From the IMG/VR virus record IMGVR_UViG_3300032330_001642, positions 1 through 63,740 of that record: 63,740 nt of DNA. One strand, 5' to 3'. Shown in pieces: positions 1 to 63,740 of this stretch (its first letter is position 1; every line of letters starts with the position of its first letter). The position numbers and the translations under genes are program-made. Source of the stretch: a virus. Lineage: Duplodnaviria > Caudoviricetes. The notes beneath the pieces are model-generated. The model saw nothing but the letters and a program-made list of their open reading frames with translations. It was not told the origin of the DNA and made no database searches.

Positions 1-22
1 CCAAATTTATTTTGAAATTTTT

Positions 23-331
23 TTATATTTTTTTTGTAATCATCCAACCATCCGAGATTTGTTTGTATTTCCCAATACATTCAAAATATAAACCACCATC
101 ACTGAATATTGCGTAATCCTCATACCCATTAGTAATTTCAAGACACTTGGATTCAAGAGTTGAGATTAACTCATAATTACGAACATTCTTTGGTAACTCA
201 TTTTCTTCTGAAATTATAACCCTTAAAGATTTTAACTTTAATCTTTGTTTTGGAGTAATATACCAACGTTCTTGAACCACATAAGGTTCCTCACGTAAAT
301 TATTACGACGTATCTCAACTCTATATTTCAT
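23..331 (-). CDS. hypothetical protein
   Basis: ORF; start taken at MKYRVEI, downstream of a TACTTTTG promoter-like motif; no recognisable domain. Confidence 0.6.
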   Translation of the reverse strand: MKYRVEIRRNNLREEPYVVQERWYITPKQRLKLKSLRVIISEENELPKNVRNYELISTLESKCLEITNGYEDYAIFSDGGLYFECIGKYKQISDGWMITKKI

Positions 332-501
332 AATGTTAATTTGAGACAAAAGTAATTCTATTTTTTTAATTGGCCAAATTTATTTTAGATTTTTTTTACT
401 ACAACGATTACTTAAAATTTTTTTGGCATAATGTTTGACTTCGTGGTTTTAATAACCTATTTATTTAACGAACTTAAATATTAACTAAAAAAAAAAGTAT
501 T

Positions 502-675
502 ATGAAAAAAGTATTATTAGCTCTTGCAATTATCGGAACATTGACGGTAACATCTTGTAAACAAGTAAACACAGAAGAATCAACAACAACTGTTGATACA
601 ACATCGGTTGATTCAGTATCAGTAGATACAACAGCCGTAGACACTACACACGTAGACACTACTCAAGTGAAGTAA
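502..675 (+). CDS. small Thr/Asp-rich lipoprotein (57 aa)
   Basis: MKKVLLALAIIGTLTVTSC lipobox signal, then VDTT repeats; below ORF-track cutoff; followed by a hairpin terminator. Confidence 0.75.
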   Translation: MKKVLLALAIIGTLTVTSCKQVNTEESTTTVDTTSVDSVSVDTTAVDTTHVDTTQVK

Positions 676-707
676 AAAAATAACCCCTCTTTCCGGAGGG
701 GTTTTTT
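675..707. terminator. bidirectional intrinsic terminator
   Basis: AACCCCTC-TTTCCG-GAGGGGTT hairpin with A/T tracts between convergent genes. Confidence 0.8.
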
Positions 708-708
708 A

Positions 709-1314
709 TTATAATAATCTTTTGATTCTTTTTAATTCTTCTTGAAGGACTTTATCCTTAATAACACTTTCTTTATTTAATGGAATAGGTTTTATATTCA
801 AAAGTTTATCTAGTAAATTAAACGGTGCTAAACCTGCTGCTGTAAAAATATCTTGACCATTATCGTCTTTAGGTACACCTAAATTATGAGAAGAACTTGA
901 AGTATCTTTATTTGACGGTTTTGGTTCTTTTTTACTTTTACTAGTTTTATCATCTTTTGAACTATTATCAATACCATTAAAAAATGGTTTTGTATTAATT
1001 TTTTTACCTCCATTATCTAATATTGAATAAGTGATATCTTTATCACCCATAATACCAATACTGTTCCCTTTTCTAACATTGTCACCTTTATTAACGGTAA
1101 TTCTATTAACTTCACAAAATGATGAATAACATTGGTGTCCATTAACGGTATGTTGAATTTTAACATATCCACCACAATGATTAGGGTCCATTTTTTCAAC
1201 AACACCTTCATATGGTGCTCGAACTAGATTACCTTGATATGAACTAATTACAAGTTCTTTACTATTGGAATCATTTACTCTTCCACCCGATACCGGTATA
1301 TCAAACCTTTCCAT
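709..1314 (-). CDS. peptidase M23-like domain protein, probably degenerate
   Basis: VRAPYEGVV..GGYVKIQH..VNKGDNVRKGNSIG matches the M23 pattern; the HxH motif is not evident. Confidence 0.6.
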   Translation of the reverse strand: MERFDIPVSGGRVNDSNSKELVISSYQGNLVRAPYEGVVEKMDPNHCGGYVKIQHTVNGHQCYSSFCEVNRITVNKGDNVRKGNSIGIMGDKDITYSILDNGGKKINTKPFFNGIDNSSKDDKTSKSKKEPKPSNKDTSSSSHNLGVPKDDNGQDIFTAAGLAPFNLLDKLLNIKPIPLNKESVIKDKVLQEELKRIKRLL

Positions 1315-1997
1315 TATAGTAATCTTTTAATTTTTTGTATATTTTCAATTAATCTTTTTTCTTTACCTGAAACACTTTCATTTTTAGGTTTACTTAACCC
1401 TAAAGTATCTGTTGCTTGAGTCACAAAACTTTGATTCATTCTTTCAGCAGCTTGAGTAAATTCATCGTTGGGTCCACCACTATCTGATACTGAAGGTGTA
1501 TATGAAAATTTAGGAGTATCCGTTGTTCCGGGAGTTGCACTACTTTCTGAAGATGAATAATCAGTTCCACTACCTTCAGGAGCACCATTTCTATATGATA
1601 AATGAAAATGTCCTCCGGTAGCTTTTGAAGTTGGGTTAGTGTATTCATCAATAAACGAGAATCCATTAAATTTTGTTTTATAACTATTTAATAAAGTTAT
1701 AAAGGCTGAACGACAAGATTGGTCTAATGTAACATCAACAGCTTCACCTTTAGTATGTCTGCTAGTATATGTTGTTATTCCTTTATGGAACGCATCATTT
1801 CCTGAAGTAAAAATTAAATTACAATTAGGATTTGTTTTTTCCCATTCCTCAAATAATGAAGATAATATATCTAAAAAATCAGAATTCAAATCACCACCGG
1901 AAGTTAACTCACTTCCCTTTTCAGAATGTCCTAAACCTCTTATTTTAGTTCTAAAGTCAGATGAAGATATTTCAAATAAAGTACTTAATTTTTTCAT
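1314..1997 (-). CDS. peptidase M15-like (Hedgehog/DD-peptidase fold) protein
   Basis: SRHTKGEAVDV...GGHFH zinc-ligand pattern. Confidence 0.6.
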   Translation of the reverse strand: MKKLSTLFEISSSDFRTKIRGLGHSEKGSELTSGGDLNSDFLDILSSLFEEWEKTNPNCNLIFTSGNDAFHKGITTYTSRHTKGEAVDVTLDQSCRSAFITLLNSYKTKFNGFSFIDEYTNPTSKATGGHFHLSYRNGAPEGSGTDYSSSESSATPGTTDTPKFSYTPSVSDSGGPNDEFTQAAERMNQSFVTQATDTLGLSKPKNESVSGKEKRLIENIQKIKRLL

Positions 1998-1998
1998 A

Positions 1999-2604
1999 TT
2001 ATTGAGTTAAATGTGTCATTAAAACACCACCGATTGATGCTGAATGTTGTTGTAAATGATTTATAGATTCAATATCTAATTTAGTTTTTCTTTTGGTATA
2101 ATCCAACCCTAATGTCCCGATAAATTTACCCTCAATAGTTTTAACGGCAAAAAGATAACCTGATTTACATCCGGTATCTTCGGCAATATATTTTAATCCA
2201 TAAGTGGCTATTGTTTCATCCTTAAAGTCTGAGATTTCAATTACATCATTTTCTAATAATTGGTTGATTGAACGGCTAAATAAATTAACGGGAATATTAT
2301 GGAAATTTCCTTGTACAGATGTAATTCCCGGACCAACAACTTCATACATAATACTGAATTTAGCCATCGATTTTCCTGTTGGGTAGAAGTTACCCCCATT
2401 GTGAAATTGAGTTATCCAAACTCTATCACATTTGAATTCGTCTTTAATATGTTCTAATTTGGTCATTATAAGTTCACTGACTTTTAACGTTTCCAATACC
2501 ATATCCGGTTTTTCTGTTTTTTTCTCTAATTTATTCTTAATGAATAATAATAGAACGGGACCCAATACCCCCGTGATAAACGCTACTATTATTGATGCAC
2601 TCAT
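1999..2604 (-). CDS. N-terminal TM plus GAF-like domain protein (T4 holin T-like architecture)
   Basis: single TM helix; DRVWITQFHNG...FIGTLGLDY GAF-like pattern. Confidence 0.45.
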   Translation of the reverse strand: MSASIIVAFITGVLGPVLLLFIKNKLEKKTEKPDMVLETLKVSELIMTKLEHIKDEFKCDRVWITQFHNGGNFYPTGKSMAKFSIMYEVVGPGITSVQGNFHNIPVNLFSRSINQLLENDVIEISDFKDETIATYGLKYIAEDTGCKSGYLFAVKTIEGKFIGTLGLDYTKRKTKLDIESINHLQQHSASIGGVLMTHLTQ

Positions 2605-2678
2605 ACCTTTGATTTACATATTTATATAACCTATAAATAGTAATTAAATAAAAAAAGTGAGGTATAAACCCCACTTTT

Positions 2679-3704
2679 TTACAGTTTTTTGAATTCCGGT
2701 CTGATTAGATTCCAAATGATTTCTGAGTAATCTTTTTTATCGAACATTCTAAATAGAATCCCCGACATATGTTTAGGTTGGGTAAACACCCACTCAGCAA
2801 ACTCTTTTCTATCAGTGATAGGTTCTTGGTCGTTATATTTCCCATACATCTTATAGTCAAACTTTTTACCAGCATCTTCAGATATTTGAAAATAAGAATA
2901 TCTCAAGTCTTTAACGTAGTTTTGAATTTTTTTGTAAAATTCATCCGGAACATCTTTCAATAGTTCCATAACATCCTCACCATTTTTCAAATACTCCCAA
3001 ATACCGGTTGTGGTAACATTGGTCATAATTTTGTGAAGACGAAGATACTCCACCCCTTTAATTTTGATTCTATCTCCGTTAGAGAATTTAACCACAAATC
3101 CTTCTTGGTCATCTTTTACCATCATTTTAAGTTCTTTGAAGTCCTTAATACCATCGTATTTTTTAACCACATCAAATCCCCATTGTGACCATATATTCAC
3201 ATCCATTTCTTTTCCGTTTTTGTCAAAGGTTCCCAATAGGACTAGTTTCTCATCAGTACCATAATCCAAAACAATTCTGTTCTCAGGATATATGATTTCA
3301 AAACAGAAAGTCAGATGTCTGAACATTATGTCGGTGTTGTATTTTTTTAGGATTTCTCTCGCTTTGATAGCTTGGTCAGAAGTGAATGAACCACGAGTGG
3401 CAACCACCCATTGACCTTGATACCAAAATACGATTCCTAATGAACCATCCATTTTTTCATACACCTCAAAGGTTTCAGTTGGGGTGAACTTCCCTTCTTC
3501 TATGTTGAAGAATTTATGGAATGGGGTTGCAACGATGTCTCCGTTGTCGTCGGTAACTAAACCTCTACACATCAGGGTCACCTCATCCCACAGGTTCTCG
3601 TACTGAACTTTTTCAGTATAATTCCATATGGTTAATGGAAGTGATGGATGTACTTGTTTGTAAAGTAATCCGTCTTCGTAATATTTGTTTAGTTTTTCTA
3701 ACAT
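2679..3704 (-). CDS. T4 Rnl1-like RNA ligase
   Basis: CRGLV, KFFN, motif I EKMDGSLG, EGFVVKF, KIK motifs. Confidence 0.9.
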   Translation of the reverse strand: MLEKLNKYYEDGLLYKQVHPSLPLTIWNYTEKVQYENLWDEVTLMCRGLVTDDNGDIVATPFHKFFNIEEGKFTPTETFEVYEKMDGSLGIVFWYQGQWVVATRGSFTSDQAIKAREILKKYNTDIMFRHLTFCFEIIYPENRIVLDYGTDEKLVLLGTFDKNGKEMDVNIWSQWGFDVVKKYDGIKDFKELKMMVKDDQEGFVVKFSNGDRIKIKGVEYLRLHKIMTNVTTTGIWEYLKNGEDVMELLKDVPDEFYKKIQNYVKDLRYSYFQISEDAGKKFDYKMYGKYNDQEPITDRKEFAEWVFTQPKHMSGILFRMFDKKDYSEIIWNLIRPEFKKL

Positions 3705-3715
3705 AATTTTTTATT

Positions 3716-4081
3716 TTATAATGTGGAACAGAATAATAGTGTTCCAACTAATTGTACATAATGTAATACTTGGTCAAATCCGACTACCACAAATCCGTTG
3801 TGAAAATCTTGTTTATCCCAAAATGGTTTTCCAATTCTACTAGTTAACCAATCTGTAACCCAATGACATATAAATGTTATGGACGAGAAGATTAACGCAA
3901 TCCAAAAATAATCAAAGTAAAACCAAGAAGCCAACAACCACATTATGGAATAAACCCCAACGTGGTATGTTAACCATTTAAGACTGGTACTTTTACCGGT
4001 TGCTTGTTCGTGTGTTTGTAATCCAAAATCGGCTAAGAAGTGAATTAACAATACAAATACTAATGTTGTGAATGATATCAT
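3716..4081 (-). CDS. DUF3307-like membrane protein
   Basis: HFLADFGLQ, HWVTD and GFDQVLH motifs with several TM helices. Confidence 0.75.
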   Translation of the reverse strand: MISFTTLVFVLLIHFLADFGLQTHEQATGKSTSLKWLTYHVGVYSIMWLLASWFYFDYFWIALIFSSITFICHWVTDWLTSRIGKPFWDKQDFHNGFVVVGFDQVLHYVQLVGTLLFCSTL

Positions 4082-4090
4082 ACTATGGAA

Positions 4091-4474
4091 TTAAAGTTTC
4101 GTTTCGAAACGATTTTTCATTATTTCCAATTTATCTTCCGGAACTCCGTGTTCATTAACTCCTCCGTGTCTGTTTTCAACAATTAAAGAGTAAACTCTAT
4201 ATCCGTGTTTTTCAGCCAAGTCAAAGTATGGTTTCATTTCCCACTCTTGAGTGAATGTATTTGACACCACAACTCTTTTGCTTTTATTTTCCATAAAAAC
4301 TCTAACAGCATTTTGACACCAATCGTGTGCGTCTTTTAATTTAGTAACGTCAAATTCGTACTTACCTTCGTAGGTAAAGTATTTATCCGCTTCCATATGT
4401 TGACCACCCAATGATTCCGCCAACGTAGATTTACCACTTCCGGGTAATCCTCTTAATAAAAATAACTCTTTCAT
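4091..4474 (-). CDS. P-loop kinase (AAA_33, polynucleotide kinase-like)
   Basis: RGLPGSGKST Walker A, VVVSNTF, HGVP; next to the RNA ligase. Confidence 0.8.
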   Translation of the reverse strand: MKELFLLRGLPGSGKSTLAESLGGQHMEADKYFTYEGKYEFDVTKLKDAHDWCQNAVRVFMENKSKRVVVSNTFTQEWEMKPYFDLAEKHGYRVYSLIVENRHGGVNEHGVPEDKLEIMKNRFETKL

Positions 4475-4761
4475 AATTCACATTCTTTTAGATGTTTAAC
4501 AATTTTTTCAATTCCCGGAATATCGTCAGGGTTGATGATAAATTCATCAAATGCACCATATCTTGATTGATATCCAAAAATATATTTCAACCCATATCCA
4601 ACTCTCAGCCAAAATGGTCGTTTAACCAAGTGAGTGTGAATATAAACCATTGGGAATCTTAACCCATCAATTTCGTCCTCATCATATAGGACAACCATTT
4701 GATGTTCCGTGTTATGACAGGAACACACAAATAAATCTTTTTTTGTTTGTTTAATTCTCAT
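4471..4761 (-). CDS. hypothetical protein
   Basis: ORF overlapping neighbours in an operon-like run. Confidence 0.6.
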   Translation of the reverse strand: MRIKQTKKDLFVCSCHNTEHQMVVLYDEDEIDGLRFPMVYIHTHLVKRPFWLRVGYGLKYIFGYQSRYGAFDEFIINPDDIPGIEKIVKHLKECEL

Positions 4762-5021
4762 ATTACTTTTACTTCTATTAGTTTTCTTCTTAACCATTGT
4801 TCATCAACATTATCAGGTCTTTTACCTAAAATGATTTCATCAATTGTATCACCAAGAAATTCCATCAACATTCTTTTAATTTCAGATGGTGCATCCATTG
4901 CTGCATACGAATAACAATCTTGTATCATTTCGTGAGATAATGGAACCTCAATTATAATCCGTGACGATATTAATGAACCATCTTCATTAAAGTGGTTGTC
5001 TTCTACTCTTGTGTTTAACAT
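4758..5021 (-). CDS. hypothetical protein
   Basis: ORF; start at MLNTRVED. Confidence 0.55.
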   Translation of the reverse strand: MLNTRVEDNHFNEDGSLISSRIIIEVPLSHEMIQDCYSYAAMDAPSEIKRMLMEFLGDTIDEIILGKRPDNVDEQWLRRKLIEVKVI

Positions 5022-5022
5022 A

Positions 5023-5685
5023 TTATTTTCTTTTTTTACCGTCTTCAGTTTCAATCTCATCCGTGTGGTGGTCAAATAACATATCTGACACAATATCACG
5101 TTTGTCCATAATTCTTATGATATTATCCATATCATATACACCAAACGTTGGGTGACCATCCATTCCTACATCCATTTTCTTACCTTTACCAAATCTTAGG
5201 TTTGTGGGTAAGTGAACGTGTCCGTGAAGGTGAATAACACCTCTGTTTAGGTTTTCCCAAGATGCTATTGGGTAGTGGAACAATTCAAATGTTTTGAATT
5301 TATATAATAATTTTGAGTAGTGATTAACACTTGAGAATAATTCTTGAATGTTATCTCTATTTTTCTCAATGTGTTCGTCGTGATTACCCAATATAAGGTG
5401 AATCTCTTTACACACGATTCTATCTCTGAATTTTTGGATGTTTTCAAACCCACCGAAAGACCAATCTCCTAAGTGAATTAACACATCATCTTCTCCAACC
5501 ACACTATTAATTCCACTGATAATTGATTCATTCATTTGTTCAATTGTTTCAAAATTTCTAGTTTGGTCTATTGGGATACTACCATCCGGTAATCTCCAAG
5601 CCGTCACTCCTCTACATATGTTTTTGTGTCCGTAGTGTGTATCGGATGTCACAAATACTTTTCTATCTTTTTCTATCTTAATCAT
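5023..5685 (-). CDS. calcineurin-like metallophosphoesterase
   Basis: SDTHYGH, HLGD, GNHD and HGHVH motifs. Confidence 0.9.
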   Translation of the reverse strand: MIKIEKDRKVFVTSDTHYGHKNICRGVTAWRLPDGSIPIDQTRNFETIEQMNESIISGINSVVGEDDVLIHLGDWSFGGFENIQKFRDRIVCKEIHLILGNHDEHIEKNRDNIQELFSSVNHYSKLLYKFKTFELFHYPIASWENLNRGVIHLHGHVHLPTNLRFGKGKKMDVGMDGHPTFGVYDMDNIIRIMDKRDIVSDMLFDHHTDEIETEDGKKRK

Positions 5686-6214
5686 ATTCTAATTCTTTTT
5701 TTCCAAACCAAAAAGGTTTTTCTCTGTTTTTCCAAGAAGCCAAATCACTTTTGGCCCCCATATAATAATTTCTATAAGATTCCACAACAGAATCTACCTT
5801 AAACTCATCCGGCATTGCTCTTGCCGGAGTAGTAAAACCAATATCCGGGATGTTTGGTTTATTTACAATACACCAATTAATCACATCAATTGATTTGTGT
5901 CTTTTACCATACCTGTGAGTATATTCTTTACCTAATTCCAACCCCAACTCACACAAGTACAAATAGTTTGATAAACTTTCACGAGCCCATACCGCACAAG
6001 GATGATTCTTATGTGACAACTTGTAGGGTACTTGGTCGGTACTTGGTCGGTACTTGGTCGGTACTTGGTCGGTATCTTGGTCGGTATCTTGGGCGGTTAC
6101 GTGATGAACCGAACATAACAACTGAGCCGTTTCCAAAATCATTTTAACTACGTGTTTATCTACGTGGTATTTTGCCGACAAAGTCGGATTCTCATCTAAG
6201 AAAAATATATTCAT
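5678..6214 (-). CDS. pyrimidine-dimer DNA glycosylase (DenV/Pyr_excise)-like protein
   Basis: MNIFFLD..DKHVVKMILETAQLL, HKNHPCAVW, VESYRNYY; contains an internal tandem repeat. Confidence 0.75.
   Translation of the reverse strand: MNIFFLDENPTLSAKYHVDKHVVKMILETAQLLCSVHHVTAQDTDQDTDQVPTKYRPSTDQVPYKLSHKNHPCAVWARESLSNYLYLCELGLELGKEYTHRYGKRHKSIDVINWCIVNKPNIPDIGFTTPARAMPDEFKVDSVVESYRNYYMGAKSDLASWKNREKPFWFGKKELEYD
6027..6093. repeat. tandem repeat: 4 x GGTACTTGGTC plus 2 x GGTATCTTGG(TC)
   Basis: read directly; lies inside the glycosylase-like CDS. Confidence 0.9.
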
Positions 6215-6663
6215 TATACGTGTGGTATTTGGACTCTCACACAAGTTTGTGCTTGACCCTCGTTCATATAAAAATTGTTCAAATATCCCATTATGTTTGC
6301 ACTTCCAATTGGATTTGCTGAATGAACATAAACAATTGGAAACACAAATTTATCAGCCTTTCTCTCACTTCTACTCATATTGAATCTACCTTCATTTGTG
6401 TTGTGAAATAATGCAACCAAGAACTTAGCCGCGTCATACCCGGTTTTCTCCTTAATATTATCATAATCCAAAGTGTAATTTGGTGAAACATTATTGAAGT
6501 ACTCGTCCATTGCAGTATCACCCAAATCGTGGTCTAATGAAATTATTTCAATATTTTCCAATCCAAGCTCATTCACTTTATCAACAAACTCTTCATAGTT
6601 TCTAACAACAATCCAATTATTACCTGTTGGTGTTCTTACGTCATCTAAATAAATTCTATTCAT
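6214..6663 (-). CDS. cyclic-phosphate-processing receiver-like domain protein
   Basis: IYLDDVRTP, ISLDHDLG, TGYD and VHSANPIG motifs. Confidence 0.75.
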   Translation of the reverse strand: MNRIYLDDVRTPTGNNWIVVRNYEEFVDKVNELGLENIEIISLDHDLGDTAMDEYFNNVSPNYTLDYDNIKEKTGYDAAKFLVALFHNTNEGRFNMSRSERKADKFVFPIVYVHSANPIGSANIMGYLNNFYMNEGQAQTCVRVQIPHV

Positions 6664-6755
6664 ATCTTTTGATTTTGATACAAAGATAATCAAAATTTTG
6701 GAATAAAAAATAATATAAGTAGAAAAGTAAATATTTATAATATAAAAACATTCAA

Positions 6756-7472
6756 ATGGCAACACAAAAATTACTAATTAGAAACGTAAGTCCTAATCCA
6801 ATATTATTTAATTACCAAAATGCCACAGATAAGATATGGTATTATCAAGTAGTAATATTAACGGGTCAAGAAAGAACTATTTGGTGTGTAGAAAATACTT
6901 TATCTTATTCGGGTCCAACTAATGGTTTATTTATTACAAATAAAACCACAACTGTTTGTGGTATAACACCAACTCCGACTCCAAGTGCAACACCTATACC
7001 AACACCTATACCATCCGGAGGAGGTTTAGTGGGAATTATAATCCCTGATAATGATTTGAATACAGAAATACTATTTCCACCAAGTCCAACTCCAAGTGTA
7101 ACTCCAACAATTACTGTCACACCAAGTGTAACACCAACAATTACCGTTACACCAAGTGTAACACCAACAGGGACATTAACTCCAACTCCAACAATTACTG
7201 AGACACCTACACCAACTCCAACAACACCATATTTCACATATAATTTCACGTTATGTTGCACAATTGTCCCAATAACATTATATTCTCAATCATCTAGTAT
7301 TATTGTCGGGTCTTACCTATATAGTGACACATCTTTATTAACACCATATTATGACCCAACACTTGGTTTAATACCGGGTTCAGTTGATTGTAATACCCCA
7401 TTTACCGATGGAATACTTACGGATGTAACAGGTTTAGTTACGAGTATAACAGATACCGGTAGTTGTAATTAA
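6756..7472 (+). CDS. Pro/Thr-repeat protein (probably virion or surface)
   Basis: TPTP and TPSVTPTITV repeats; TATTTAT motif upstream. Confidence 0.7.
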   Translation: MATQKLLIRNVSPNPILFNYQNATDKIWYYQVVILTGQERTIWCVENTLSYSGPTNGLFITNKTTTVCGITPTPTPSATPIPTPIPSGGGLVGIIIPDNDLNTEILFPPSPTPSVTPTITVTPSVTPTITVTPSVTPTGTLTPTPTITETPTPTPTTPYFTYNFTLCCTIVPITLYSQSSSIIVGSYLYSDTSLLTPYYDPTLGLIPGSVDCNTPFTDGILTDVTGLVTSITDTGSCN

Positions 7473-7516
7473 TAATAAAATAAAACCAATATACAAATAA
7501 ATAAAAAACAAAAATT

Positions 7517-9580
7517 ATGGCAATAGGAGCAAGAATATTAAGTAACAATTTAAGTGGTGATACCGTTGAAGTTACTTTTTTACCATTCACAGGTGGAACA
7601 ATTGATTTGGGTACACAAACAATTCCATTTAATAATTTAACATCATACCCTTACGGAACGTATGAAGTGTATGTACCATTATATGACCACACATATGAAG
7701 TAGTAATAAATGCAGGTGTTAGTGGTAATACATTTAGTTTCATATCTAAATTAACCGGAAACAATAATTACGGAGCTGCAACATTAGACTTTAATGATTT
7801 AACGGCACAAATAATTGACTTAAATGTTGACTACACCGGATGGAGGATTAATGACATATACCCAATTACTGATTATGGTTATGGATATTTTTTCTATAAT
7901 GATAATACCTGTAATTTACAATGGGTTATTTTTGCAGACTCTTTAGGTAATATCTTAGAAAGTTTCCAAACAAATTGTGATTGTGATTATGATTATGACG
8001 TTTTAGGTGGTAAATGGACATATTTAATTGATTATTATAACGGTATATTAAAATATTTTAATGGTAAAAATGTTTATACATTAACTATTGACCCTTCATA
8101 TCAAGAGTTTGATGTTAATACTAATTGGGATGGTGTTATGTCAAATGATAATTTTAGTATAGTAATTTATGACAATAATACTAATATAGGAACTAATTAT
8201 ATTGTTAATGGTTCTGATTTAATAGAATTTAATACTTTTGATAATACAACATACTACACAAATATTATTACTTATTTTAGTGGTAGTTATCTTGGTGAAA
8301 TACTTTATAATTTCAACACCAATCTTCAAGTATCATTCAAAATTTATGACGGAACCGATGGAAGTTTATTACAAACAATAGACCTTACAGGTGATAATTA
8401 CAATAATTATTACATAAATCCATACGGAGATAATAAAATAGTTGGAATGTTCAATAATTATAGTGATAATTCAGTTGATTACCTTATATTTCAATATGAC
8501 GGTAACACTGACACATTAATTACAACAACACACACAGCGGTTAATTATAGTAATATAGACATTAGTTCAAATACAAATTTCTATCCAAATGCTGGTGGTA
8601 CTGAATCTTTTGTAATACGACTTTCAAATGCTGTTGGTTATAATAATGTTGGTAATATTGTGGATTATTGCGATTTAATTTATATGTTAAGTGGTGACAC
8701 TGATTTTACAACTTATACCTTCCAAGATAGCGGAAGTGGTGATAAGTCAATTAGAAGTTGGTTTTACACAAGTAATATACTTTCAACTGTTTGTGATGAT
8801 GGTGACGGATATGTATCTTCATTAGTTATTAATTCAAGTGGTGTGATAATAACTTCAAGCAATATTTCAACAAGTAATGATGGACAAATTGACCAATGGG
8901 GTGTTGGAGATGGATTTGTTTATGTGTTTTATACAGGAAATACAAATAACGGATGTACTTTAACATATATTAATAATGAAGGTGTTGAAACTGATAGAAT
9001 TGAAGACATCCCTCTTCCATTAGGGTATAATGCGACAAGTATTGGAAAATTATTCCAATTTAGTAATAAATCAGGTGTAAATTGTTACATTAATGAAATG
9101 TCTGATGTATTCCAAACAGATAATCCATTAGTTAATACCGGTAATACATATAGTTATCATTCTCAATCCCAATTCAAATCTGATTTTATTGAAACCGGTG
9201 TGATTGTAAATTTTAATTATGTTACTAGAGAATGTAATGTATTAACATCAACAGGTTATACTGACACATTTATGTTACCTGAAAATAATGATTGGGACAT
9301 TATAGTCGGAAATGATAAATTTATGTTTACTTTTGAAGATTTAATAAGTGGTAACACTAATATTCATTTATATGATATTAATGGTAACCTATTAAATAGT
9401 CTTGTAACAGAACATACTTCTTGGAATAGTCAAGAAGCTTGTGGAGATAAATTTGTACGACTTATTAATGAAAATGGAAATTACTACGTATACTTAGTAA
9501 GCGAAACAGAAATATCATCATCAACACTTACTAATGATAACGATTATTACACATTTAACGATTTTATTTGGTGGGATTAA
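7517..9580 (+). CDS. large Asn/Asp-rich beta-rich protein (possibly structural)
   Basis: 687-aa ORF; composition only. Confidence 0.65.
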   Translation: MAIGARILSNNLSGDTVEVTFLPFTGGTIDLGTQTIPFNNLTSYPYGTYEVYVPLYDHTYEVVINAGVSGNTFSFISKLTGNNNYGAATLDFNDLTAQIIDLNVDYTGWRINDIYPITDYGYGYFFYNDNTCNLQWVIFADSLGNILESFQTNCDCDYDYDVLGGKWTYLIDYYNGILKYFNGKNVYTLTIDPSYQEFDVNTNWDGVMSNDNFSIVIYDNNTNIGTNYIVNGSDLIEFNTFDNTTYYTNIITYFSGSYLGEILYNFNTNLQVSFKIYDGTDGSLLQTIDLTGDNYNNYYINPYGDNKIVGMFNNYSDNSVDYLIFQYDGNTDTLITTTHTAVNYSNIDISSNTNFYPNAGGTESFVIRLSNAVGYNNVGNIVDYCDLIYMLSGDTDFTTYTFQDSGSGDKSIRSWFYTSNILSTVCDDGDGYVSSLVINSSGVIITSSNISTSNDGQIDQWGVGDGFVYVFYTGNTNNGCTLTYINNEGVETDRIEDIPLPLGYNATSIGKLFQFSNKSGVNCYINEMSDVFQTDNPLVNTGNTYSYHSQSQFKSDFIETGVIVNFNYVTRECNVLTSTGYTDTFMLPENNDWDIIVGNDKFMFTFEDLISGNTNIHLYDINGNLLNSLVTEHTSWNSQEACGDKFVRLINENGNYYVYLVSETEISSSTLTNDNDYYTFNDFIWWD

Positions 9581-9607
9581 TAAAAATTAAATAAAAAAAA
9601 TATAAAT

Positions 9608-9853
9608 ATGAAAAAACCTGTAAGAATTACAATAGATAAAGAAAATACAAAAACTGAAATGACATCATACTTAACTAGTTTTGATGTAACTGAATCAACA
9701 ACAGTTTTGGAACTTAAAACAATAATTAAAGAGTCAATTAAATTTCCATATGAAGTTGTTAAAGAAACTTTATGGGGTAGCTCTACCGAATTAAAAGATG
9801 TAGATGTACTTCCTAAAAATGGAAAACTTGAATACGACCTTTTAGTTAAATAA
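9608..9853 (+). CDS. small protein, possible ubiquitin-like beta-grasp fold
   Basis: FDVTESTTVLELKTIIKESIKFP...ELKD pattern parallels ubiquitin. Confidence 0.4.
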   Translation: MKKPVRITIDKENTKTEMTSYLTSFDVTESTTVLELKTIIKESIKFPYEVVKETLWGSSTELKDVDVLPKNGKLEYDLLVK

Positions 9854-9857
9854 TAAT

Positions 9858-9887
9858 AAACCCCCTCTGAAAAGAAGGGGTTTTTTT
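9858..9887. terminator. bidirectional intrinsic terminator
   Basis: AAACCCCCTCT-GAAA-AGAAGGGGTTT followed by a T tract. Confidence 0.75.
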
Positions 9888-9913
9888 ATGAAACCTTGTT
9901 ATTTGTTTATTTT

Positions 9914-10771
9914 TTAGAATTTGTTCCCACAAGAAGAACAAAATTTATCGGAATCTTTTTTTCTTTTTTTTCCACAGTTAGTACAATATACTTTTAAGTC
10001 TTGTTTTTCAAAAACTTTTTGTGACACCGGAAGAATCTTCCATATTGATGTTGCACAAGTGTAATGATTAAAAGTTTTATCCACAGTTTTGAATGATTGG
10101 TCAGATGAACCACCTTTTTCAACTCTACCGGTTTCTACTGAATCCATCGATAACATATCCATAGTAACTTCACTACGAGAATTACCTTTAGATTTTTTTA
10201 ATCTTGATGTTGCACTTCGTAAGTTTGGTCCAGCAAAAGTGTTACTCATTGATGTGGTATTAAAATTAACACCCGCAGTATTAGATGTTGATGTAAATGA
10301 TACATTATTACTTAATGTTGTATGAGCGTAACCACCTGAAAAAGTATTGGTGTTATAAAGATGAACCGGACCACCAAATGACCCCCCAACATAAGTTATA
10401 GGGTTACTCCACACCGGTTGTTTATATTCATCAAAGAAGTCAATAACAACATCCCCATTTCCGGCGATGGCATCCAATACCTCATTTGATGTTCCGTCAA
10501 CCTCATAGGTCTCAAACTTAAATTTACGTGGGTCATCAAGATATCTCTCAAGAAATACTCTTTGTCCCGGTTTAAGAACAATTCCTCCTCCGGAGATATA
10601 ACTTCCGTCAAGTTTGATTTTTGCTAATACTGTGGTTGATGATGGGTTAAATAATTCTAGTTCGAATTCATCCCCATTGTTTAGATAGACAGTTTGTCCA
10701 AATTGTTTAAGACGTTTTCTGTCTTTTGTGATGTACGCAGAAGGCGTACCTGTTTTTGTTTGGTAATACAT
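9914..10771 (-). CDS. hypothetical protein with C-terminal zinc ribbon
   Basis: CTNCG...FCSSCG at the C-terminus. Confidence 0.75.
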   Translation of the reverse strand: MYYQTKTGTPSAYITKDRKRLKQFGQTVYLNNGDEFELELFNPSSTTVLAKIKLDGSYISGGGIVLKPGQRVFLERYLDDPRKFKFETYEVDGTSNEVLDAIAGNGDVVIDFFDEYKQPVWSNPITYVGGSFGGPVHLYNTNTFSGGYAHTTLSNNVSFTSTSNTAGVNFNTTSMSNTFAGPNLRSATSRLKKSKGNSRSEVTMDMLSMDSVETGRVEKGGSSDQSFKTVDKTFNHYTCATSIWKILPVSQKVFEKQDLKVYCTNCGKKRKKDSDKFCSSCGNKF

Positions 10772-10973
10772 AATTTCCTTATTTTATTTTTTATGTTTAT
10801 TGAACTTCACTTCGTTGGTATCATTTCCAACTCAAATGCCTCTTGGACACGTGAACCTCAGCAACAAGGTTTCATATATAACTATAAGGATGTTTTGTTT
10901 TTTATCAATAATAAAGTAAAAAAATTATAATAAAGTAGGTCACTTTATTGTGCAAAAACAACTTTATTATAAT

Positions 10974-11001
10974 AAAAAACCCCCAAGTTTCCTTGGAGGT
11001 T
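10974..11001 (-). terminator. terminator ending tRNA operon A
   Basis: AACCTCCAAG-GAAA-CTTGGGGGTT followed by a T tract on the minus strand. Confidence 0.7.
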
Positions 11002-11010
11002 ATATTGATA

Positions 11011-11120
11011 TACGTAGGGTTTACGGGTACCTACCCTGATTAATGACAATCAGACCGTCGTTCACTGTTTGTGAGAACCTAACGACAGATACTGTATTTG
11101 CTCACACGCAAGTATCTCCT
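11011..11120 (-). ncRNA. candidate structured RNA with kissing loops
   Basis: hairpins AGATACT/AGTATCT, GTCGTT/AACGAC and CTGATT/AATCAG; loop complementarity TGTGAG/CTCACA. Confidence 0.45.
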
Positions 11121-11122
11121 TG

Positions 11123-11194
11123 TGGTCCCGGGGAATCACGATATCCCAACCTTTTCGTTATGAGCGAACTGCTCCACCTTTGAGCTACGAGACC
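11123..11194 (-). tRNA. tRNA-CAT (Ile2 or Met), atypical T-loop
   Basis: GGTCTCG/CGGGACC acceptor; TTCG-CTCATAA-CGAA anticodon arm; T-loop ATCGTGA. Confidence 0.8.
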
Positions 11195-11233
11195 AATTAT
11201 GGGTTTTTAGTGTACCCATAAACACTTGAATAA

Positions 11234-11464
11234 CTATTGGTGGTGTTTGATATACCTACCAAATTTATCAACCCTCACAGAGAGTTTCTCCAATCTAAAG
11301 TTCCATTGTTTGAACTTTCCTAAGCCCGATTTCATTCGTGCTTGTTTAATCGCAGATTCTTCTGCCTTCTCACGTCCGTCTTCCGTAGTTTCTACGAAAA
11401 ACGTGGGAGCCTGAACACCGTATCTCACGGGAACTACTCTCCAAATTCTCAATTTCTGAGTCAT
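11234..11464 (-). CDS. small basic protein behind a TAG-uORF/hairpin switch
   Basis: 76-aa ORF whose start abuts a hairpin containing the uORF stop. Confidence 0.7.
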   Translation of the reverse strand: MTQKLRIWRVVPVRYGVQAPTFFVETTEDGREKAEESAIKQARMKSGLGKFKQWNFRLEKLSVRVDKFGRYIKHHQ

Positions 11465-11484
11465 AATACTTGAATAATCAAGTA

Positions 11485-11514
11485 CTACGTGGAGTTTGGT
11501 TGTTGGTTTTTCAT
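11485..11514 (-). promoter_or_regulatory. uORF MKNQQPNST-TAG with its stop in a 10-bp hairpin
   Basis: TAGTACTTGA-TTAT-TCAAGTATTA ends on the A of the downstream ATG. Confidence 0.65.
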
Positions 11515-11648
11515 ATTAGTAATATAATCAATTAAATATAAATATCAAACATATGGAGGTCTATCTCCTCAACATTTTCATTGGTACTGTTTTATGTGTG
11601 CCTCACGTGATTACTAATGTCACTGTCGCTTTAATGTTTGAAATTTTG

Positions 11649-11728
11649 TATCCCCGGTGGGAGTCGAACCCACACGCCGAAGCAACAAGTTTTAAGCCTG
11701 TCGTGTATACCAGTTTCACCACGGGGAT
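11649..11728 (-). tRNA. tRNA-Leu(TAA)
   Basis: cloverleaf; loop CTTAAAA; long variable arm. Confidence 0.92.
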
Positions 11729-11948
11729 GTGTTTCCCCCAATGAGATTAGTTTGGGGTAGATATTCTCGGTTTTTCCTATTGAAATACCCTACGCGTCTT
11801 ACCGCTTAAAAAGTCAACCATTACTAGGAGGTGAGTTGGTAGTCTCCCTATTAACCCTAAGACCCCCTCTGTAAAACCGTTTGAGGCGTCAGCTACATCT
11901 TTGTTTAAGAAACGATGCCAAATCTGTTGAGTATCTCTCACTCAATTG

Positions 11949-12041
11949 TAGTCAGGACAGGACTCGAACCTGTAAGTACAGTTATACAGAACTGTGCATC
12001 CCTGTATGGATATTGCGTCTAACCAATTCCGCCACCCGACT
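11949..12041 (-). ncRNA. tRNA-Leu-like scaffold with non-canonical anticodon arm
   Basis: AGTCGGG-TGGCGGAATTGGTTAGACGC...ACAGG-TTCGAGT-CCTGT-CCTGACT; loop ATACAG is not a 7-nt anticodon loop. Confidence 0.7.
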
Positions 12042-12267
12042 ATATAGGACACGGGTTCGGTTTCCCCATATGTGTCCATACTTTTAGTAGTTGTGTTATT
12101 TTAAGAGAAATAACCCGGTACCCACCGAAGAACCCGTATTTTTTGTTCCGCACAAAAATTTGTAAAAAGGCCGTATTGTCGTTTAGTCTATTTCAACCGT
12201 CCGAGTTCTACATTTTACATCCAAGAACCCATACCCTCATACGAAGAGAACGAAAGTGGATGACCTG

Positions 12268-12344
12268 ATGGTAAGGTGGGATTCGAACCCACATCCTTTC
12301 GGCCAACTAAGACCGAACGCTTTCACCATTTGAGCTTCTTACCA
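12268..12344 (-). ncRNA. tRNA-like RNA with enlarged anticodon loop
   Basis: TGGTAAG/CTTACCA acceptor, canonical T arm, TTCGG-TCTTAGTTGG-CCGAA (10-nt loop). Confidence 0.7.
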
Positions 12345-12574
12345 AACATTTTGGAAAAACTGATGGTTACGTTTACCATCTTTGACTTGAGTTTGTCTTT
12401 ATCATTTTTCCGTTTTTTTTGAGAGATTTCCTCTTGAAGTAATGTCAATCTCGTCCTAAACCACACCATCCTTTCTTTTAAGGCTAAGAAACTTCTAACT
12501 ACCTATTTGTCCCCACTGATTTTTCTTAACCACAAAAAACAGACTCACAAACTGAACTCACAAAAAACGACTCG

Positions 12575-12691
12575 TGGATAGAGTAGGATTCGAACCTACA
12601 ATAGTACCATACTTTTTCACCTGCCGGTTACTTCAAGGACTCGAACCTCATATTCCGATGCCTCGGACGCTTTACCATTTACCACCTACCC
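12575..12691 (-). ncRNA. tRNA-like RNA with a second, nested T arm
   Basis: GGGTAGG/TCTATCC acceptor; internal GAGG-TTCGAGT-CCTT plus terminal GTAGG-TTCGAAT-CCTAC; no anticodon loop. Confidence 0.6.
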
Positions 12692-12697
12692 ATTTTG

Positions 12698-12769
12698 AGC
12701 TTCCACGAGGAATCGAACCCCGTTATCTTGTGTACAAAACAAGCACATCACCATTTATGTTTTGGAAGC
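12698..12769 (-). tRNA. tRNA-Thr(TGT)
   Basis: cloverleaf; CTTGT-TTTGTAC-ACAAG. Confidence 0.88.
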
Positions 12770-12995
12770 CTGTCGCAGAGTATTTTTTTAAAGTAGAAGT
12801 CAACTCTGTCTCTTAAACTACTTATTGGTACTGGCACGGTTTCGGCCGAAACTCGGATTTGTACTTCATCCACAGGAATACCTGTCGCCAATTTCTTTAA
12901 CATCATCACTTCGGCCACATTGGGAGAACCGCAGTTCCCACGTTGTTTAAGGAGGTAGTTGGCGGTGTATCACACCGAGTTATGATAATGTATTG

Positions 12996-13069
12996 TACCC
13001 CAGGAGGGACTTGAACCCTCAAAAAACAATTTCTAAGACTGCCGTGTCTACCTATTCCACCACCGGGGC
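12996..13069 (-). tRNA. tRNA-Leu(TAG) lacking a long variable arm
   Basis: class II-type D arm; loop CTTAGAA; variable region is only a short T run. Confidence 0.8.
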
Positions 13070-13183
13070 TTTTTGGTGGGGCTCGACCCCACCTGTTTGA
13101 ATTACTTGCGATATGCTCTCACCCTTTTTCACCCAACTAGTATTTAGTGTGTGAGACCAAACTACCCTCATTCAACCCTTTTG

Positions 13184-13256
13184 TACCCCCAACTGGATTT
13201 GAACCAATATCGGACATCTTAGAAGGATGTGGCATTTCCATTTATGCTATGGAGGC
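13184..13256 (-). tRNA. tRNA-Arg(TCT)
   Basis: ACATC-CTTCTAA-GATGT. Confidence 0.9.
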
Positions 13257-13433
13257 AATTAAAATACTGCTGTGGAGCATCACCACAATCCACTACAAGG
13301 TTTTCCCCACTTTGGGCTGGCCGACCCAGGTTATGCCCTTATACCTTAACCTACGATTCTCTGCAGTTACGTAGCTCACTCAGGTGTGTGATAACAGGTG
13401 CTTATTTCATACCTATTTACGTCGTATTTTTTG

Positions 13434-13506
13434 AGACGATAGTCGGATTCGAACCGACATTATTCCACATTGGAAGTGTGGTGCCATACCTTTAGGCGAT
13501 ACCGTC
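13434..13506 (-). tRNA. tRNA-Gly(TCC), atypical acceptor stem
   Basis: CCACA-CTTCCAA-TGTGG; acceptor GACGGTA/TATCGTC. Confidence 0.8.
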
Positions 13507-14176
13507 ATTTTTTCTTTATAACTCGACCTAATCTCCATCCTTTAGGGATTAAATCACCTTTATAAATTTTTTTATTATCTGAACCATTAGTAATCCAACA
13601 AGTTCCGTATTGGGAATTTTTATTACCTTTTTGTTTTATTGAATTTTTCTTACCAATATTTTTTTTAGATTCTTCTTTATGTTTTTTACCTTTGAATGTT
13701 GAATGATTAAAACCGATTTCTTTTAATCGTTTCTTTATTTTTTCACTGTTTTCTTTTTGGTCATTTTCACTTAAAGAATTTTGATAATTTTTTGATATTA
13801 TTTTTCTAAAATCTTTACCGTATTTTTTTTCTAATATCTCATCAGTTATTCTTCTACCTTTTTTAACGGCTTTTAGATTAACAAAACCCCCTTGACCACC
13901 TTCTTTGAGATTCATACATAATTTATCTGTTAATAAAATTTTATTAACAATTTCACTCTCTCTAATTATCAGTTTTTCTCTTGTTGGTAAAAATTCTAAA
14001 ATTTCTTTTATATGATTTTCTTTCCCATACTTTCTAATAGAATATCTCAATCTTTTACCACTCCCTAAATAACCATCCTCTAAATTAGAGGTACTGTGCA
14101 TACCTATGTAATATCTTTTAGTTATATTACAAATTGTCTTGTAAATATAATGTATGTGAGGTTTTTTTCTTCCCAT
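13505..14176 (-). mobile_element. free-standing GIY-YIG homing endonuclease (Seg-like) with NUMOD3-like motif
   Basis: YIYKTICNITKRYYIGMH..YLGSG; FKGKKHKEESKKNIG; sits between two tRNA-Gly genes. Confidence 0.88.
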
Positions 14177-14233
14177 TTTGTCCTTTTATTATAAATATCT
14201 TAACCCATAGTAAAAGTACAAAAAAGTTCTCGG

Positions 14234-14305
14234 AGCGAGTAGAGAGAATCAAACTCTCGTCCTTAGGTTGGAAGCCTAATATAATAATCACTATACGATA
14301 CTCGC
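14234..14305 (-). tRNA. tRNA-Gly(TCC)
   Basis: GCGAGTA acceptor; TTAGG-CTTCCAA-CCTAA. Confidence 0.9.
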
Positions 14306-14391
14306 AGTTAAGATGAACTTCGGACTTGTGTACCGAATGAGACCCTTTAATTAAATCACTAACCCCGGGTGCGGTCTATTCATCTATTTTT

Positions 14392-14565
14392 TTATAACTT
14401 AGATTGGAGAATCCCCATCTCTTTTTCGATTCTTTTCTTATCAGAATCTGTTAATGGAACTTTTACGTCCCTTGTACCTTTTTGTGTTTTCACACCACTT
14501 TTCAGTTGGTGTTCTAACATAGACAATACTCTTGATTGTCTTGACCTTTGTTGAACTGTCGCCAT
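14392..14565 (-). CDS. small basic hypothetical protein (57 aa)
   Basis: MATVQQRSRQSRVLSMLEHQLKSG...; below ORF-track cutoff. Confidence 0.6.
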   Translation of the reverse strand: MATVQQRSRQSRVLSMLEHQLKSGVKTQKGTRDVKVPLTDSDKKRIEKEMGILQSKL

Positions 14566-14591
14566 ACGTTGGTTTTTAGATTAATAATTAG

Positions 14592-14664
14592 TAGCGGGAG
14601 GAGGACTCGAACCTCCGACCTTATGGTTATGAGCCACACGAGCTGCCAACTGCTCTATCCCACG
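14592..14664 (-). tRNA. tRNA-Met(CAT), initiator-like
   Basis: C1:T72 mismatch and fMet-like D arm; only two G-C pairs at the base of the anticodon stem. Confidence 0.85.
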
Positions 14665-14678
14665 ATGTTTATTCTTAG

Positions 14679-14748
14679 TAGCGTAGCGTGGACTCGAACC
14701 ACCCCCCAAGCTTATGAGACTTAGATGCAACCTTTACACTTTAACGCA
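14679..14748 (-). tRNA. degenerate tRNA-Met(CAT)
   Basis: loop CTCATAA and T arm present; weak acceptor pairing. Confidence 0.55.
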
Positions 14749-14758
14749 ATTTATTGTT

Positions 14759-14882
14759 TGTAATTAACATAGGCGGAACTCAAATCCTCTTACTCTTGTT
14801 TCCACGTTACCATATCATAAATTACCGAAGGATTATCCGTAACTTATTAGGCTCTCCCGCTAAGGACATTATGTTAATTACA
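14759..14882 (-). ncRNA. candidate structured RNA closed by a 13-bp stem
   Basis: TGTAATTAACATA/TATGTTAATTACA terminal inverted repeat. Confidence 0.5.
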
Positions 14883-14886
14883 TTTT

Positions 14887-14994
14887 GCTGATTAGTAAGG
14901 ATTTGAACCTTAATCCTCCTTCCCTTGTTGCCGTACATAATCTAGGGACTCGAACCCTAGCGGGGGATGGTGTGCACCATTACACTATAATCAA
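14887..14994 (-). ncRNA. tRNA-like RNA with a T-arm hairpin in place of the anticodon arm
   Basis: TTGATTA/TAATCAG acceptor, GTGT/ACAC D stem, internal CTAGGG-TTCGAGT-CCCTAG, terminal TAAGG-TTCAAAT-CCTTA. Confidence 0.6.
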
Positions 14995-15043
14995 TCGATG
15001 GTTTCGAACCCATCAGTCATAGGTTAATTACTCCTATGGTTTG

Positions 15044-15115
15044 CGGTCTATGAGAGAATCGAACTCTCATCTCTACCGTGACAGGGTAGCATCCTAGCCG
15101 TTGAACGAATAGACC
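15044..15115 (-). tRNA. tRNA-Asp(GTC)
   Basis: CTACC-CTGTCAC-GGTAG. Confidence 0.92.
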
Positions 15116-15244
15116 AAAATTACCTTTACATTTCAAAGGTTAATCAGGTTTAGTTGTGAACTTTCCTTTCAGTCGTTGTCTCATTTTTTTACGGGTCTTG
15201 TTATACGACAATTTCAACACATTGACCATACGTGTTGACAATCG

Positions 15245-15315
15245 TGGACACAGTGGGAATCGAACCCAAAACAATCTGATTGCAAATCAGTTGGACTGCC
15301 GTTGTCATCTGGCCC
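15245..15315 (-). tRNA. tRNA-Ala(TGC), irregular
   Basis: loop TTTGCAA; G3:U70 present; bulged acceptor. Confidence 0.7.
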
Positions 15316-15320
15316 ATACG

Positions 15321-15499
15321 ACACTTTATCAGATAGTGAGAAACTGGCTTTGTGTATTAAGGGAACACGATATGCTTAAAACCTCTTGTAGCCCCACCGG
15401 GAGTCGAACCCGACTTTTATGGATGAAAACCATATGTCCTAACCGATAGACGATAGGGCCAAATAACACTTTATCAGATAGTGAGAAACTGGCCTTGTG
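15321..15499. repeat. 28-bp identical repeat (15321-15348, 15466-15493) downstream of each tRNA-Glu
   Basis: ACACTTTATCAGATAGTGAGAAACTGGC occurs twice. Confidence 0.9.
15389..15460 (-). tRNA. tRNA-Glu(TTC)
   Basis: TATGG-TTTTCAT-CCATA. Confidence 0.92.
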
Positions 15500-15531
15500 C
15501 AATTAATGGGACACGTGGCTCATAACCATTG

Positions 15532-15603
15532 TAGCCCGTACGGGTTTCGAACCCGTGCCTCCTGATAGAAAGTCAGACGTGTTTACCTCTTCACTAACGG
15601 GCC
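15532..15603 (-). tRNA. tRNA-Glu(TTC)
   Basis: TCTGA-CTTTCTA-TCAGG. Confidence 0.88.
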
Positions 15604-15611
15604 ATTTTGTA

Positions 15612-15660
15612 TTACCAATATTTCAAATAACTTGTTTCTTTTTGATGGTACAAAGATAAT
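15612..15660 (-). promoter_or_regulatory. Bacteroidota-type promoter (TATCTTTG) plus boxA-like leader of tRNA operon A
   Basis: TAnnTTTG at 15651-15658; 25-mer AACAAGTTATTTGAAATATTGGTAA identical to 21672-21696. Confidence 0.7.
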
Positions 15661-15699
15661 ACTTTATTTCATTATACCAAACTTTTTTTAATCTTTTTT

Positions 15700-15852
15700 T
15701 TATCCTTCTCTATCTTCGATAGAAAACCCTGCACTATCGTATTCAGGTCCTTGGTCTTCTTCCGGAGTGACATTTACCAATCCGTATGTTACACCTAATA
15801 TGGGCGAATATTCCATCCCTAACTCTTCATTCATCGTTTTTTTGTCCGACAT
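15700..15852 (-). CDS. small acidic hypothetical protein (50 aa)
   Basis: MSDKKTMNEELGMEYSP...; TATCTTTG upstream. Confidence 0.5.
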   Translation of the reverse strand: MSDKKTMNEELGMEYSPILGVTYGLVNVTPEEDQGPEYDSAGFSIEDREG

Positions 15853-15915
15853 AATAATTACATTTTTAATTCGATACAAAGATAATACTTTTTTTTAATT
15901 CTCCAAATATAATGT

Positions 15916-15945
15916 AAAAAAAAATCCATCTCTTTTGGAGATGGA
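15916..15945 (-). terminator. attenuator terminator of leader A
   Basis: TCCATCTC-CAAAA-GAGATGGA followed by T9. Confidence 0.85.
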
Positions 15946-15980
15946 CCTTATCAGTTATTATTATGTTACTTAACAATACA

Positions 15981-16055
15981 TCATACCATCTCCGACCGAG
16001 TTGTATCTCTACCCTCCGCTCCTGTTAATAATAGTATTGTATTTAATGTTTGCAT
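15981..16055 (-). promoter_or_regulatory. leader peptide A (MQTLNTILLLTGAEGRDTTRSEMV)
   Basis: 24-aa ORF before the terminator; GGAGATGG is complementary to the terminator 5' arm; codons match operon A tRNAs. Confidence 0.8.
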
Positions 16056-16134
16056 TTTCTGTGTTATTGTAATTTTCTAATAAATATATACCTTTTTATA
16101 AAAGTGTCAAGTATTGGTAAAAAAAATTATAAAA

Positions 16135-16345
16135 AAAGTTTAACAACCCCGCCCTCGGGTCGTAGCGGGCAACTTGAGAATTACTTCTCGTGGGAATTCC
16201 GGAATTGGTTGTGTTCCTCACCGGCGTACCAGTCCTTATCTATCCTTTACCGTATTTATACGGTGCTACTGTTGGGAGGTCACCCCTATCAACACAACTA
16301 GTCCATTAGTTTTTAAGAGTATGGACACCCCGGTTGTTAAACTTT
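16135..16345 (-). ncRNA. candidate ~210-nt structured RNA
   Basis: 14-bp closing stem AAAGTTTAACAACC/GGTTGTTAAACTTT, GC-rich internal hairpins, no convincing ORF. Confidence 0.55.
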
Positions 16346-16353
16346 TTATTTTG

Positions 16354-16500
16354 TAAAAACAGACAGAATGATTTTCCGATATTTATCTTAGGGGCATCCT
16401 AGCAGTCACTCTACTTACCCTCGGCGGTCTCTTGGTTTGATTGACAATTCCAAACCTCACATCCATATTACCACTGATGTAAGTTATAGGTCTGTTTTTA
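16354..16500 (-). ncRNA. candidate structured RNA
   Basis: 11-bp closing stem TAAAAACAGAC/GTCTGTTTTTA. Confidence 0.45.
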
Positions 16501-16568
16501 TTTCTTCAGGAGAGACCCCCAAGGGATAACCATAACGGAATTACCCTTGACTCACTCTCCGTCTTCTG

Positions 16569-16637
16569 CACGCCATCAAAGAATCGAACTCTGTCCTATG
16601 GGTTTGGAATCCATTTGGCTACCTTAGCCTATGACGT
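16569..16637 (-). tRNA. tRNA-Trp(CCA)
   Basis: ATGGA-TTCCAAA-CCCAT; short D arm. Confidence 0.75.
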
Positions 16638-16645
16638 ATTTGTTG

Positions 16646-16715
16646 AGGTCTCGGTGAGAATCGAACTCACTCCGCTGATTTTGCAGACCAGCCGGCCGCC
16701 ACGACCATCAAGACC
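16646..16715 (-). tRNA. tRNA-Cys(GCA)
   Basis: loop CTGCAAA; U73. Confidence 0.85.
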
Positions 16716-16784
16716 ATTTAACCTACGACCCAAGGAACAGGAATTGTGTCCATAACATTCAATAAGCACTGTAGGTTTTCTATT

Positions 16785-17384
16785 TTAATCTAAACTACTT
16801 GGTAAATAAAGTAGTGTTGGATTTTTCTTTTGGATATCAACATCCGGGTAAAGTTTCTTAAACTCCAATACGTTGAACTTTCCGGTGATTATATGAAAAC
16901 CATTTTTTGTTGGAATCACTTTTTCAACTTTATTACCTACCGGTTGTATGTCATCTAAATCATTTAAGATTTTAATTAAAAACTTTTGGTCTGTAGTATC
17001 AACATCAACAATCCATCTTTTTTCCTGTGTTTTGATTTGACCCACAACCGAATCAAATAAACCCTTTTGGTTTTTTACACCATTTTTAATTCTCTCAGCT
17101 AACGACATCATCATTTCTAATGAAACATCCATATGGTTTTGTTTCTGAACGTGGATGTAAGCTCTTGCCTTGAACATCTCACATAATTGTTTGATTTCAT
17201 CGTATCTCTTATCAAGATGTTCTATACTATCAATACAATATGTTTTGATTGTTCTAACCGATTGGTGATTATCTCTCTCACCTTCAGGTTGGTCTTTCTT
17301 TCTCTTGAAAACGTATAACATATAGAAATCGTTTTTGTCCGAGAAATTCAGTAATTCTTTGATTTCTTTTATATTATCTATCAT
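16785..17384 (-). CDS. hypothetical protein, possible AEP primase-like fold
   Basis: WIVDVD and PTKNGFH motifs. Confidence 0.5.
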   Translation of the reverse strand: MIDNIKEIKELLNFSDKNDFYMLYVFKRKKDQPEGERDNHQSVRTIKTYCIDSIEHLDKRYDEIKQLCEMFKARAYIHVQKQNHMDVSLEMMMSLAERIKNGVKNQKGLFDSVVGQIKTQEKRWIVDVDTTDQKFLIKILNDLDDIQPVGNKVEKVIPTKNGFHIITGKFNVLEFKKLYPDVDIQKKNPTLLYLPSSLD

Positions 17385-17385
17385 C

Positions 17386-17628
17386 TTAATATCCTATTTC
17401 ATCTTTAATCTTCCACTGTTCTTCCGGGGTCAATCTTTCAATTCTCTCAACCGGAACAAATCCATCTAATCTTTGTTCTTTAACATCTTCAAAATGTTCT
17501 ATGGTATCCAAACGATACCCGAACTTATATCGGATGTATTGAAACTTCTCTCCGTCCCAATAAGCCATATAATTGTTTCTACAGAAACCCTTATACCACC
17601 CTTCTTTCATTTCATTTTTTGGTATCAT
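17386..17628 (-). CDS. hypothetical protein
   Basis: 80-aa ORF in an operon-like run. Confidence 0.65.
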   Translation of the reverse strand: MIPKNEMKEGWYKGFCRNNYMAYWDGEKFQYIRYKFGYRLDTIEHFEDVKEQRLDGFVPVERIERLTPEEQWKIKDEIGY

Positions 17629-17643
17629 TATTTCTAATATTTT

Positions 17644-18486
17644 TTAATTTTCAGTTTCTAATCGTTTAATAACATCTTTAATATTGATATATGATGTTAA
17701 AATTGTTGGTAACCCAAGAAGAGAGTTACAAAAATCAAACATATATCTGTACGTTGAGAATACACTTCCCACACTCACTTTATTGTACATTACGTAGTAT
17801 GTTAATAATGCCGTCACACTTCCGTATACAATCGCTTGAATCCAAATTGAGAACTTAGAATCTATCACTGATAACTTAATTGATAATTGTTGTCCTCTTC
17901 TTAATAAGTTATTAACTGATGATATTTTTCTAGTATTAATAATTTGAGTTTGTTCTTCAGATAAATCGTTATTCAAACTTGTAACCGCTGCTATCCTTGG
18001 TGAGTAATAAAAACTAACACCCAAGATTAAAACCGAGGTAATCATTAAGAATCCAACTATCGGTAAACTTACCATCGCCAAGAAGTAAATTGCTCCAACC
18101 AAACCAATTATTGTTTGTAATACAACCAACATATCTCTCTCAAAAAAATGAACGATATAATTCATTAAGGTCAATCTTCCGTTAATCTTTGTTGTCTCAA
18201 CACCGTTCTCAATTTGTTTGTGAGTTTCAATTGATGCAAATCGTCTATAAATCCCGGAGAATACTCTAACATCGTAAATTCTACTGATGTACCCGAAAAA
18301 CATAATGGCAACAAATGTTGAAACCAAATACCAAATGTACGAATAGTCTTTTGCTATCAAGTGGTCAATCGCATTACCCAAAACCTTTGGATAAATAACC
18401 ATCAAAATCGCATTCACCATAAACAACGAATATGAAAATACAATAGATTTCCAATTCTCCTTAAACATTACTTTTAACTTATTCAT
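17644..18486 (-). CDS. ABC transporter transmembrane-domain-like protein (no ATPase)
   Basis: about 6 TM helices; YPKVLGNAID, RIYDVRVFSGIY, SVGSVFS patterns. Confidence 0.7.
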   Translation of the reverse strand: MNKLKVMFKENWKSIVFSYSLFMVNAILMVIYPKVLGNAIDHLIAKDYSYIWYLVSTFVAIMFFGYISRIYDVRVFSGIYRRFASIETHKQIENGVETTKINGRLTLMNYIVHFFERDMLVVLQTIIGLVGAIYFLAMVSLPIVGFLMITSVLILGVSFYYSPRIAAVTSLNNDLSEEQTQIINTRKISSVNNLLRRGQQLSIKLSVIDSKFSIWIQAIVYGSVTALLTYYVMYNKVSVGSVFSTYRYMFDFCNSLLGLPTILTSYINIKDVIKRLETEN

Positions 18487-18542
18487 ATCTTTCCGTTTTA
18501 ATTTTGACAAAGATACAACTAAATTTTAATCTGCCAAATTTT

Positions 18543-19049
18543 TTAGAATAATAAATATGGTTCCCATTCTTCCGGGATGTAATGAACCTGTCTCATCAAC
18601 ATTAAATAATGTGGTCGTCTTGGTTGAGGGATTTCTTTTCCATACTCCTCTAACGTTAAATTTGACTTCTCACTATTACATTTTCTACAAGCGGTTACCA
18701 AGTTGTCCCACGCGTCTTTACCACCCTTAGATTGGGGTATTACGTGGTCTAATGTCAAAGTTTTACGATTGTCACACCCACAATAAACACAGGTATAACC
18801 ATCTCTTCTATAAACATTCTCTCTGTTCAAAGGAACTTTATGAATCGGTTGATTCACATATTTGTAAACCCTAATAATTGAAGGTTTTTTGATATCCAAT
18901 TCAGGATTGATTAACTTGAATGATTCCGGATGTTCGGCAATAACACTTGCATTACCTTTATAAGAAATTACAAAAGCCCTCTCAGTGTTTATGATAGACC
19001 TTGGCATAAAACTTGAATCCAAAACCAATGTTTTTCCGTACTTACTCAC
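18543..19049 (-). CDS. HNH endonuclease (McrA-like)
   Basis: RDGYTCVYCG, LTLDHVIP, WDNLVTACRKCN. Confidence 0.9.
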   Translation of the reverse strand: MSKYGKTLVLDSSFMPRSIINTERAFVISYKGNASVIAEHPESFKLINPELDIKKPSIIRVYKYVNQPIHKVPLNRENVYRRDGYTCVYCGCDNRKTLTLDHVIPQSKGGKDAWDNLVTACRKCNSEKSNLTLEEYGKEIPQPRRPHYLMLMRQVHYIPEEWEPYLLF

Positions 19050-19085
19050 GACTTTTGATTTTTAATTAAACATTCTTTTTATTTG

Positions 19086-19157
19086 TTCCCCCGCCGAGAG
19101 TCGAACTCGGCCCCATAGATTAAAAGTCTATTGCCTACACCAGTTTGCTACGAGGGA
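19086..19157 (-). tRNA. tRNA-Lys(TTT)
   Basis: ATAGA-CTTTTAA-TCTAT. Confidence 0.88.
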
Positions 19158-19240
19158 TTATTGAGCTCATTATACCTTAACATTGGGCTCAAAATCTCAC
19201 TTATTTGAGCTTAATAATTATGGTTTGTGAGCCACATTTG

Positions 19241-19312
19241 TCGTTACGGATGGATTCGAACCATCGACCACTGAAGTATCAGTTCAGCACTCTACCACTG
19301 AGTTACGTAACG
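19241..19312 (-). tRNA. tRNA-Ile(GAT)
   Basis: CTGAA-CTGATAC-TTCAG. Confidence 0.9.
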
Positions 19313-19318
19313 AAATTG

Positions 19319-19395
19319 TCGGGATAGCAGGATTCGAACCTGCGAGTTCTCCTGCTCCCAAAGCAGGCGGGGTAACCGGACTCCCCAATATCCCG
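19319..19395 (-). tRNA. tRNA-Pro(TGG)
   Basis: CCTGC-TTTGGGA-GCAGG. Confidence 0.9.
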
Positions 19396-19401
19396 AGTAA
19401 T

Positions 19402-19461
19402 TAACTACCATTTGACTCTTTTCGAACTTTGGAGGCTCGTATCATTCCTTAATGGTAGTTA
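19402..19461 (-). ncRNA. repeated small structured element, copy 1
   Basis: closing stem around core GAATGATACGAG...TCGAAARGAGTCA, shared with 20756-20813. Confidence 0.55.
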
Positions 19462-19466
19462 TTTTG

Positions 19467-19539
19467 TCTAAATGGCTGGACTCGAACCAGCGGTCTCTAC
19501 GGTCCAAGTGTAGCGGATTACCAACTTTCCCACATCTAG
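19467..19539 (-). tRNA. tRNA-Pro(TGG)
   Basis: CTACA-CTTGGAC-CGTAG. Confidence 0.85.
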
Positions 19540-19546
19540 AATTTAA

Positions 19547-19726
19547 TTATATTTTTAATTTTCCTGAACGATAATCTTCCACCATTTGTTTCAGTCTCTC
19601 GTCTCTTTTTTCCATCATCTTTCTGATTTTCTCAGTTCTTTCAGGACTTGGGTTAGAATCAATTGTATAAACCACCCCCATTTTATCTAATTCATTTAAG
19701 AATTCTTTTGTTTCAAATTTTTTCAT
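19547..19726 (-). CDS. small hypothetical protein
   Basis: ORF between tRNAs; start MKKFETKE. Confidence 0.6.
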   Translation of the reverse strand: MKKFETKEFLNELDKMGVVYTIDSNPSPERTEKIRKMMEKRDERLKQMVEDYRSGKLKI

Positions 19727-19740
19727 AACTTTATGTTTTG

Positions 19741-19827
19741 CGGAGAACAAGGGAATCGAACCCTCACCGGTTTTACCCGGAACATCTTAGCAGGATGCCA
19801 CTACGAACCAATATTAGACTATTCTCC
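19741..19827 (-). tRNA. tRNA-Ser(GCT)
   Basis: loop CTGCTAA; long variable arm; G73. Confidence 0.9.
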
Positions 19828-19834
19828 ATTTTTG

Positions 19835-19921
19835 CGCAGATGGTAGGAGTCGAACCCACTCGGAAACTTGCGTTTCATACATAAGATTTGGAGTCTTACC
19901 GGCTACCTCAGCCTCACCTGC
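19835..19921 (-). tRNA. tRNA-Trp(CCA) with a long variable arm
   Basis: TAAGA-CTCCAAA-TCTTA; variable hairpin GAAAC-GCAA-GTTTC. Confidence 0.75.
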
Positions 19922-20000
19922 ATAAATTAATAGGATATCGCTTAACCTATCCGTGACTTGGCCCTGTCACTTAACTCGTGTTACCGAGACGATTTTTTTG

Positions 20001-20072
20001 TGTCCCCAAGAGGATTCGAACCCCTATCTTCAAGTCCGTAGCCTGACGTTCTGTCCGTTGAACTATGGAGAC
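20001..20072 (-). tRNA. tRNA-Arg(ACG)
   Basis: TCAGG-CTACGGA-CTTGA. Confidence 0.9.
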
Positions 20073-20176
20073 AATTTGAGGTTGAGAACTCCTCTGTGTT
20101 AGTCTTTACTAGTTGTTGCAACAACCTTGTAGCCACTCTATTTTCCTTTCTCAAGGGAACAACACATTTTAATTTA

Positions 20177-20270
20177 AGTATTCACACAAGGTGTTAGTTT
20201 TATGGGAGTTCTACTGCAGATGTGCCCAAAAGTGACTTACCTAACACGGACTCCATTCCCCGTGAATACT
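20177..20270 (-). ncRNA. candidate structured RNA
   Basis: AGTATTCAC/GTGAATACT closing stem and inner GTGTTAG/CTAACAC stem. Confidence 0.45.
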
Positions 20271-20457
20271 ATTTCCACTGAGTTTTTCGGTTATACTTCC
20301 AAGTTTTATAACTTCTGTATTTAATTGACGAATGTCCTTTCTTGAAATTTAATCCCTCATCCCAATAGGGTGGAAATTCTTCTTTTAACCAAATTACTCT
20401 GTACTCTTTTGAACAAGTTGCCTTGTCCAACTTTTTTCTGTTTGTGTTTACACTCAT
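20269..20457 (-). CDS. small basic protein behind a TGA-uORF/hairpin switch
   Basis: 62-aa K/R/W-rich ORF with its start directly after a hairpin. Confidence 0.7.
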   Translation of the reverse strand: MSVNTNRKKLDKATCSKEYRVIWLKEEFPPYWDEGLNFKKGHSSIKYRSYKTWKYNRKTQWK

Positions 20458-20485
20458 AATCTCTGAGTCTGTTGTTTAGCAGACC

Positions 20486-20512
20486 TCAAAGATTGTCAAA
20501 TACCTTTTTCAT
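20486..20512 (-). promoter_or_regulatory. uORF MKKVFDNL-TGA with its stop in a hairpin
   Basis: AATCTTTGAGGTCTG-CTAAACAA-CAGACTCAGAGATT immediately followed by ATG. Confidence 0.65.
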
Positions 20513-20528
20513 AATATTTTTTTATTTG

Positions 20529-20601
20529 GGTGACTAAGGAGAATCGAACTCCCACCTTCAGAACCACAATCTAACATACTAACCGTTATACTATAGCCAC
20601 C
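20529..20601 (-). tRNA. tRNA-His(GTG)
   Basis: loop TTGTGGT; G-1:C73. Confidence 0.9.
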
Positions 20602-20677
20602 ATATATACCCCCTTCACCGGCTTAACGGACCGGCTGCCATATGGGAGTGGGGGTTTCCCGTTATTTCGGGACTCCG

Positions 20678-20749
20678 CGGACTTGGGGAATTTTGAAATC
20701 CCGACCTCGATGTTAACAGCATCTTGCTCTTCCTCTGAGCTACAAGTCC
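20678..20749 (-). tRNA. tRNA-Asn(GTT)
   Basis: GATG-CTGTTAA-CATC; T-loop TTCAAAA. Confidence 0.85.
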
Positions 20750-20755
20750 AATTTT

Positions 20756-20813
20756 GACTACTACCTGACTCCTTTCGAGCTTATGAAACTCGTATCATTC
20801 AATCTTAGTAGTC
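20756..20813 (-). ncRNA. repeated small structured element, copy 2
   Basis: GACTACTA/TAGTAGTC stem around the same core as 19402-19461. Confidence 0.55.
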
Positions 20814-20897
20814 CAAGGCTGTAGGAGCTCATCTTTACACTTAGGCTTTTTGTCTTCTCGATTCCGGAATCTTACGACCGTAGCGTCACCTTGTTTG

Positions 20898-20970
20898 TGG
20901 TTCCCCGGGGAATCGAACCCCATCCTTTAGATTTTCAGTCTAACGTACAGACCACTTATACCAGAGAACC
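20898..20970 (-). tRNA. tRNA-Phe(GAA)
   Basis: TTAGA-CTGAAAA-TCTAA. Confidence 0.9.
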
Positions 20971-20974
20971 AAAT

Positions 20975-21114
20975 AATGATAATGTTGAAGTACCCGTTTC
21001 GCTTCAATCTTGACTGCTTAATCATAGTTTTATGGTGCACCGGCAGAGGGTTATGAATTCTTGAACCTATCTTGGATTGTCGACATCCGAGAGATAGAGA
21101 AAACCATTATCATT
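20975..21114 (-). ncRNA. candidate structured RNA
   Basis: AATGATAATG/CATTATCATT closing stem with internal hairpins. Confidence 0.45.
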
Positions 21115-21116
21115 GG

Positions 21117-21197
21117 TGGAAAGTAGTGGACTCGAACCACTCCCGTAAGGACCTGATTTACAGTCAGGTTGCCGTATCCGAACGACTTTTACTTTCC
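21117..21197 (-). tRNA. tRNA-Tyr(GTA)
   Basis: CCTGA-CTGTAAA-TCAGG; variable arm; encoded CCA follows. Confidence 0.9.
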
Positions 21198-21202
21198 TTT
21201 TG

Positions 21203-21273
21203 TACCCCGAGATGGAATTGAACCACCACCATTTGTATGTAAGACAAATACGCTTCCATTACGCCATCGGGGC
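21203..21273 (-). tRNA. tRNA-Val(TAC)
   Basis: TTTGT-CTTACAT-ACAAA. Confidence 0.9.
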
Positions 21274-21279
21274 AAATTG

Positions 21280-21347
21280 TACCGAGAAATGGTAATGCTC
21301 CATTCTATAGTCGGATATGAGCCGTCTATGGTCCTTGACCTCTCGAT
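21280..21347 (-). tRNA. atypical tRNA-Met(CAT) with minimal D arm
   Basis: ATCGAGA/TCTCGGT acceptor; loop CTCATAT; D arm GGTC-AAG-GACC; T-loop AGCATTA. Confidence 0.6.
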
Positions 21348-21402
21348 GTTTTTGGTGGACATAGGCTCATCACCTACTCTTGGGTTTCCACCGAACCCTT
21401 CG

Positions 21403-21474
21403 TTACCCCTGAGAGAATCGAACTCCCACCGCGTGGACCAAAACCACGTGTACTAACCGTTATACGAAGGGGCA
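21403..21474 (-). tRNA. tRNA-Gln(TTG)
   Basis: CGTGG-TTTTGGT-CCACG; U1:A72. Confidence 0.9.
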
Positions 21475-21575
21475 ATAATATTTTAGTTAAAGAACGGTTA
21501 CCACAATTACGTTCGCCCCGGACACTACTCCGGACATTCTGTTTTGGGTGTGGATTAAACTATTTAACTAACCCG

Positions 21576-21663
21576 CGGAAGGAGTGGGACTCGAACCCAC
21601 ACGTGTGTTACCACCAACGGTTTTCAAGACCGCGACCCGTAGACCAACTTGGCTTACCCTTCC
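21576..21663 (-). tRNA. tRNA-Ser(TGA)
   Basis: GCGGT-CTTGAAA-ACCGT; long variable arm. Confidence 0.92.
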
Positions 21664-21671
21664 ATTTTTTC

Positions 21672-21722
21672 TTACCAATATTTCAAATAACTTGTTCCTT
21701 TATTTTGATGGGACAAAGGTAA
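21672..21722 (-). promoter_or_regulatory. Bacteroidota-type promoter (TACCTTTG) plus boxA-like leader of tRNA operon B
   Basis: TAnnTTTG at 21714-21721; 25-mer identical to 15612-15636. Confidence 0.7.
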
Positions 21723-21753
21723 TCCTTTTTTTTTAACTTTCAAACTTTTTTAC

Positions 21754-21789
21754 AAAAAAAAATCCTGAACTTTTTAGATTCAGGATTTT
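21754..21789 (-). terminator. attenuator terminator of leader B
   Basis: AAAATCCTGAA-TCTAAAAAG-TTCAGGATTTT followed by a T tract. Confidence 0.85.
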
Positions 21790-21811
21790 GGTATATGGTT
21801 ATGTTAACTTC

Positions 21812-21934
21812 TTATATAGTTGTCAAGTCATCCAATAAAACATCTGAATCTGTATGCGAGGTACGCGGATACGAACAATTACTAAATTGTTGTTTCCAAA
21901 TCACGACGTTCATATGTTTATTAGTGTTTCTCAT
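21812..21934 (-). promoter_or_regulatory. leader peptide B (MRNTNKHMNVVIWKQQFSNCSYPRTSHTDSDVLLDDLTTI)
   Basis: 40-aa ORF before the terminator; AGATTCAG is complementary to terminator CTGAATCT; codons match operon B tRNAs. Confidence 0.8.
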
Positions 21935-22028
21935 TTTTTCTAAATTTTGTGGTATCTCTACCTGTTGTTTCTTATAATTATATCAAACTTACGAAAAGTT
22001 TAATAAAAGTCAAATATTTTTTTTTATT

Positions 22029-22412
22029 TTAGCATTTTTTCAAACATAATCTAAAATATTTCTCACCGGGTCTATTAGAATAGAAGTAAAATACTACATT
22101 ATCATCATTTCTTTTCTCCATTATAATTCTAATACTTGATTCATCACCATCATCATCTATCAGGGTATATAAATAATTATATTGTCGGACAAACAATTGT
22201 TTTGATTTAACGTACATTTTATAATTACGTTTTTCAGTAATTATTGAAATTGTGTGTGATTCTTTATCCTCATAAAAAACTACTTCTCCGGGTATGTTTC
22301 TAATGTCCCACCCATCAGCCGTTCTCATATCAACAGTCTTAAACTCAAATCTTTTTTCTTGTGAGAATGAAGAAAAAGATAAGGTTAGTAACAATAAAAT
22401 TAAAAACCTCAT
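22029..22412 (-). CDS. secreted hypothetical protein
   Basis: Bacteroidota-type signal peptide ending FSQ. Confidence 0.65.
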   Translation of the reverse strand: MRFLILLLLTLSFSSFSQEKRFEFKTVDMRTADGWDIRNIPGEVVFYEDKESHTISIITEKRNYKMYVKSKQLFVRQYNYLYTLIDDDGDESSIRIIMEKRNDDNVVFYFYSNRPGEKYFRLCLKKC

Positions 22413-22675
22413 ACAAGTTTGTTTGCGATGTTAATAATAATACTTTCGTCCTCGTTGGATAATAGATGTTTTGAAAATCTAAGCTTTGTTAGTGATTCAT
22501 CCCATTCTAATTCCATTGCACTTGTACCTTCTTTAGTTGGTACTGCTTTACCATTGAATCGGGCCAAATGACCATCTTCAATTAAAGTTTCTATTAATTC
22601 ATCAATTTCACGACGACTACACTCGGAAATATATTCCCAAGGCTCAATATCGATTTCTGTACTAAAATCTGGCAT
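22409..22675 (-). CDS. hypothetical protein
   Basis: ORF. Confidence 0.65.
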   Translation of the reverse strand: MPDFSTEIDIEPWEYISECSRREIDELIETLIEDGHLARFNGKAVPTKEGTSAMELEWDESLTKLRFSKHLLSNEDESIIINIANKLV

Positions 22676-22677
22676 AA

Positions 22678-22941
22678 TTATAAATTTTCTAAATAGTTAA
22701 TAATTTTTGTAACTTGTTCTTTTGAATTCCATCCTGAAACATCATCACCATCCGGCATTGGCACAAACTTACCTAATGTCTTGTAGAGTGCGGCAACTTC
22801 AAATGAAGTTTTCCCATTTCCGTATAACCCGTTACCACCAACAACGGAAACTTCAATATCGTTTCCTAAATCTAATCTTGCTTGAACGGCACCTCTACCG
22901 ATAGCGTGTGGTTTGAATACTAAATCGTCAAATGTTTTCAT
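22678..22941 (-). CDS. hypothetical protein
   Basis: ORF; TATATTTG directly upstream. Confidence 0.65.
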   Translation of the reverse strand: MKTFDDLVFKPHAIGRGAVQARLDLGNDIEVSVVGGNGLYGNGKTSFEVAALYKTLGKFVPMPDGDDVSGWNSKEQVTKIINYLENL

Positions 22942-22981
22942 AGGGCAAATATATTACTTTTTTTTATAACACCAAAAAAAA

Positions 22982-23158
22982 TTAATGTTTTTTTACTAAA
23001 TATTTGTGACCCGAATCTGAATTAACCTCAAAAATCTCTTTCATTTTTAACGCTTCTTCTTCAGTTTCAAAAGTCATTATCTCAGAATAAGAATCAACTA
23101 AAATCACCGGTAATTCAACTCCGGTGTGGAATTTAACCATTTTTACTATTACCCACAT
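22982..23158 (-). CDS. small hypothetical protein (58 aa)
   Basis: MWVIVKMVKFHTGVELPVILVDSYSE...; TATTTAT upstream. Confidence 0.55.
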   Translation of the reverse strand: MWVIVKMVKFHTGVELPVILVDSYSEIMTFETEEEALKMKEIFEVNSDSGHKYLVKKH

Positions 23159-23285
23159 AATTTTTTTTTATAAGTATAAATAAAAAACAAAAAGGTGTCA
23201 AATGACACCCTTTTGCTAGATTTGGAATCTCCCCCTTTCTTTTTAGTTGGTTAATCCCATCCGGTTTCTACACCGAAGGTAAGTT

Positions 23286-25007
23286 TTAGCCCGCAATTGC
23301 TTTATCTTTCATAGTATCAGCAACTGTAGACATCTTTTGTGCCACACCACCAAGTAGTGGACATATAATGTGAGATAAACCGCTTTCAAGTTTCTTAGCG
23401 AATTCTGTACTGTCTAAATGGTCTATCATACTATTTCTAACTAAATCGGCTAACACACCTGAAACACCTTTACTGTCTGCGAATTTTTTAACAACTGCTT
23501 CAGTGATAGATTTAGCTAAAAGTTTTGTTGTAAAATCACAATTTGTTAATTGTGTTATTTCACCTATTTTAAGGTTACCGACGGTTGTTACGATAATATT
23601 TCCAATCCAACTATCTTTTTGACCCGGAGCAACCGCATCAATTAACCAAGTAGCCATTTTTTCTTTGAACCATCCTCCAATAACATCTGTCGATGGGAAT
23701 AAACCTTTTAATATTTCCCAAAACCCTTCATTGATTAATCCTTTATCAAAACCTTGAGAGTTCATATAAAACATTTCCGAAATAACTTCATTAAATAATT
23801 TATCTTTATCTTCAATTTTTGATTCTGAAATAATTTGGAATCTTGTGTTAATAATTTTAGATTCACCAATTAGTTTGTTTTTCTTTTCTTCTGATAATGT
23901 AACTAAATTTTCTTTAATTAAATCTTTTAATTTGTCTTTTTTAGACTCAGCAATTTGTTGTCCAATAATGTATGGGTTAGGTCTTTTTAATACATTTGAT
24001 TCACCCGCTAATATATTTTTTATATTATTCCAACTAAGAACTTTTCCTTGTCTAAAGAATCCAAACGGAGAATTTTTTGCAGAAAAATCAACATAATCTG
24101 ATAACTCAGCTTGATTTACACCGGTAAATCCACTTGCCTCATCATACGCTCCTGCATTTTTACATCTAACAATATATGGTTTGTATTGTTGAATTGTTGG
24201 GTTAATACTACCACCATTCATTTGCCAATCCATAGCAGTACCTAAGTATTGTAATAAATCAGTTTTACACGTTGCAGCGTCAACTTTTGTTTTATTAAAA
24301 GTAACATCCGGAGCAACTCCTTTTGGCATATAAATTGGGAAATCTTGACCTTGGAATGATAAATTACCAAATCTTTGAATATCTGTTAATCTGTCATATT
24401 TTGTTTGTAATTCACTTTTATCAATTGTTGGTGTAAAAGGTGTTGTAGGGTCTTTAGGTTTTAATTGATGTTTTGTATAATCATTAGGAAAATAATAAGT
24501 TAACATATCATTCCAAATTCTAAATAAGTTAGATACGGCACCTTTATCAATATATTCCTGTAATTTTTTAGTCACTTGATTCAAGTAGAAATAAACATCT
24601 GTTTGAGGGTCATCCGGATTTAATCCAAATTGAGTTAAAACATTACTAAATTGTAATTGTAATCCCGTATCAGGAATACCATCAATTAAATATGGTTTGT
24701 TTTGTGCATCTAATTTATATTTATAAACCGCGTCTGATATCTTAACTAAAATTCTACCATCGTAAGTCAAATAAATTGTATCTTTTCCCGGTCTTTCATA
24801 CATCTTAGCTGCGTAATATTTTCTGTTACCAACTTGAATTGCTCTTGGATTTCCATCAGGATATAATGCTAAATTAGATAATACTCCTTTACCTCTTAAT
24901 ATACCGTTGTTTTGTAATATATCTAACTCACCTTTTGGTGCGTTAACTACATTTTTCATACCAGAGTCAACAGGTTGTGTCGCTTGTTCTTTTATATTTT
25001 TTTTCAT
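23286..25007 (-). CDS. large hypothetical protein (possibly virion-internal)
   Basis: 573-aa ORF with LKDLIKENL and INEG motifs. Confidence 0.7.
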   Translation of the reverse strand: MKKNIKEQATQPVDSGMKNVVNAPKGELDILQNNGILRGKGVLSNLALYPDGNPRAIQVGNRKYYAAKMYERPGKDTIYLTYDGRILVKISDAVYKYKLDAQNKPYLIDGIPDTGLQLQFSNVLTQFGLNPDDPQTDVYFYLNQVTKKLQEYIDKGAVSNLFRIWNDMLTYYFPNDYTKHQLKPKDPTTPFTPTIDKSELQTKYDRLTDIQRFGNLSFQGQDFPIYMPKGVAPDVTFNKTKVDAATCKTDLLQYLGTAMDWQMNGGSINPTIQQYKPYIVRCKNAGAYDEASGFTGVNQAELSDYVDFSAKNSPFGFFRQGKVLSWNNIKNILAGESNVLKRPNPYIIGQQIAESKKDKLKDLIKENLVTLSEEKKNKLIGESKIINTRFQIISESKIEDKDKLFNEVISEMFYMNSQGFDKGLINEGFWEILKGLFPSTDVIGGWFKEKMATWLIDAVAPGQKDSWIGNIIVTTVGNLKIGEITQLTNCDFTTKLLAKSITEAVVKKFADSKGVSGVLADLVRNSMIDHLDSTEFAKKLESGLSHIICPLLGGVAQKMSTVADTMKDKAIAG

Positions 25008-25019
25008 TATTGTTTGTTA

Positions 25020-26162
25020 TTAAATACTATCTAATTTATCAGCACTTATGTGAGACACAGTTGAATCAAATTGTGGACCACCTTGTTGATTTCCGGTATT
25101 ATACCCATATTGGTCTTCAGGTTTTGGTGGTGTTGGTTGAACAACCACATTTGCGGGACATAATTTTGTAACATCAGCATCCGTAAATCCATTTTTGAAT
25201 CCTTTAGATTCTAACGCTCCTTGAGTTTTAGGTCCAAATAAACCATCTGTTTTAATGTTAAGACATCCTTGTACTTTAGTAATTACATCGGATTTACAAC
25301 CTTGAGTATAGGTTCCTTTACAATCTTTGAATTTAGAACCTCCGGTTTTTCCACCACCTCCACCACCGGATTTACATTTAGCTTGTGTAGGGTCTTGTTT
25401 ACAATCTTTAATTGTGTCTTCACCAATTTGTTTTAATGAATCTTCAACACAATTTCTAATTGGTCTATATATTTGTTTCCATTCCTCTTCAGCATCAATA
25501 TCGCTATCTAAATCATCAAATAAATCACCACTATCCGAATGTGCGTTATAATATGTTATTAATGCACAAAAATCAGATGCGGTTCCACCTTCTAATTTTT
25601 TGAATGCTCCAAATAATTTTTCCTCATCAGTTCCCGCCATAAATCCCCAAGTTTTCTCATTTATTGCATCATCAATATCATCGGTTATTGAACGTAAATC
25701 TGTCTCACCAAGTTTTCTAGGTAATTTAGCAATTTTTGCGGCATCTGTTGAACACATTTCAAACATTTTTTTAACTTTGTTTGCTCCGGTATCTTTAGTC
25801 ATTAACCAATAAACTAATGGTAATACTAATAATGCGGCGCCACCGGTTACTACAGCACCACCTAATGCGGCTGCTCCTGTAACACTTGTCGCACCTAATG
25901 CGGTACCAACACCCACTGCGGAATATGCCGCGCCACCTAATGCGGTTGTTGTTGCAATATTTGCCGCCGCGGCTCCACCCATTGCTGCAGCCCCAAGACC
26001 AGCACCAACAGCGGTACTACCAATTGCGACATCAGCAGTATCTTCATTAACAGATTCAATTTCCTCAATATTTTCAGTTAAGGTCTTCTTGGCATCATAT
26101 TTCATCATAAGAAGAACACGCTTAAGTGCGTCGTTCCCCTCGTTTAAGTTGTATTTCTCCAT
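25020..26162 (-). CDS. membrane protein with annexin-like repeat and peptidoglycan-binding domain
   Basis: Gly/Ala-rich hydrophobic segment; GTDEEKLF...DLFDDLDSD; VQGCLNIKTDGLFGPKT. Confidence 0.6.
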   Translation of the reverse strand: MEKYNLNEGNDALKRVLLMMKYDAKKTLTENIEEIESVNEDTADVAIGSTAVGAGLGAAAMGGAAAANIATTTALGGAAYSAVGVGTALGATSVTGAAALGGAVVTGGAALLVLPLVYWLMTKDTGANKVKKMFEMCSTDAAKIAKLPRKLGETDLRSITDDIDDAINEKTWGFMAGTDEEKLFGAFKKLEGGTASDFCALITYYNAHSDSGDLFDDLDSDIDAEEEWKQIYRPIRNCVEDSLKQIGEDTIKDCKQDPTQAKCKSGGGGGGKTGGSKFKDCKGTYTQGCKSDVITKVQGCLNIKTDGLFGPKTQGALESKGFKNGFTDADVTKLCPANVVVQPTPPKPEDQYGYNTGNQQGGPQFDSTVSHISADKLDSI

Positions 26163-26223
26163 AATTATGTTTTTTTATAAATATCAATAATAATATAAAT
26201 ATCACTCTATATATAATAAAGTG

Positions 26224-26469
26224 TTATTTTAATTGATTTGCCGGTCCTCGGGTTAAACCTGATTCCCATTTCTCTCCGGCTTTACCTAACATATTGGCTT
26301 TACCTCGTGAAACTTTAGACCCAACAATGTCAGACCAAGTTGATGGTTGGTTACCACCACCGGAACCACCACCATCGGACGGTGCATCTTGTTCTCCTAA
26401 TTCTACGTTATCACTTTTAGGTGTGTATTCCTTCATTAAGGAAATAATGTAATCAATATCTGTTCTCAT
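26224..26469 (-). CDS. hypothetical protein
   Basis: ORF with two RG(K/P)AN motifs. Confidence 0.65.
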   Translation of the reverse strand: MRTDIDYIISLMKEYTPKSDNVELGEQDAPSDGGGSGGGNQPSTWSDIVGSKVSRGKANMLGKAGEKWESGLTRGPANQLK

Positions 26470-26529
26470 ATTTAGATAAATATTTTGGTAATTAAAAAAA
26501 AAGTAATATATTTGCTAAAAATAAACATT

Positions 26530-27036
26530 ATGAAGAAAATAATTCTATTAATTGGAATCCTGTTTACGTTTAATTCTTGTGAAGTATATCAAGAACCAAC
26601 GTCTTTGTCATTGAGTGGTGAATATATTATTGACAAAGTTACCGTTATTAGTACTGAGAACACAACAAATAGTGGTGGTCAAATTTATGGACCCGGAAGT
26701 CATTATGTAAATAATCTAGATACATTCCCATTGGATGATATATATGTAGGTTTTACTCGTTGGCATTTTGATTATACAATAGCATCATTTTTTCCAATAT
26801 CTAATGGTGATGGTACCGTTAATTGGCAAAGACAATATTATTATACGGTTGTTGGTCACAATAACGTTTATGATTTGGGATATATTAAATTTAATGTGAA
26901 TGGTTCCGTTAGAATTTTTAAGATTCTTGATGATGGAATGGAAAGTTTAACATTACAAAACAGTGGATTATGGCCTTACGCAAATGAAGGACCAAATGAA
27001 GTTGTTATGATACATTTATCGAGAATAGGACCATAA
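26530..27036 (+). CDS. lipoprotein
   Basis: MKKIILLIGILFTFNSC lipobox; TATATTTG upstream. Confidence 0.75.
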   Translation: MKKIILLIGILFTFNSCEVYQEPTSLSLSGEYIIDKVTVISTENTTNSGGQIYGPGSHYVNNLDTFPLDDIYVGFTRWHFDYTIASFFPISNGDGTVNWQRQYYYTVVGHNNVYDLGYIKFNVNGSVRIFKILDDGMESLTLQNSGLWPYANEGPNEVVMIHLSRIGP

Positions 27037-27039
27037 AAA

Positions 27040-27059
27040 AACCCCCAATTAAGGGGGTT
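27040..27059. terminator. repeated bidirectional terminator, copy 1
   Basis: AACCCCCAATTAAGGGGGTT. Confidence 0.85.
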
Positions 27060-27065
27060 TGTTTT

Positions 27066-27371
27066 TTAGTATAATTCAGCATCCGGTAAATTGTCCGGAT
27101 AAATTAAATAGTATTCGTTCAAAAACGATATAACTTCTTGTTCATCTAAATCTTCACCCATATCACCAAATAGGTAAATATCATCATCATCTTCATCATC
27201 ATAAAAATCATCAACATTTTCAGGGATGTTATAACCAAATGTTTTCATTTCCTCAAGGGTTATTTGGTCTGTTCTAATTTCATCGTCACTATCAGATAAA
27301 ACCCTAAATGTAACATCTAAAGTTTGAGATGCCTCATTCACATAAAACGATTCTAACTCTTTAATTTCCAT
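27066..27371 (-). CDS. acidic hypothetical protein
   Basis: ORF. Confidence 0.65.
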   Translation of the reverse strand: MEIKELESFYVNEASQTLDVTFRVLSDSDDEIRTDQITLEEMKTFGYNIPENVDDFYDDEDDDDIYLFGDMGEDLDEQEVISFLNEYYLIYPDNLPDAELY

Positions 27372-27377
27372 TGTATT

Positions 27378-27974
27378 CTATTTTTCTTCATCAAACGCAT
27401 TGTGGAATTTTCCGTGACGTTTGTATATGTTTCTTTTATCTACCTCACCTTTCCAACCTAAAAATTCTGAAGTTGGTTCAAAATTCTTAAAATGTTTTGG
27501 ATGTTTTTTTACGTGTGGGTGTAAATCGTGTAATTCATCATCTGACATTTTTTCAAAATCCAATCTTTCTTCTTCCATTGGTGCCGGAGAATCTGATGTT
27601 GGTGTTGTACCTGAAGTACCAAATGATTTAATAATAACATCCGATAATCTATCAGCTTCAACGTCAGGTTGAGTCCCTTTTGTGTACCACACACCTATTT
27701 TATTTTTACCTAATTTTTTTAGATTAAATTTTCCAATTGTTTCTTCACTAGGATTTAACACATTTAAGGTTGCCTCATTATTTTTTATTTCAAAAAAGAA
27801 ATCACCTACACCCGGGATTTTTTTAACTAATACTGTTTTACCTCCGGTGTTGTTTGCATCGACAAAACCTTTTTCTCTTAGTTTTGAGACTAAACCTGTT
27901 TCCGATTGTTCTTTAATAACTCGTTTAACGATATTATATAAATCATTTTGGGTTAATTTAACTACTTTTGACAT
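27378..27974 (-). CDS. hypothetical protein with shared N-terminal motif
   Basis: MSKVVKLTQNDLYNIVKRVIKEQ. Confidence 0.65.
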   Translation of the reverse strand: MSKVVKLTQNDLYNIVKRVIKEQSETGLVSKLREKGFVDANNTGGKTVLVKKIPGVGDFFFEIKNNEATLNVLNPSEETIGKFNLKKLGKNKIGVWYTKGTQPDVEADRLSDVIIKSFGTSGTTPTSDSPAPMEEERLDFEKMSDDELHDLHPHVKKHPKHFKNFEPTSEFLGWKGEVDKRNIYKRHGKFHNAFDEEK

Positions 27975-27975
27975 A

Positions 27976-28599
27976 TTAGTTGTATTTTGATAATCTTTTG
28001 AACATATCTAAAGATTCGTTAATTTTTGAAACAACTTGTTCTTTTGTTTCTTCTTCAATTTGGTCTTCTTCGTTATCTAAATCAAATAATGAATCAATAT
28101 CTAATCCAAATGGAGAATCATCTTCATCTTCATCGTCAAAAATTGTAGAGTCAGGACTAAAAACTAAATCATCATCAGATTCAGGACTAACTAAGACCAT
28201 ATCTTCTTCATCCTCGTGTCCAAATGTTCCGTGTTCTAAATCATCCTCACCATCACCAATCATATCTTCTAAACCTTCAAATGTAGGTTCAGGAGCATAT
28301 TCAACTCCGGCAGAAACAAATTGTTCCATTTCTTCATTGTATCCATCTTCTTCATCAGAGAATAAACCGGTTGATTTTCCATCAGCGTGCATTTCGTTAA
28401 TGTTTACATTTTTATATGTACTAACATTACCTTTATTATTAACGGTCAAACCACCTTTATCATTTGCGTAATCTTGTACATATAATGGTTGTTGTCCCGG
28501 TTGTGCGTATTGTGTTACGTATCCATCATAAACTTCTTTATGTTGGTCAAGGATGTTACTTCTCTCCTCGTTTGTCATTTTGAAAAAATATGCGTTCAT
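27976..28599 (-). CDS. acidic hypothetical protein
   Basis: ORF; C-terminal INESLDMFKRL. Confidence 0.65.
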   Translation of the reverse strand: MNAYFFKMTNEERSNILDQHKEVYDGYVTQYAQPGQQPLYVQDYANDKGGLTVNNKGNVSTYKNVNINEMHADGKSTGLFSDEEDGYNEEMEQFVSAGVEYAPEPTFEGLEDMIGDGEDDLEHGTFGHEDEEDMVLVSPESDDDLVFSPDSTIFDDEDEDDSPFGLDIDSLFDLDNEEDQIEEETKEQVVSKINESLDMFKRLSKYN

Positions 28600-28633
28600 A
28601 TTATTGTTTTTGTTTTATAAATATGTTTATGTT

Positions 28634-29212
28634 TTATAAAAAGGTATATGTTTGTACAATCTTACTTGCGAATCTTTGTAGATATCTATTGATATTCTCC
28701 ATACTTTCATCCATACCTTTATCTTCTAAGTAATTTATGATACCATTAATCATTTCTGCCTGAGCTTGGTCAGCGTGGTCTAAAACTTCTTCAAAAGCTT
28801 CTTCGTTATGTATTTCTTTATATTTGAATTCGTGTTTAATTCTTTCTCTACCCATATATAGATATGGCGCCGCCGCCAACATATTAGTGATACTAGATTC
28901 TCTAATCATTAAAAGATATTTTTTTAAGAATTTCATATTAAAATACTTGAATACGTCAATATTCTTCATAAAAAAGTTATTTCTATCATCTTCTTTGATA
29001 GTTTTTTTCTTTCTTTCTTTAGTATCCCACATATCCTCATCACCAATTAATGCTAATGTACTACCATTGTCCCAATTAACTTCATATTGGTCTGAACCAA
29101 ATAATTTGTAAGCTTTTGTAACAGTTCCCCACGTTCCGGGTAATACCGAAGTTTCACCACCCATATGTAATAGGACTACTCTGTCACCGGGTTTTAATTC
29201 AGGATTTATCAT
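28634..29212 (-). CDS. hypothetical protein with DUF4314-like SH3-type N-terminus
   Basis: LKPGDRVVLLHM..PGTWGTV..VNWDNGSTLAL. Confidence 0.55.
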   Translation of the reverse strand: MINPELKPGDRVVLLHMGGETSVLPGTWGTVTKAYKLFGSDQYEVNWDNGSTLALIGDEDMWDTKERKKKTIKEDDRNNFFMKNIDVFKYFNMKFLKKYLLMIRESSITNMLAAAPYLYMGRERIKHEFKYKEIHNEEAFEEVLDHADQAQAEMINGIINYLEDKGMDESMENINRYLQRFASKIVQTYTFL

Positions 29213-29263
29213 TTTTTTGTGTTTAATCTTAACAATAAATATAATCAAAGTATTTATAAGTGT

Positions 29264-29893
29264 ATGGAAATGACTTTAATTATAACGGAAAGCCAAAGAA
29301 AGATGATTTTAACAGAATCTATCGTTAGTAATTTTGCTGAATCAGTAAAAAATAATTACGATTTTGTTAAAAAAATTGTTAAAGAGGCATCTGAAAGTAT
29401 GGGGATGAATTTACAATTCGCAATAACTTGGGGTGCAAGTATTGGGGGATTCATTGGACCTATTAATAATTTTCTTGAAGGTAAGTATCCAAATTTAACT
29501 GATTTGGAATTAAGTTTAATTTTAACCGGTGTTATCGCAACATATTACTTTGATAACGCTGAGATGGCAAAACAAGTATTTGAAAAAATTAAAGAGGATG
29601 GATTATCATCACCTTTTAAAGAAGCTCTTAGAAAAGGTAAACAATTTAAAGATACATTTTTAGATTTTGCCTCAAGTCTTAATATCACATTACATAAAGT
29701 AACCAATATGATGGGATATACCTTTATATTACCATTAATTCCTATGTTATTTGAAATTGCTAAAAATGGTGAGTACAACAATCAAGATATTAAACAAATC
29801 AGTCTTAGATTAGCGTCGTTTGGTATCTTAACAGTTTCTGCAATTATGATTAGAGAATTGTTAACAAAAATTATTAAGAGATTTAGGTCTTAA
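29264..29893 (+). CDS. membrane protein with shared N-terminal motif
   Basis: LIITESQRKMILTES; hydrophobic helices. Confidence 0.65.
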   Translation: MEMTLIITESQRKMILTESIVSNFAESVKNNYDFVKKIVKEASESMGMNLQFAITWGASIGGFIGPINNFLEGKYPNLTDLELSLILTGVIATYYFDNAEMAKQVFEKIKEDGLSSPFKEALRKGKQFKDTFLDFASSLNITLHKVTNMMGYTFILPLIPMLFEIAKNGEYNNQDIKQISLRLASFGILTVSAIMIRELLTKIIKRFRS

Positions 29894-30663
29894 TAATCTC
29901 CGGAAATAAAATCACATAATTTACTTGAGAAGGTTGAGTGACTAGTGTAGTCAAAAGACTCAATGTCAATATCTCCAATGTTTCTAATGTACGCATAAGT
30001 ATGTGTCCATATTTCACAATCAGCCAAGTCCATATACTTACTAATTTCAGGCCAAATAATATCATCTAATGGATATCTAAGACTTTCATCCTCACTAACA
30101 TATCCAACAATAGTTTCCGCAAGGTCTTGTGGTATATTTTCTAAAGGTTCACCATCAACAAGTATTTCACTACAATAGACTGAAACATCAGTGGTTATTC
30201 CATCATCAATAAAAATGTCCGCCACCTCATATGTAACATTTAATACTAAATTTTTTCTTTCATTCCCACAAAAGAAATGTGTTGTTATTTGTTTTGGCGT
30301 TTTTTGTGATATATCATTAGTTACTTTTTTAGTAAATGAATCTGATAAATAACCACCATATCTTTCAGATTCAAAATCATCTACATAGATGTATTTAGTG
30401 ACCGGTAATACGTGACCAAAGGACACACCAACTAAATTACAAGCATCTTGTACTATGTGTTTAGATTTACAATTAAAATAATCCCACAACCAAGATAAAT
30501 TTTTTACTTTAGATTGAATGTTTACGTCATATTCTAGGTTAAGTTTACCATCACCTCTAATTTCATATTCAACATTTGTAAATTTGAAATTAAACCCTTT
30601 AATTGGGTGGGTTAATCTCTCTAAATACATTTTAATACCTTTCGCCTCAGAGTTTGTTATCAC
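29890..30663 (-). CDS. hypothetical protein
   Basis: 257-aa ORF. Confidence 0.65.
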   Translation of the reverse strand: MITNSEAKGIKMYLERLTHPIKGFNFKFTNVEYEIRGDGKLNLEYDVNIQSKVKNLSWLWDYFNCKSKHIVQDACNLVGVSFGHVLPVTKYIYVDDFESERYGGYLSDSFTKKVTNDISQKTPKQITTHFFCGNERKNLVLNVTYEVADIFIDDGITTDVSVYCSEILVDGEPLENIPQDLAETIVGYVSEDESLRYPLDDIIWPEISKYMDLADCEIWTHTYAYIRNIGDIDIESFDYTSHSTFSSKLCDFISGDY

Positions 30664-31631
30664 TTTCTATCCAATATCTCATTTATCACAATTTCTTGTT
30701 CGTTTTCGGTTAAACCGTGAATATCTCTATGAGTGTCAAACCATTCTGATACAACATCGTTAAATGGTAATTTTCTTAGTTTTGCAAGTCTTCTTAGTCC
30801 CACTCTTTGTGCTTTTATTTCATCAGGTTGTGTATAATAACCTAACGAATCAGATGGTGGTTCTTGATATACTTTTCCTTCTGTAATATATTGGAATCCG
30901 TGTTCCAATTCGTGGGCAACAATATCGTTTAACTCTCCGATTATATTATAGATGTTTTTACGTAATGTTTTTGGGTTAAACTTAATTGCAATTTCAATAA
31001 CATCATCTTCAGATGAAAAATTACCACCAACACTATAACCATCAAGATTATTGTCTATTTCAACATATAAATCCACAGAATATGTAAAAGGGAGATTGGT
31101 GAAAGAATATTCCTCACCGTCTTCTCCCGGTAAATAAAATTCACCCGGCTCTTTATCCTTAATAATATTTAATATGTCTTTTACCGTTGTTCTAACAGCA
31201 ATTCTACTCATTCTACTCATATTGGACTCTGTTATTGGTTTTTGTACGTCAAATGTTAGACTATCAATTGTAGTTCTAATATTCTCGTCAAAGATACGTA
31301 AAAATCTTGTCATTTCCAAATTTAAGTCTGAATAGAATTTGTATAATCTACTTTCAAAACTTTTCGCAATCATTTTACCTTGTTCATTGTTTTCAGGGGT
31401 AAATAATAATTGACTTAATTTATCATTAAGACCTATAATAACAACATTTAATAAAGCGTAATCATAATACTCACCAACACTCATCAGTTTTTTATAACCA
31501 TCAACTTTGAATTTATAATCAATATCCGAACGTAATGATTCTGGTGCATCGGCAATTATTTGACCATTATACTTAAAAGTTCTTGTTGATAATAATTTAT
31601 TAATTCTTTCTAATTGTTTTTCTGTTAACAT
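30660..31631 (-). CDS. HExxH zinc metallopeptidase-like protein
   Basis: AHELEHGFQ...YYTQPDEIKA. Confidence 0.6.
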   Translation of the reverse strand: MLTEKQLERINKLLSTRTFKYNGQIIADAPESLRSDIDYKFKVDGYKKLMSVGEYYDYALLNVVIIGLNDKLSQLLFTPENNEQGKMIAKSFESRLYKFYSDLNLEMTRFLRIFDENIRTTIDSLTFDVQKPITESNMSRMSRIAVRTTVKDILNIIKDKEPGEFYLPGEDGEEYSFTNLPFTYSVDLYVEIDNNLDGYSVGGNFSSEDDVIEIAIKFNPKTLRKNIYNIIGELNDIVAHELEHGFQYITEGKVYQEPPSDSLGYYTQPDEIKAQRVGLRRLAKLRKLPFNDVVSEWFDTHRDIHGLTENEQEIVINEILDRK

Positions 31632-31734
31632 ATCTATAAATACTTTAATAATCAAATAATCTTTTTTTTATAAAGTTTTTTATCATATTTTTGGTGGTAA
31701 ATAGATATTTGGTGGAAAGTAGATATTTATAATT

Positions 31735-32403
31735 ATGAATTATAGAAAAATTTGGGAAAATTATCACGGAAAAATACCTTTTGATTCTGAAGGTAGGGTT
31801 TATGATATTCATCATATTGACGGTAATAGAAAAAATAATAATATTAATAATCTTATTTGTTTATCTTTGGAAGACCATTATAAGTTACATTTACATCAAT
31901 ATTTGGAAAATGGAAATATTAAAGATTTAGCTTCAGCAAGAATTTTATCAGGTAGATTAGGTAAAAAAATTGAGGAGTTAACGGGATGGTCGGTTAGTGA
32001 GGAAACTAAAGAAAAAATAAGAAAAACTTTAACCGGTAAAAAAAGACCTAAAGAGGTTGTTGATAAAGTAAGAGAAAAACTAATAAACTATAAATGGAGT
32101 GAAGAACAAATCCAATCAAGAGTTAATGGGTTAAAAAAATTTTATGAAAATACTCCAAGAGAGGACCGAATTGAATGGAGAAACAATATATCTGAAGCCC
32201 ATTTAGGTAAAATAGTTAAAGAAGAAACAAAAGAAAAATTATCAAAATTAAATTCAAAATTAACGGATAATGAAGCTTTAGAAGTTATGGACTTGATTAT
32301 GTCAGGAGAAAGATATAAACTTATCTCAGAAAAATACAATATTAGTCAATCACAAATAACGGCAATAAAACAAAAAAAAACATATAAATGGTTATGGAAT
32401 TAA
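31735..32403 (+). mobile_element. HNH homing endonuclease with NUMOD3-like repeats and C-terminal HTH
   Basis: DIHHIDGNRKNNNINNL; SEETKEKI repeats. Confidence 0.85.
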
Positions 32404-32804
32404 TATCAACACACCCAATAAAAAAATCCGATTTAGGATTTCACGGGAATTTATTTGGAGGAACATTATTAAAATTTATAGATTCGGGGGCCGCTGGTTA
32501 CGCTATGCAATTATGTGATTCACCAAGAATGGTGACTGTGGCAATTGATAAATGTTTTTTTGAAAAACCAGCTAGGGAAGGACAAATATTAAAAATTTAT
32601 GGACACCCGTCAGCATTAGGTACCACATCGGTTACCTTATATATGGAGGCACGTGCTCACAACGTATATACCGGTAACCAAGTAATTGTTTTAAGAACAA
32701 ACATTAAATTTGTTATGATTGACGAAGGTGGAAACCCAATCCCAATTGGTGATAAAGGAAGAAAAAAAATACAAAGTTTAATTGATAGTTTAACTAAAGA
32801 ATAA
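32388..32804 (+). CDS. hotdog-fold acyl-CoA thioesterase (YciA-like)
   Basis: DLGFHGNLFGG..LKFID..MVTVAID..GTTSV. Confidence 0.85.
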   Translation: MVMELISTHPIKKSDLGFHGNLFGGTLLKFIDSGAAGYAMQLCDSPRMVTVAIDKCFFEKPAREGQILKIYGHPSALGTTSVTLYMEARAHNVYTGNQVIVLRTNIKFVMIDEGGNPIPIGDKGRKKIQSLIDSLTKE

Positions 32805-32846
32805 AAAAAAAGGTCTAAAATTAATTAGACCTTTTTTTATTTTATA

Positions 32847-34514
32847 TTATTTCCAAACTAATGTATCTTTGAATGTTGTTCCGGTACCTGATTGATTAAT
32901 TAATCTACGAGTATACGCAAATCCACCACCTTGAGTTTCACCATTAATACCTTGGGTCCAACTAGTAAATTGTACTGTATAGTAATCATCAGTTGTTTCG
33001 TCGTGCATAATTAATGGTATTTCATAATTGTTACCAATAGCACCGTCTAATGCGGTATAGAAAGTGTCAAAATTTCTTCCATCTACAACATCTAAATTTG
33101 AAAAACCATAATCACCTCCGTCAGCAGTATATTCGGAATTCCAAGTTGTTCCTGATGGTGATATATTACCATTCCACGATGATTCCACAACTGAATTATA
33201 TATACCACCATTTAATCCTCTGGTTATATTAATATCGGCGTTGATGTAATCAACTTCTTTTCCATAATTACTATGAATAAAATTAACCTCACTTTCAACG
33301 TATTCTGTTGAATAAACCGTACATTCAAATACATCACCAATTTGTGTATTTTCAGGTGGGAAATCAATATAATCATTAGGATAAAAATTTTGGAATCCCG
33401 ATATCGATTCATAATCTCTAGTATCAAGAATTTCAACACCATTTTGTGTTATTATCGCATAGTTTACTACAGATGAACCATCTTTAGTTGTTATTCCAAA
33501 ACCATCTTGTTGACTATCAAAAAACCAACCAAAATTCTCGTAAGAATTTGGAATTCCATCACCATAAGGAATACCTTCACCATCTTCAATAGTAATTGAA
33601 GGGTATAATCCCGCTAAATCACTAATTTCAGTACTTAAATTACTTAATAAATTATATAACCCTGTTAAGTTTGCGTTATTTGCATAATCTAAAGATGTTA
33701 TTAAAGTACCCTGTTGGAACTCTAACAATCTAGTGATTACTTTTGTAAAATTATTTGGTTGATAATTAGCCGTTGATAATATTAAATCAAGTGATTGTGC
33801 AACTAATTGAGATTTATAATTTTCTAAGTCTTGTTCATATTGAATTTTTAATGTGGCAGCCTCTACTTGTTTATTAATAATATCTTCTTTATTAAATGTC
33901 AAAGTATATATTCCAACTGTATTAACTGCTGTATCGTCAAACACAAAATTAGGTGCATTACAACCTCTTGAAGTACAACTACCTGATGGTCCTTTAGGCG
34001 CTTGGTCATTATAAAACCCTCTAACCGGTAAATAATCCACTTGAGAAAATCCTGCAAAATTTATATCACCCTTAAATGTTTGGGTAACTTCTAACGCATA
34101 ATAGTTAAGATTTTCATTTGGATTATTATAATACATATAATTTCTCATTCTTTGCCCTTCAGGAATGGTTGATGACCATTTAGCCCAAAATCTTTTGAAT
34201 TCTGATGAATCATTCATCGCTGTATTCAAATTAAGAGTGATTGTTGCATTACCTTTAAGAGCATCCAATTTTGTTTCTTCACCGATAACTTTAATTTGGT
34301 TATCAGTCGCTTCCTCGGAAACACCATATCCATCACCAACATTAAGTCTTGTTATGAAAAATGGTGAAGATGAATCAACAATACCCGGAGATGGGTCAAG
34401 TGTTGGGTTTATAACTATTAATTTAATACTAAAGGTTACCTGAATATTTGGTACTCTATCAGTTTCATTTTTATTCTTATCAAAAGCTTGATAACCATAT
34501 GTTAATGTTGTCAT
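32847..34514 (-). CDS. hypothetical protein (paralog of 34536-35804)
   Basis: shared block TKVITRLLE...LYPSITIEDGEGIPY. Confidence 0.7.
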   Translation of the reverse strand: MTTLTYGYQAFDKNKNETDRVPNIQVTFSIKLIVINPTLDPSPGIVDSSSPFFITRLNVGDGYGVSEEATDNQIKVIGEETKLDALKGNATITLNLNTAMNDSSEFKRFWAKWSSTIPEGQRMRNYMYYNNPNENLNYYALEVTQTFKGDINFAGFSQVDYLPVRGFYNDQAPKGPSGSCTSRGCNAPNFVFDDTAVNTVGIYTLTFNKEDIINKQVEAATLKIQYEQDLENYKSQLVAQSLDLILSTANYQPNNFTKVITRLLEFQQGTLITSLDYANNANLTGLYNLLSNLSTEISDLAGLYPSITIEDGEGIPYGDGIPNSYENFGWFFDSQQDGFGITTKDGSSVVNYAIITQNGVEILDTRDYESISGFQNFYPNDYIDFPPENTQIGDVFECTVYSTEYVESEVNFIHSNYGKEVDYINADINITRGLNGGIYNSVVESSWNGNISPSGTTWNSEYTADGGDYGFSNLDVVDGRNFDTFYTALDGAIGNNYEIPLIMHDETTDDYYTVQFTSWTQGINGETQGGGFAYTRRLINQSGTGTTFKDTLVWK

Positions 34515-34535
34515 ATCTTTATTTTTTTATTTTTT

Positions 34536-35804
34536 TTATTTAATTACTATTGTTGCGGTATATTGACTTGGACTAAGACCTGGTGTTGTTGGTTTACAAC
34601 CATCAAACTCACATAATTCAACCGCACTATTACTTGTCACATATGACGCAACTGTTAAAACATCTCCCGGAACTAAACCAACTATTTCTAATTTGTTTTT
34701 TTCTTGCCATTCTTGAACAAGCCCATTAATATTATCAAATTTGAATATTTCTGACCAACCTTGAGTATCATATGAATATGCAATTTTTTCCATTCCACCC
34801 CATTCTTTTGTGGCGATTATTTCACCATTTAATGACAAACTTGGATTGTATTCAATATAGACACCTGTGTCTTTCTCCGCTTTATCACCAATAAATGAAT
34901 TATAATTACTCATTAAGGTACCCACAAACCTAATATTACCCTCATTTTGGTAAAATGAATAACCTCTAAATGGTTCAGGTATTATACCAATATTTTGATA
35001 AGGTAAACCTTCACCTTGGTCAATAGTTACCTTAGGATATAATGCAGAAATTTGTGATATCGTATTTCTAATACCGTTTAATCGGTTTGTTTCTCCAATA
35101 AGACCAGCATCACTAGAAAACGATAAAGCATTTTCTATAGTACCAACATTTAACTCTAAACATCTTGTTATAACTTGAGTAATATTAATTGGGTTATATC
35201 TGTTTAATGTTGGAATTTGTAAAATAGATTGAGATTCAATTTCACCTTGAAAACTTGCTAAAGTATCCAAATATTCTTTTTGAGTTTTAAGTTTAGTTGA
35301 TTGGTATTTTTTCAACAACTCTTCGCTAATAACAACTTCATCAATATAAAAGTCATCATAAACGTCATAATATACTAAATTTTTGTATTCATATGTCGTT
35401 GGTCCTGTCTTAACTACGTTATAAGCCAATAGTTCTTGAGGTTTTTCAGTTGTACCTAAATAAACATAAGGTCCAATTTCTTGTTTTTCATTCATTAATG
35501 TAATTAATAAACTAACATTATATTCTTTTAAGTTACCAAATTTGTTAAAGTACGCAAGAAATGTTTCATCTGTAAACATATTTGTTACATTAATTTGTAC
35601 AATCCCATTACTATTAGTGGTTACTATACCGTCAAGTAATGATTCCGAGAAAAGAACACCACCTCTTTGGGGTGGGATTAAACTTGTATCCCCTTTAGTA
35701 TTAGCTAAAACAGCTACTGTTTGTACCATATAATTAATAGTAAGACCACAAATTGGTTCTTCGGTATCACTATTACGGTATTTGAATGATATTAAATTTG
35801 CCAT
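34536..35804 (-). CDS. hypothetical protein (paralog of 32847-34514)
   Basis: shared block TQVITRCLE...LYPKVTIDQGEGLPY. Confidence 0.7.
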   Translation of the reverse strand: MANLISFKYRNSDTEEPICGLTINYMVQTVAVLANTKGDTSLIPPQRGGVLFSESLLDGIVTTNSNGIVQINVTNMFTDETFLAYFNKFGNLKEYNVSLLITLMNEKQEIGPYVYLGTTEKPQELLAYNVVKTGPTTYEYKNLVYYDVYDDFYIDEVVISEELLKKYQSTKLKTQKEYLDTLASFQGEIESQSILQIPTLNRYNPINITQVITRCLELNVGTIENALSFSSDAGLIGETNRLNGIRNTISQISALYPKVTIDQGEGLPYQNIGIIPEPFRGYSFYQNEGNIRFVGTLMSNYNSFIGDKAEKDTGVYIEYNPSLSLNGEIIATKEWGGMEKIAYSYDTQGWSEIFKFDNINGLVQEWQEKNKLEIVGLVPGDVLTVASYVTSNSAVELCEFDGCKPTTPGLSPSQYTATIVIK

Positions 35805-35921
35805 AATTTTGTTTTTTATTTATAAATATCACCTCAAAACAAAATATACTATTTCCAAATTTTATTTATAACCTAAATTATTATATTTATTAAGATATTT
35901 ATAAAATAAAATATTACACTT

Positions 35922-36443
35922 ATGAAAAAAGTAGTTATAAATGAAAAAGCTCTTCGTGAATCTATCAGAAAACACCTATTAGAACAAGAATCTATTAGTG
36001 TTTCCGGTTCAGATAAAGAACAAGAACAAAAACCAAGATGTGTTGCAGGAAATGTAATACCTTTAGATATGATTGTTGGACCATCTAAAAATTTTACTAA
36101 TTATTCTCAAAATTTACTTAAACGTGATGGTGGAATTAATGGAATGGTGGATGCTTTAGATGTCTTAAAGACATTAAGATTACATAATAGTATTACCGAT
36201 AATGGTGAACACTTAGCATATAACCTAATGAACCATATCAATACTTTTAGAAATAAAAACTATTTTGACGAAACAAACAGTGAATGTCAAAAAGCTATGG
36301 ATAAAGTTATTGAACTTTACAAAGAAAACGAACACGGGGAAGAACTTGTTAAAGATATTGAAAAAGTATTAGGACATCCGGACCCATCTCCAAGAGCAAA
36401 AGAATATCTAAAAAGATGTTTGGTATTAGTTAAGGAGAAATAA
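35922..36443 (+). CDS. hypothetical protein with shared N-terminal motif
   Basis: MKKVVINEKALRESIRKHLLEQ. Confidence 0.7.
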   Translation: MKKVVINEKALRESIRKHLLEQESISVSGSDKEQEQKPRCVAGNVIPLDMIVGPSKNFTNYSQNLLKRDGGINGMVDALDVLKTLRLHNSITDNGEHLAYNLMNHINTFRNKNYFDETNSECQKAMDKVIELYKENEHGEELVKDIEKVLGHPDPSPRAKEYLKRCLVLVKEK

Positions 36444-36578
36444 TATACCCCACCATTGGGGACGTTTAGGACCGTTATCAGTGATGGTAACAAATTAAAG
36501 GGGAGATTCGCTATCATCCCCTTTTTTATTTTGGTTGATATTTATTATTGAGTAAATAAACGATTAAACCTTAACAAA

Positions 36579-36713
36579 ATGGCTAAACCTAAATCAGGTT
36601 CCTCTTCAAGTACTAAAATTTCTTTTAATAAGAAAAAGGTTTCCGGGAAACATAAGAAATCGAGAAACAAACACGACAGGTCGGAAAAGAACTACAGGGG
36701 TCAAGGACGTTAA
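36579..36713 (+). CDS. small highly basic protein (44 aa)
   Basis: MAKPKSGSSS...KNYRGQGR; TATTTAT upstream. Confidence 0.65.
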   Translation: MAKPKSGSSSSTKISFNKKKVSGKHKKSRNKHDRSEKNYRGQGR

Positions 36714-36744
36714 TTTACCATAAATCATTAAAACTAAAAAAATT

Positions 36745-37017
36745 ATGGGTATTTTTTCAAGTATTTATGGGGGGATTAAAGGATTGTTCACTGACGAACA
36801 CGGAGTTGTATCATCAAAAAGATTTGTTGGTATTATGTGCTCAATTATGCTATGTGTTACTATGTATCACAATAGTTTTTCAACAGTTGATGTTGCCCCA
36901 GCACCTTATTTAGTAGACGCGGTTGCATTATTAGCTTTTGGTTGTTTAGGATTATCCTCAGTGGATAAATTCACAAAAACAAAATCAAAAATTAAAGACG
37001 CTACGAGTCAAGAGTAA
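36745..37017 (+). CDS. small 2-TM membrane protein (holin-like)
   Basis: SSKRFVG followed by two TM helices. Confidence 0.55.
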   Translation: MGIFSSIYGGIKGLFTDEHGVVSSKRFVGIMCSIMLCVTMYHNSFSTVDVAPAPYLVDAVALLAFGCLGLSSVDKFTKTKSKIKDATSQE

Positions 37018-37022
37018 AAATT

Positions 37023-37042
37023 AACCCCCAATTAAGGGGGTT
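37023..37042. terminator. repeated bidirectional terminator, copy 2
   Basis: AACCCCCAATTAAGGGGGTT. Confidence 0.85.
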
Positions 37043-37044
37043 TT

Positions 37045-37548
37045 TTATTTCTTATTTCTAATCTTATTTTTTAGGTCACATAAACCTTTAATTACCTCAA
37101 TTGAATTATCAACTTCAATTGGTGTTGGTGAGTCACAAACTACCCTAATACTATCAACCTCAGATTTTTGAGAATTTTGTACTGTTCTTTTAAGTAATAG
37201 TTTATTTCTATAATTATCTCTAACTATCCGTTCAATCTCATCAATCTGAGCAATGATTTCTCTTTCTCTATCAATTCTTCTTCGTGTACATTCTGACTGA
37301 CCATCTATAACTTCCTGAGTTAAATCGTCAACTCTAATGGTCAAACTATCCAATTGGGTATTGAGAGATATAATTTGTTTTTTCTGTCTCTTAACAACCA
37401 AATTTTGTTGTGTTGGGTCAGGTTTTACCACTTCAATTATACTTGACCCAAATGTTATGAAAAACACGGCAATACATAATATAATCAGAGCCCAAATACG
37501 TTGAGCAATTGAGAATGTTGTAAGTATTTCTTTGAAGTATTGTATCAT
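37045..37548 (-). CDS. TM plus coiled-coil protein
   Basis: N-terminal TM helix and heptad region. Confidence 0.6.
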   Translation of the reverse strand: MIQYFKEILTTFSIAQRIWALIILCIAVFFITFGSSIIEVVKPDPTQQNLVVKRQKKQIISLNTQLDSLTIRVDDLTQEVIDGQSECTRRRIDREREIIAQIDEIERIVRDNYRNKLLLKRTVQNSQKSEVDSIRVVCDSPTPIEVDNSIEVIKGLCDLKNKIRNKK

Positions 37549-37574
37549 ACTGATAAATATCAGTCATTCAAAGA

Positions 37575-38036
37575 TTATTTACCCATCGCGTCTTTTTCCG
37601 ATATCACTAATGGGTGATTACCTGTAAAATTTTTAACAACATCTTTAACAACAGGATTAGTTGTCCAAACAATACTATGTTCTGATTCCGGGTTGTATTC
37701 TCCTTCTACTAAATAAACCACAATTGTATTGGGTTCTAATGTTAAGAATCCGTGTGCCTTATCATTTGGGATTAACACAGAGTCGGAATCACGAAGAACA
37801 ATATAATCGGTCTCACCTGTTTGTAAATCAACCGCAAAATCAACTATCGAACCCTGAACCACTTTAATGTACTTTGTTTGTGGGGGATTTAACTGATAAT
37901 GAAGACCTCTAAAGGTAAATTCCTTATCATTGATACTGATTGAACACTGAGTCCATACTTGACCTAATTCTGTTGTTGAAATGGGTGTGTATGAACCCCT
38001 GTTATCTTTGAATGTTTTATGTTCTATTCTTTCCAT
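37575..38036 (-). CDS. rmlC: dTDP-4-dehydrorhamnose 3,5-epimerase
   Basis: FKDNRG, FRGLHYQ, AHGFLTL, ISEKD. Confidence 0.88.
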   Translation of the reverse strand: MERIEHKTFKDNRGSYTPISTTELGQVWTQCSISINDKEFTFRGLHYQLNPPQTKYIKVVQGSIVDFAVDLQTGETDYIVLRDSDSVLIPNDKAHGFLTLEPNTIVVYLVEGEYNPESEHSIVWTTNPVVKDVVKNFTGNHPLVISEKDAMGK

Positions 38037-38037
38037 A

Positions 38038-38607
38038 CTATTTAAGGTATTCTAATAATTTTTCTTTAACACCTGATTGTTTGATTCCCTCATTTTCTCT
38101 TGGTGTATGAACAAAGTTAGATAATCCCCACTTTTGTTCTCTACCTTGAGTATCTCTTTCACCTAACTCTAAATCATCGATACAAGCCCAATGTGTAACT
38201 TCGGGATGGTCAGTTAGATATTGATGAACTTCTACACATCTTTGTTGTTCGTACATTGTTCGTCTAACCCATTCAAACTCATCCGGTTTATCACAACCGA
38301 TGTATCGTTTGGTGAATGCGATTGGTTTTTTGATGATTCCTTCTGATAGGTAATAATCTCCAAGTTCCTCTAAAGTTCCATATAATCTCCAATCGGAAGA
38401 CACAACGATTTCCGCCCCGGTTTCTTCCAATACCTGATTCAAAACCTTAACAGCTTTTTTGTCAAAGTAATCAAAACGATATTTTGCCTCAACATCCGGG
38501 TCATTCAAAACCAAAGAAACTTTGTCTTTCTTTCGTTTTTTAACACGACTCCCCCAATTATTCGATAAACAGATAACACCATCGTTATCTAAAAATAATA
38601 CTTTCAT
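38038..38607 (-). CDS. HAD-family protein (HAD_SAK_2-like)
   Basis: FLDNDGV, IVVSSDWR, CIDD. Confidence 0.8.
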   Translation of the reverse strand: MKVLFLDNDGVICLSNNWGSRVKKRKKDKVSLVLNDPDVEAKYRFDYFDKKAVKVLNQVLEETGAEIVVSSDWRLYGTLEELGDYYLSEGIIKKPIAFTKRYIGCDKPDEFEWVRRTMYEQQRCVEVHQYLTDHPEVTHWACIDDLELGERDTQGREQKWGLSNFVHTPRENEGIKQSGVKEKLLEYLK

Positions 38608-38609
38608 AA

Positions 38610-38780
38610 TTAATAATCTATTATATAATCAAAATCATCCTCATCGTCCTCATCATCGTCCTCTTCCGGTTCGTTTGCTTCAAGTATTTTTGAAACACTT
38701 AAATTGTATAGGACATCACCCAAACTATCCTGTGATAGGATATACTTTCTAATCTCGTCTATTGTAAATGTATTTTGCAT
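38610..38780 (-). CDS. small acidic hypothetical protein
   Basis: ORF; start MQNTFT. Confidence 0.55.
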   Translation of the reverse strand: MQNTFTIDEIRKYILSQDSLGDVLYNLSVSKILEANEPEEDDDEDDEDDFDYIIDY

Positions 38781-38781
38781 A

Positions 38782-39039
38782 TTATATATAGGTAATAACT
38801 TTATAAGCTTCGTAATCATAAAGATTTGCCGAGTAATGTGAATATTTTGGGTCAACCGAATAATCAATTTCTTTACCGGTATTCACATTTCTACTTTTCC
38901 ATTCATATTGACCGGTTTCATTTAATGTTGGTAATGTTGTTACCTCACATTTAATTCCCACACCATATTCATACTCATAATGAATATCACCAACTTTAAT
39001 CTCCTCAACTATTACGTTTCCTTTTGTGTATGTTTTCAT
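38782..39039 (-). CDS. hypothetical protein
   Basis: ORF. Confidence 0.65.
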   Translation of the reverse strand: MKTYTKGNVIVEEIKVGDIHYEYEYGVGIKCEVTTLPTLNETGQYEWKSRNVNTGKEIDYSVDPKYSHYSANLYDYEAYKVITYI

Positions 39040-39042
39040 CTC

Positions 39043-39225
39043 TTAATTTGTTACAGATACAATATAGAGAGTATTTGTGTCAAAATCAAACTCAACCCAA
39101 GAAACCATATAACTTTCTTCTTTCCACACAAAATGGTCGTCTTTTCTCGGTGTCATATTGTATGGGTTTGGAATATCAATAAATTCACTGCCTTCTCTAC
39201 TTACTATTCTTAATACTGTTTTCAT
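39043..39225 (-). CDS. hypothetical protein
   Basis: ORF. Confidence 0.55.
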   Translation of the reverse strand: MKTVLRIVSREGSEFIDIPNPYNMTPRKDDHFVWKEESYMVSWVEFDFDTNTLYIVSVTN

Positions 39226-39229
39226 TTTA

Positions 39230-39730
39230 TTACGCTTTTAATATTCTAATTGCTTTGTTTGCACATTCATTTGTTAATCCATATCCAATATCTAACGAAT
39301 CCGGATGATTGATGTTGTTAGCCGTTCTAACAAAATTCCCTCTTTGATGAGGTAAGAAATCATTGTCGTCGTCAAAGATAACATATTGTTCTACCTCAGG
39401 ATGTTCATCCAACCAATATTCCACTTCGTGACCTCTTTCAATTTGGTCTAACCACTTAAATGAACCTTCGTTGAATAGGTCATTACAATCCGGTGTGATG
39501 TCAATCACCTCACCAGGTAAATTTCTTTTTTCCCATAAATCTTTCATTCTCTGTAACCCCCCATACCTCCAAGTTGATGATATTACAATCTTGGCACCGG
39601 TTTCTTCAATAACTCGTTTAAGGTTATTGACGAATTGTGGCATAAATTGACTACCAAACTCATCGTGGTCGTGGGAGTAAACATTAAGAACTCCATCTAT
39701 GTCTAAAAATATAACTTTAATCTTTTCCAT
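39230..39730 (-). CDS. HAD-family protein (HAD_SAK_2-like)
   Basis: FLDIDGVL, IVISSTWR, RGHEV, VIFDD. Confidence 0.85.
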   Translation of the reverse strand: MEKIKVIFLDIDGVLNVYSHDHDEFGSQFMPQFVNNLKRVIEETGAKIVISSTWRYGGLQRMKDLWEKRNLPGEVIDITPDCNDLFNEGSFKWLDQIERGHEVEYWLDEHPEVEQYVIFDDDNDFLPHQRGNFVRTANNINHPDSLDIGYGLTNECANKAIRILKA

Positions 39731-40061
39731 CTTTTTTCTTCGGTATTTCGTAATTTTCCTCCAACCATTCAAATAATTCGTGGGGTAAAATACACGGGTA
39801 AAAATCTATAAAATCAAATAAGATTTCTTCCCAATCGTTTTCTATTTCTTTTTTCTTTTTTAACATCATATCATCCATATCACCAAACTTACTTAAAAAT
39901 TCTTGGGTAAAACATTTAGGTTCAGGTATTAAATCTAAACTTGACGCCGCTCTTGTGGTATAATCTCGTTGTGTTGTTACCACAAACTCTTCAGTATTGT
40001 AAAACTTAAACCACTGAGGTTCTTTTACATTTGCCGGTATGTAATTGTAAATTATGTTCAC
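39717..40061 (-). CDS. hypothetical protein
   Basis: ORF. Confidence 0.55.
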   Translation of the reverse strand: MNIIYNYIPANVKEPQWFKFYNTEEFVVTTQRDYTTRAASSLDLIPEPKCFTQEFLSKFGDMDDMMLKKKKEIENDWEEILFDFIDFYPCILPHELFEWLEENYEIPKKKDGKD

Positions 40062-40062
40062 C

Positions 40063-40791
40063 CTATTCTTTATTTAATTGTTCAATAATATATTGAATAC
40101 CTTTTTCAGTTAATTTATAACTATCCGGAAATTCTCCGTGACCATTACTCGTCATTTGTAAATGTGCGGGATTAACCAAACTTAAACCTTGTAGAACTTT
40201 GTGTTGATGTATTACTCTTTTAACCTTTTCTCTTTTCTCATCGTTGAAGATATCCTCAATTTTAATTTCTCGGGATTCATCGTATAAACCCAATTCTTCA
40301 TCACCCTTCATCATATCAATTAGATGTTGTTTTTGTTCATCTTTTGGAAGAATTATTTTGTAACCATTATTAAAATTTTTAATACCTAAACCTTTAACTA
40401 CCGCCTTCACTTTTGGTTTATCTCTAACTAAAACCAAATCACAACTTGGGTTATTAACAAACCATCGTAAAAACTCATCATCAATCTCCTGAATACCATC
40501 TTTAATTAACTCCAAATCATTAGTTATAATTATTTTCTTCCAATTTCTTTTATCAACCAATCCTTGAGCATTAACCAATTTTGGAGATGCCTTAATCACC
40601 TCAATTCCGTCGGTGATATATTCGTCTCTAACAAATTTTTCATCAGAAGTAATATACACATACTCATTGGAACACTTGGTACATACATTACTATTGGGTT
40701 TCGATAAATTATCAAACCTCAATTTATTGGAATCCAAATCTCTCCACAATCTACTCTCCTTATCGGTGGGTATTAAAAATATATTTTTCAT
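40063..40791 (-). CDS. hypothetical protein
   Basis: ORF; start MKNIFLIPT. Confidence 0.65.
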   Translation of the reverse strand: MKNIFLIPTDKESRLWRDLDSNKLRFDNLSKPNSNVCTKCSNEYVYITSDEKFVRDEYITDGIEVIKASPKLVNAQGLVDKRNWKKIIITNDLELIKDGIQEIDDEFLRWFVNNPSCDLVLVRDKPKVKAVVKGLGIKNFNNGYKIILPKDEQKQHLIDMMKGDEELGLYDESREIKIEDIFNDEKREKVKRVIHQHKVLQGLSLVNPAHLQMTSNGHGEFPDSYKLTEKGIQYIIEQLNKE

Positions 40792-40792
40792 T

Positions 40793-41203
40793 TTATTTTT
40801 CATCTTCAATCCATTTTTGCCATTCGTTATACGCTTCTATTTGTTTTGGATATATATCCGGGTCACAAGGACTTTCCTCAATAAAATGTTCGGCTGCCAA
40901 ACATCTGTGTTTCCAATATTCCCAATCAAATTTTGGTTTAATTGGTTTTGCCAACTGAACTTGATAATGAGTATATCCACCACCCATTGCACTGAACTCA
41001 CCCTTGATGGTTTCATTAACAATTTCAAAATCAATTTGATTATTAACAAATTTTTTGAAGAAGTCCTCACGTTCAATCGCAGACCACCCTTCAGTTGCCT
41101 TTGGATGTAATGGAAGTGAGTCATATGTTGTGGTAACCTCATCAACCGGTTTATCATACCAAACAAAAAAACCACCTGTGGTATTTTTCAATATTCCTTT
41201 CAT
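40793..41203 (-). CDS. hypothetical protein
   Basis: ORF; TATCTTTG upstream. Confidence 0.6.
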   Translation of the reverse strand: MKGILKNTTGGFFVWYDKPVDEVTTTYDSLPLHPKATEGWSAIEREDFFKKFVNNQIDFEIVNETIKGEFSAMGGGYTHYQVQLAKPIKPKFDWEYWKHRCLAAEHFIEESPCDPDIYPKQIEAYNEWQKWIEDEK

Positions 41204-41286
41204 AATTTTTAATTTATGGAACAAAGATAAACAAAAAATCCCAATAAAAAAAATTATTGGGATTAAAAAAACATTATTGTAAAATG

Positions 41287-43152
41287 TTACTCAGGTTTAA
41301 CTTCTTCAAACTCTACGTCTGAAGCATTTATATCTGATTCACTCGTTTCACTTTCATTTACACTATTGTATAAATCCTGTGTTATGGTTTGGAACTTTTG
41401 GGTTAGTTCTTCCATTAGAGTTTTAACGTTTTCTACATCTTTGTTAGAATGAGACTCTTTCAATTTGTCAAGAAGAGTTGTTATTTCTGTTTTTTGTTCT
41501 TCAGAAATCTTATCCTCTAAATCAGTTAAAGATTTACCGGTTTGGAAAATTAAATTATCCGCCGAGTTTAATGTATCAACATCTTCTTTAACTTTTTTGT
41601 CCGCCTCAGCATTTTCTTCAGCTTCAGCCTTCATTCTTTCAATATCTTCTTGTGATAAACCTGAAGATGCCTCAATTCTAATTGATTGTGTTTTGTTTGT
41701 AGCTTTATCAACCGCAGAAACATTAATAATACCATTCGCATCAATATCGAAAATTACCTCAATTTGTGGAACCCCTCTCATTGCTGGTGGTAATCCATCT
41801 AAATGGAATCTACCAATTGTTCTGTTGTCTTTTGCCATCGGTCTCTCTCCTTGTAAGACGTGAATTTCAACTGTTGGTTGGTTATCAACAGCTGTTGAGA
41901 ATACCTGTGATTTTTTGGTTGGGATTGTTGTGTTTGCCTCAATTAAACGAGTCAATACTCCACCCATTGTTTCAATACCCAAAGATAATGGTGTTACGTC
42001 TAATAACAACACGTCTTTTACATCACCGGCCAATACTCCCCCTTGGATAGCCGCACCCAAAGCAACTACCTCATCCGGATTTACACCTTTTGATGGTTCT
42101 TTACCGAAGAACTCTTTTACTGCGTTTTGAATAGCAGGTATTCTTGTCGTACCACCAACTAAAATAATCTCGTCAATATCACCAACTTTTAATTTTGCGT
42201 TTTTCAACGCTGATTTACAAGGTGCGATAGTTCGTTTGATTAATTCGTCAGCAAGTTGTTCAAACTTAGCTCTTGTTAAAGTTTTCACCAAGTGTTTTGG
42301 CCCGGTTGCGTCAGCACTTAAATAAGGTAAGTTGATTTCAGTTTGAGATGATGAAGATAATTCAACCTTCGCTTTCTCAGCACCTTCTCGTAACCTTTGT
42401 AATGCCATAGCATCTTGAGAAATATCAATTCCATTCTCGTTTTTGAACACCTCTACTAAGTAATCAATAATTACTCTGTCAAAGTCGTCCCCTCCTAAGT
42501 GTGTGTCACCATCGGTAGATAATACCTCAAATACACCACCACCTAAATCCAATACGGATACGTCGTGAGTTCCCCCTCCACAGTCAAATACTACGATTTT
42601 ACTATCCCCTTTTTTGTCAAGACCATACGCAAGAGCCGCCGCGGTTGGTTCGTTGATAATACGACGAACATTTAATCCGGCAATTTCACCCGCCTCTTTT
42701 GTTGCTTGACGTTGAGCGTCGTTAAAGTAAGCAGGAACGGTGATTACCGCGTCTGTTACCGATTCTCCCAAATAATCCTCAGCAGTTTGTTTCATCTTTT
42801 GTAGGATGATTGCCGATAATTCTTGTGGTGAGTATTTTCTATCGTCAATTTGAACTCTTGGTTGAGAACCTTCTTTAACTACTGAGTAAGGTACTTTACC
42901 AATTTCGTTTTTACTTTCGTCATAGGTTGAACCCATAAAACGTTTGATAGAAGAGATTGTTTTTGTCGGATTGGTTACCGCTTGTCTTTTTGCTGGGTCA
43001 CCAACTTTTCTTTCTCCTTCGTTGATGAATCCAATGATTGAAGGTGTTGTTCTTTTTCCTTCTGAATTTGCTATTACAACAGGTTCGTTTCCTTCCATTA
43101 CGGATACACACGAGTTAGTTGTTCCTAAGTCAATTCCAATAATTTTTCCCAT
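41287..43152 (-). CDS. dnaK: molecular chaperone DnaK (Hsp70)
   Basis: [33 protein letters not shown]. Confidence 0.98.
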
Positions 43153-43265
43153 AGTTTTAATAAGTTTTGTTTAAGTATATGTATTTATTTTTATTGTGTC
43201 AAGCACATCACCCATATTATCAAAATTATGCCAAAATAAAAAACCTGACACAATAACATAATAAA

Positions 43266-43280
43266 CTGACAAATTGTCAG
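43266..43280. promoter_or_regulatory. palindrome CTGACA-AAT-TGTCAG upstream of dnaK (possible operator)
   Basis: perfect inverted repeat with another CTGACA half-site ~20 nt away. Confidence 0.4.
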
Positions 43281-43324
43281 TTAAATAAAGTTGTGGAACT
43301 AAATTAAAGTATTATCTTTGCAGT

Positions 43325-43702
43325 ATGAAATTATTTTTAGACGATAACCGAAAACCTTACGATGTATTTAGAAACACTATTGACCCAATTTACGAAAATA
43401 ATAATGAATGGACAATAGTAAAAAACTATGAAGAATTTGTGGGCACTATATTAGAGTCAGGATTACCTGAAGTAATCTCATTTGACCACGACTTATCTCA
43501 AAACCATTATTTAGAGGAAAATCAAAATAATATTGATTACGATAAATTAACGGATAAGACAGGTTATGATGCTGCATTATGGTTAATTGGTTATTGTAGA
43601 ATGAATAATATTAGTTTACCGGATTTTAAGGTTCACTCGGATAATTCTGAAGGTAAAAAGAATATTGAAAAGATTTTACATCTCACTAACAAACGCTCGT
43701 AA
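43325..43702 (+). CDS. cyclic-phosphate-processing receiver-like domain protein (second copy)
   Basis: LFLDDNRKP, ISFDHDL, TGYD, VHSDN. Confidence 0.75.
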   Translation: MKLFLDDNRKPYDVFRNTIDPIYENNNEWTIVKNYEEFVGTILESGLPEVISFDHDLSQNHYLEENQNNIDYDKLTDKTGYDAALWLIGYCRMNNISLPDFKVHSDNSEGKKNIEKILHLTNKRS

Positions 43703-44257
43703 TTTAACCTTATCCCAATTTTTAAGGTCTTCACCATTATCACCAAGCTTTAATGTTGACATTACTCTATGCCACCCCTCAACCATTTCGTATTTACCAT
43801 TTTTATGTTTAATAACAATGATAGGTTCGTTTTTACCGGTAGCGGTGGCTAGTTTTCTTTGAGTATCCATTCGTTTTCTATCATTATGAACCATATACGC
43901 ATCTACATCACCAAAATGTCTTTCAATAAAAGCGTTTATAGTATTGTCAGTAAAATCTTCAGGATTAACCTCAATTATTCTTAATTTCCAATTACTACCC
44001 AAGTAATCATAAATCATTTTACCTAAAAAAGGTATTGGATTACCGTGATATTGATTCATAATAGTGTCAAAACTTTCCTTATCACCACATAACACATTGG
44101 TGGTAAATTCATTTAAAATATATTCCGGAGTCTTTGGGAATTCTTTTCTAAGTATATTATAGAACGATTTACAAACCGAAGATTTTGGTTTGCTTAATGG
44201 AATTGATTGTATGTCTTCCAACAATTTATATTGTCGTTCAGTTATTATTATTTTCAT
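43676..44257 (-). CDS. ParB/Srx-like domain protein with shared N-terminal motif
   Basis: EPIIV...YEMVEGWHR; MKIIITERQYKLLE. Confidence 0.6.
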   Translation of the reverse strand: MKIIITERQYKLLEDIQSIPLSKPKSSVCKSFYNILRKEFPKTPEYILNEFTTNVLCGDKESFDTIMNQYHGNPIPFLGKMIYDYLGSNWKLRIIEVNPEDFTDNTINAFIERHFGDVDAYMVHNDRKRMDTQRKLATATGKNEPIIVIKHKNGKYEMVEGWHRVMSTLKLGDNGEDLKNWDKVKLRAFVSEM

Positions 44258-44675
44258 AAAATTTATCTCTAATGTCTTCCAACATTTTTATATTAAAATC
44301 CACCCCGTGTCTTTCTTTAAAGTGGTTTAATAACATTTCAATCGGTTTATCATAACCTCTATCTTGTAATAATAAATATGCCCCTAAATCAGCATCAATT
44401 TCATCTTTTTCATTTCTTGGACCATCGTGACCCAATAATACGTGAGTTACCTCGTGAGCTTCAATAAATTTTAGAATATCTTTATCATCCGGTTCACCAA
44501 CTAATATTTCACCATCAATAATCATAAGATTCTGTCCCGGAACCATAAATCCAAAACCATATTGTTCAAAGAATCCTTTAACTTGTGAATATAATGGGTC
44601 GTCATTAAAAACAACCACCACGGTTACATCATTCAAAAATTCACTACGATACTCTATTTGGGTTTCTTTTATCAT
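44238..44675 (-). CDS. HExxH metallopeptidase-like protein
   Basis: AHEVTHVLLGH...EIDAD. Confidence 0.65.
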   Translation of the reverse strand: MIKETQIEYRSEFLNDVTVVVVFNDDPLYSQVKGFFEQYGFGFMVPGQNLMIIDGEILVGEPDDKDILKFIEAHEVTHVLLGHDGPRNEKDEIDADLGAYLLLQDRGYDKPIEMLLNHFKERHGVDFNIKMLEDIRDKFYENNNN

Positions 44676-44729
44676 ATTAATAGTTTTATAAAGTACAAAG
44701 ATACAAAAACTATTTAATATACCAAATAA

Positions 44730-45686
44730 TTATTTATTCCAACCTTTTTTAGGATAATTACCCGTTGTAACTAACATATCCTCACTATTAAGTCCATCAA
44801 CAATTTCTTTTTCAATTTGGTCAACGTTTTTACTAGTATAAGGTATTCTAATTAATTTAATATCGTTATCTTTACAATATTTATTTTTTTCCAAATCCCG
44901 TCTAATATAATCACTCAATTTTATTTCATCGTGTCTATCTTTTTTCACATCAAAATGATATTGACCATCATACTCAATTAGTGTATTTTTTTCCGGTAAA
45001 TAAAAATCAAAATAATATGGTAGTTTTATTGGTTTACTAAATCCTGTTGGGGTTTTCCTAATGTGTTCTTTACCTTTCAAATCGGGGAATTGGTATTTTG
45101 GAATATAGTTAATGTTTAATTTATCTAATATTGTTTTAACCTTTTCTTCACCTTTCCATTTATTCAACGAACAATTTGGACAAACACTCTTACCTGACTT
45201 CATATTCCAAACATTAAGATATTTTTTAATTTTTCCCCCACATTCTTTACAAATTGCGTCTTTAACAAATAAAACAGGTTTACCCTTTTTATTTGACATA
45301 TATTCAAAATTTTCAAACTCAGTACTAAAACCTACTTTATCCAAATCAATAATCCATTGATTAACTTCTGTTTTTTGAAAACCCTTCTCTATTTGTTTTT
45401 CTTTACCACATTCTCTACAACCACTACCTCTTCTATCTAAATCAGAAACATTTAGGTTATCACTAAGTCCGTGTTTTGGACAATTCAAACCATCTAAAAA
45501 TCTATAAGTTTGTCCTTTTGAATTTTTTTCACGTCTAATCCTTGCTCTTGAAAAATCCCATTGAGGGTATTTTTTAGCAAGAACGTCAATAGTAACCTTA
45601 TCTTTAATTAAATTACTATCCAACACTTTTCTATAGTCGGTTTCCAACAATATATTATATTGTTTCTCAGTGATTATTATTTTCAT
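44730..45686 (-). CDS. zinc-ribbon plus Vsr/DUF559-like endonuclease
   Basis: CPKHG, CRECG, CPNC; GEEKV..FDFYLP..IEYDGQYH..KLIRIPY. Confidence 0.8.
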   Translation of the reverse strand: MKIIITEKQYNILLETDYRKVLDSNLIKDKVTIDVLAKKYPQWDFSRARIRREKNSKGQTYRFLDGLNCPKHGLSDNLNVSDLDRRGSGCRECGKEKQIEKGFQKTEVNQWIIDLDKVGFSTEFENFEYMSNKKGKPVLFVKDAICKECGGKIKKYLNVWNMKSGKSVCPNCSLNKWKGEEKVKTILDKLNINYIPKYQFPDLKGKEHIRKTPTGFSKPIKLPYYFDFYLPEKNTLIEYDGQYHFDVKKDRHDEIKLSDYIRRDLEKNKYCKDNDIKLIRIPYTSKNVDQIEKEIVDGLNSEDMLVTTGNYPKKGWNK

Positions 45687-45734
45687 ATTGATAAATACTT
45701 TGAATTTTCATATCATTATACAAAAGTATAAATT

Positions 45735-46427
45735 ATGATTGAAAATACAACACCTTACATCGGAAAAATCAGATTAAAATTTGAAAAATATCCTGAATAC
45801 AGAGGAAAAGACAAATTAAATAACATTCACTTGGATTTAGGTTTCACAAAACTAGTGTCCCGTATCACACCAAATCAAGACTTAAATGGTTGGTTAATAA
45901 ATCCTGAATGTATTTACCTAATACAAAAACATACCGGTGGAAAAATTGGTTCCCATAATTGGGGTGAAACTCCTACTGAGAAAAGAGAACAACATTTACC
46001 AAATTCATTTTTAACCAAAGACGGTCAATACGTTGGTGATATTGAAAGAGGTTGGTGGTATTATAAAAACAAAATGAAAGTTTGTGAACAATACCCTCAC
46101 GGAGTTGCCGAACGTTATGATGATGAAGGAAATCTTATTGGATATCACGGATATACCCATAGAGGTGGTCAAACATTCAAAATAGGTGATAGATTATTTG
46201 ACGCATCTTATACACCAAAAGAAGAAGACTACGAAGAATGGGAATGGGCAGGATGGAAACTTAAATATGATGAATCATATGAAAAAGGTGATGAGTTAGA
46301 TAGAAGATGGATGGAAAATTCCGGAATATCTTATGTTATTCCATTCAAAAAACGTGGTAGGAAACTTATTGAGAATTTTGATGAATGTCTACAAGCAGCA
46401 ATCAATATGTCTAAAGACTTGTCATAA
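45735..46427 (+). CDS. hypothetical protein
   Basis: 230-aa ORF. Confidence 0.7.
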   Translation: MIENTTPYIGKIRLKFEKYPEYRGKDKLNNIHLDLGFTKLVSRITPNQDLNGWLINPECIYLIQKHTGGKIGSHNWGETPTEKREQHLPNSFLTKDGQYVGDIERGWWYYKNKMKVCEQYPHGVAERYDDEGNLIGYHGYTHRGGQTFKIGDRLFDASYTPKEEDYEEWEWAGWKLKYDESYEKGDELDRRWMENSGISYVIPFKKRGRKLIENFDECLQAAINMSKDLS

Positions 46428-46430
46428 AAA

Positions 46431-46450
46431 AACCCCCAATTAAGGGGGTT
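46431..46450. terminator. repeated bidirectional terminator, copy 3
   Basis: AACCCCCAATTAAGGGGGTT. Confidence 0.85.
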
Positions 46451-46456
46451 TTTAAT

Positions 46457-47191
46457 TTATATTATCCCATCTTCAAAGTCATCGTCTCCATCACCTTTTT
46501 CTTCATTCATTAAGAAGTCAAATACTTGGTCAATAGATTCTTTTGCGGTCGCAATATGGTCTTGAGCCCAATCGTGTCCATTTTCTAATATACTACTAAT
46601 CATTTCAGGGTCTTTCTCTAACAATAAACCTGTTTGTCTGTGAATTTGTTGTAAATTACTGAAAAACATATATCTATCTGTTTCAGGTCCTTCTTGTTCA
46701 AACAAAGTATCTTCATCTTCATCCTCATTATCAAGGTCTAATTTATGATGTTTAGTAAGTGGTCTACTTTCAAATGTATCCGGTTCATCCCATCCGGCAA
46801 ACATATCCTCATCTAACTCACTTTCATCTTCATCATCATATGGCCACATTTTGGAATTAAAATCATCATCCTCATAATCAAAATCACCAATTTCAGTTCC
46901 TCCAAGTATTGTTCCGTGAGGGATATCTGTTGGGTGATGTTCAAATCCTAACTCTTCCCCGTGAGGTGTTGGGTGAAAACCTACACCTTTTTTATATATT
47001 CCAACAGTTTTATTAGTTTTCTTATGCTTAACGTGTCTTTCAGGATGTCTTTTACCTTCCTCATCAATCTCATCGTGAGATAAATCTTCAGTTGTATAAT
47101 CAATATCTTGTTCTGAGATAACTCTTCCCGGTTTGTAACCAAAAAGATATTTCATATTTTTAATGTCTTCGTTAATTAATTTTTTGTCCAT
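46457..47191 (-). CDS. acidic hypothetical protein
   Basis: LINEDIKNMKYL; C-terminal DWAQDHIATAKE. Confidence 0.7.
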   Translation of the reverse strand: MDKKLINEDIKNMKYLFGYKPGRVISEQDIDYTTEDLSHDEIDEEGKRHPERHVKHKKTNKTVGIYKKGVGFHPTPHGEELGFEHHPTDIPHGTILGGTEIGDFDYEDDDFNSKMWPYDDEDESELDEDMFAGWDEPDTFESRPLTKHHKLDLDNEDEDEDTLFEQEGPETDRYMFFSNLQQIHRQTGLLLEKDPEMISSILENGHDWAQDHIATAKESIDQVFDFLMNEEKGDGDDDFEDGII

Positions 47192-47227
47192 TTTAATTGG
47201 TTTTTATTATAAATATATCATTAAAGA

Positions 47228-48118
47228 TTAAAACCAATTTTTAGGATTCCATTTTGATTTATTAGCTTCTCTTGCAATTCTATCAAGTTCATCTTGAGCT
47301 GCTCTTGCCTGTCTATCAAATTCCTCTTGAGCCGCTCTTGCCTGTCTGTCAAGTTCTTCTTGAGCCGCTCTCGCTTGTCTATCAAGTTCTTCTTGAGCTT
47401 CTCTCGCTTTTCTATCAAATTCTTCCTGTGCAATTTTCGCAAGTCGTTCAGTTTCTTTTTGTGCCTCCGCAGCTGCACGTTCTGTTTCTTCAGCGGCTAA
47501 TCTCGCGTCTTCAGCTATTTGGTTTGTATCAACACTAACACTTACATCAACATCAACACCAAGTAAAACCGCAACTTCACCACTAACACCAACAGTTGCA
47601 ACTCCATCAACAAAAGTAGCTTCACCACCACCACCAATACCAACTTGTTCTCCAACTGATACACCGGCACCTGCAGTTACTGAACCTTCTCTTAAATCTA
47701 AAGTCCCTTCACCATCAACACCAACTGAACTACCCGCAGATAATTCTCCGTTCGCAACAACTCCTTCATCACCGGCTCTAACTTCTAAACTCGCTTCATT
47801 TCCTGTTTTAACGTAAGCGGCCACAGTCCCACTAACACCAAATCCTTCATCATTAGCTTGACCTTCTACGGTTATATGAGCCTCAGTTGTATCTGAATAA
47901 CTTGCTTCAACATAGACATTATTACCATCTAATCCACCCTCTACGGATGCCTCTGTTCCGGTTTTAACCGATGCCTCAATACCAATTGATGCGTTTTCAT
48001 CTCCCGTTGATACACCTGCAGATGCAGTGGTTGTAGTATCAATTGATGCACCACCGGAAGTTCCGTCAGAGTGAACTTCAGCAGTTTGATTGTGTTTAAC
48101 TTTTGCGTGTTTTTTCAT
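47228..48118 (-). CDS. Gly/Val-rich protein with 11-aa coiled-coil repeats
   Basis: ARAAQEELDRQ-type repeats (33-nt units, about 47270-47440). Confidence 0.7.
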   Translation of the reverse strand: MKKHAKVKHNQTAEVHSDGTSGGASIDTTTTASAGVSTGDENASIGIEASVKTGTEASVEGGLDGNNVYVEASYSDTTEAHITVEGQANDEGFGVSGTVAAYVKTGNEASLEVRAGDEGVVANGELSAGSSVGVDGEGTLDLREGSVTAGAGVSVGEQVGIGGGGEATFVDGVATVGVSGEVAVLLGVDVDVSVSVDTNQIAEDARLAAEETERAAAEAQKETERLAKIAQEEFDRKAREAQEELDRQARAAQEELDRQARAAQEEFDRQARAAQDELDRIAREANKSKWNPKNWF

Positions 48119-48120
48119 TA

Positions 48121-48405
48121 TTATTTATCTTTTAATTCATTTAGTGCCTCTTCCACATACTTGTCTCTTTGGTCTTGAAGATACTTAATTCTTTCCAATA
48201 GAATTTCTTTATCGTCCTTAGTTGTTTGTTCAATATAAGATTCTTTCTCTTCATATAACTTTTGCCAATAAGCAACTCTTTCCTCCATCATTCTACCTTG
48301 ATACCAAATGATTCCCACCATAACAATAATGGTAAAGGATTGTTCTTTAAGTTTAGATAAGAATGTGTCGGCGAATCCCGAGACAGGGTTTGTGTTTTCA
48401 GACAT
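48121..48405 (-). CDS. small TM protein (holin candidate)
   Basis: one TM helix plus coiled coil, next to the endolysin. Confidence 0.5.
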   Translation of the reverse strand: MSENTNPVSGFADTFLSKLKEQSFTIIVMVGIIWYQGRMMEERVAYWQKLYEEKESYIEQTTKDDKEILLERIKYLQDQRDKYVEEALNELKDK

Positions 48406-48470
48406 ATTAGTTATTTGTAAATAAATACTTACAAAAACAAAAAATCCCTCTTTTTAGAGGGATTAGTCTA

Positions 48471-49289
48471 TTACTTTAATAAGTTATAATATTCTTTGAA
48501 GTGTTTTATTCTATCGGGTAAACCAATAGTTCCACCATTTACTCTTTTAGTTACTGCTGTTACAGTAGCATCATCAGCACCTTTATCACAAATAGACCAT
48601 AATTTATTTGAGTCAAAGAAGAATGCTGCGGAAGCTAATGGATATTTTGTTGCAACTAAATCAGGATTCGCAATACAATCTTCACCGATGAATTTAGTAA
48701 AGTTTTTATAGTTATCTTTACCTGTTAATTGGATATATCCACGACCTCTGAATTTGAAACCATCTTTTGTTGATTCATCACCATTACCCATTCTTCCACC
48801 ATATACTTTTGATGCAATTTTTTCAGGGTTTCTTGCGTAAGATTCCGCTAAGTTGCCAGGAAAGTATTTTGGGAATATCTTTTTAAGACCATCCGCGGAA
48901 TAGTTAACATTTTCTGATACGGCTTTGAATCCACCTGATTCGTGACCACATTGTGCTAAGAAGTGAGCCAATCTTAATGGGTTAGTAATGTTGAATTTTT
49001 TTGCAGTATCAGGAATCTGAGCGATTACCGCCTCAGGGATATGTCCTTTCAAACTATCAAGTTTGAATCCACTACCCGTTGGAATTACAACATCTTCTTT
49101 AATTACTGCACCGAACATTTTTGCCCAAGTACCATCACCAACAATTCCGTCAGCGGTTAATCCATTTTTAGTTTGCCATTCTTTAACTAATTTTTCAGTC
49201 CCCGGACCAAATGTACCATCGGCAGCGGTACCTAACTTTGTTTGTAGTTTTTTTACGTCGTCACCTTTAGACCCTACTTTTAATAACAT
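48471..49289 (-). CDS. endolysin: peptidoglycan-binding domain plus GH19
   Basis: ADGTFGPGT; HFLAQCGHES, FRGRGYIQLTG, VNGG. Confidence 0.92.
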   Translation of the reverse strand: MLLKVGSKGDDVKKLQTKLGTAADGTFGPGTEKLVKEWQTKNGLTADGIVGDGTWAKMFGAVIKEDVVIPTGSGFKLDSLKGHIPEAVIAQIPDTAKKFNITNPLRLAHFLAQCGHESGGFKAVSENVNYSADGLKKIFPKYFPGNLAESYARNPEKIASKVYGGRMGNGDESTKDGFKFRGRGYIQLTGKDNYKNFTKFIGEDCIANPDLVATKYPLASAAFFFDSNKLWSICDKGADDATVTAVTKRVNGGTIGLPDRIKHFKEYYNLLK

Positions 49290-49329
49290 AATTTTTAATT
49301 TTATAATTGTTTATTTATTCATAAATATC

Positions 49330-51000
49330 TTAATAACCTAATGAGGTTACGTTTGAATACCCCGTATTAATTATATAATAATTTGATGACCCCCCATTTA
49401 CAGGTGAGTTTATAGTTACACTCTGAACACCCGGATAGGTCGTTCTTAAATCCGTTGTTGATGAATTTATTGTATTGTATTCTGAAACGGTGAATAATCT
49501 TGTATTTGGTAACATATAATTCCAAACTACTAATCTCCCTATCTTTTTCATAAAGATGTAATATGCGTCAGATATGTTAATTCTACCATCATTATTCACA
49601 TCAAAACGATAATAATCTAATGATGTAAATGTTCTTGAAATTGCCTTTGAATTGGCTGTATACGCATCAGTATTTTGTAATAAAGTTATTGGTGTTACCG
49701 CATTAATTACAAAATACCATTCTGTTGCCGGATTTGTTGTTTCATTAATAGTATATTTTCCGGTTGCGTCTGTGTATACGGTTTTATATAAAGTCCAAGG
49801 AGTAAAATCAACAATGTAATCAAATTCTAACACATAGTTTAAGGAACTAGTGTTGTTTAAGTCATTCCATTTTCCACCACCTACAAATTGGGCATAATCT
49901 TCGCCACTAGAATCATTAGGTTCCCCACCATTCCAATTGGAATATGGATAAATCCCATATCTGTAAGCGTAAAGGTTATACATTCTATTTACCTCATCAG
50001 CCGTTATACCTCTACTAAAAACTTGGAAATCACCTAATCTAAACGCTCCGTAAGCCCCTGAACCCATATGAGTCGTATCAGTTAACCCAATTCCATAATA
50101 TAACCCATTTCCATTTAATACCGGAGATTGTCTTGGTGTCACTACCGAACCAAAACTTGCACCATTTTTATATCCTGTTAAAGTTGTCCCATCATATGTA
50201 AATCCAACTAAATTCCAAGTGTTTAATGTAATTGGGGTGTTTAATGATACTGTGGTACTATTCCAAATACCAATTCTTAAAGTATTACCACCGGTTATTT
50301 CAATTTGAGAATCGTGCCAACCTGAAGTTGGAATACCTTGACCTAATTCAGTAACAATAACACCATTCCCTGTTGGATAAATCCACATCATTAACGATGT
50401 TGTAACCCCCGGAACTTTTGATGCTAAATTTCCTGTCATACCATATTGGTTGACCCCATTAAAAGTCAAATACTTTCCTGATGTACTTGTATATGTTGGT
50501 GAATTTGTTAATGTTGTATTAACCGCACCTTTAATATCAACTAATGAAGTTCCTGACGTATAAGATGAAACGTCGTAATCCGCTTGTAAACCATTAGTGA
50601 CAGGTAGTTCCGTCCATCTATACCCACCTAACGGTTCTGAATAAAAATAACCTGACGCTCTATCTTGATAATATCCAAACCAACCACTAGGCCAAGTATT
50701 ATAAACAAATGTGTTTTCAGAGGCATTTGACATTGTGACCAAATGTCCGTTCATCGCCTCACAATTTGATTTTGCCACCGTCCAAGTTGCAGTTCCTGTA
50801 GAACGATAATATGAGTGTCCGTTGTAATTTGTTTGAGAAGTAAATCCTACTAAAGCCGGTGTAGTCCTTTTATATAGTTTTACAGGCACATTTGCAGCAC
50901 CTAAACCTCCCGCGTTATAAATGTAACCCGAATATGTAAGATTCTGACTACAAATTAAATTTGCAGTAAAAAAAAACAATATGACTAATAAATTTTTCAT
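49330..51000 (-). CDS. secreted C-type lectin / LamG / dockerin-like protein
   Basis: signal peptide; split CTL (YNGHSYY...WNGGEPND..WNDL) around LamG; DVNNDGRINISD. Confidence 0.75.
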   Translation of the reverse strand: MKNLLVILFFFTANLICSQNLTYSGYIYNAGGLGAANVPVKLYKRTTPALVGFTSQTNYNGHSYYRSTGTATWTVAKSNCEAMNGHLVTMSNASENTFVYNTWPSGWFGYYQDRASGYFYSEPLGGYRWTELPVTNGLQADYDVSSYTSGTSLVDIKGAVNTTLTNSPTYTSTSGKYLTFNGVNQYGMTGNLASKVPGVTTSLMMWIYPTGNGVIVTELGQGIPTSGWHDSQIEITGGNTLRIGIWNSTTVSLNTPITLNTWNLVGFTYDGTTLTGYKNGASFGSVVTPRQSPVLNGNGLYYGIGLTDTTHMGSGAYGAFRLGDFQVFSRGITADEVNRMYNLYAYRYGIYPYSNWNGGEPNDSSGEDYAQFVGGGKWNDLNNTSSLNYVLEFDYIVDFTPWTLYKTVYTDATGKYTINETTNPATEWYFVINAVTPITLLQNTDAYTANSKAISRTFTSLDYYRFDVNNDGRINISDAYYIFMKKIGRLVVWNYMLPNTRLFTVSEYNTINSSTTDLRTTYPGVQSVTINSPVNGGSSNYYIINTGYSNVTSLGY

Positions 51001-51449
51001 TAAAAATCTGATAACGCTTCTTGTATTCCTTTTTTAAGTGCCGATGAAAATGCCGATTTTTCAAATGGTATATTTTCATCTTGCAATTCTATAAATGTTG
51101 ATTGAACATCCGTATTTGTTTCACCTTGTCCAAAATAATCATCACCGTCCACAGTGATTTTTAATTTAACAATAGTTTTCTTTCTTTTTTTCTCAAATGG
51201 ACCTAAAGATATTCCTGTTGTTGGAGCTTCAATACTCTCAATAATAACTATTACAGGTTTACCATTTTCACAAATAGAATGATTAACCGATAATATTTCT
51301 TCAGTTATTTGTTTTACCCCCATTGTAAATCTTTTAGGACTAATTCCTTCAATTTCTCCATTATTCTGAACATCTGTAACAGAATAACATTTTTGAGAAT
51401 ATGATGTTGTTATGAATAACAACCCGATAAGTAATAATAATTTTCTCAT
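51000..51449 (-). CDS. secreted protein
   Basis: signal peptide. Confidence 0.65.
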   Translation of the reverse strand: MRKLLLLIGLLFITTSYSQKCYSVTDVQNNGEIEGISPKRFTMGVKQITEEILSVNHSICENGKPVIVIIESIEAPTTGISLGPFEKKRKKTIVKLKITVDGDDYFGQGETNTDVQSTFIELQDENIPFEKSAFSSALKKGIQEALSDF

Positions 51450-53254
51450 AAAAAAGCTTTAGCCCCAATTAGGACTTGATAATTTAATGTTTGGTCATTT
51501 ATTTGGTTTACACCACTAAAACTCAAGTTTAACTTAAATTTCTTCGTTATTTTATAATCAACCGCAGCAAACGGTACTGCCAACAATCCTGATTGATACC
51601 ACATCCCTTCGTAATAATATACGAATGGTGAGTATACCATCACAAACATAGTTGTCATACCAAATTTCTTATTAACTTTGAAATTATACACAAAACCACC
51701 TAATGTTGATAAACTTTGGAATTTAGATTCCCCAATATTACCGGTGGTTAAATTAACTCCGACAGTTGTTGTTAATTTTTTATACTGATAAGATTCCATT
51801 AATGATACTGTGTTAAAAAAATCCTTTTCAAAATTCAACATCATTGAGTTTGCAATAATTGATGTGAATCTTTTATGTCTATAAGAAAAAAACAAAGTAA
51901 CATTTGAATTATTAACCTGACTTGTAAAATTCACCAACACACCTTTAGCAATTGTGTTTTTAGTGTTTGAGTTAATGATACTCGCATTTATTTTAACTTG
52001 AGTTGGGTCTACACCATTAGCACTTGAAATGGTAACAATATCCCCGGTCATCATTAAACTACCTTTCTTAACCGCAGCCACTTTACTTTTTGTTGATGAT
52101 GAACTTTGTGTTGAAGAACTTTCTGCAGAACTTATTTCATCTTCTTTAGAATCTTTTTTATCATTTTTTTCAGTGACATCCGCCTTAACAGAATTAACGC
52201 CTCCGGTAATATTACTAACACCCCCATTACTTGTTGGACTATCAGAGACATTTTGAGGATTATTCGTACTAGTTTGTCCTTGAGAATTCTGATTTCCACT
52301 TACAACAGGTGAATTTTGATTACTTTGAACCCCATTTTGTGAATTTTGATTATTTCCTACACTTGTGGAGTTATTAGTATTTGATGTTGTGGAATTATTA
52401 GTATTTGCTGTCGAATTATTACCGGATGTTACCGGATTATTTGACGAAACACTATTATTACCCTGATTACCACTACTTTGACCATTCGTTTGGTTACCGG
52501 AAGTTACCGGATTACTTGATGGGTTGTTGGTGGATACTTGAGGGCTACTTGAGGGGTTGTTGGTGGTTACTTGGGGGGTACTTGTTACAGGTGACTGAGA
52601 CGTTTGTTCTCCTCCCGTAGTTGAACTATTTGAACTTCCAACTGTTGTTCCTTCAGAACTATTGTTTCCTCCAATTTGTTGAGAGCCTGTCTGATTGGTT
52701 TGGACGTTGTTTTGCCCTTCATTTCCTCCACTTGTTGTTTGATTTCCGTTAGTATTGTTTGTTGTTCCATTATTTTTTTCTTTATTGTTATCCTTATTCC
52801 CACCACCATTATTATTTGATGAAACTGATTCGTCAACTTGTACTACACCTTCAATAGATGAAGCACCCATACTTGACATTGTTGACATATCAGATATTGA
52901 TGAAATGTCCGATAATGTTGAAATGACACTTGTTAATACCGCAATACTATTTTGTGCGACGATAGCGTTTAGAGTAGTGTTTTGAACTAATGCGACCCCA
53001 CTACACGGTCCAGAAGGATTTGTTGAATTTACTTGATTTATCCATTGCTGAACAGCTCCGGATTGAAGTTCTGATGATGTGAAACTTTGTGTTTGTCCAC
53101 CATAGAATAAGGCTACACTCCCATTTGGATTTGGGATATAAATTTCTTTAGTTTTTGACGTACAAGGGTCTGCGTATGAATACGTAAACCCCTGTCCCAT
53201 CAAATTAATAGATGAGATTAAAAATAGTAATATTATAATCCCTTTTTTAATCAT
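51446..53254 (-). CDS. secreted protein with N/S/Q-rich linker and probable C-terminal beta-barrel
   Basis: signal peptide; low-complexity middle; amphipathic strands ending GAKAFL. Confidence 0.6.
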   Translation of the reverse strand: MIKKGIIILLFLISSINLMGQGFTYSYADPCTSKTKEIYIPNPNGSVALFYGGQTQSFTSSELQSGAVQQWINQVNSTNPSGPCSGVALVQNTTLNAIVAQNSIAVLTSVISTLSDISSISDMSTMSSMGASSIEGVVQVDESVSSNNNGGGNKDNNKEKNNGTTNNTNGNQTTSGGNEGQNNVQTNQTGSQQIGGNNSSEGTTVGSSNSSTTGGEQTSQSPVTSTPQVTTNNPSSSPQVSTNNPSSNPVTSGNQTNGQSSGNQGNNSVSSNNPVTSGNNSTANTNNSTTSNTNNSTSVGNNQNSQNGVQSNQNSPVVSGNQNSQGQTSTNNPQNVSDSPTSNGGVSNITGGVNSVKADVTEKNDKKDSKEDEISSAESSSTQSSSSTKSKVAAVKKGSLMMTGDIVTISSANGVDPTQVKINASIINSNTKNTIAKGVLVNFTSQVNNSNVTLFFSYRHKRFTSIIANSMMLNFEKDFFNTVSLMESYQYKKLTTTVGVNLTTGNIGESKFQSLSTLGGFVYNFKVNKKFGMTTMFVMVYSPFVYYYEGMWYQSGLLAVPFAAVDYKITKKFKLNLSFSGVNQINDQTLNYQVLIGAKAFL

Positions 53255-53256
53255 TT

Positions 53257-53607
53257 TTAGTTTTCTAATGTTGAGGATAGTGATACACCATCTTCTTCAT
53301 CAACTTTTTGAATTAACATTTTATCCCTGTCTTCAGAATTGAACCAATAGTCAACAACTTTATTTAGGTTACCTACGAAAGCACCTAATAAAATTAATAA
53401 CATTTCTTTCCAATCTTCACCAATGGTTGCACCAAAAAATACACCGGCATTGATTCCAACGATTATTAATGTAAATAACCCTAATACGATTGCGGTAATT
53501 CTCCAACGGTTATTTTGCATTTCTAACAACATATTATAAAATCTGTTGTTTTGGTCTACTACAGGAGCTTTTTTACCAAATCTTAACGCTTCTTTTAATT
53601 TACTCAT
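53257..53607 (-). CDS. 2-TM membrane protein
   Basis: two hydrophobic helices; VVDYWF. Confidence 0.65.
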   Translation of the reverse strand: MSKLKEALRFGKKAPVVDQNNRFYNMLLEMQNNRWRITAIVLGLFTLIIVGINAGVFFGATIGEDWKEMLLILLGAFVGNLNKVVDYWFNSEDRDKMLIQKVDEEDGVSLSSTLEN

Positions 53608-53614
53608 AATTTAT

Positions 53615-54328
53615 TTAACTCTTAAAGACACCCTTTTTTATTAATTTTGATATTACTCTTGACGATGCCGTTTCAAGAGCCTTTTTTGTTGATGTACCAA
53701 TCGTTGATTGGTTAAATTTAATTTCATCAAGACCATCTAATAATGATGCTGTTTTAACTGTTGATGCTTCACCTAAACCACTACCTGTAATGATTTCACC
53801 TGTTTGAGCGTCAACGAATCTAACTTGTAAACCCAATCTTGTTGTTTGAGTTGTTTTTGAACCATCAGTCATTTTGATTTGTTCATCTTCAGACACTGAA
53901 AAATCATAAACTTCAATATACACAAAGTAGTTGGCCAAGATTACATTTCCTTTAACTTCAATTTTGTTACTTGAAATACCTTTATCTGACGCTTTATCTT
54001 GAGCAATCATTTTATTTTTAATTTCTGCTTTGTCTTCAGTGAACTTAAATCTATCAGTTGACTCTAAAAACTCTAATACAATGTTTGCAACCCCAAGTCC
54101 AACACGTTTGTCTTTCAACTCAGGATACATCTCATATAGTTCTTCGTTTATACCTATTTTTAAGACTTGTATTGGAATAACAATATCTCCGGTATAATTA
54201 CTTACCACTTCAATAGATTGTTTCTTCTCAAAGTCTGCTTTATATTCCTCAGTCTTTACAGAACCGATTGTTTGACTAAATGAAAAGAAACACATCAATA
54301 AAGTTATTAGTAAAAATAACTTCTTCAT
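53615..54328 (-). CDS. CsgG-like secreted protein
   Basis: signal peptide; DRFKFTED, LQVRFVDAQTGEII. Confidence 0.65.
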   Translation of the reverse strand: MKKLFLLITLLMCFFSFSQTIGSVKTEEYKADFEKKQSIEVVSNYTGDIVIPIQVLKIGINEELYEMYPELKDKRVGLGVANIVLEFLESTDRFKFTEDKAEIKNKMIAQDKASDKGISSNKIEVKGNVILANYFVYIEVYDFSVSEDEQIKMTDGSKTTQTTRLGLQVRFVDAQTGEIITGSGLGEASTVKTASLLDGLDEIKFNQSTIGTSTKKALETASSRVISKLIKKGVFKS

Positions 54329-54329
54329 C

Positions 54330-54665
54330 TTACCAAGGGTCTTCTTCCTTTGGTTTATCTTTTTTAGGTGCTTCAGTTGGTGCTGCTTGTTTTTCAATCA
54401 CTCTTTCTTTAACAATTGTATTTGTTCCACCACCTTGTTGTTTTTGTTGGTTAGTGTTATTGTTTTGCAAATTGATTACAACAGGTGCTGCCGGAGCCGC
54501 TTGTTCTGTTTTAACATCTTTTTCTTCTTCAGAGTGACCACCGAAAAGCTGTGTACTTAACCAAACACCTCCCCCCGCTACCACAGTAGTTAAGGTTCCA
54601 ATAATGGTTTTTTTCAATCCTGACCAAGTTCCATCTGATTCAGGTGCGTTTGTTTCTTCTGACAT
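54330..54665 (-). CDS. single-TM hypothetical protein
   Basis: ORF with one TM helix. Confidence 0.65.
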   Translation of the reverse strand: MSEETNAPESDGTWSGLKKTIIGTLTTVVAGGGVWLSTQLFGGHSEEEKDVKTEQAAPAAPVVINLQNNNTNQQKQQGGGTNTIVKERVIEKQAAPTEAPKKDKPKEEDPW

Positions 54666-54726
54666 TTTATTTAATTTTTATTGTTTATTTTTCCTATAAG
54701 GCTATGGGGTCTTACGACCCCGTTAA

Positions 54727-56616
54727 TTATTTTTTAAGTAATATTTTTGAAACTATAGGTAAATCTTTTTTTCTTAATACTGCAACGTATTCACCACTTG
54801 GTAAATAACCTAAACTTGCCATATAATTGTATTCTCCCGACGGCATTGATTGATTAACAATTACTTTAATCTCTTTACCATCAATAGAATAAATCCCTAA
54901 CCAAGTACTTCCGTTTTCAGTAACTCTAAATTTAACATTTACTAAATCCTCAACAGGATTTGGATAAACCATCATATCACCATTTAACTCACCAATATTA
55001 CCAATTTTAGTTATTGAAACAATACCATCAGTTGGTGTTATTTTAAGGTCTTTTGCCATAGTATTTCCAGCGTGTTTTCTAGTCACATATAAAGGACTTG
55101 CGCTCCAATCACTTTGAATTTGTTTTGAAATAAATTGTAGAGTAAATGCCAATTCATTATCATTTAACAATTTCGTATTAAGTGTTGGGTCATATCCTCC
55201 CCATTCAACTACATTGTCATTTGGATTCATAAATGAAATCCAACTTCCAATTTTTGATTCAGCTTTAATACCTTTGAATTCTAATAAGTTACTATTGTAA
55301 TTCATCGCCAATTGTAATGAACCTAATTGTTGTCCGTTTGTTTTAACTGAAACAGGAACCTCAACTAAGTTTTGTTCATTAACCGATAAATTTGGATAGT
55401 GTACCTCAATAGTGTTTAATGAATTATCATCGTATGTTGTAGTAACATCAATGATGTGTGAAGGTGCGTTAGCAGGGTTTAGAATTTCAATTGGAGTCAT
55501 ACGAGCCATTTGGAATCCTGTTCCGTTAGCATCTCCCGGAGCCGCTACGTAGAACGTTACTGTGTTTCCAGCACCCGGTAGGATGTTGAATACTAAATCA
55601 GTTACACCCGGAATAGTAGATTGTAATGATGATGTTGCTCCGTTAATAGACGCGTATTCAGTGGCACTAAAGAATTTAACATCTTTAACTGAGTTTGGCC
55701 AAGTAGTGAATCTTCCTGACACTCTTCCAAATACACCATAAACATCGGATACAGTAATGTTATTATCACCATTTACGTCAGCAGTATAAAAGTCAAATCC
55801 TGTAGGAACGTCTTGTCCTAACACAATTCTATTAACTTTTTGTGCATCAGATACAGAAATAATATTTCCTGTCGCTAATGTAGACCCATCAACTCTAATA
55901 CGAACATCCCAACTTGTAATATCTATTGGTAAGTTTGTGAACGTAAATGCTCCATCAACATTTGTTGTTGATGTAGTAACTGTAGTCCAAGTTGAAGAAG
56001 TCATTAATTTTTTCTCTAATATAACCGGGATGTTTTTAGCCCCTGAACCCGTTACGTTAGTGAATGTACCACTATAAGAAAATGTTTGTGGTAAGAATAC
56101 ACCACCAAAGTTTTGTAAATTCAATGCGTAATCCATACCCGCTTGATTCGTAGCTGTTTGTGGGAATGTTTGTACACCTGAAAAAGTCATTGGTGTTGTA
56201 GACGTTAACGATGCGAAACCTGCAACGTGAGTTAAATTTAACTTAACAAACGCACCATTTGGTATCGTAAACGAGGGTAAGTTTCCGGTATATGACATAG
56301 TAATTGTCACATAACCTAACGCTGGATTATCTACAAATTGTAGATACTGAGCGTAAGAAGTGTTCAACGATGTAACTGTTGAAACACCTGCAAAGGTATT
56401 TTTGTCATAAAATACCCTGAATTGTGCTGCAGTAATAAGTTCAGTTGTGTTGTTGTAAAAACACAGACCGACATCTGTACTACCTGCGGATGTTGTTGCT
56501 AGTTGATAGGTGGCATCAAGTGTCACAAACGCTCCTGTTGTTGTAGGAGTAGGACAAACCTGTGCCATACCTATTAACCCAACAAACAAAAATAGTAAGG
56601 TTACTAATTTTTTCAT
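54727..56616 (-). CDS. cohesin/dockerin-like protein with T9SS-type C-terminal domain
   Basis: signal peptide; AAQFRVFYD and SLQLAMNYN cohesin-like segments; ADVNGDNNITVSD; VYPNP...LPSGEY...KILLKK. Confidence 0.75.
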   Translation of the reverse strand: MKKLVTLLFLFVGLIGMAQVCPTPTTTGAFVTLDATYQLATTSAGSTDVGLCFYNNTTELITAAQFRVFYDKNTFAGVSTVTSLNTSYAQYLQFVDNPALGYVTITMSYTGNLPSFTIPNGAFVKLNLTHVAGFASLTSTTPMTFSGVQTFPQTATNQAGMDYALNLQNFGGVFLPQTFSYSGTFTNVTGSGAKNIPVILEKKLMTSSTWTTVTTSTTNVDGAFTFTNLPIDITSWDVRIRVDGSTLATGNIISVSDAQKVNRIVLGQDVPTGFDFYTADVNGDNNITVSDVYGVFGRVSGRFTTWPNSVKDVKFFSATEYASINGATSSLQSTIPGVTDLVFNILPGAGNTVTFYVAAPGDANGTGFQMARMTPIEILNPANAPSHIIDVTTTYDDNSLNTIEVHYPNLSVNEQNLVEVPVSVKTNGQQLGSLQLAMNYNSNLLEFKGIKAESKIGSWISFMNPNDNVVEWGGYDPTLNTKLLNDNELAFTLQFISKQIQSDWSASPLYVTRKHAGNTMAKDLKITPTDGIVSITKIGNIGELNGDMMVYPNPVEDLVNVKFRVTENGSTWLGIYSIDGKEIKVIVNQSMPSGEYNYMASLGYLPSGEYVAVLRKKDLPIVSKILLKK

Positions 56617-56711
56617 TTAGGTTTTTTTGTTTTAATTTTATTTACTCTGATGATAAATATCATAAAATCGCAATATGGTACCATACTAAACTATTTATTT
56701 ATAAAAAAGTT

Positions 56712-57158
56712 ATGAGATGTGTAGTAGTAATATTCCTACTTTTATTTAACTACAACGTTGTAGGACAAATTAAAGTGGATAATGTGGGTGATGGATGGGT
56801 TGAAAAAGTTAACCAAGCAATATCATTAATAAAAAAAGTGGATAGTGAGAAATATGAAAATTTAATTGATGTGTGTGACCACGTTACTTTTTGGAGTGGG
56901 ACATTCTCAACCACAGAAAATAGTCACACTATTATGATATCTCAAGCAGACATTAAGAATGGGTCCGTAAATAATGTTGCGGCCGTTTTAATACACGAAT
57001 CAAGACATCTTATGTTTATTAAATTAGGGATTAAAATGAAAGAAATTGATGAAGAAACAATGGCATATATTTATGAGTTACAATTTTTAGAGAAGATTCC
57101 GGGAGTTGAACAATTTTTGATTGATAATGCTAAAAAAAGAATTATTAATCCAAAATAA
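56712..57158 (+). CDS. secreted HExxH metallopeptidase-like protein
   Basis: signal peptide; LIHESRH...EETMAY. Confidence 0.6.
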   Translation: MRCVVVIFLLLFNYNVVGQIKVDNVGDGWVEKVNQAISLIKKVDSEKYENLIDVCDHVTFWSGTFSTTENSHTIMISQADIKNGSVNNVAAVLIHESRHLMFIKLGIKMKEIDEETMAYIYELQFLEKIPGVEQFLIDNAKKRIINPK

Positions 57159-57164
57159 AAAAGG

Positions 57165-57341
57165 TTACTTGTTTAGAGTAACCTTTCTTGTAACCTTCTT
57201 GGTTTTAACCACCGGTTTTTTGTATTTAATTTCCACTTCATAAGGTCCAAACTTATTCTTTGAAGTATCATATCTCCAAATGATAGTTTCATCCTCATCG
57301 TTATAAACTTGTTCCCACTTTTTACCTAATTCTTTACTCAT
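57165..57341 (-). CDS. small hypothetical protein (58 aa)
   Basis: MSKELGKKWEQVYNDEDE... Confidence 0.55.
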   Translation of the reverse strand: MSKELGKKWEQVYNDEDETIIWRYDTSKNKFGPYEVEIKYKKPVVKTKKVTRKVTLNK

Positions 57342-57946
57342 TAGTACCCGTAATAAATTAATAAATTATTTTCCCAATCAAATGATTTGTATAATCTGAC
57401 AAGTTCAAAGATAGAGTATTCGTATTTCCAACTTGTTGTAACTGAATCACCATTTTCTAAATTATATGGGTCTTCTTTACCCCACCAAGTTGCCACACCC
57501 CACTCCATAGCCATACTTCTACAATGTTCTATGCAAAGATACAAACTTTTTTTATATTCCGGTGTTAATTCAGTTAAATCTATATTAAAATCTTTTGTTT
57601 CCGGATTCCAAAATGATTTTAACATTTCATCATAGTATTTTCTAACATTATTTGAATAATGTGTAATAATATGTTCAAAGAAATCTTTACCCACAATATG
57701 AAAATCGTGGTCACCAGTATAATAATCTTGAGTTTCTTTATTTCTAAAAAAAGGTGTGTAAAATTTACTATCATCAAACTCGGTGTATTTCCCAAGTTCA
57801 TATAGTTGTTTACATAAATCATTCAGACCAACATAACCATCTTCAGGGTCTTCATCGTGTAATTTGCACAACTCCTCTATAGATAAGTCCGTTATTGTCT
57901 CCCATTTAGTTTTTGGTATTTTACCAATATAAGTTCTGTACCCCAT
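57341..57946 (-). CDS. hypothetical protein
   Basis: 201-aa ORF. Confidence 0.7.
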   Translation of the reverse strand: MGYRTYIGKIPKTKWETITDLSIEELCKLHDEDPEDGYVGLNDLCKQLYELGKYTEFDDSKFYTPFFRNKETQDYYTGDHDFHIVGKDFFEHIITHYSNNVRKYYDEMLKSFWNPETKDFNIDLTELTPEYKKSLYLCIEHCRSMAMEWGVATWWGKEDPYNLENGDSVTTSWKYEYSIFELVRLYKSFDWENNLLIYYGY

Positions 57947-57993
57947 AAATCTATTTTTTATAAAAAAATATGTAAAAAAAATGGGATTATCAA

Positions 57994-58848
57994 CTATATT
58001 ACACCTTGTATTAGTTTTAAAGCTCGAGTTTTTCTTTCTTCTTGACTTAGATTATACGCTCTAGCCAATCTTGTTAAACCAATTCCGGCACCAAACCTTG
58101 GGAAGAAGTCCAAAGATAAAAATTCTTCCAATTCTTTCTCAACTCTTTCTTTTCCGAACAATTCAAATAATTTTGAACAATACCCACCATTTTCTATGGT
58201 GTAGAACATCTCTCTCATTTTTTCAACATCACAACTTCTCTCAGCAGAACCGATTGTTTCTTGTCCAAACATAATAACGTCTACTTTATTGAAGATGTTA
58301 TCTGACCCGTGTTTCATATTCCAAAATGGGTTAGTTCTTAATGGGAAATTTTGAAGGGAAACAATACTACCTTTTTCATTCCACATTCTTGATTCGTGTT
58401 CGTCTTCTAAAATAGACACTCCACCATATTCTTCACACACATCTTCATAGTTTACTTCAACCGGTGTTGAGAATCCTAAAAATTGTAATAACTCAAGTTC
58501 TAAAGCTACCAAGTCTTCCATAGTTCCTTTAGATTCAAACTCAAACATTGGAAAGATTAATTCGTGTCTTCCCGGGATTGGATTTTTCTCTTCTCTGTAT
58601 GATGTTGAAATACAGAATACACCATCCCATTCAGGATTTTTTAATAACTCATACTCTAGCCACATTTGACCTGTCTGTGGTAATGGCCAAATTTCTCCAC
58701 TGTATTCAAATGTTTTTACTGAATGTGGATTTTCACAAGCAGCTAAAATAGATAATCTTGATTGAGATGGAACCTCAATAAAGTTCTTACTAACAAAGAA
58801 CGTTCTCATTTTTTGTACCAATTCGTGGTAAGTTTTTGTGTTTTTCAT
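57994..58848 (-). CDS. class II AsnRS/AspRS catalytic-domain-only protein (archaeal-type asparagine synthetase-like)
   Basis: LPQTGQ, motif 2 YREE..GRH..F.MFEFE, ETIGSAER, motif 3 GAGIGLTRL; no anticodon-binding OB domain. Confidence 0.8.
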   Translation of the reverse strand: MKNTKTYHELVQKMRTFFVSKNFIEVPSQSRLSILAACENPHSVKTFEYSGEIWPLPQTGQMWLEYELLKNPEWDGVFCISTSYREEKNPIPGRHELIFPMFEFESKGTMEDLVALELELLQFLGFSTPVEVNYEDVCEEYGGVSILEDEHESRMWNEKGSIVSLQNFPLRTNPFWNMKHGSDNIFNKVDVIMFGQETIGSAERSCDVEKMREMFYTIENGGYCSKLFELFGKERVEKELEEFLSLDFFPRFGAGIGLTRLARAYNLSQEERKTRALKLIQGVI

Positions 58849-58885
58849 AGTTTTTATATTTAATTTTTATTGTTTACGTATGGGC

Positions 58886-58916
58886 AAAAAAAATCCCTTC
58901 AATAGAGAAGGGATTT
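58886..58916 (-). terminator. terminator between the Asn leader and the AsnRS-like gene
   Basis: AAATCCCTTC-TCTATT-GAAGGGATTT followed by a T tract. Confidence 0.8.
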
Positions 58917-58921
58917 ACTTG

Positions 58922-58966
58922 TTAAGTAATATAATTGTTCGGCGTGTATAGTTCATATCGTTTCAT
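58922..58966 (-). promoter_or_regulatory. putative leader peptide MKRYELYTPNNYIT
   Basis: 14-aa ORF with tandem Asn codons just before the terminator. Confidence 0.55.
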
Positions 58967-59069
58967 TGGTAATAAATATACTATATTAAGATAAAAAGTC
59001 AATATGTATAAAAAATTAATTTTTTTTATCATATATTTACTAATATGTAAAGATAATTAACATTTACAT

Positions 59070-59255
59070 ATGAACGATGAACAAAAAGCACAACGGTACA
59101 ACCAACTAACATATCATTTTGATAGATTGGCTAATGAAATATCCTCAATTAAAGGTGAGAGTATTGATTTGAATAGAGAACAACTAATACAAATTCAAAA
59201 ATTACAAGAACAACAGGGTAAAATTATGTCAGAACTTCAACGAATGATGAATTAG
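59070..59255 (+). CDS. small coiled-coil protein
   Basis: ORF. Confidence 0.6.
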   Translation: MNDEQKAQRYNQLTYHFDRLANEISSIKGESIDLNREQLIQIQKLQEQQGKIMSELQRMMN

Positions 59256-59279
59256 TAGTATTTATTATAAAAACAAATT

Positions 59280-59633
59280 ATGATAATAGCGAAAATTAAC
59301 CCAACAGTAAGTTATACAACTCAAGTCGGACCATTTAGTTCTGTTACGGTTACTTGTGAATATATGGCAACGGCAACTGCGGAATATAAACCAGGTTCTT
59401 CAACAAATCCCTTCAAAGTAATGTTTGGACATTTTGTATATAATGATGAACAAGACCCAACTAAACGAACCGGGTTTAAGAATGATTATTATATGACAAC
59501 AATTTTGACTAGTGAAGAATTATCTAATTGGGGTACTGATGACACACAAATGGTTTTAGCTGTTGCAACAAATTTAAGTTTAACCGTTGTTGAATACATA
59601 AACGTAGACTTTTTAGTTAATTTCCCATCATAA
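59280..59633 (+). CDS. hypothetical protein
   Basis: ORF; TATTTAT upstream. Confidence 0.65.
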   Translation: MIIAKINPTVSYTTQVGPFSSVTVTCEYMATATAEYKPGSSTNPFKVMFGHFVYNDEQDPTKRTGFKNDYYMTTILTSEELSNWGTDDTQMVLAVATNLSLTVVEYINVDFLVNFPS

Positions 59634-59634
59634 T

Positions 59635-59874
59635 ATGAATAAGATTGTTAAATTATCAGAAACAGACTTAACTAACATTATTAAACGTGTTATCTCAGAG
59701 TCTGATGAATATTATAAACCCGACCAATTATATAGACGAGAATCTATGATTAAAAGAATTGAGAGAGGTCCAAAATTTATTCATAAATACATCAAAACAT
59801 TACCTCACTTAAAAAAAGAAGGGTCTGATGAAGTATGGACTAAAATACCTCAAGTTGTTTGGCAAAATATATAA
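59635..59874 (+). CDS. hypothetical protein with shared N-terminal motif
   Basis: MNKIVKLSETDLTNIIKRVISE. Confidence 0.65.
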   Translation: MNKIVKLSETDLTNIIKRVISESDEYYKPDQLYRRESMIKRIERGPKFIHKYIKTLPHLKKEGSDEVWTKIPQVVWQNI

Positions 59875-59880
59875 ATAAAA

Positions 59881-59900
59881 AACCCCCAATTAAGGGGGTT
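59881..59900. terminator. repeated bidirectional terminator, copy 4
   Basis: AACCCCCAATTAAGGGGGTT. Confidence 0.85.
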
Positions 59901-59905
59901 TTTTA

Positions 59906-60598
59906 TTATACAAACTCTATTTCGTTTGTTTCCGGATTCCAATCAATAGTCATTGGTTTTTGAGTGTAGATGTATCTCTCATCTAACACTGCAGAGTTAA
60001 AGTGATGAGTATCCCCTTTTCTAACGTAACCATATCCGGTGTGGATGTGACCAACATTATGAAGTTTAACATTTAATCTCTCTAATCTTTCAACTAATAA
60101 CTCGCAACCTAAATTATCGTATCTTCTACCATCAACGGTATCTAAGATTCCAAACGCCGGTCCGTGAGTAAGTAAGATGTCGGTATCATCAGGGATTGCC
60201 TCCCATTTACCCGCCAATGTTAAACCATTTTTTTGAAGGTTGAAAGCCCAATCGTGAAACCAAGGCTGCCAAGGGCTACCATAGATTTTTACTTCTCTTT
60301 CATCACCAACTTTGATTACCAATTCACTATCTTGAAGATAAGTTATTCCTGAGTAGAAATCTAATATTTCTTTTACCTTCTCAACATTATCCTGAAATCC
60401 CCAATCGTGATTCCCGGCAATAAATACCTTGTGAGTATAACCTTCGATGTTGTTGAACCACTTACAGAACTCTCTGATTTCGTGTTCGTAACCCATAGAT
60501 GTTAAATCACCACTATGTACCAACAAATCACCTCCCGGTAAATCACCGGTTATTTGTTTGTGTTTGTTGTGTGTATCACTTATAAATGTAACTCTCAT
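59906..60598 (-). CDS. metallophosphoesterase (MPPED/239FB-like)
   Basis: ISDTH, HSGD, IAGNHD, THGP, GHIH. Confidence 0.9.
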   Translation of the reverse strand: MRVTFISDTHNKHKQITGDLPGGDLLVHSGDLTSMGYEHEIREFCKWFNNIEGYTHKVFIAGNHDWGFQDNVEKVKEILDFYSGITYLQDSELVIKVGDEREVKIYGSPWQPWFHDWAFNLQKNGLTLAGKWEAIPDDTDILLTHGPAFGILDTVDGRRYDNLGCELLVERLERLNVKLHNVGHIHTGYGYVRKGDTHHFNSAVLDERYIYTQKPMTIDWNPETNEIEFV

Positions 60599-60997
60599 AA
60601 TTTCTTTATTTTTTATTGGCCATTCTTTTGCTTTGTGCCTTGTTGAATGTCCTTTAGTATTTTCAATCATTTTCTTCTTCGTCTTCTTCTTCGTTAAAAA
60701 AATCTTTACCTTTATAATCGGGGTGATTTCTTTTCATATAATCAATTCCTTCAACCCATAAGATAATTACCCCTGAGAAAGCTAAACCAATTACAATCCA
60801 CAATATTGTTTCAGTACTCATTATACACCGTGTTTTTTAATTCTTAATTCTTTATGTCGTTCTTCATCACCCGGATTATCATATCCCCAAGTTAAAACGT
60901 ATTCAAGAGTGATTAACTCTTTATATTCTTCAACGGTTAAATTACCTCGTAATTCTTCAGCGACTTTATCCCAAACTTCGTCAAATGTACTCATATC

Positions 60998-61645
60998 TTA
61001 ATCCCACCATCCTTCGATGTTTTCTTCCATTATTTTGAATAACAATTTTCTAGCTCTATCGTGGTTGATATGACCGATATTCATTGCAATTCTTTGTTTT
61101 TTATCGGTACTAACGTTATCGTGGTCTTCTAACGAAAAAATACCTTCACCATTTATTACTCTTTTGTAAATTAATGGGTATTTCTTGAAGTAATCGTCAA
61201 AATTCTCTTCTAACAATCGTGATTCCCAAGAACTATAACCTTCTTTCCCCGGTACAGGTTCAAACCAATGTTTTGTTTTATGATAATCTGAGTATTCTGA
61301 AGAATAAAACTCATCTTGAACTAACCCCATCAATTTTACACACAATCTCATTCGTTTTGCATCTAACTGTGCTCGGGTATGGAAATCTCTACGTCCAATA
61401 TAGTCCGCTTGAGAGGTTAATTTATGTTTCATTATATCAAAGATGTAACTACTATCCCAATTTCGGTCTTTCCATATGATTGGGAACCAATAAATTAAGT
61501 TTTTCACACCTCTTTTGATTTCAAGGTGTAAATACCTACCATCGTGTTTCCACCATAGTGGAATAAATCGTAATTTTCTCATAATCCACGATTCTTTGTC
61601 TCTTTTTTCCGCCCATTCGTCGAATATGTCTTTTTCTGGCTCCAT
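60998..61645 (-). CDS. hypothetical protein
   Basis: 215-aa ORF ending GWWD; TATCTTTG upstream. Confidence 0.7.
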   Translation of the reverse strand: MEPEKDIFDEWAEKRDKESWIMRKLRFIPLWWKHDGRYLHLEIKRGVKNLIYWFPIIWKDRNWDSSYIFDIMKHKLTSQADYIGRRDFHTRAQLDAKRMRLCVKLMGLVQDEFYSSEYSDYHKTKHWFEPVPGKEGYSSWESRLLEENFDDYFKKYPLIYKRVINGEGIFSLEDHDNVSTDKKQRIAMNIGHINHDRARKLLFKIMEENIEGWWD

Positions 61646-61805
61646 TTCTAATATTTTTTACAAAGATAATACATTTTTTCAAATAAAAAAAGGAATTAGT
61701 AAAAAACTAACTCCTTTTTTTGGGGAAAGATATATAGGCACTCTGATGTGAGTGATAGAACTTATAAATATGTGTAAAAATTAAAAAAAATAACGATAAT
61801 TCACA

Positions 61806-62024
61806 TTATAACACCATTTTTTCTATTTTTTCACTTTGTTCTTCATAATTTACACGAAAATCATTGGATAATGTGATTTTTAAGTCCTCAGTCATCTCAA
61901 ATCTCCATTTATTTAGAAAATTACTGAATAAATTATCGGAACATTTCATATGAACATCAGTCTCTGATGAAAATAACACTTTTTTTACCCAATTAAACTC
62001 TTCGGTCATTATAAAAACATCCAT
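61806..62024 (-). CDS. hypothetical protein
   Basis: ORF. Confidence 0.5.
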   Translation of the reverse strand: MDVFIMTEEFNWVKKVLFSSETDVHMKCSDNLFSNFLNKWRFEMTEDLKITLSNDFRVNYEEQSEKIEKMVL

Positions 62025-62025
62025 A

Positions 62026-62247
62026 TTACTTAAATTTACCCATATTTTTAGACATTTTCATTAAATCACCCATCATTTTACTCATATCAGGCAGTTGACC
62101 GGGATTCATACCTCCCAATGGAGAATTTTTAAGTTCTGTAAAGGTTTTGAAGAGTGTTTTTCCATATTTCTTCCACCAATATATAATACATCCACAAATT
62201 GCGACCTGTACTATAATAAAAATCGTTAAAATTACATTTAGATACAT
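62026..62247 (-). CDS. small TM protein
   Basis: N-terminal TM helix. Confidence 0.6.
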   Translation of the reverse strand: MYLNVILTIFIIVQVAICGCIIYWWKKYGKTLFKTFTELKNSPLGGMNPGQLPDMSKMMGDLMKMSKNMGKFK

Positions 62248-62312
62248 AGTTTTTTCTTTAATTATATAAAATTAATTGATAAAGGTCAAATATTGAACTA
62301 TATTTATTGAAT

Positions 62313-62582
62313 ATGAAAAAAGCGTTTGAATATTACTTAAATAAACTCTTAAAAAAAGAGATTGACCAACTTTTTGGTACCGATAGTACCATTGTGGTTA
62401 ACTTTATCAAATATTCAACAAATAATAAGTCGTTAACTATCGATTGTAAGTTATTAACTACAGACCCGGAGATATGTGTTGAAACATATCCCGTGGGTTT
62501 GGAGTGTTTGGTGATGGAGAGTTGGAAATTTATGGGTTGTCAGGAAAATATCTCGTTAACCCATTCAATTGACCTTAAATAA
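62313..62582 (+). CDS. hypothetical protein
   Basis: ORF. Confidence 0.55.
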   Translation: MKKAFEYYLNKLLKKEIDQLFGTDSTIVVNFIKYSTNNKSLTIDCKLLTTDPEICVETYPVGLECLVMESWKFMGCQENISLTHSIDLK

Positions 62583-62769
62583 ATAGGTGTAAATCTGACT
62601 GAATTAAACCTTCATTGACAAACTCTTCAAACACGTCTTGAACAACCTCTGAAAAGTGTCTTTTCAGGTCGTTACTTTTTAATCTTGTTACTTCATTTGA
62701 GAATTCTTTGAATACTCCTGAAAGATGAGCGAAATAGTACATTTCCTCAACGTGTTCTTCGTTTGACAT
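62575..62769 (-). CDS. hypothetical protein
   Basis: ORF. Confidence 0.55.
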   Translation of the reverse strand: MSNEEHVEEMYYFAHLSGVFKEFSNEVTRLKSNDLKRHFSEVVQDVFEEFVNEGLIQSDLHLFI

Positions 62770-62891
62770 AAAAAATTATAAGGTGTTAGGGGGTTTATAT
62801 ATTGATAAGTATACGATATTTTATCTTTTTAATCAAATACATTTGATTATTTATTTTTTTATTATTATCTTTATCAAAATTAGAAAAACTT

Positions 62892-63317
62892 ATGAGAAAA
62901 ATTCAAAGCGGTGATAACGTAAAAGTTCACTACACAGGTAAATTAGAAGATGGGTCAATTTTTGATACTTCATTAGCTGAAGGTCGTGAACCATTAGAAA
63001 CTACACTAGGTCAAGGTCAATTAATTAAAGGTTTTGAAGCCGGATTAATCGATATGTCTGAAGGTGAGAAAAAAACAATTGAGATTGAATCGGCCGATGC
63101 TTACGGTGAACACAATCCGGAAATGATTAATGAAATTCCAAGAGCTCAAGTTCCTGAAGGAGTTAAGGAAGGTGAAATGTTACAAGGTATGGGACCAATG
63201 GGGCCTGTAAATGTAAAAGTTGTTGAAGTTAAAGAAGAAACTGTTATTCTTGATGCAAACCACCCTCTTGCTGGTAAAAAATTAATCTTTGATTTAGAAG
63301 TAGTTAGTATCTCGTAA
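62892..63317 (+). CDS. FKBP-type peptidyl-prolyl isomerase (SlyD/SlpA-like)
   Basis: VKVHYTGKLEDG, LIKGFE, AYG, DANHPLAGKKLIF. Confidence 0.93.
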   Translation: MRKIQSGDNVKVHYTGKLEDGSIFDTSLAEGREPLETTLGQGQLIKGFEAGLIDMSEGEKKTIEIESADAYGEHNPEMINEIPRAQVPEGVKEGEMLQGMGPMGPVNVKVVEVKEETVILDANHPLAGKKLIFDLEVVSIS

Positions 63318-63401
63318 TGAGATATTAACTTTTTTTTGTTAATAAAGTTGTTTGTTCAAAATTTTATTCATACATTTGTTGAAACATTAAAACTTAAAAT
63401 T

Positions 63402-63740
63402 ATGAATGAAAAATTGAAGAGGTTGAAAGACAAAGTTGCACCATTTTTTAAGAGTGTAACAATTTATGGTATTATTTTGTGTTCTGTCGTTGCGGCATTC
63501 TTTGTGGGTATTTTTTACAACCAAATGACCAATAAAGACAAAGCATCAAAGGTTCAAGTTAGAACAATTGTTAAGTCAGAAGTGAATTTGGCGATTGATG
63601 AAAACAATCATTTAATTGTCATTGAGAAAAAAACAGGTAATTATAGTATATACCAAGATTCAATTGGGAAAACTATTTTTAAGCTATACGCCAAAAACGT
63701 ATGGGGTCAAAACAATACTGTTGCGACATCAACTATAAAA
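63402..63740 (+). CDS. TM protein, open to the window end
   Basis: ORF with one TM helix; TACATTTG upstream. Confidence 0.6.
   Translation, partial: MNEKLKRLKDKVAPFFKSVTIYGIILCSVVAAFFVGIFYNQMTNKDKASKVQVRTIVKSEVNLAIDENNHLIVIEKKTGNYSIYQDSIGKTIFKLYAKNVWGQNNTVATSTIK

Follow-up and report, generated by a model that had tools for sequence, protein, structure and literature searches.

Leader-peptide attenuators are known from amino-acid operons, among them trpL, hisL, leuL, thrL, pheL and the multivalent ilvL; pheL has been described as such an attenuator (PMC3082878). The leader peptide pheM of pheST also acts on a component of the decoding machinery, but its target is a protein gene and it responds to a single amino acid. 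T-box riboswitches likewise read the state of tRNA through a terminator-antiterminator switch; they differ in that each binds one uncharged tRNA directly and is without an ORF, and in that the genes regulated are those of synthetases, biosynthesis or transporters. The Bacteroid-trp leader motif of Rfam shows that leader-peptide attenuation exists in the likely host phylum of the virus studied here, but the only regulatory codons in this motif are for Trp, and the genes that follow it are trp genes. Phages of the T4 type carry tRNA clusters that are likewise arrays with interspersed homing endonucleases. To our knowledge, leader-peptide control has not been described for phage tRNA clusters such as that of T4. 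Control by phages of their own tRNA genes is largely unknown, and the debate on why phages carry tRNAs (codon usage, host shut-off, defence escape) had no regulatory handle. No report of tRNA genes under leader-peptide control was found in the open literature searched; subscription journals were mostly outside this search, and an earlier report is not excluded.

We analysed a 63.7-kb fragment of an uncultured virus, called hereafter the window. A short ORF within it, leader B, is likely to be a ribosome-mediated transcription attenuator placed before a phage tRNA array, with a panel of codons that matches the tRNAs encoded downstream. The ORF, the terminator, the alternative helix with its covariation, and the match between codons and tRNAs with its co-variation among relatives are shown below. 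As in the attenuators of amino-acid operons, a short leader ORF (translation and dependence on the ribosome being inferred here) is combined with regulatory codons, a terminator and a mutually exclusive, ribosome-dependent antiterminator. Unlike in those systems, the phage leaders precede tRNA genes and not biosynthetic enzymes, and their panels span 9-18 amino acids, mostly with single codons, whereas amino-acid attenuators carry a run for one to three. The signal is inferred to be tRNA supply rather than amino-acid supply. Finally, the default fold of the phage leaders is the antiterminator, no protector (1:2) helix is established, and a promoter often follows the terminator, all of which sets them apart from the amino-acid attenuators.

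The window contains 29-33 tRNA genes as detected by ARAGORN and Rfam, all on the minus strand between 11122 and 21663, with an HNH endonuclease and a homing endonuclease scattered among them. They are arranged as follows.

19085-21663, minus strand: tRNA operon B, first part (ARAGORN and Rfam)
16568-16715, minus strand: tRNA-Cys and tRNA-Trp, past four ORFs (an HNH endonuclease and three others)
11122-15603, minus strand: tRNA operon A (ARAGORN and Rfam)

The array behind leader B begins at 21663. The first part of operon B starts with Ser-tga, Gln, Val, Tyr, Phe, Asn, His and Arg-acg, and ends with an 88-nt Trp-like tRNA, Ser-gct, Pro, Pro, Ile and Lys. In operon A the order is Glu, Glu, Ala, Asp, Met, Gly, Gly, Arg-tct, Leu-tag and Thr, followed by three odd tRNAs, Leu-taa and Met. 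No Met tRNA was found in operon B by ARAGORN, by Rfam or by homology searches with the Met tRNAs of relatives; Met(cat) does sit in operon B of the related loci L004, L009 and L018. ARAGORN, at both default and 95% thresholds, misses a tRNA-Ala(tgc) in the window (15246-15315, minus strand) and in L018 (15985-16056), which is recovered by Rfam and by ARAGORN at lower thresholds. Automatic tRNA counts for this phage group are therefore slightly low, and because default-threshold ARAGORN misses some tRNAs, such as Ala, the tRNA sets carry error.

Four tRNA-like genes of the minus strand are odd (11948-12041, 12267-12344, 12575-12691 and 19834-19921). In two of them the anticodon loop is irregular, being read by ARAGORN as 'ac' and 'tagt'. 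A third, an Rfam tRNA match of 117 nt, possibly contains an insertion, and the fourth, 88 nt long, resembles a Trp(cca) gene and has a long extra arm. Genes similar to them are also found in relatives.

Inside the tRNA array lies a gene for a 199-aa protein (16785-17384, minus strand; phrog_14949, function unknown), also present in L111 (12001-12609) and used below as an anchor for retrieving relatives. It has relatives at 32-35% in Cellulophaga, Tenacibaculum, crAss-like and Lak phages, and its only cultured relatives are phages of Bacteroidota. In Cellulophaga phage phi17:2 the homologue adjoins a tRNA nucleotidyltransferase (CCA-adding enzyme) outside any tRNA array, and this neighbour hints at a tRNA-related role, which remains no more than possible. 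The host of the window virus is likely a member of Bacteroidota, because the Bacteroidetes-type promoter pattern is enriched and the cultured relatives of the anchor protein are in Bacteroidota phages. Elsewhere in the window, a 341-aa ORF (2679-3704, minus strand) matches phrog_562, 'RNA ligase and tail fiber attachment catalyst', of the T4 Rnl1 type (1.8e-67). In T4 this ligase mends tRNA cleaved by a host anticodon nuclease, and the match in the window fits a phage under tRNA-level pressure.

The features of leader B and its surroundings are the following.

21984-22014, minus strand: promoter-like element of leader B, TTTG-N19-TAnnTTTG, of the Bacteroidetes type, about 50 nt upstream of the ATG
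21812-21934, minus strand: leader B ORF, 40 codons plus stop (ATG at 21934, stop at 21814-21812)
21851-21931, minus strand: sensing stretch, codons 2-28, upstream of the antiterminator (by codon count)
21844-21851, minus strand: antiterminator 5' strand, AGATTCAG (from the sequence, folding and a column-wise pairing count)
21776-21783, minus strand: antiterminator 3' strand, CTGAATCT, made up of the 5' arm and loop of the terminator (from the sequence, folding and column-wise pairing)
21750-21789, minus strand: intrinsic terminator hairpin with T-run (MFE and centroid structures)
21714-21744, minus strand: a further promoter-like element, past the terminator and ahead of the first operon-B tRNA (pattern match)

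The terminator stem (21789-21759) has 12 pairs and is followed by the T-run. It sits between the leader B ORF and operon B, and is kept in all homologues. The start ATG is invariant in 19 homologues, among which indels are of 3 or 6 nt and keep the frame. No Shine-Dalgarno sequence precedes the ATG of leader B; such sequences are generally unused in Bacteroidetes.

A prediction made from the letters of the window alone had proposed that leader B is an attenuator whose codons 5-27 include one for each tRNA type of operon B. Its listing of these codons held in full, as did the absence of Gly, Ala and Glu from the peptide, the restriction of Leu and Asp to positions at or after the antiterminator, the 8-nt pairing of 21844-21851 with 21776-21783 (both strands being found at those coordinates), and the location of the Cys and one Trp tRNA beyond four protein genes (16715-16568). 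The number of tRNA types in operon B, given as 15, did not hold: there are 14 codon families (13 amino acids) and no Met tRNA. Since operon B has no Met tRNA, the ATG at codon 8 of leader B is unmatched in the window.

All 14 of the operon-B codon families are covered in the 39 codons of leader B. Full coverage was met by 92 of 100,000 random codon strings generated from the codon usage of the long ORFs of the window, and by none of the 3,862 windows cut from long ORFs. It was met by 2 of the 74 small ORFs, leader B itself and an ORF antisense to a tRNA. Over the whole ORF, the fraction of codons belonging to the set was not unusual (25/39, reached by 18,633 of 100,000 random strings). The codons of the set are unevenly placed: 22 of the 26 codons before the antiterminator belong to it, versus 3 of the 13 from the antiterminator onward, and all 14 families are already covered before the antiterminator. 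Codon rarity in the leader B panel gave no clear signal, as 8 of the 25 panel codons end in G or C, versus 19.5% in long ORFs, and the mean synonymous fraction was 0.48 versus 0.51 expected. Taken within the window alone, the match is thus moderately unlikely by chance (about 1e-3 for coverage).

Operon A is preceded by a paralogue of leader B, with these features.

15981-16055, minus strand: leader A ORF, 24 codons plus stop (by codon count)
15921-15949, minus strand: leader A terminator, whose 5' arm (15944-15937) pairs with 15993-15986
15700-15851, minus strand: small ORF (about 50 aa), conserved, downstream of leader A and ahead of operon A

In leader A, the 9 codon families of operon A are all covered and 17 of 23 codons belong to the set; coverage and in-set fraction were jointly met by 31 of 100,000 random strings. 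The small ORF downstream of it is flanked by promoter-like elements (15907-15877 and 15681-15651). Homologues of this small ORF, with a common short motif, occur in L002, L004, L005, L006 and L018; it is missing from some relatives, since an RNA-library contig of one of them joins across its place.

Relatives were collected by a 25-nt pattern (5 loci), by the anchor protein (75 loci, 45 of them without tRNA in the fetched stretch) and by a promoter-motif pattern (30 stretches, namely L055 and 29 new loci). Four paralogous classes of leader were found on about 100 related viral contigs, and in each class the leader reflects the tRNA set behind it. The loci fetched by promoter motif were chosen regardless of any ORF, and a leader ORF was found just upstream in 28 of the 29 new ones; the sole exception, L103, has no tRNAs. 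With nhmmer, run on 81 sequences, leader A was detected in 23 rows and leader B in 12. No leader-terminator cassette was found in eight loci with small arrays of 1-6 tRNAs (L030/31, L057, L067/69/70, L071/72). Among cultured phages, near matches were limited to a tRNA-Lys; no distant DNA match to the leader region was obtained there, and no cultured system was found.

The four classes have a common N-terminal motif and mostly similar terminators. Downstream of class A leaders are tRNAs for Glu, Ala, Asp, Met, Gly, Arg-tct, Leu and Thr, and class B is the type of leader B of the window. The class C leader (L055:1258-1326) is followed only by Leu-taa, Arg-tct and Leu-tag; TTA, CTN and AGA together account for 12 of its 21 codons. 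Behind class D leaders lie tRNAs for Pro, Asn, Asp, Gly, Thr and Ala, the residues of which these leaders largely consist. Examples of class D are:

L056:3565-3636, rich in Asn, Asp, Pro, Ala and Gly, with Pro, Asn, Asp, Gly and Ala tRNAs downstream
L106:1480-1575
L084:11081-11179, minus strand
L089:11628-11732, minus strand

L044 has an array of 22 tRNAs for 19 amino-acid types, of which its 48-codon leader (3591-3737) contains 18; Ala is missing from the leader, and an Ala tRNA is likewise absent from the array.

For a quantitative test, 18 representatives, one per clearly different leader, were drawn from 45 distinct candidate ORFs. Left out were close variants, the truncated leader of L108, two mis-called ORFs (L018, L007), five candidates that appeared spurious (in L030, L022, window/L003, L007 and L009), and two leader-A variants without a tRNA set assigned or in view (L012 and a row of L018, the latter re-read from its coordinates as A3_L018). 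A B-type leader of L089 (4935-5033, minus strand) was left out because the end of the locus cuts its array. Across the 18 leader-operon pairs, the leader contains a codon for 174 of the 180 tRNA amino-acid types. Leader and operon were concordant in 268 of 360 cells, versus 182 +/- 16 under a global null and 249 +/- 5 under a within-class null, and 268 was not reached in any of 20,000 permutations of either kind. When the six-fold amino acids were divided by codon (23 codon families), 181 of 188 were covered, again with 0/20,000 in both permutations. The six-fold families alone gave 5/20,000 globally and 1,155/20,000 when permuted within class, the latter not being significant. Without curation, all 36 automatically detected candidates gave 322 of 338 covered (0/10,000). 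These permutation counts overstate independence, because the sequences are related, and should not be read as probabilities. Specificity is moderate: 86 amino-acid types occur in leaders without a tRNA in their own operon, for instance Thr in all B leaders, and Lys and Gln in L091 and L110. Thr residues of a conserved N-terminal motif are among them.

Leader codons were also found to change together with the tRNA sets. Within class D, L056 has neither a Thr tRNA nor Thr codons, both of which are present in the other class D leaders, and L106 has neither an Ala tRNA nor Ala codons; Rfam revealed no extra tRNA in the class D operons of L056 or L106. In L018, Arg-tct lies in operon B, and leader B has two AGA codons whereas leader A has none. 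Neither Tyr tRNA nor Tyr codons are found in L091 and L110. Where a Glu tRNA is present, Glu codons are found in the leader, and the B type of the window has neither. Comparison of the close pair L110 and L056 gave 7 supporting substitutions and 1 contradicting, and class D pairs gave 30 supporting and 1 contradicting. Over all within-class pairs, 313 substitutions were towards the tRNA set of the owner and 149 away from it. In 17 pooled leaders, 259 of the 339 codons ahead of the antiterminator belonged to the set, versus 102 of the 178 codons in the antiterminator and beyond it (Fisher 1.3e-5); these counts include the duplexes of L044 and of class D in L089, which lie at non-homologous places and are probably wrong. 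The comparative evidence is decisive for the match between codons and tRNAs.

The antiterminator helix was examined in 19 distinct B-type leaders, by scoring the columns equivalent to 21850-21844 and 21783-21777. Pairing was kept in 97.5% of 120 cells. Four of the seven pairs showed compensatory changes, in which both sides change, in 10 cells, and the covariation score was reached by none of 500 shuffles. As a control, sliding one strand by 1-3 columns reduced pairing to 8-49%. The terminator stem does not force this covariation, because some of the target bases are in the loop of the terminator. The column-wise count was used in place of a cross-matrix of duplex energies between each leader and foreign terminators, which was not discriminating because G+C-rich terminators pair with many sequences.

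When the RNA was folded without the 3' arm of the terminator, the antiterminator helix was present in both the MFE and centroid structures, for leaders A and B. The model therefore predicts that the antiterminator is the fold of the nascent RNA before the terminator 3' arm exists. The antiterminator and the stop codon are at most about 14 nt apart in most leaders, the former usually ending 2-14 nt before the latter; in leader A its 8-bp strand ends 2 nt before the stop, and in C_L055 and D3_L056 it overlaps the stop codon or falls just after. In leader B of the window, the 5' strand ends 29 nt ahead of the stop codon. Given this 29-nt gap, a terminating ribosome would not cover the antiterminator of leader B, a steric argument that is inferred. 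A trp-like protector helix, between codons 5-9 and codons 29-34, appeared in the MFE structure of the full leader and is a prediction only.

Next, we consider how the tRNA genes may be transcribed. The pattern TTTG-N17-21-TAnnTTTG, which reflects the Bacteroidetes promoter consensus, occurs 14 times in the window versus 4.3 expected, a number reached by 0/100 shuffles. As in operon B, a promoter-like element (15681-15651) lies between the leader A terminator and the first tRNA of operon A, and the same holds generally for classes A, B and C. Dependence on read-through, in the sense of having no promoter of their own after the terminator, is therefore not met in operons A and B of the window, and the attenuator is not the sole route to transcription of the window tRNAs. 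In D1-D3 and L044, 10-20 nt without a promoter separate the T-run from the start of the first tRNA, so that read-through is the only visible route to these tRNAs. Six metatranscriptome runs hold 9-14% of sampled words; four were compared, as contigs only. Some RNA-library contigs bridge the terminators (for example 21694-21891 and 15795-16060), which does not show a transcript, its strand or its level, and DNA carry-over is possible.

The mechanism that we propose is as follows. Transcription would begin at the promoter-like element 22014-21984. By default, the nascent RNA would pair 21851-21844 with 21783-21776, occupying the 5' arm of the terminator and allowing read-through into the tRNA genes. 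A ribosome moving smoothly would cross this helix, or sit in its loop, while the terminator is being synthesized, so that the terminator forms and the leader B transcript ends at about 21750. If decoding of any panel codon (2-28) is slow for scarcity of its tRNA, the ribosome would lag, the antiterminator would persist and more tRNA would be made. The outcome would be a negative supply-and-demand feedback of the phage on its own tRNAs. Leader A (16055-15981) would act likewise for operon A. In the window, the promoter-like element after each terminator would give basal transcription of the tRNAs, to which the attenuator adds rather than acting as a gate. Translation of the leader, coupling of transcription and translation, stalling and regulated read-through are inferred. 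The original prediction of an attenuator is thus supported by the comparative evidence, while translation, regulated read-through and the response to tRNA depletion that it invoked remain inferred. Sensitivity to any single tRNA may be weak, because each has only one to four codons in the panel. Because the window encodes a T4 Rnl1-like ligase, it is also possible that the panel responds to depletion of host tRNAs, for example by anticodon nucleases.

Could leader B instead be an independent small gene, whose micropeptide or RNA of about 190 nt acts in trans, the tRNAs being transcribed from the downstream promoter? The order promoter, ORF, terminator, second promoter is what this would produce, and conservation of the N-terminal peptide parts extends across the classes. 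Trans-acting products of attenuators have been described, namely the rnTrpL sRNA and the peTrpL peptide of Sinorhizobium (PMC6614838, PMC7298713), and the small gene would resemble these attenuator-derived products. However, it leaves unexplained why the composition of the peptide tracks the tRNA set, within as well as between classes, why a covarying helix competes with the terminator, and why some terminators abut the first tRNA without a promoter. We regard it as unlikely as a replacement for attenuation, although a trans role of the leader could possibly coexist with it. Likewise improbable in our view is an untranslated, RNA-only switch that senses tRNAs, in the manner of a T-box, or a protein factor, with the open frame being incidental. 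It is favoured by the absence of a Shine-Dalgarno sequence before the ATG, and by the fact that a terminator-antiterminator alternative by itself needs no ribosome. Against it stand the invariant ATG and the frame-keeping indels of 3 and 6 nt in 19 homologues, the position of the stop codon within about 14 nt of the antiterminator, on either side, in most classes, and the absence of any T-box or other Rfam leader family at E <= 0.1. Moreover, no case is known to us in which 14 or more different tRNAs pair to one short RNA. The Rfam scan, which covered 10500-23500 at E <= 0.1, found neither a T-box nor a Trp, His, Leu, Thr or Bacteroid-trp leader family; its matches were of tRNA type (tRNA and tRNA-Sec), together with two weak Plastid-ycf2 matches antisense to tRNAs.

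The match might also be a coincidence, a small ORF of diverse composition being placed by chance in front of tRNA genes. From the window by itself, the evidence against this is moderate, with coverage at about 1e-3 and an unremarkable in-set fraction, and the window had been searched after the fact when the prediction was made. However, independent classes and lineages show the match and co-vary, no permutation reached the observed concordance, and 28 of 29 promoter-motif loci, fetched regardless of ORF, showed a leader. Coincidence is therefore very unlikely.

A bolder form of the attenuation hypothesis would hold that every tRNA array of these Bacteroidota-type phages has a codon-panel ORF of its own, sampling almost all tRNA species of that array, that read-through is the default and that fast translation shuts it off. 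It would hold at the same time that these are the first attenuated tRNA genes and the first attenuator tuned to at least a dozen tRNAs, serving to top up whichever tRNA is limiting. Taken as one joint claim, we lean towards this reading, by a narrow margin. If attenuation is true, the phage gauges the sufficiency of its tRNAs codon by codon, and the scope of attenuation extends from amino-acid supply to tRNA supply. The panel would then predict the tRNA set and vice versa, which makes it a simple reporter for experimental and bioinformatic work, and the question of demand versus defence would become testable. The leader would also offer a natural design for multi-input translational sensors.

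Three further observations concern the DNA around the arrays. A 288-aa ORF in the tRNA region (17644-18510, minus strand) matches Pfam ABC_membrane_3 (9e-19), with a promoter-like element at 18538-18508. In addition, a conserved motif is found shortly before the first tRNA in every array (21677-21701 and 15617-15641 in the window; L055:3844-3862 and relatives). In loci of the L055, L094 and L056 types, this motif is the spacer of a full TTTG-N20-TAnnTTTG promoter, which would start transcription within a few bases of the 5' end of the tRNA. The window copies have no -7 box, and look like a relic downstream of a newer promoter. In L090 (reverse strand) and L056 (8060-8180), an insert of about 100 nt separates the promoter motif from the first tRNA. 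Rfam at the gathering threshold found nothing at the L056 insert. The insert is G+C-richer than its surroundings and is conserved between two leader types.
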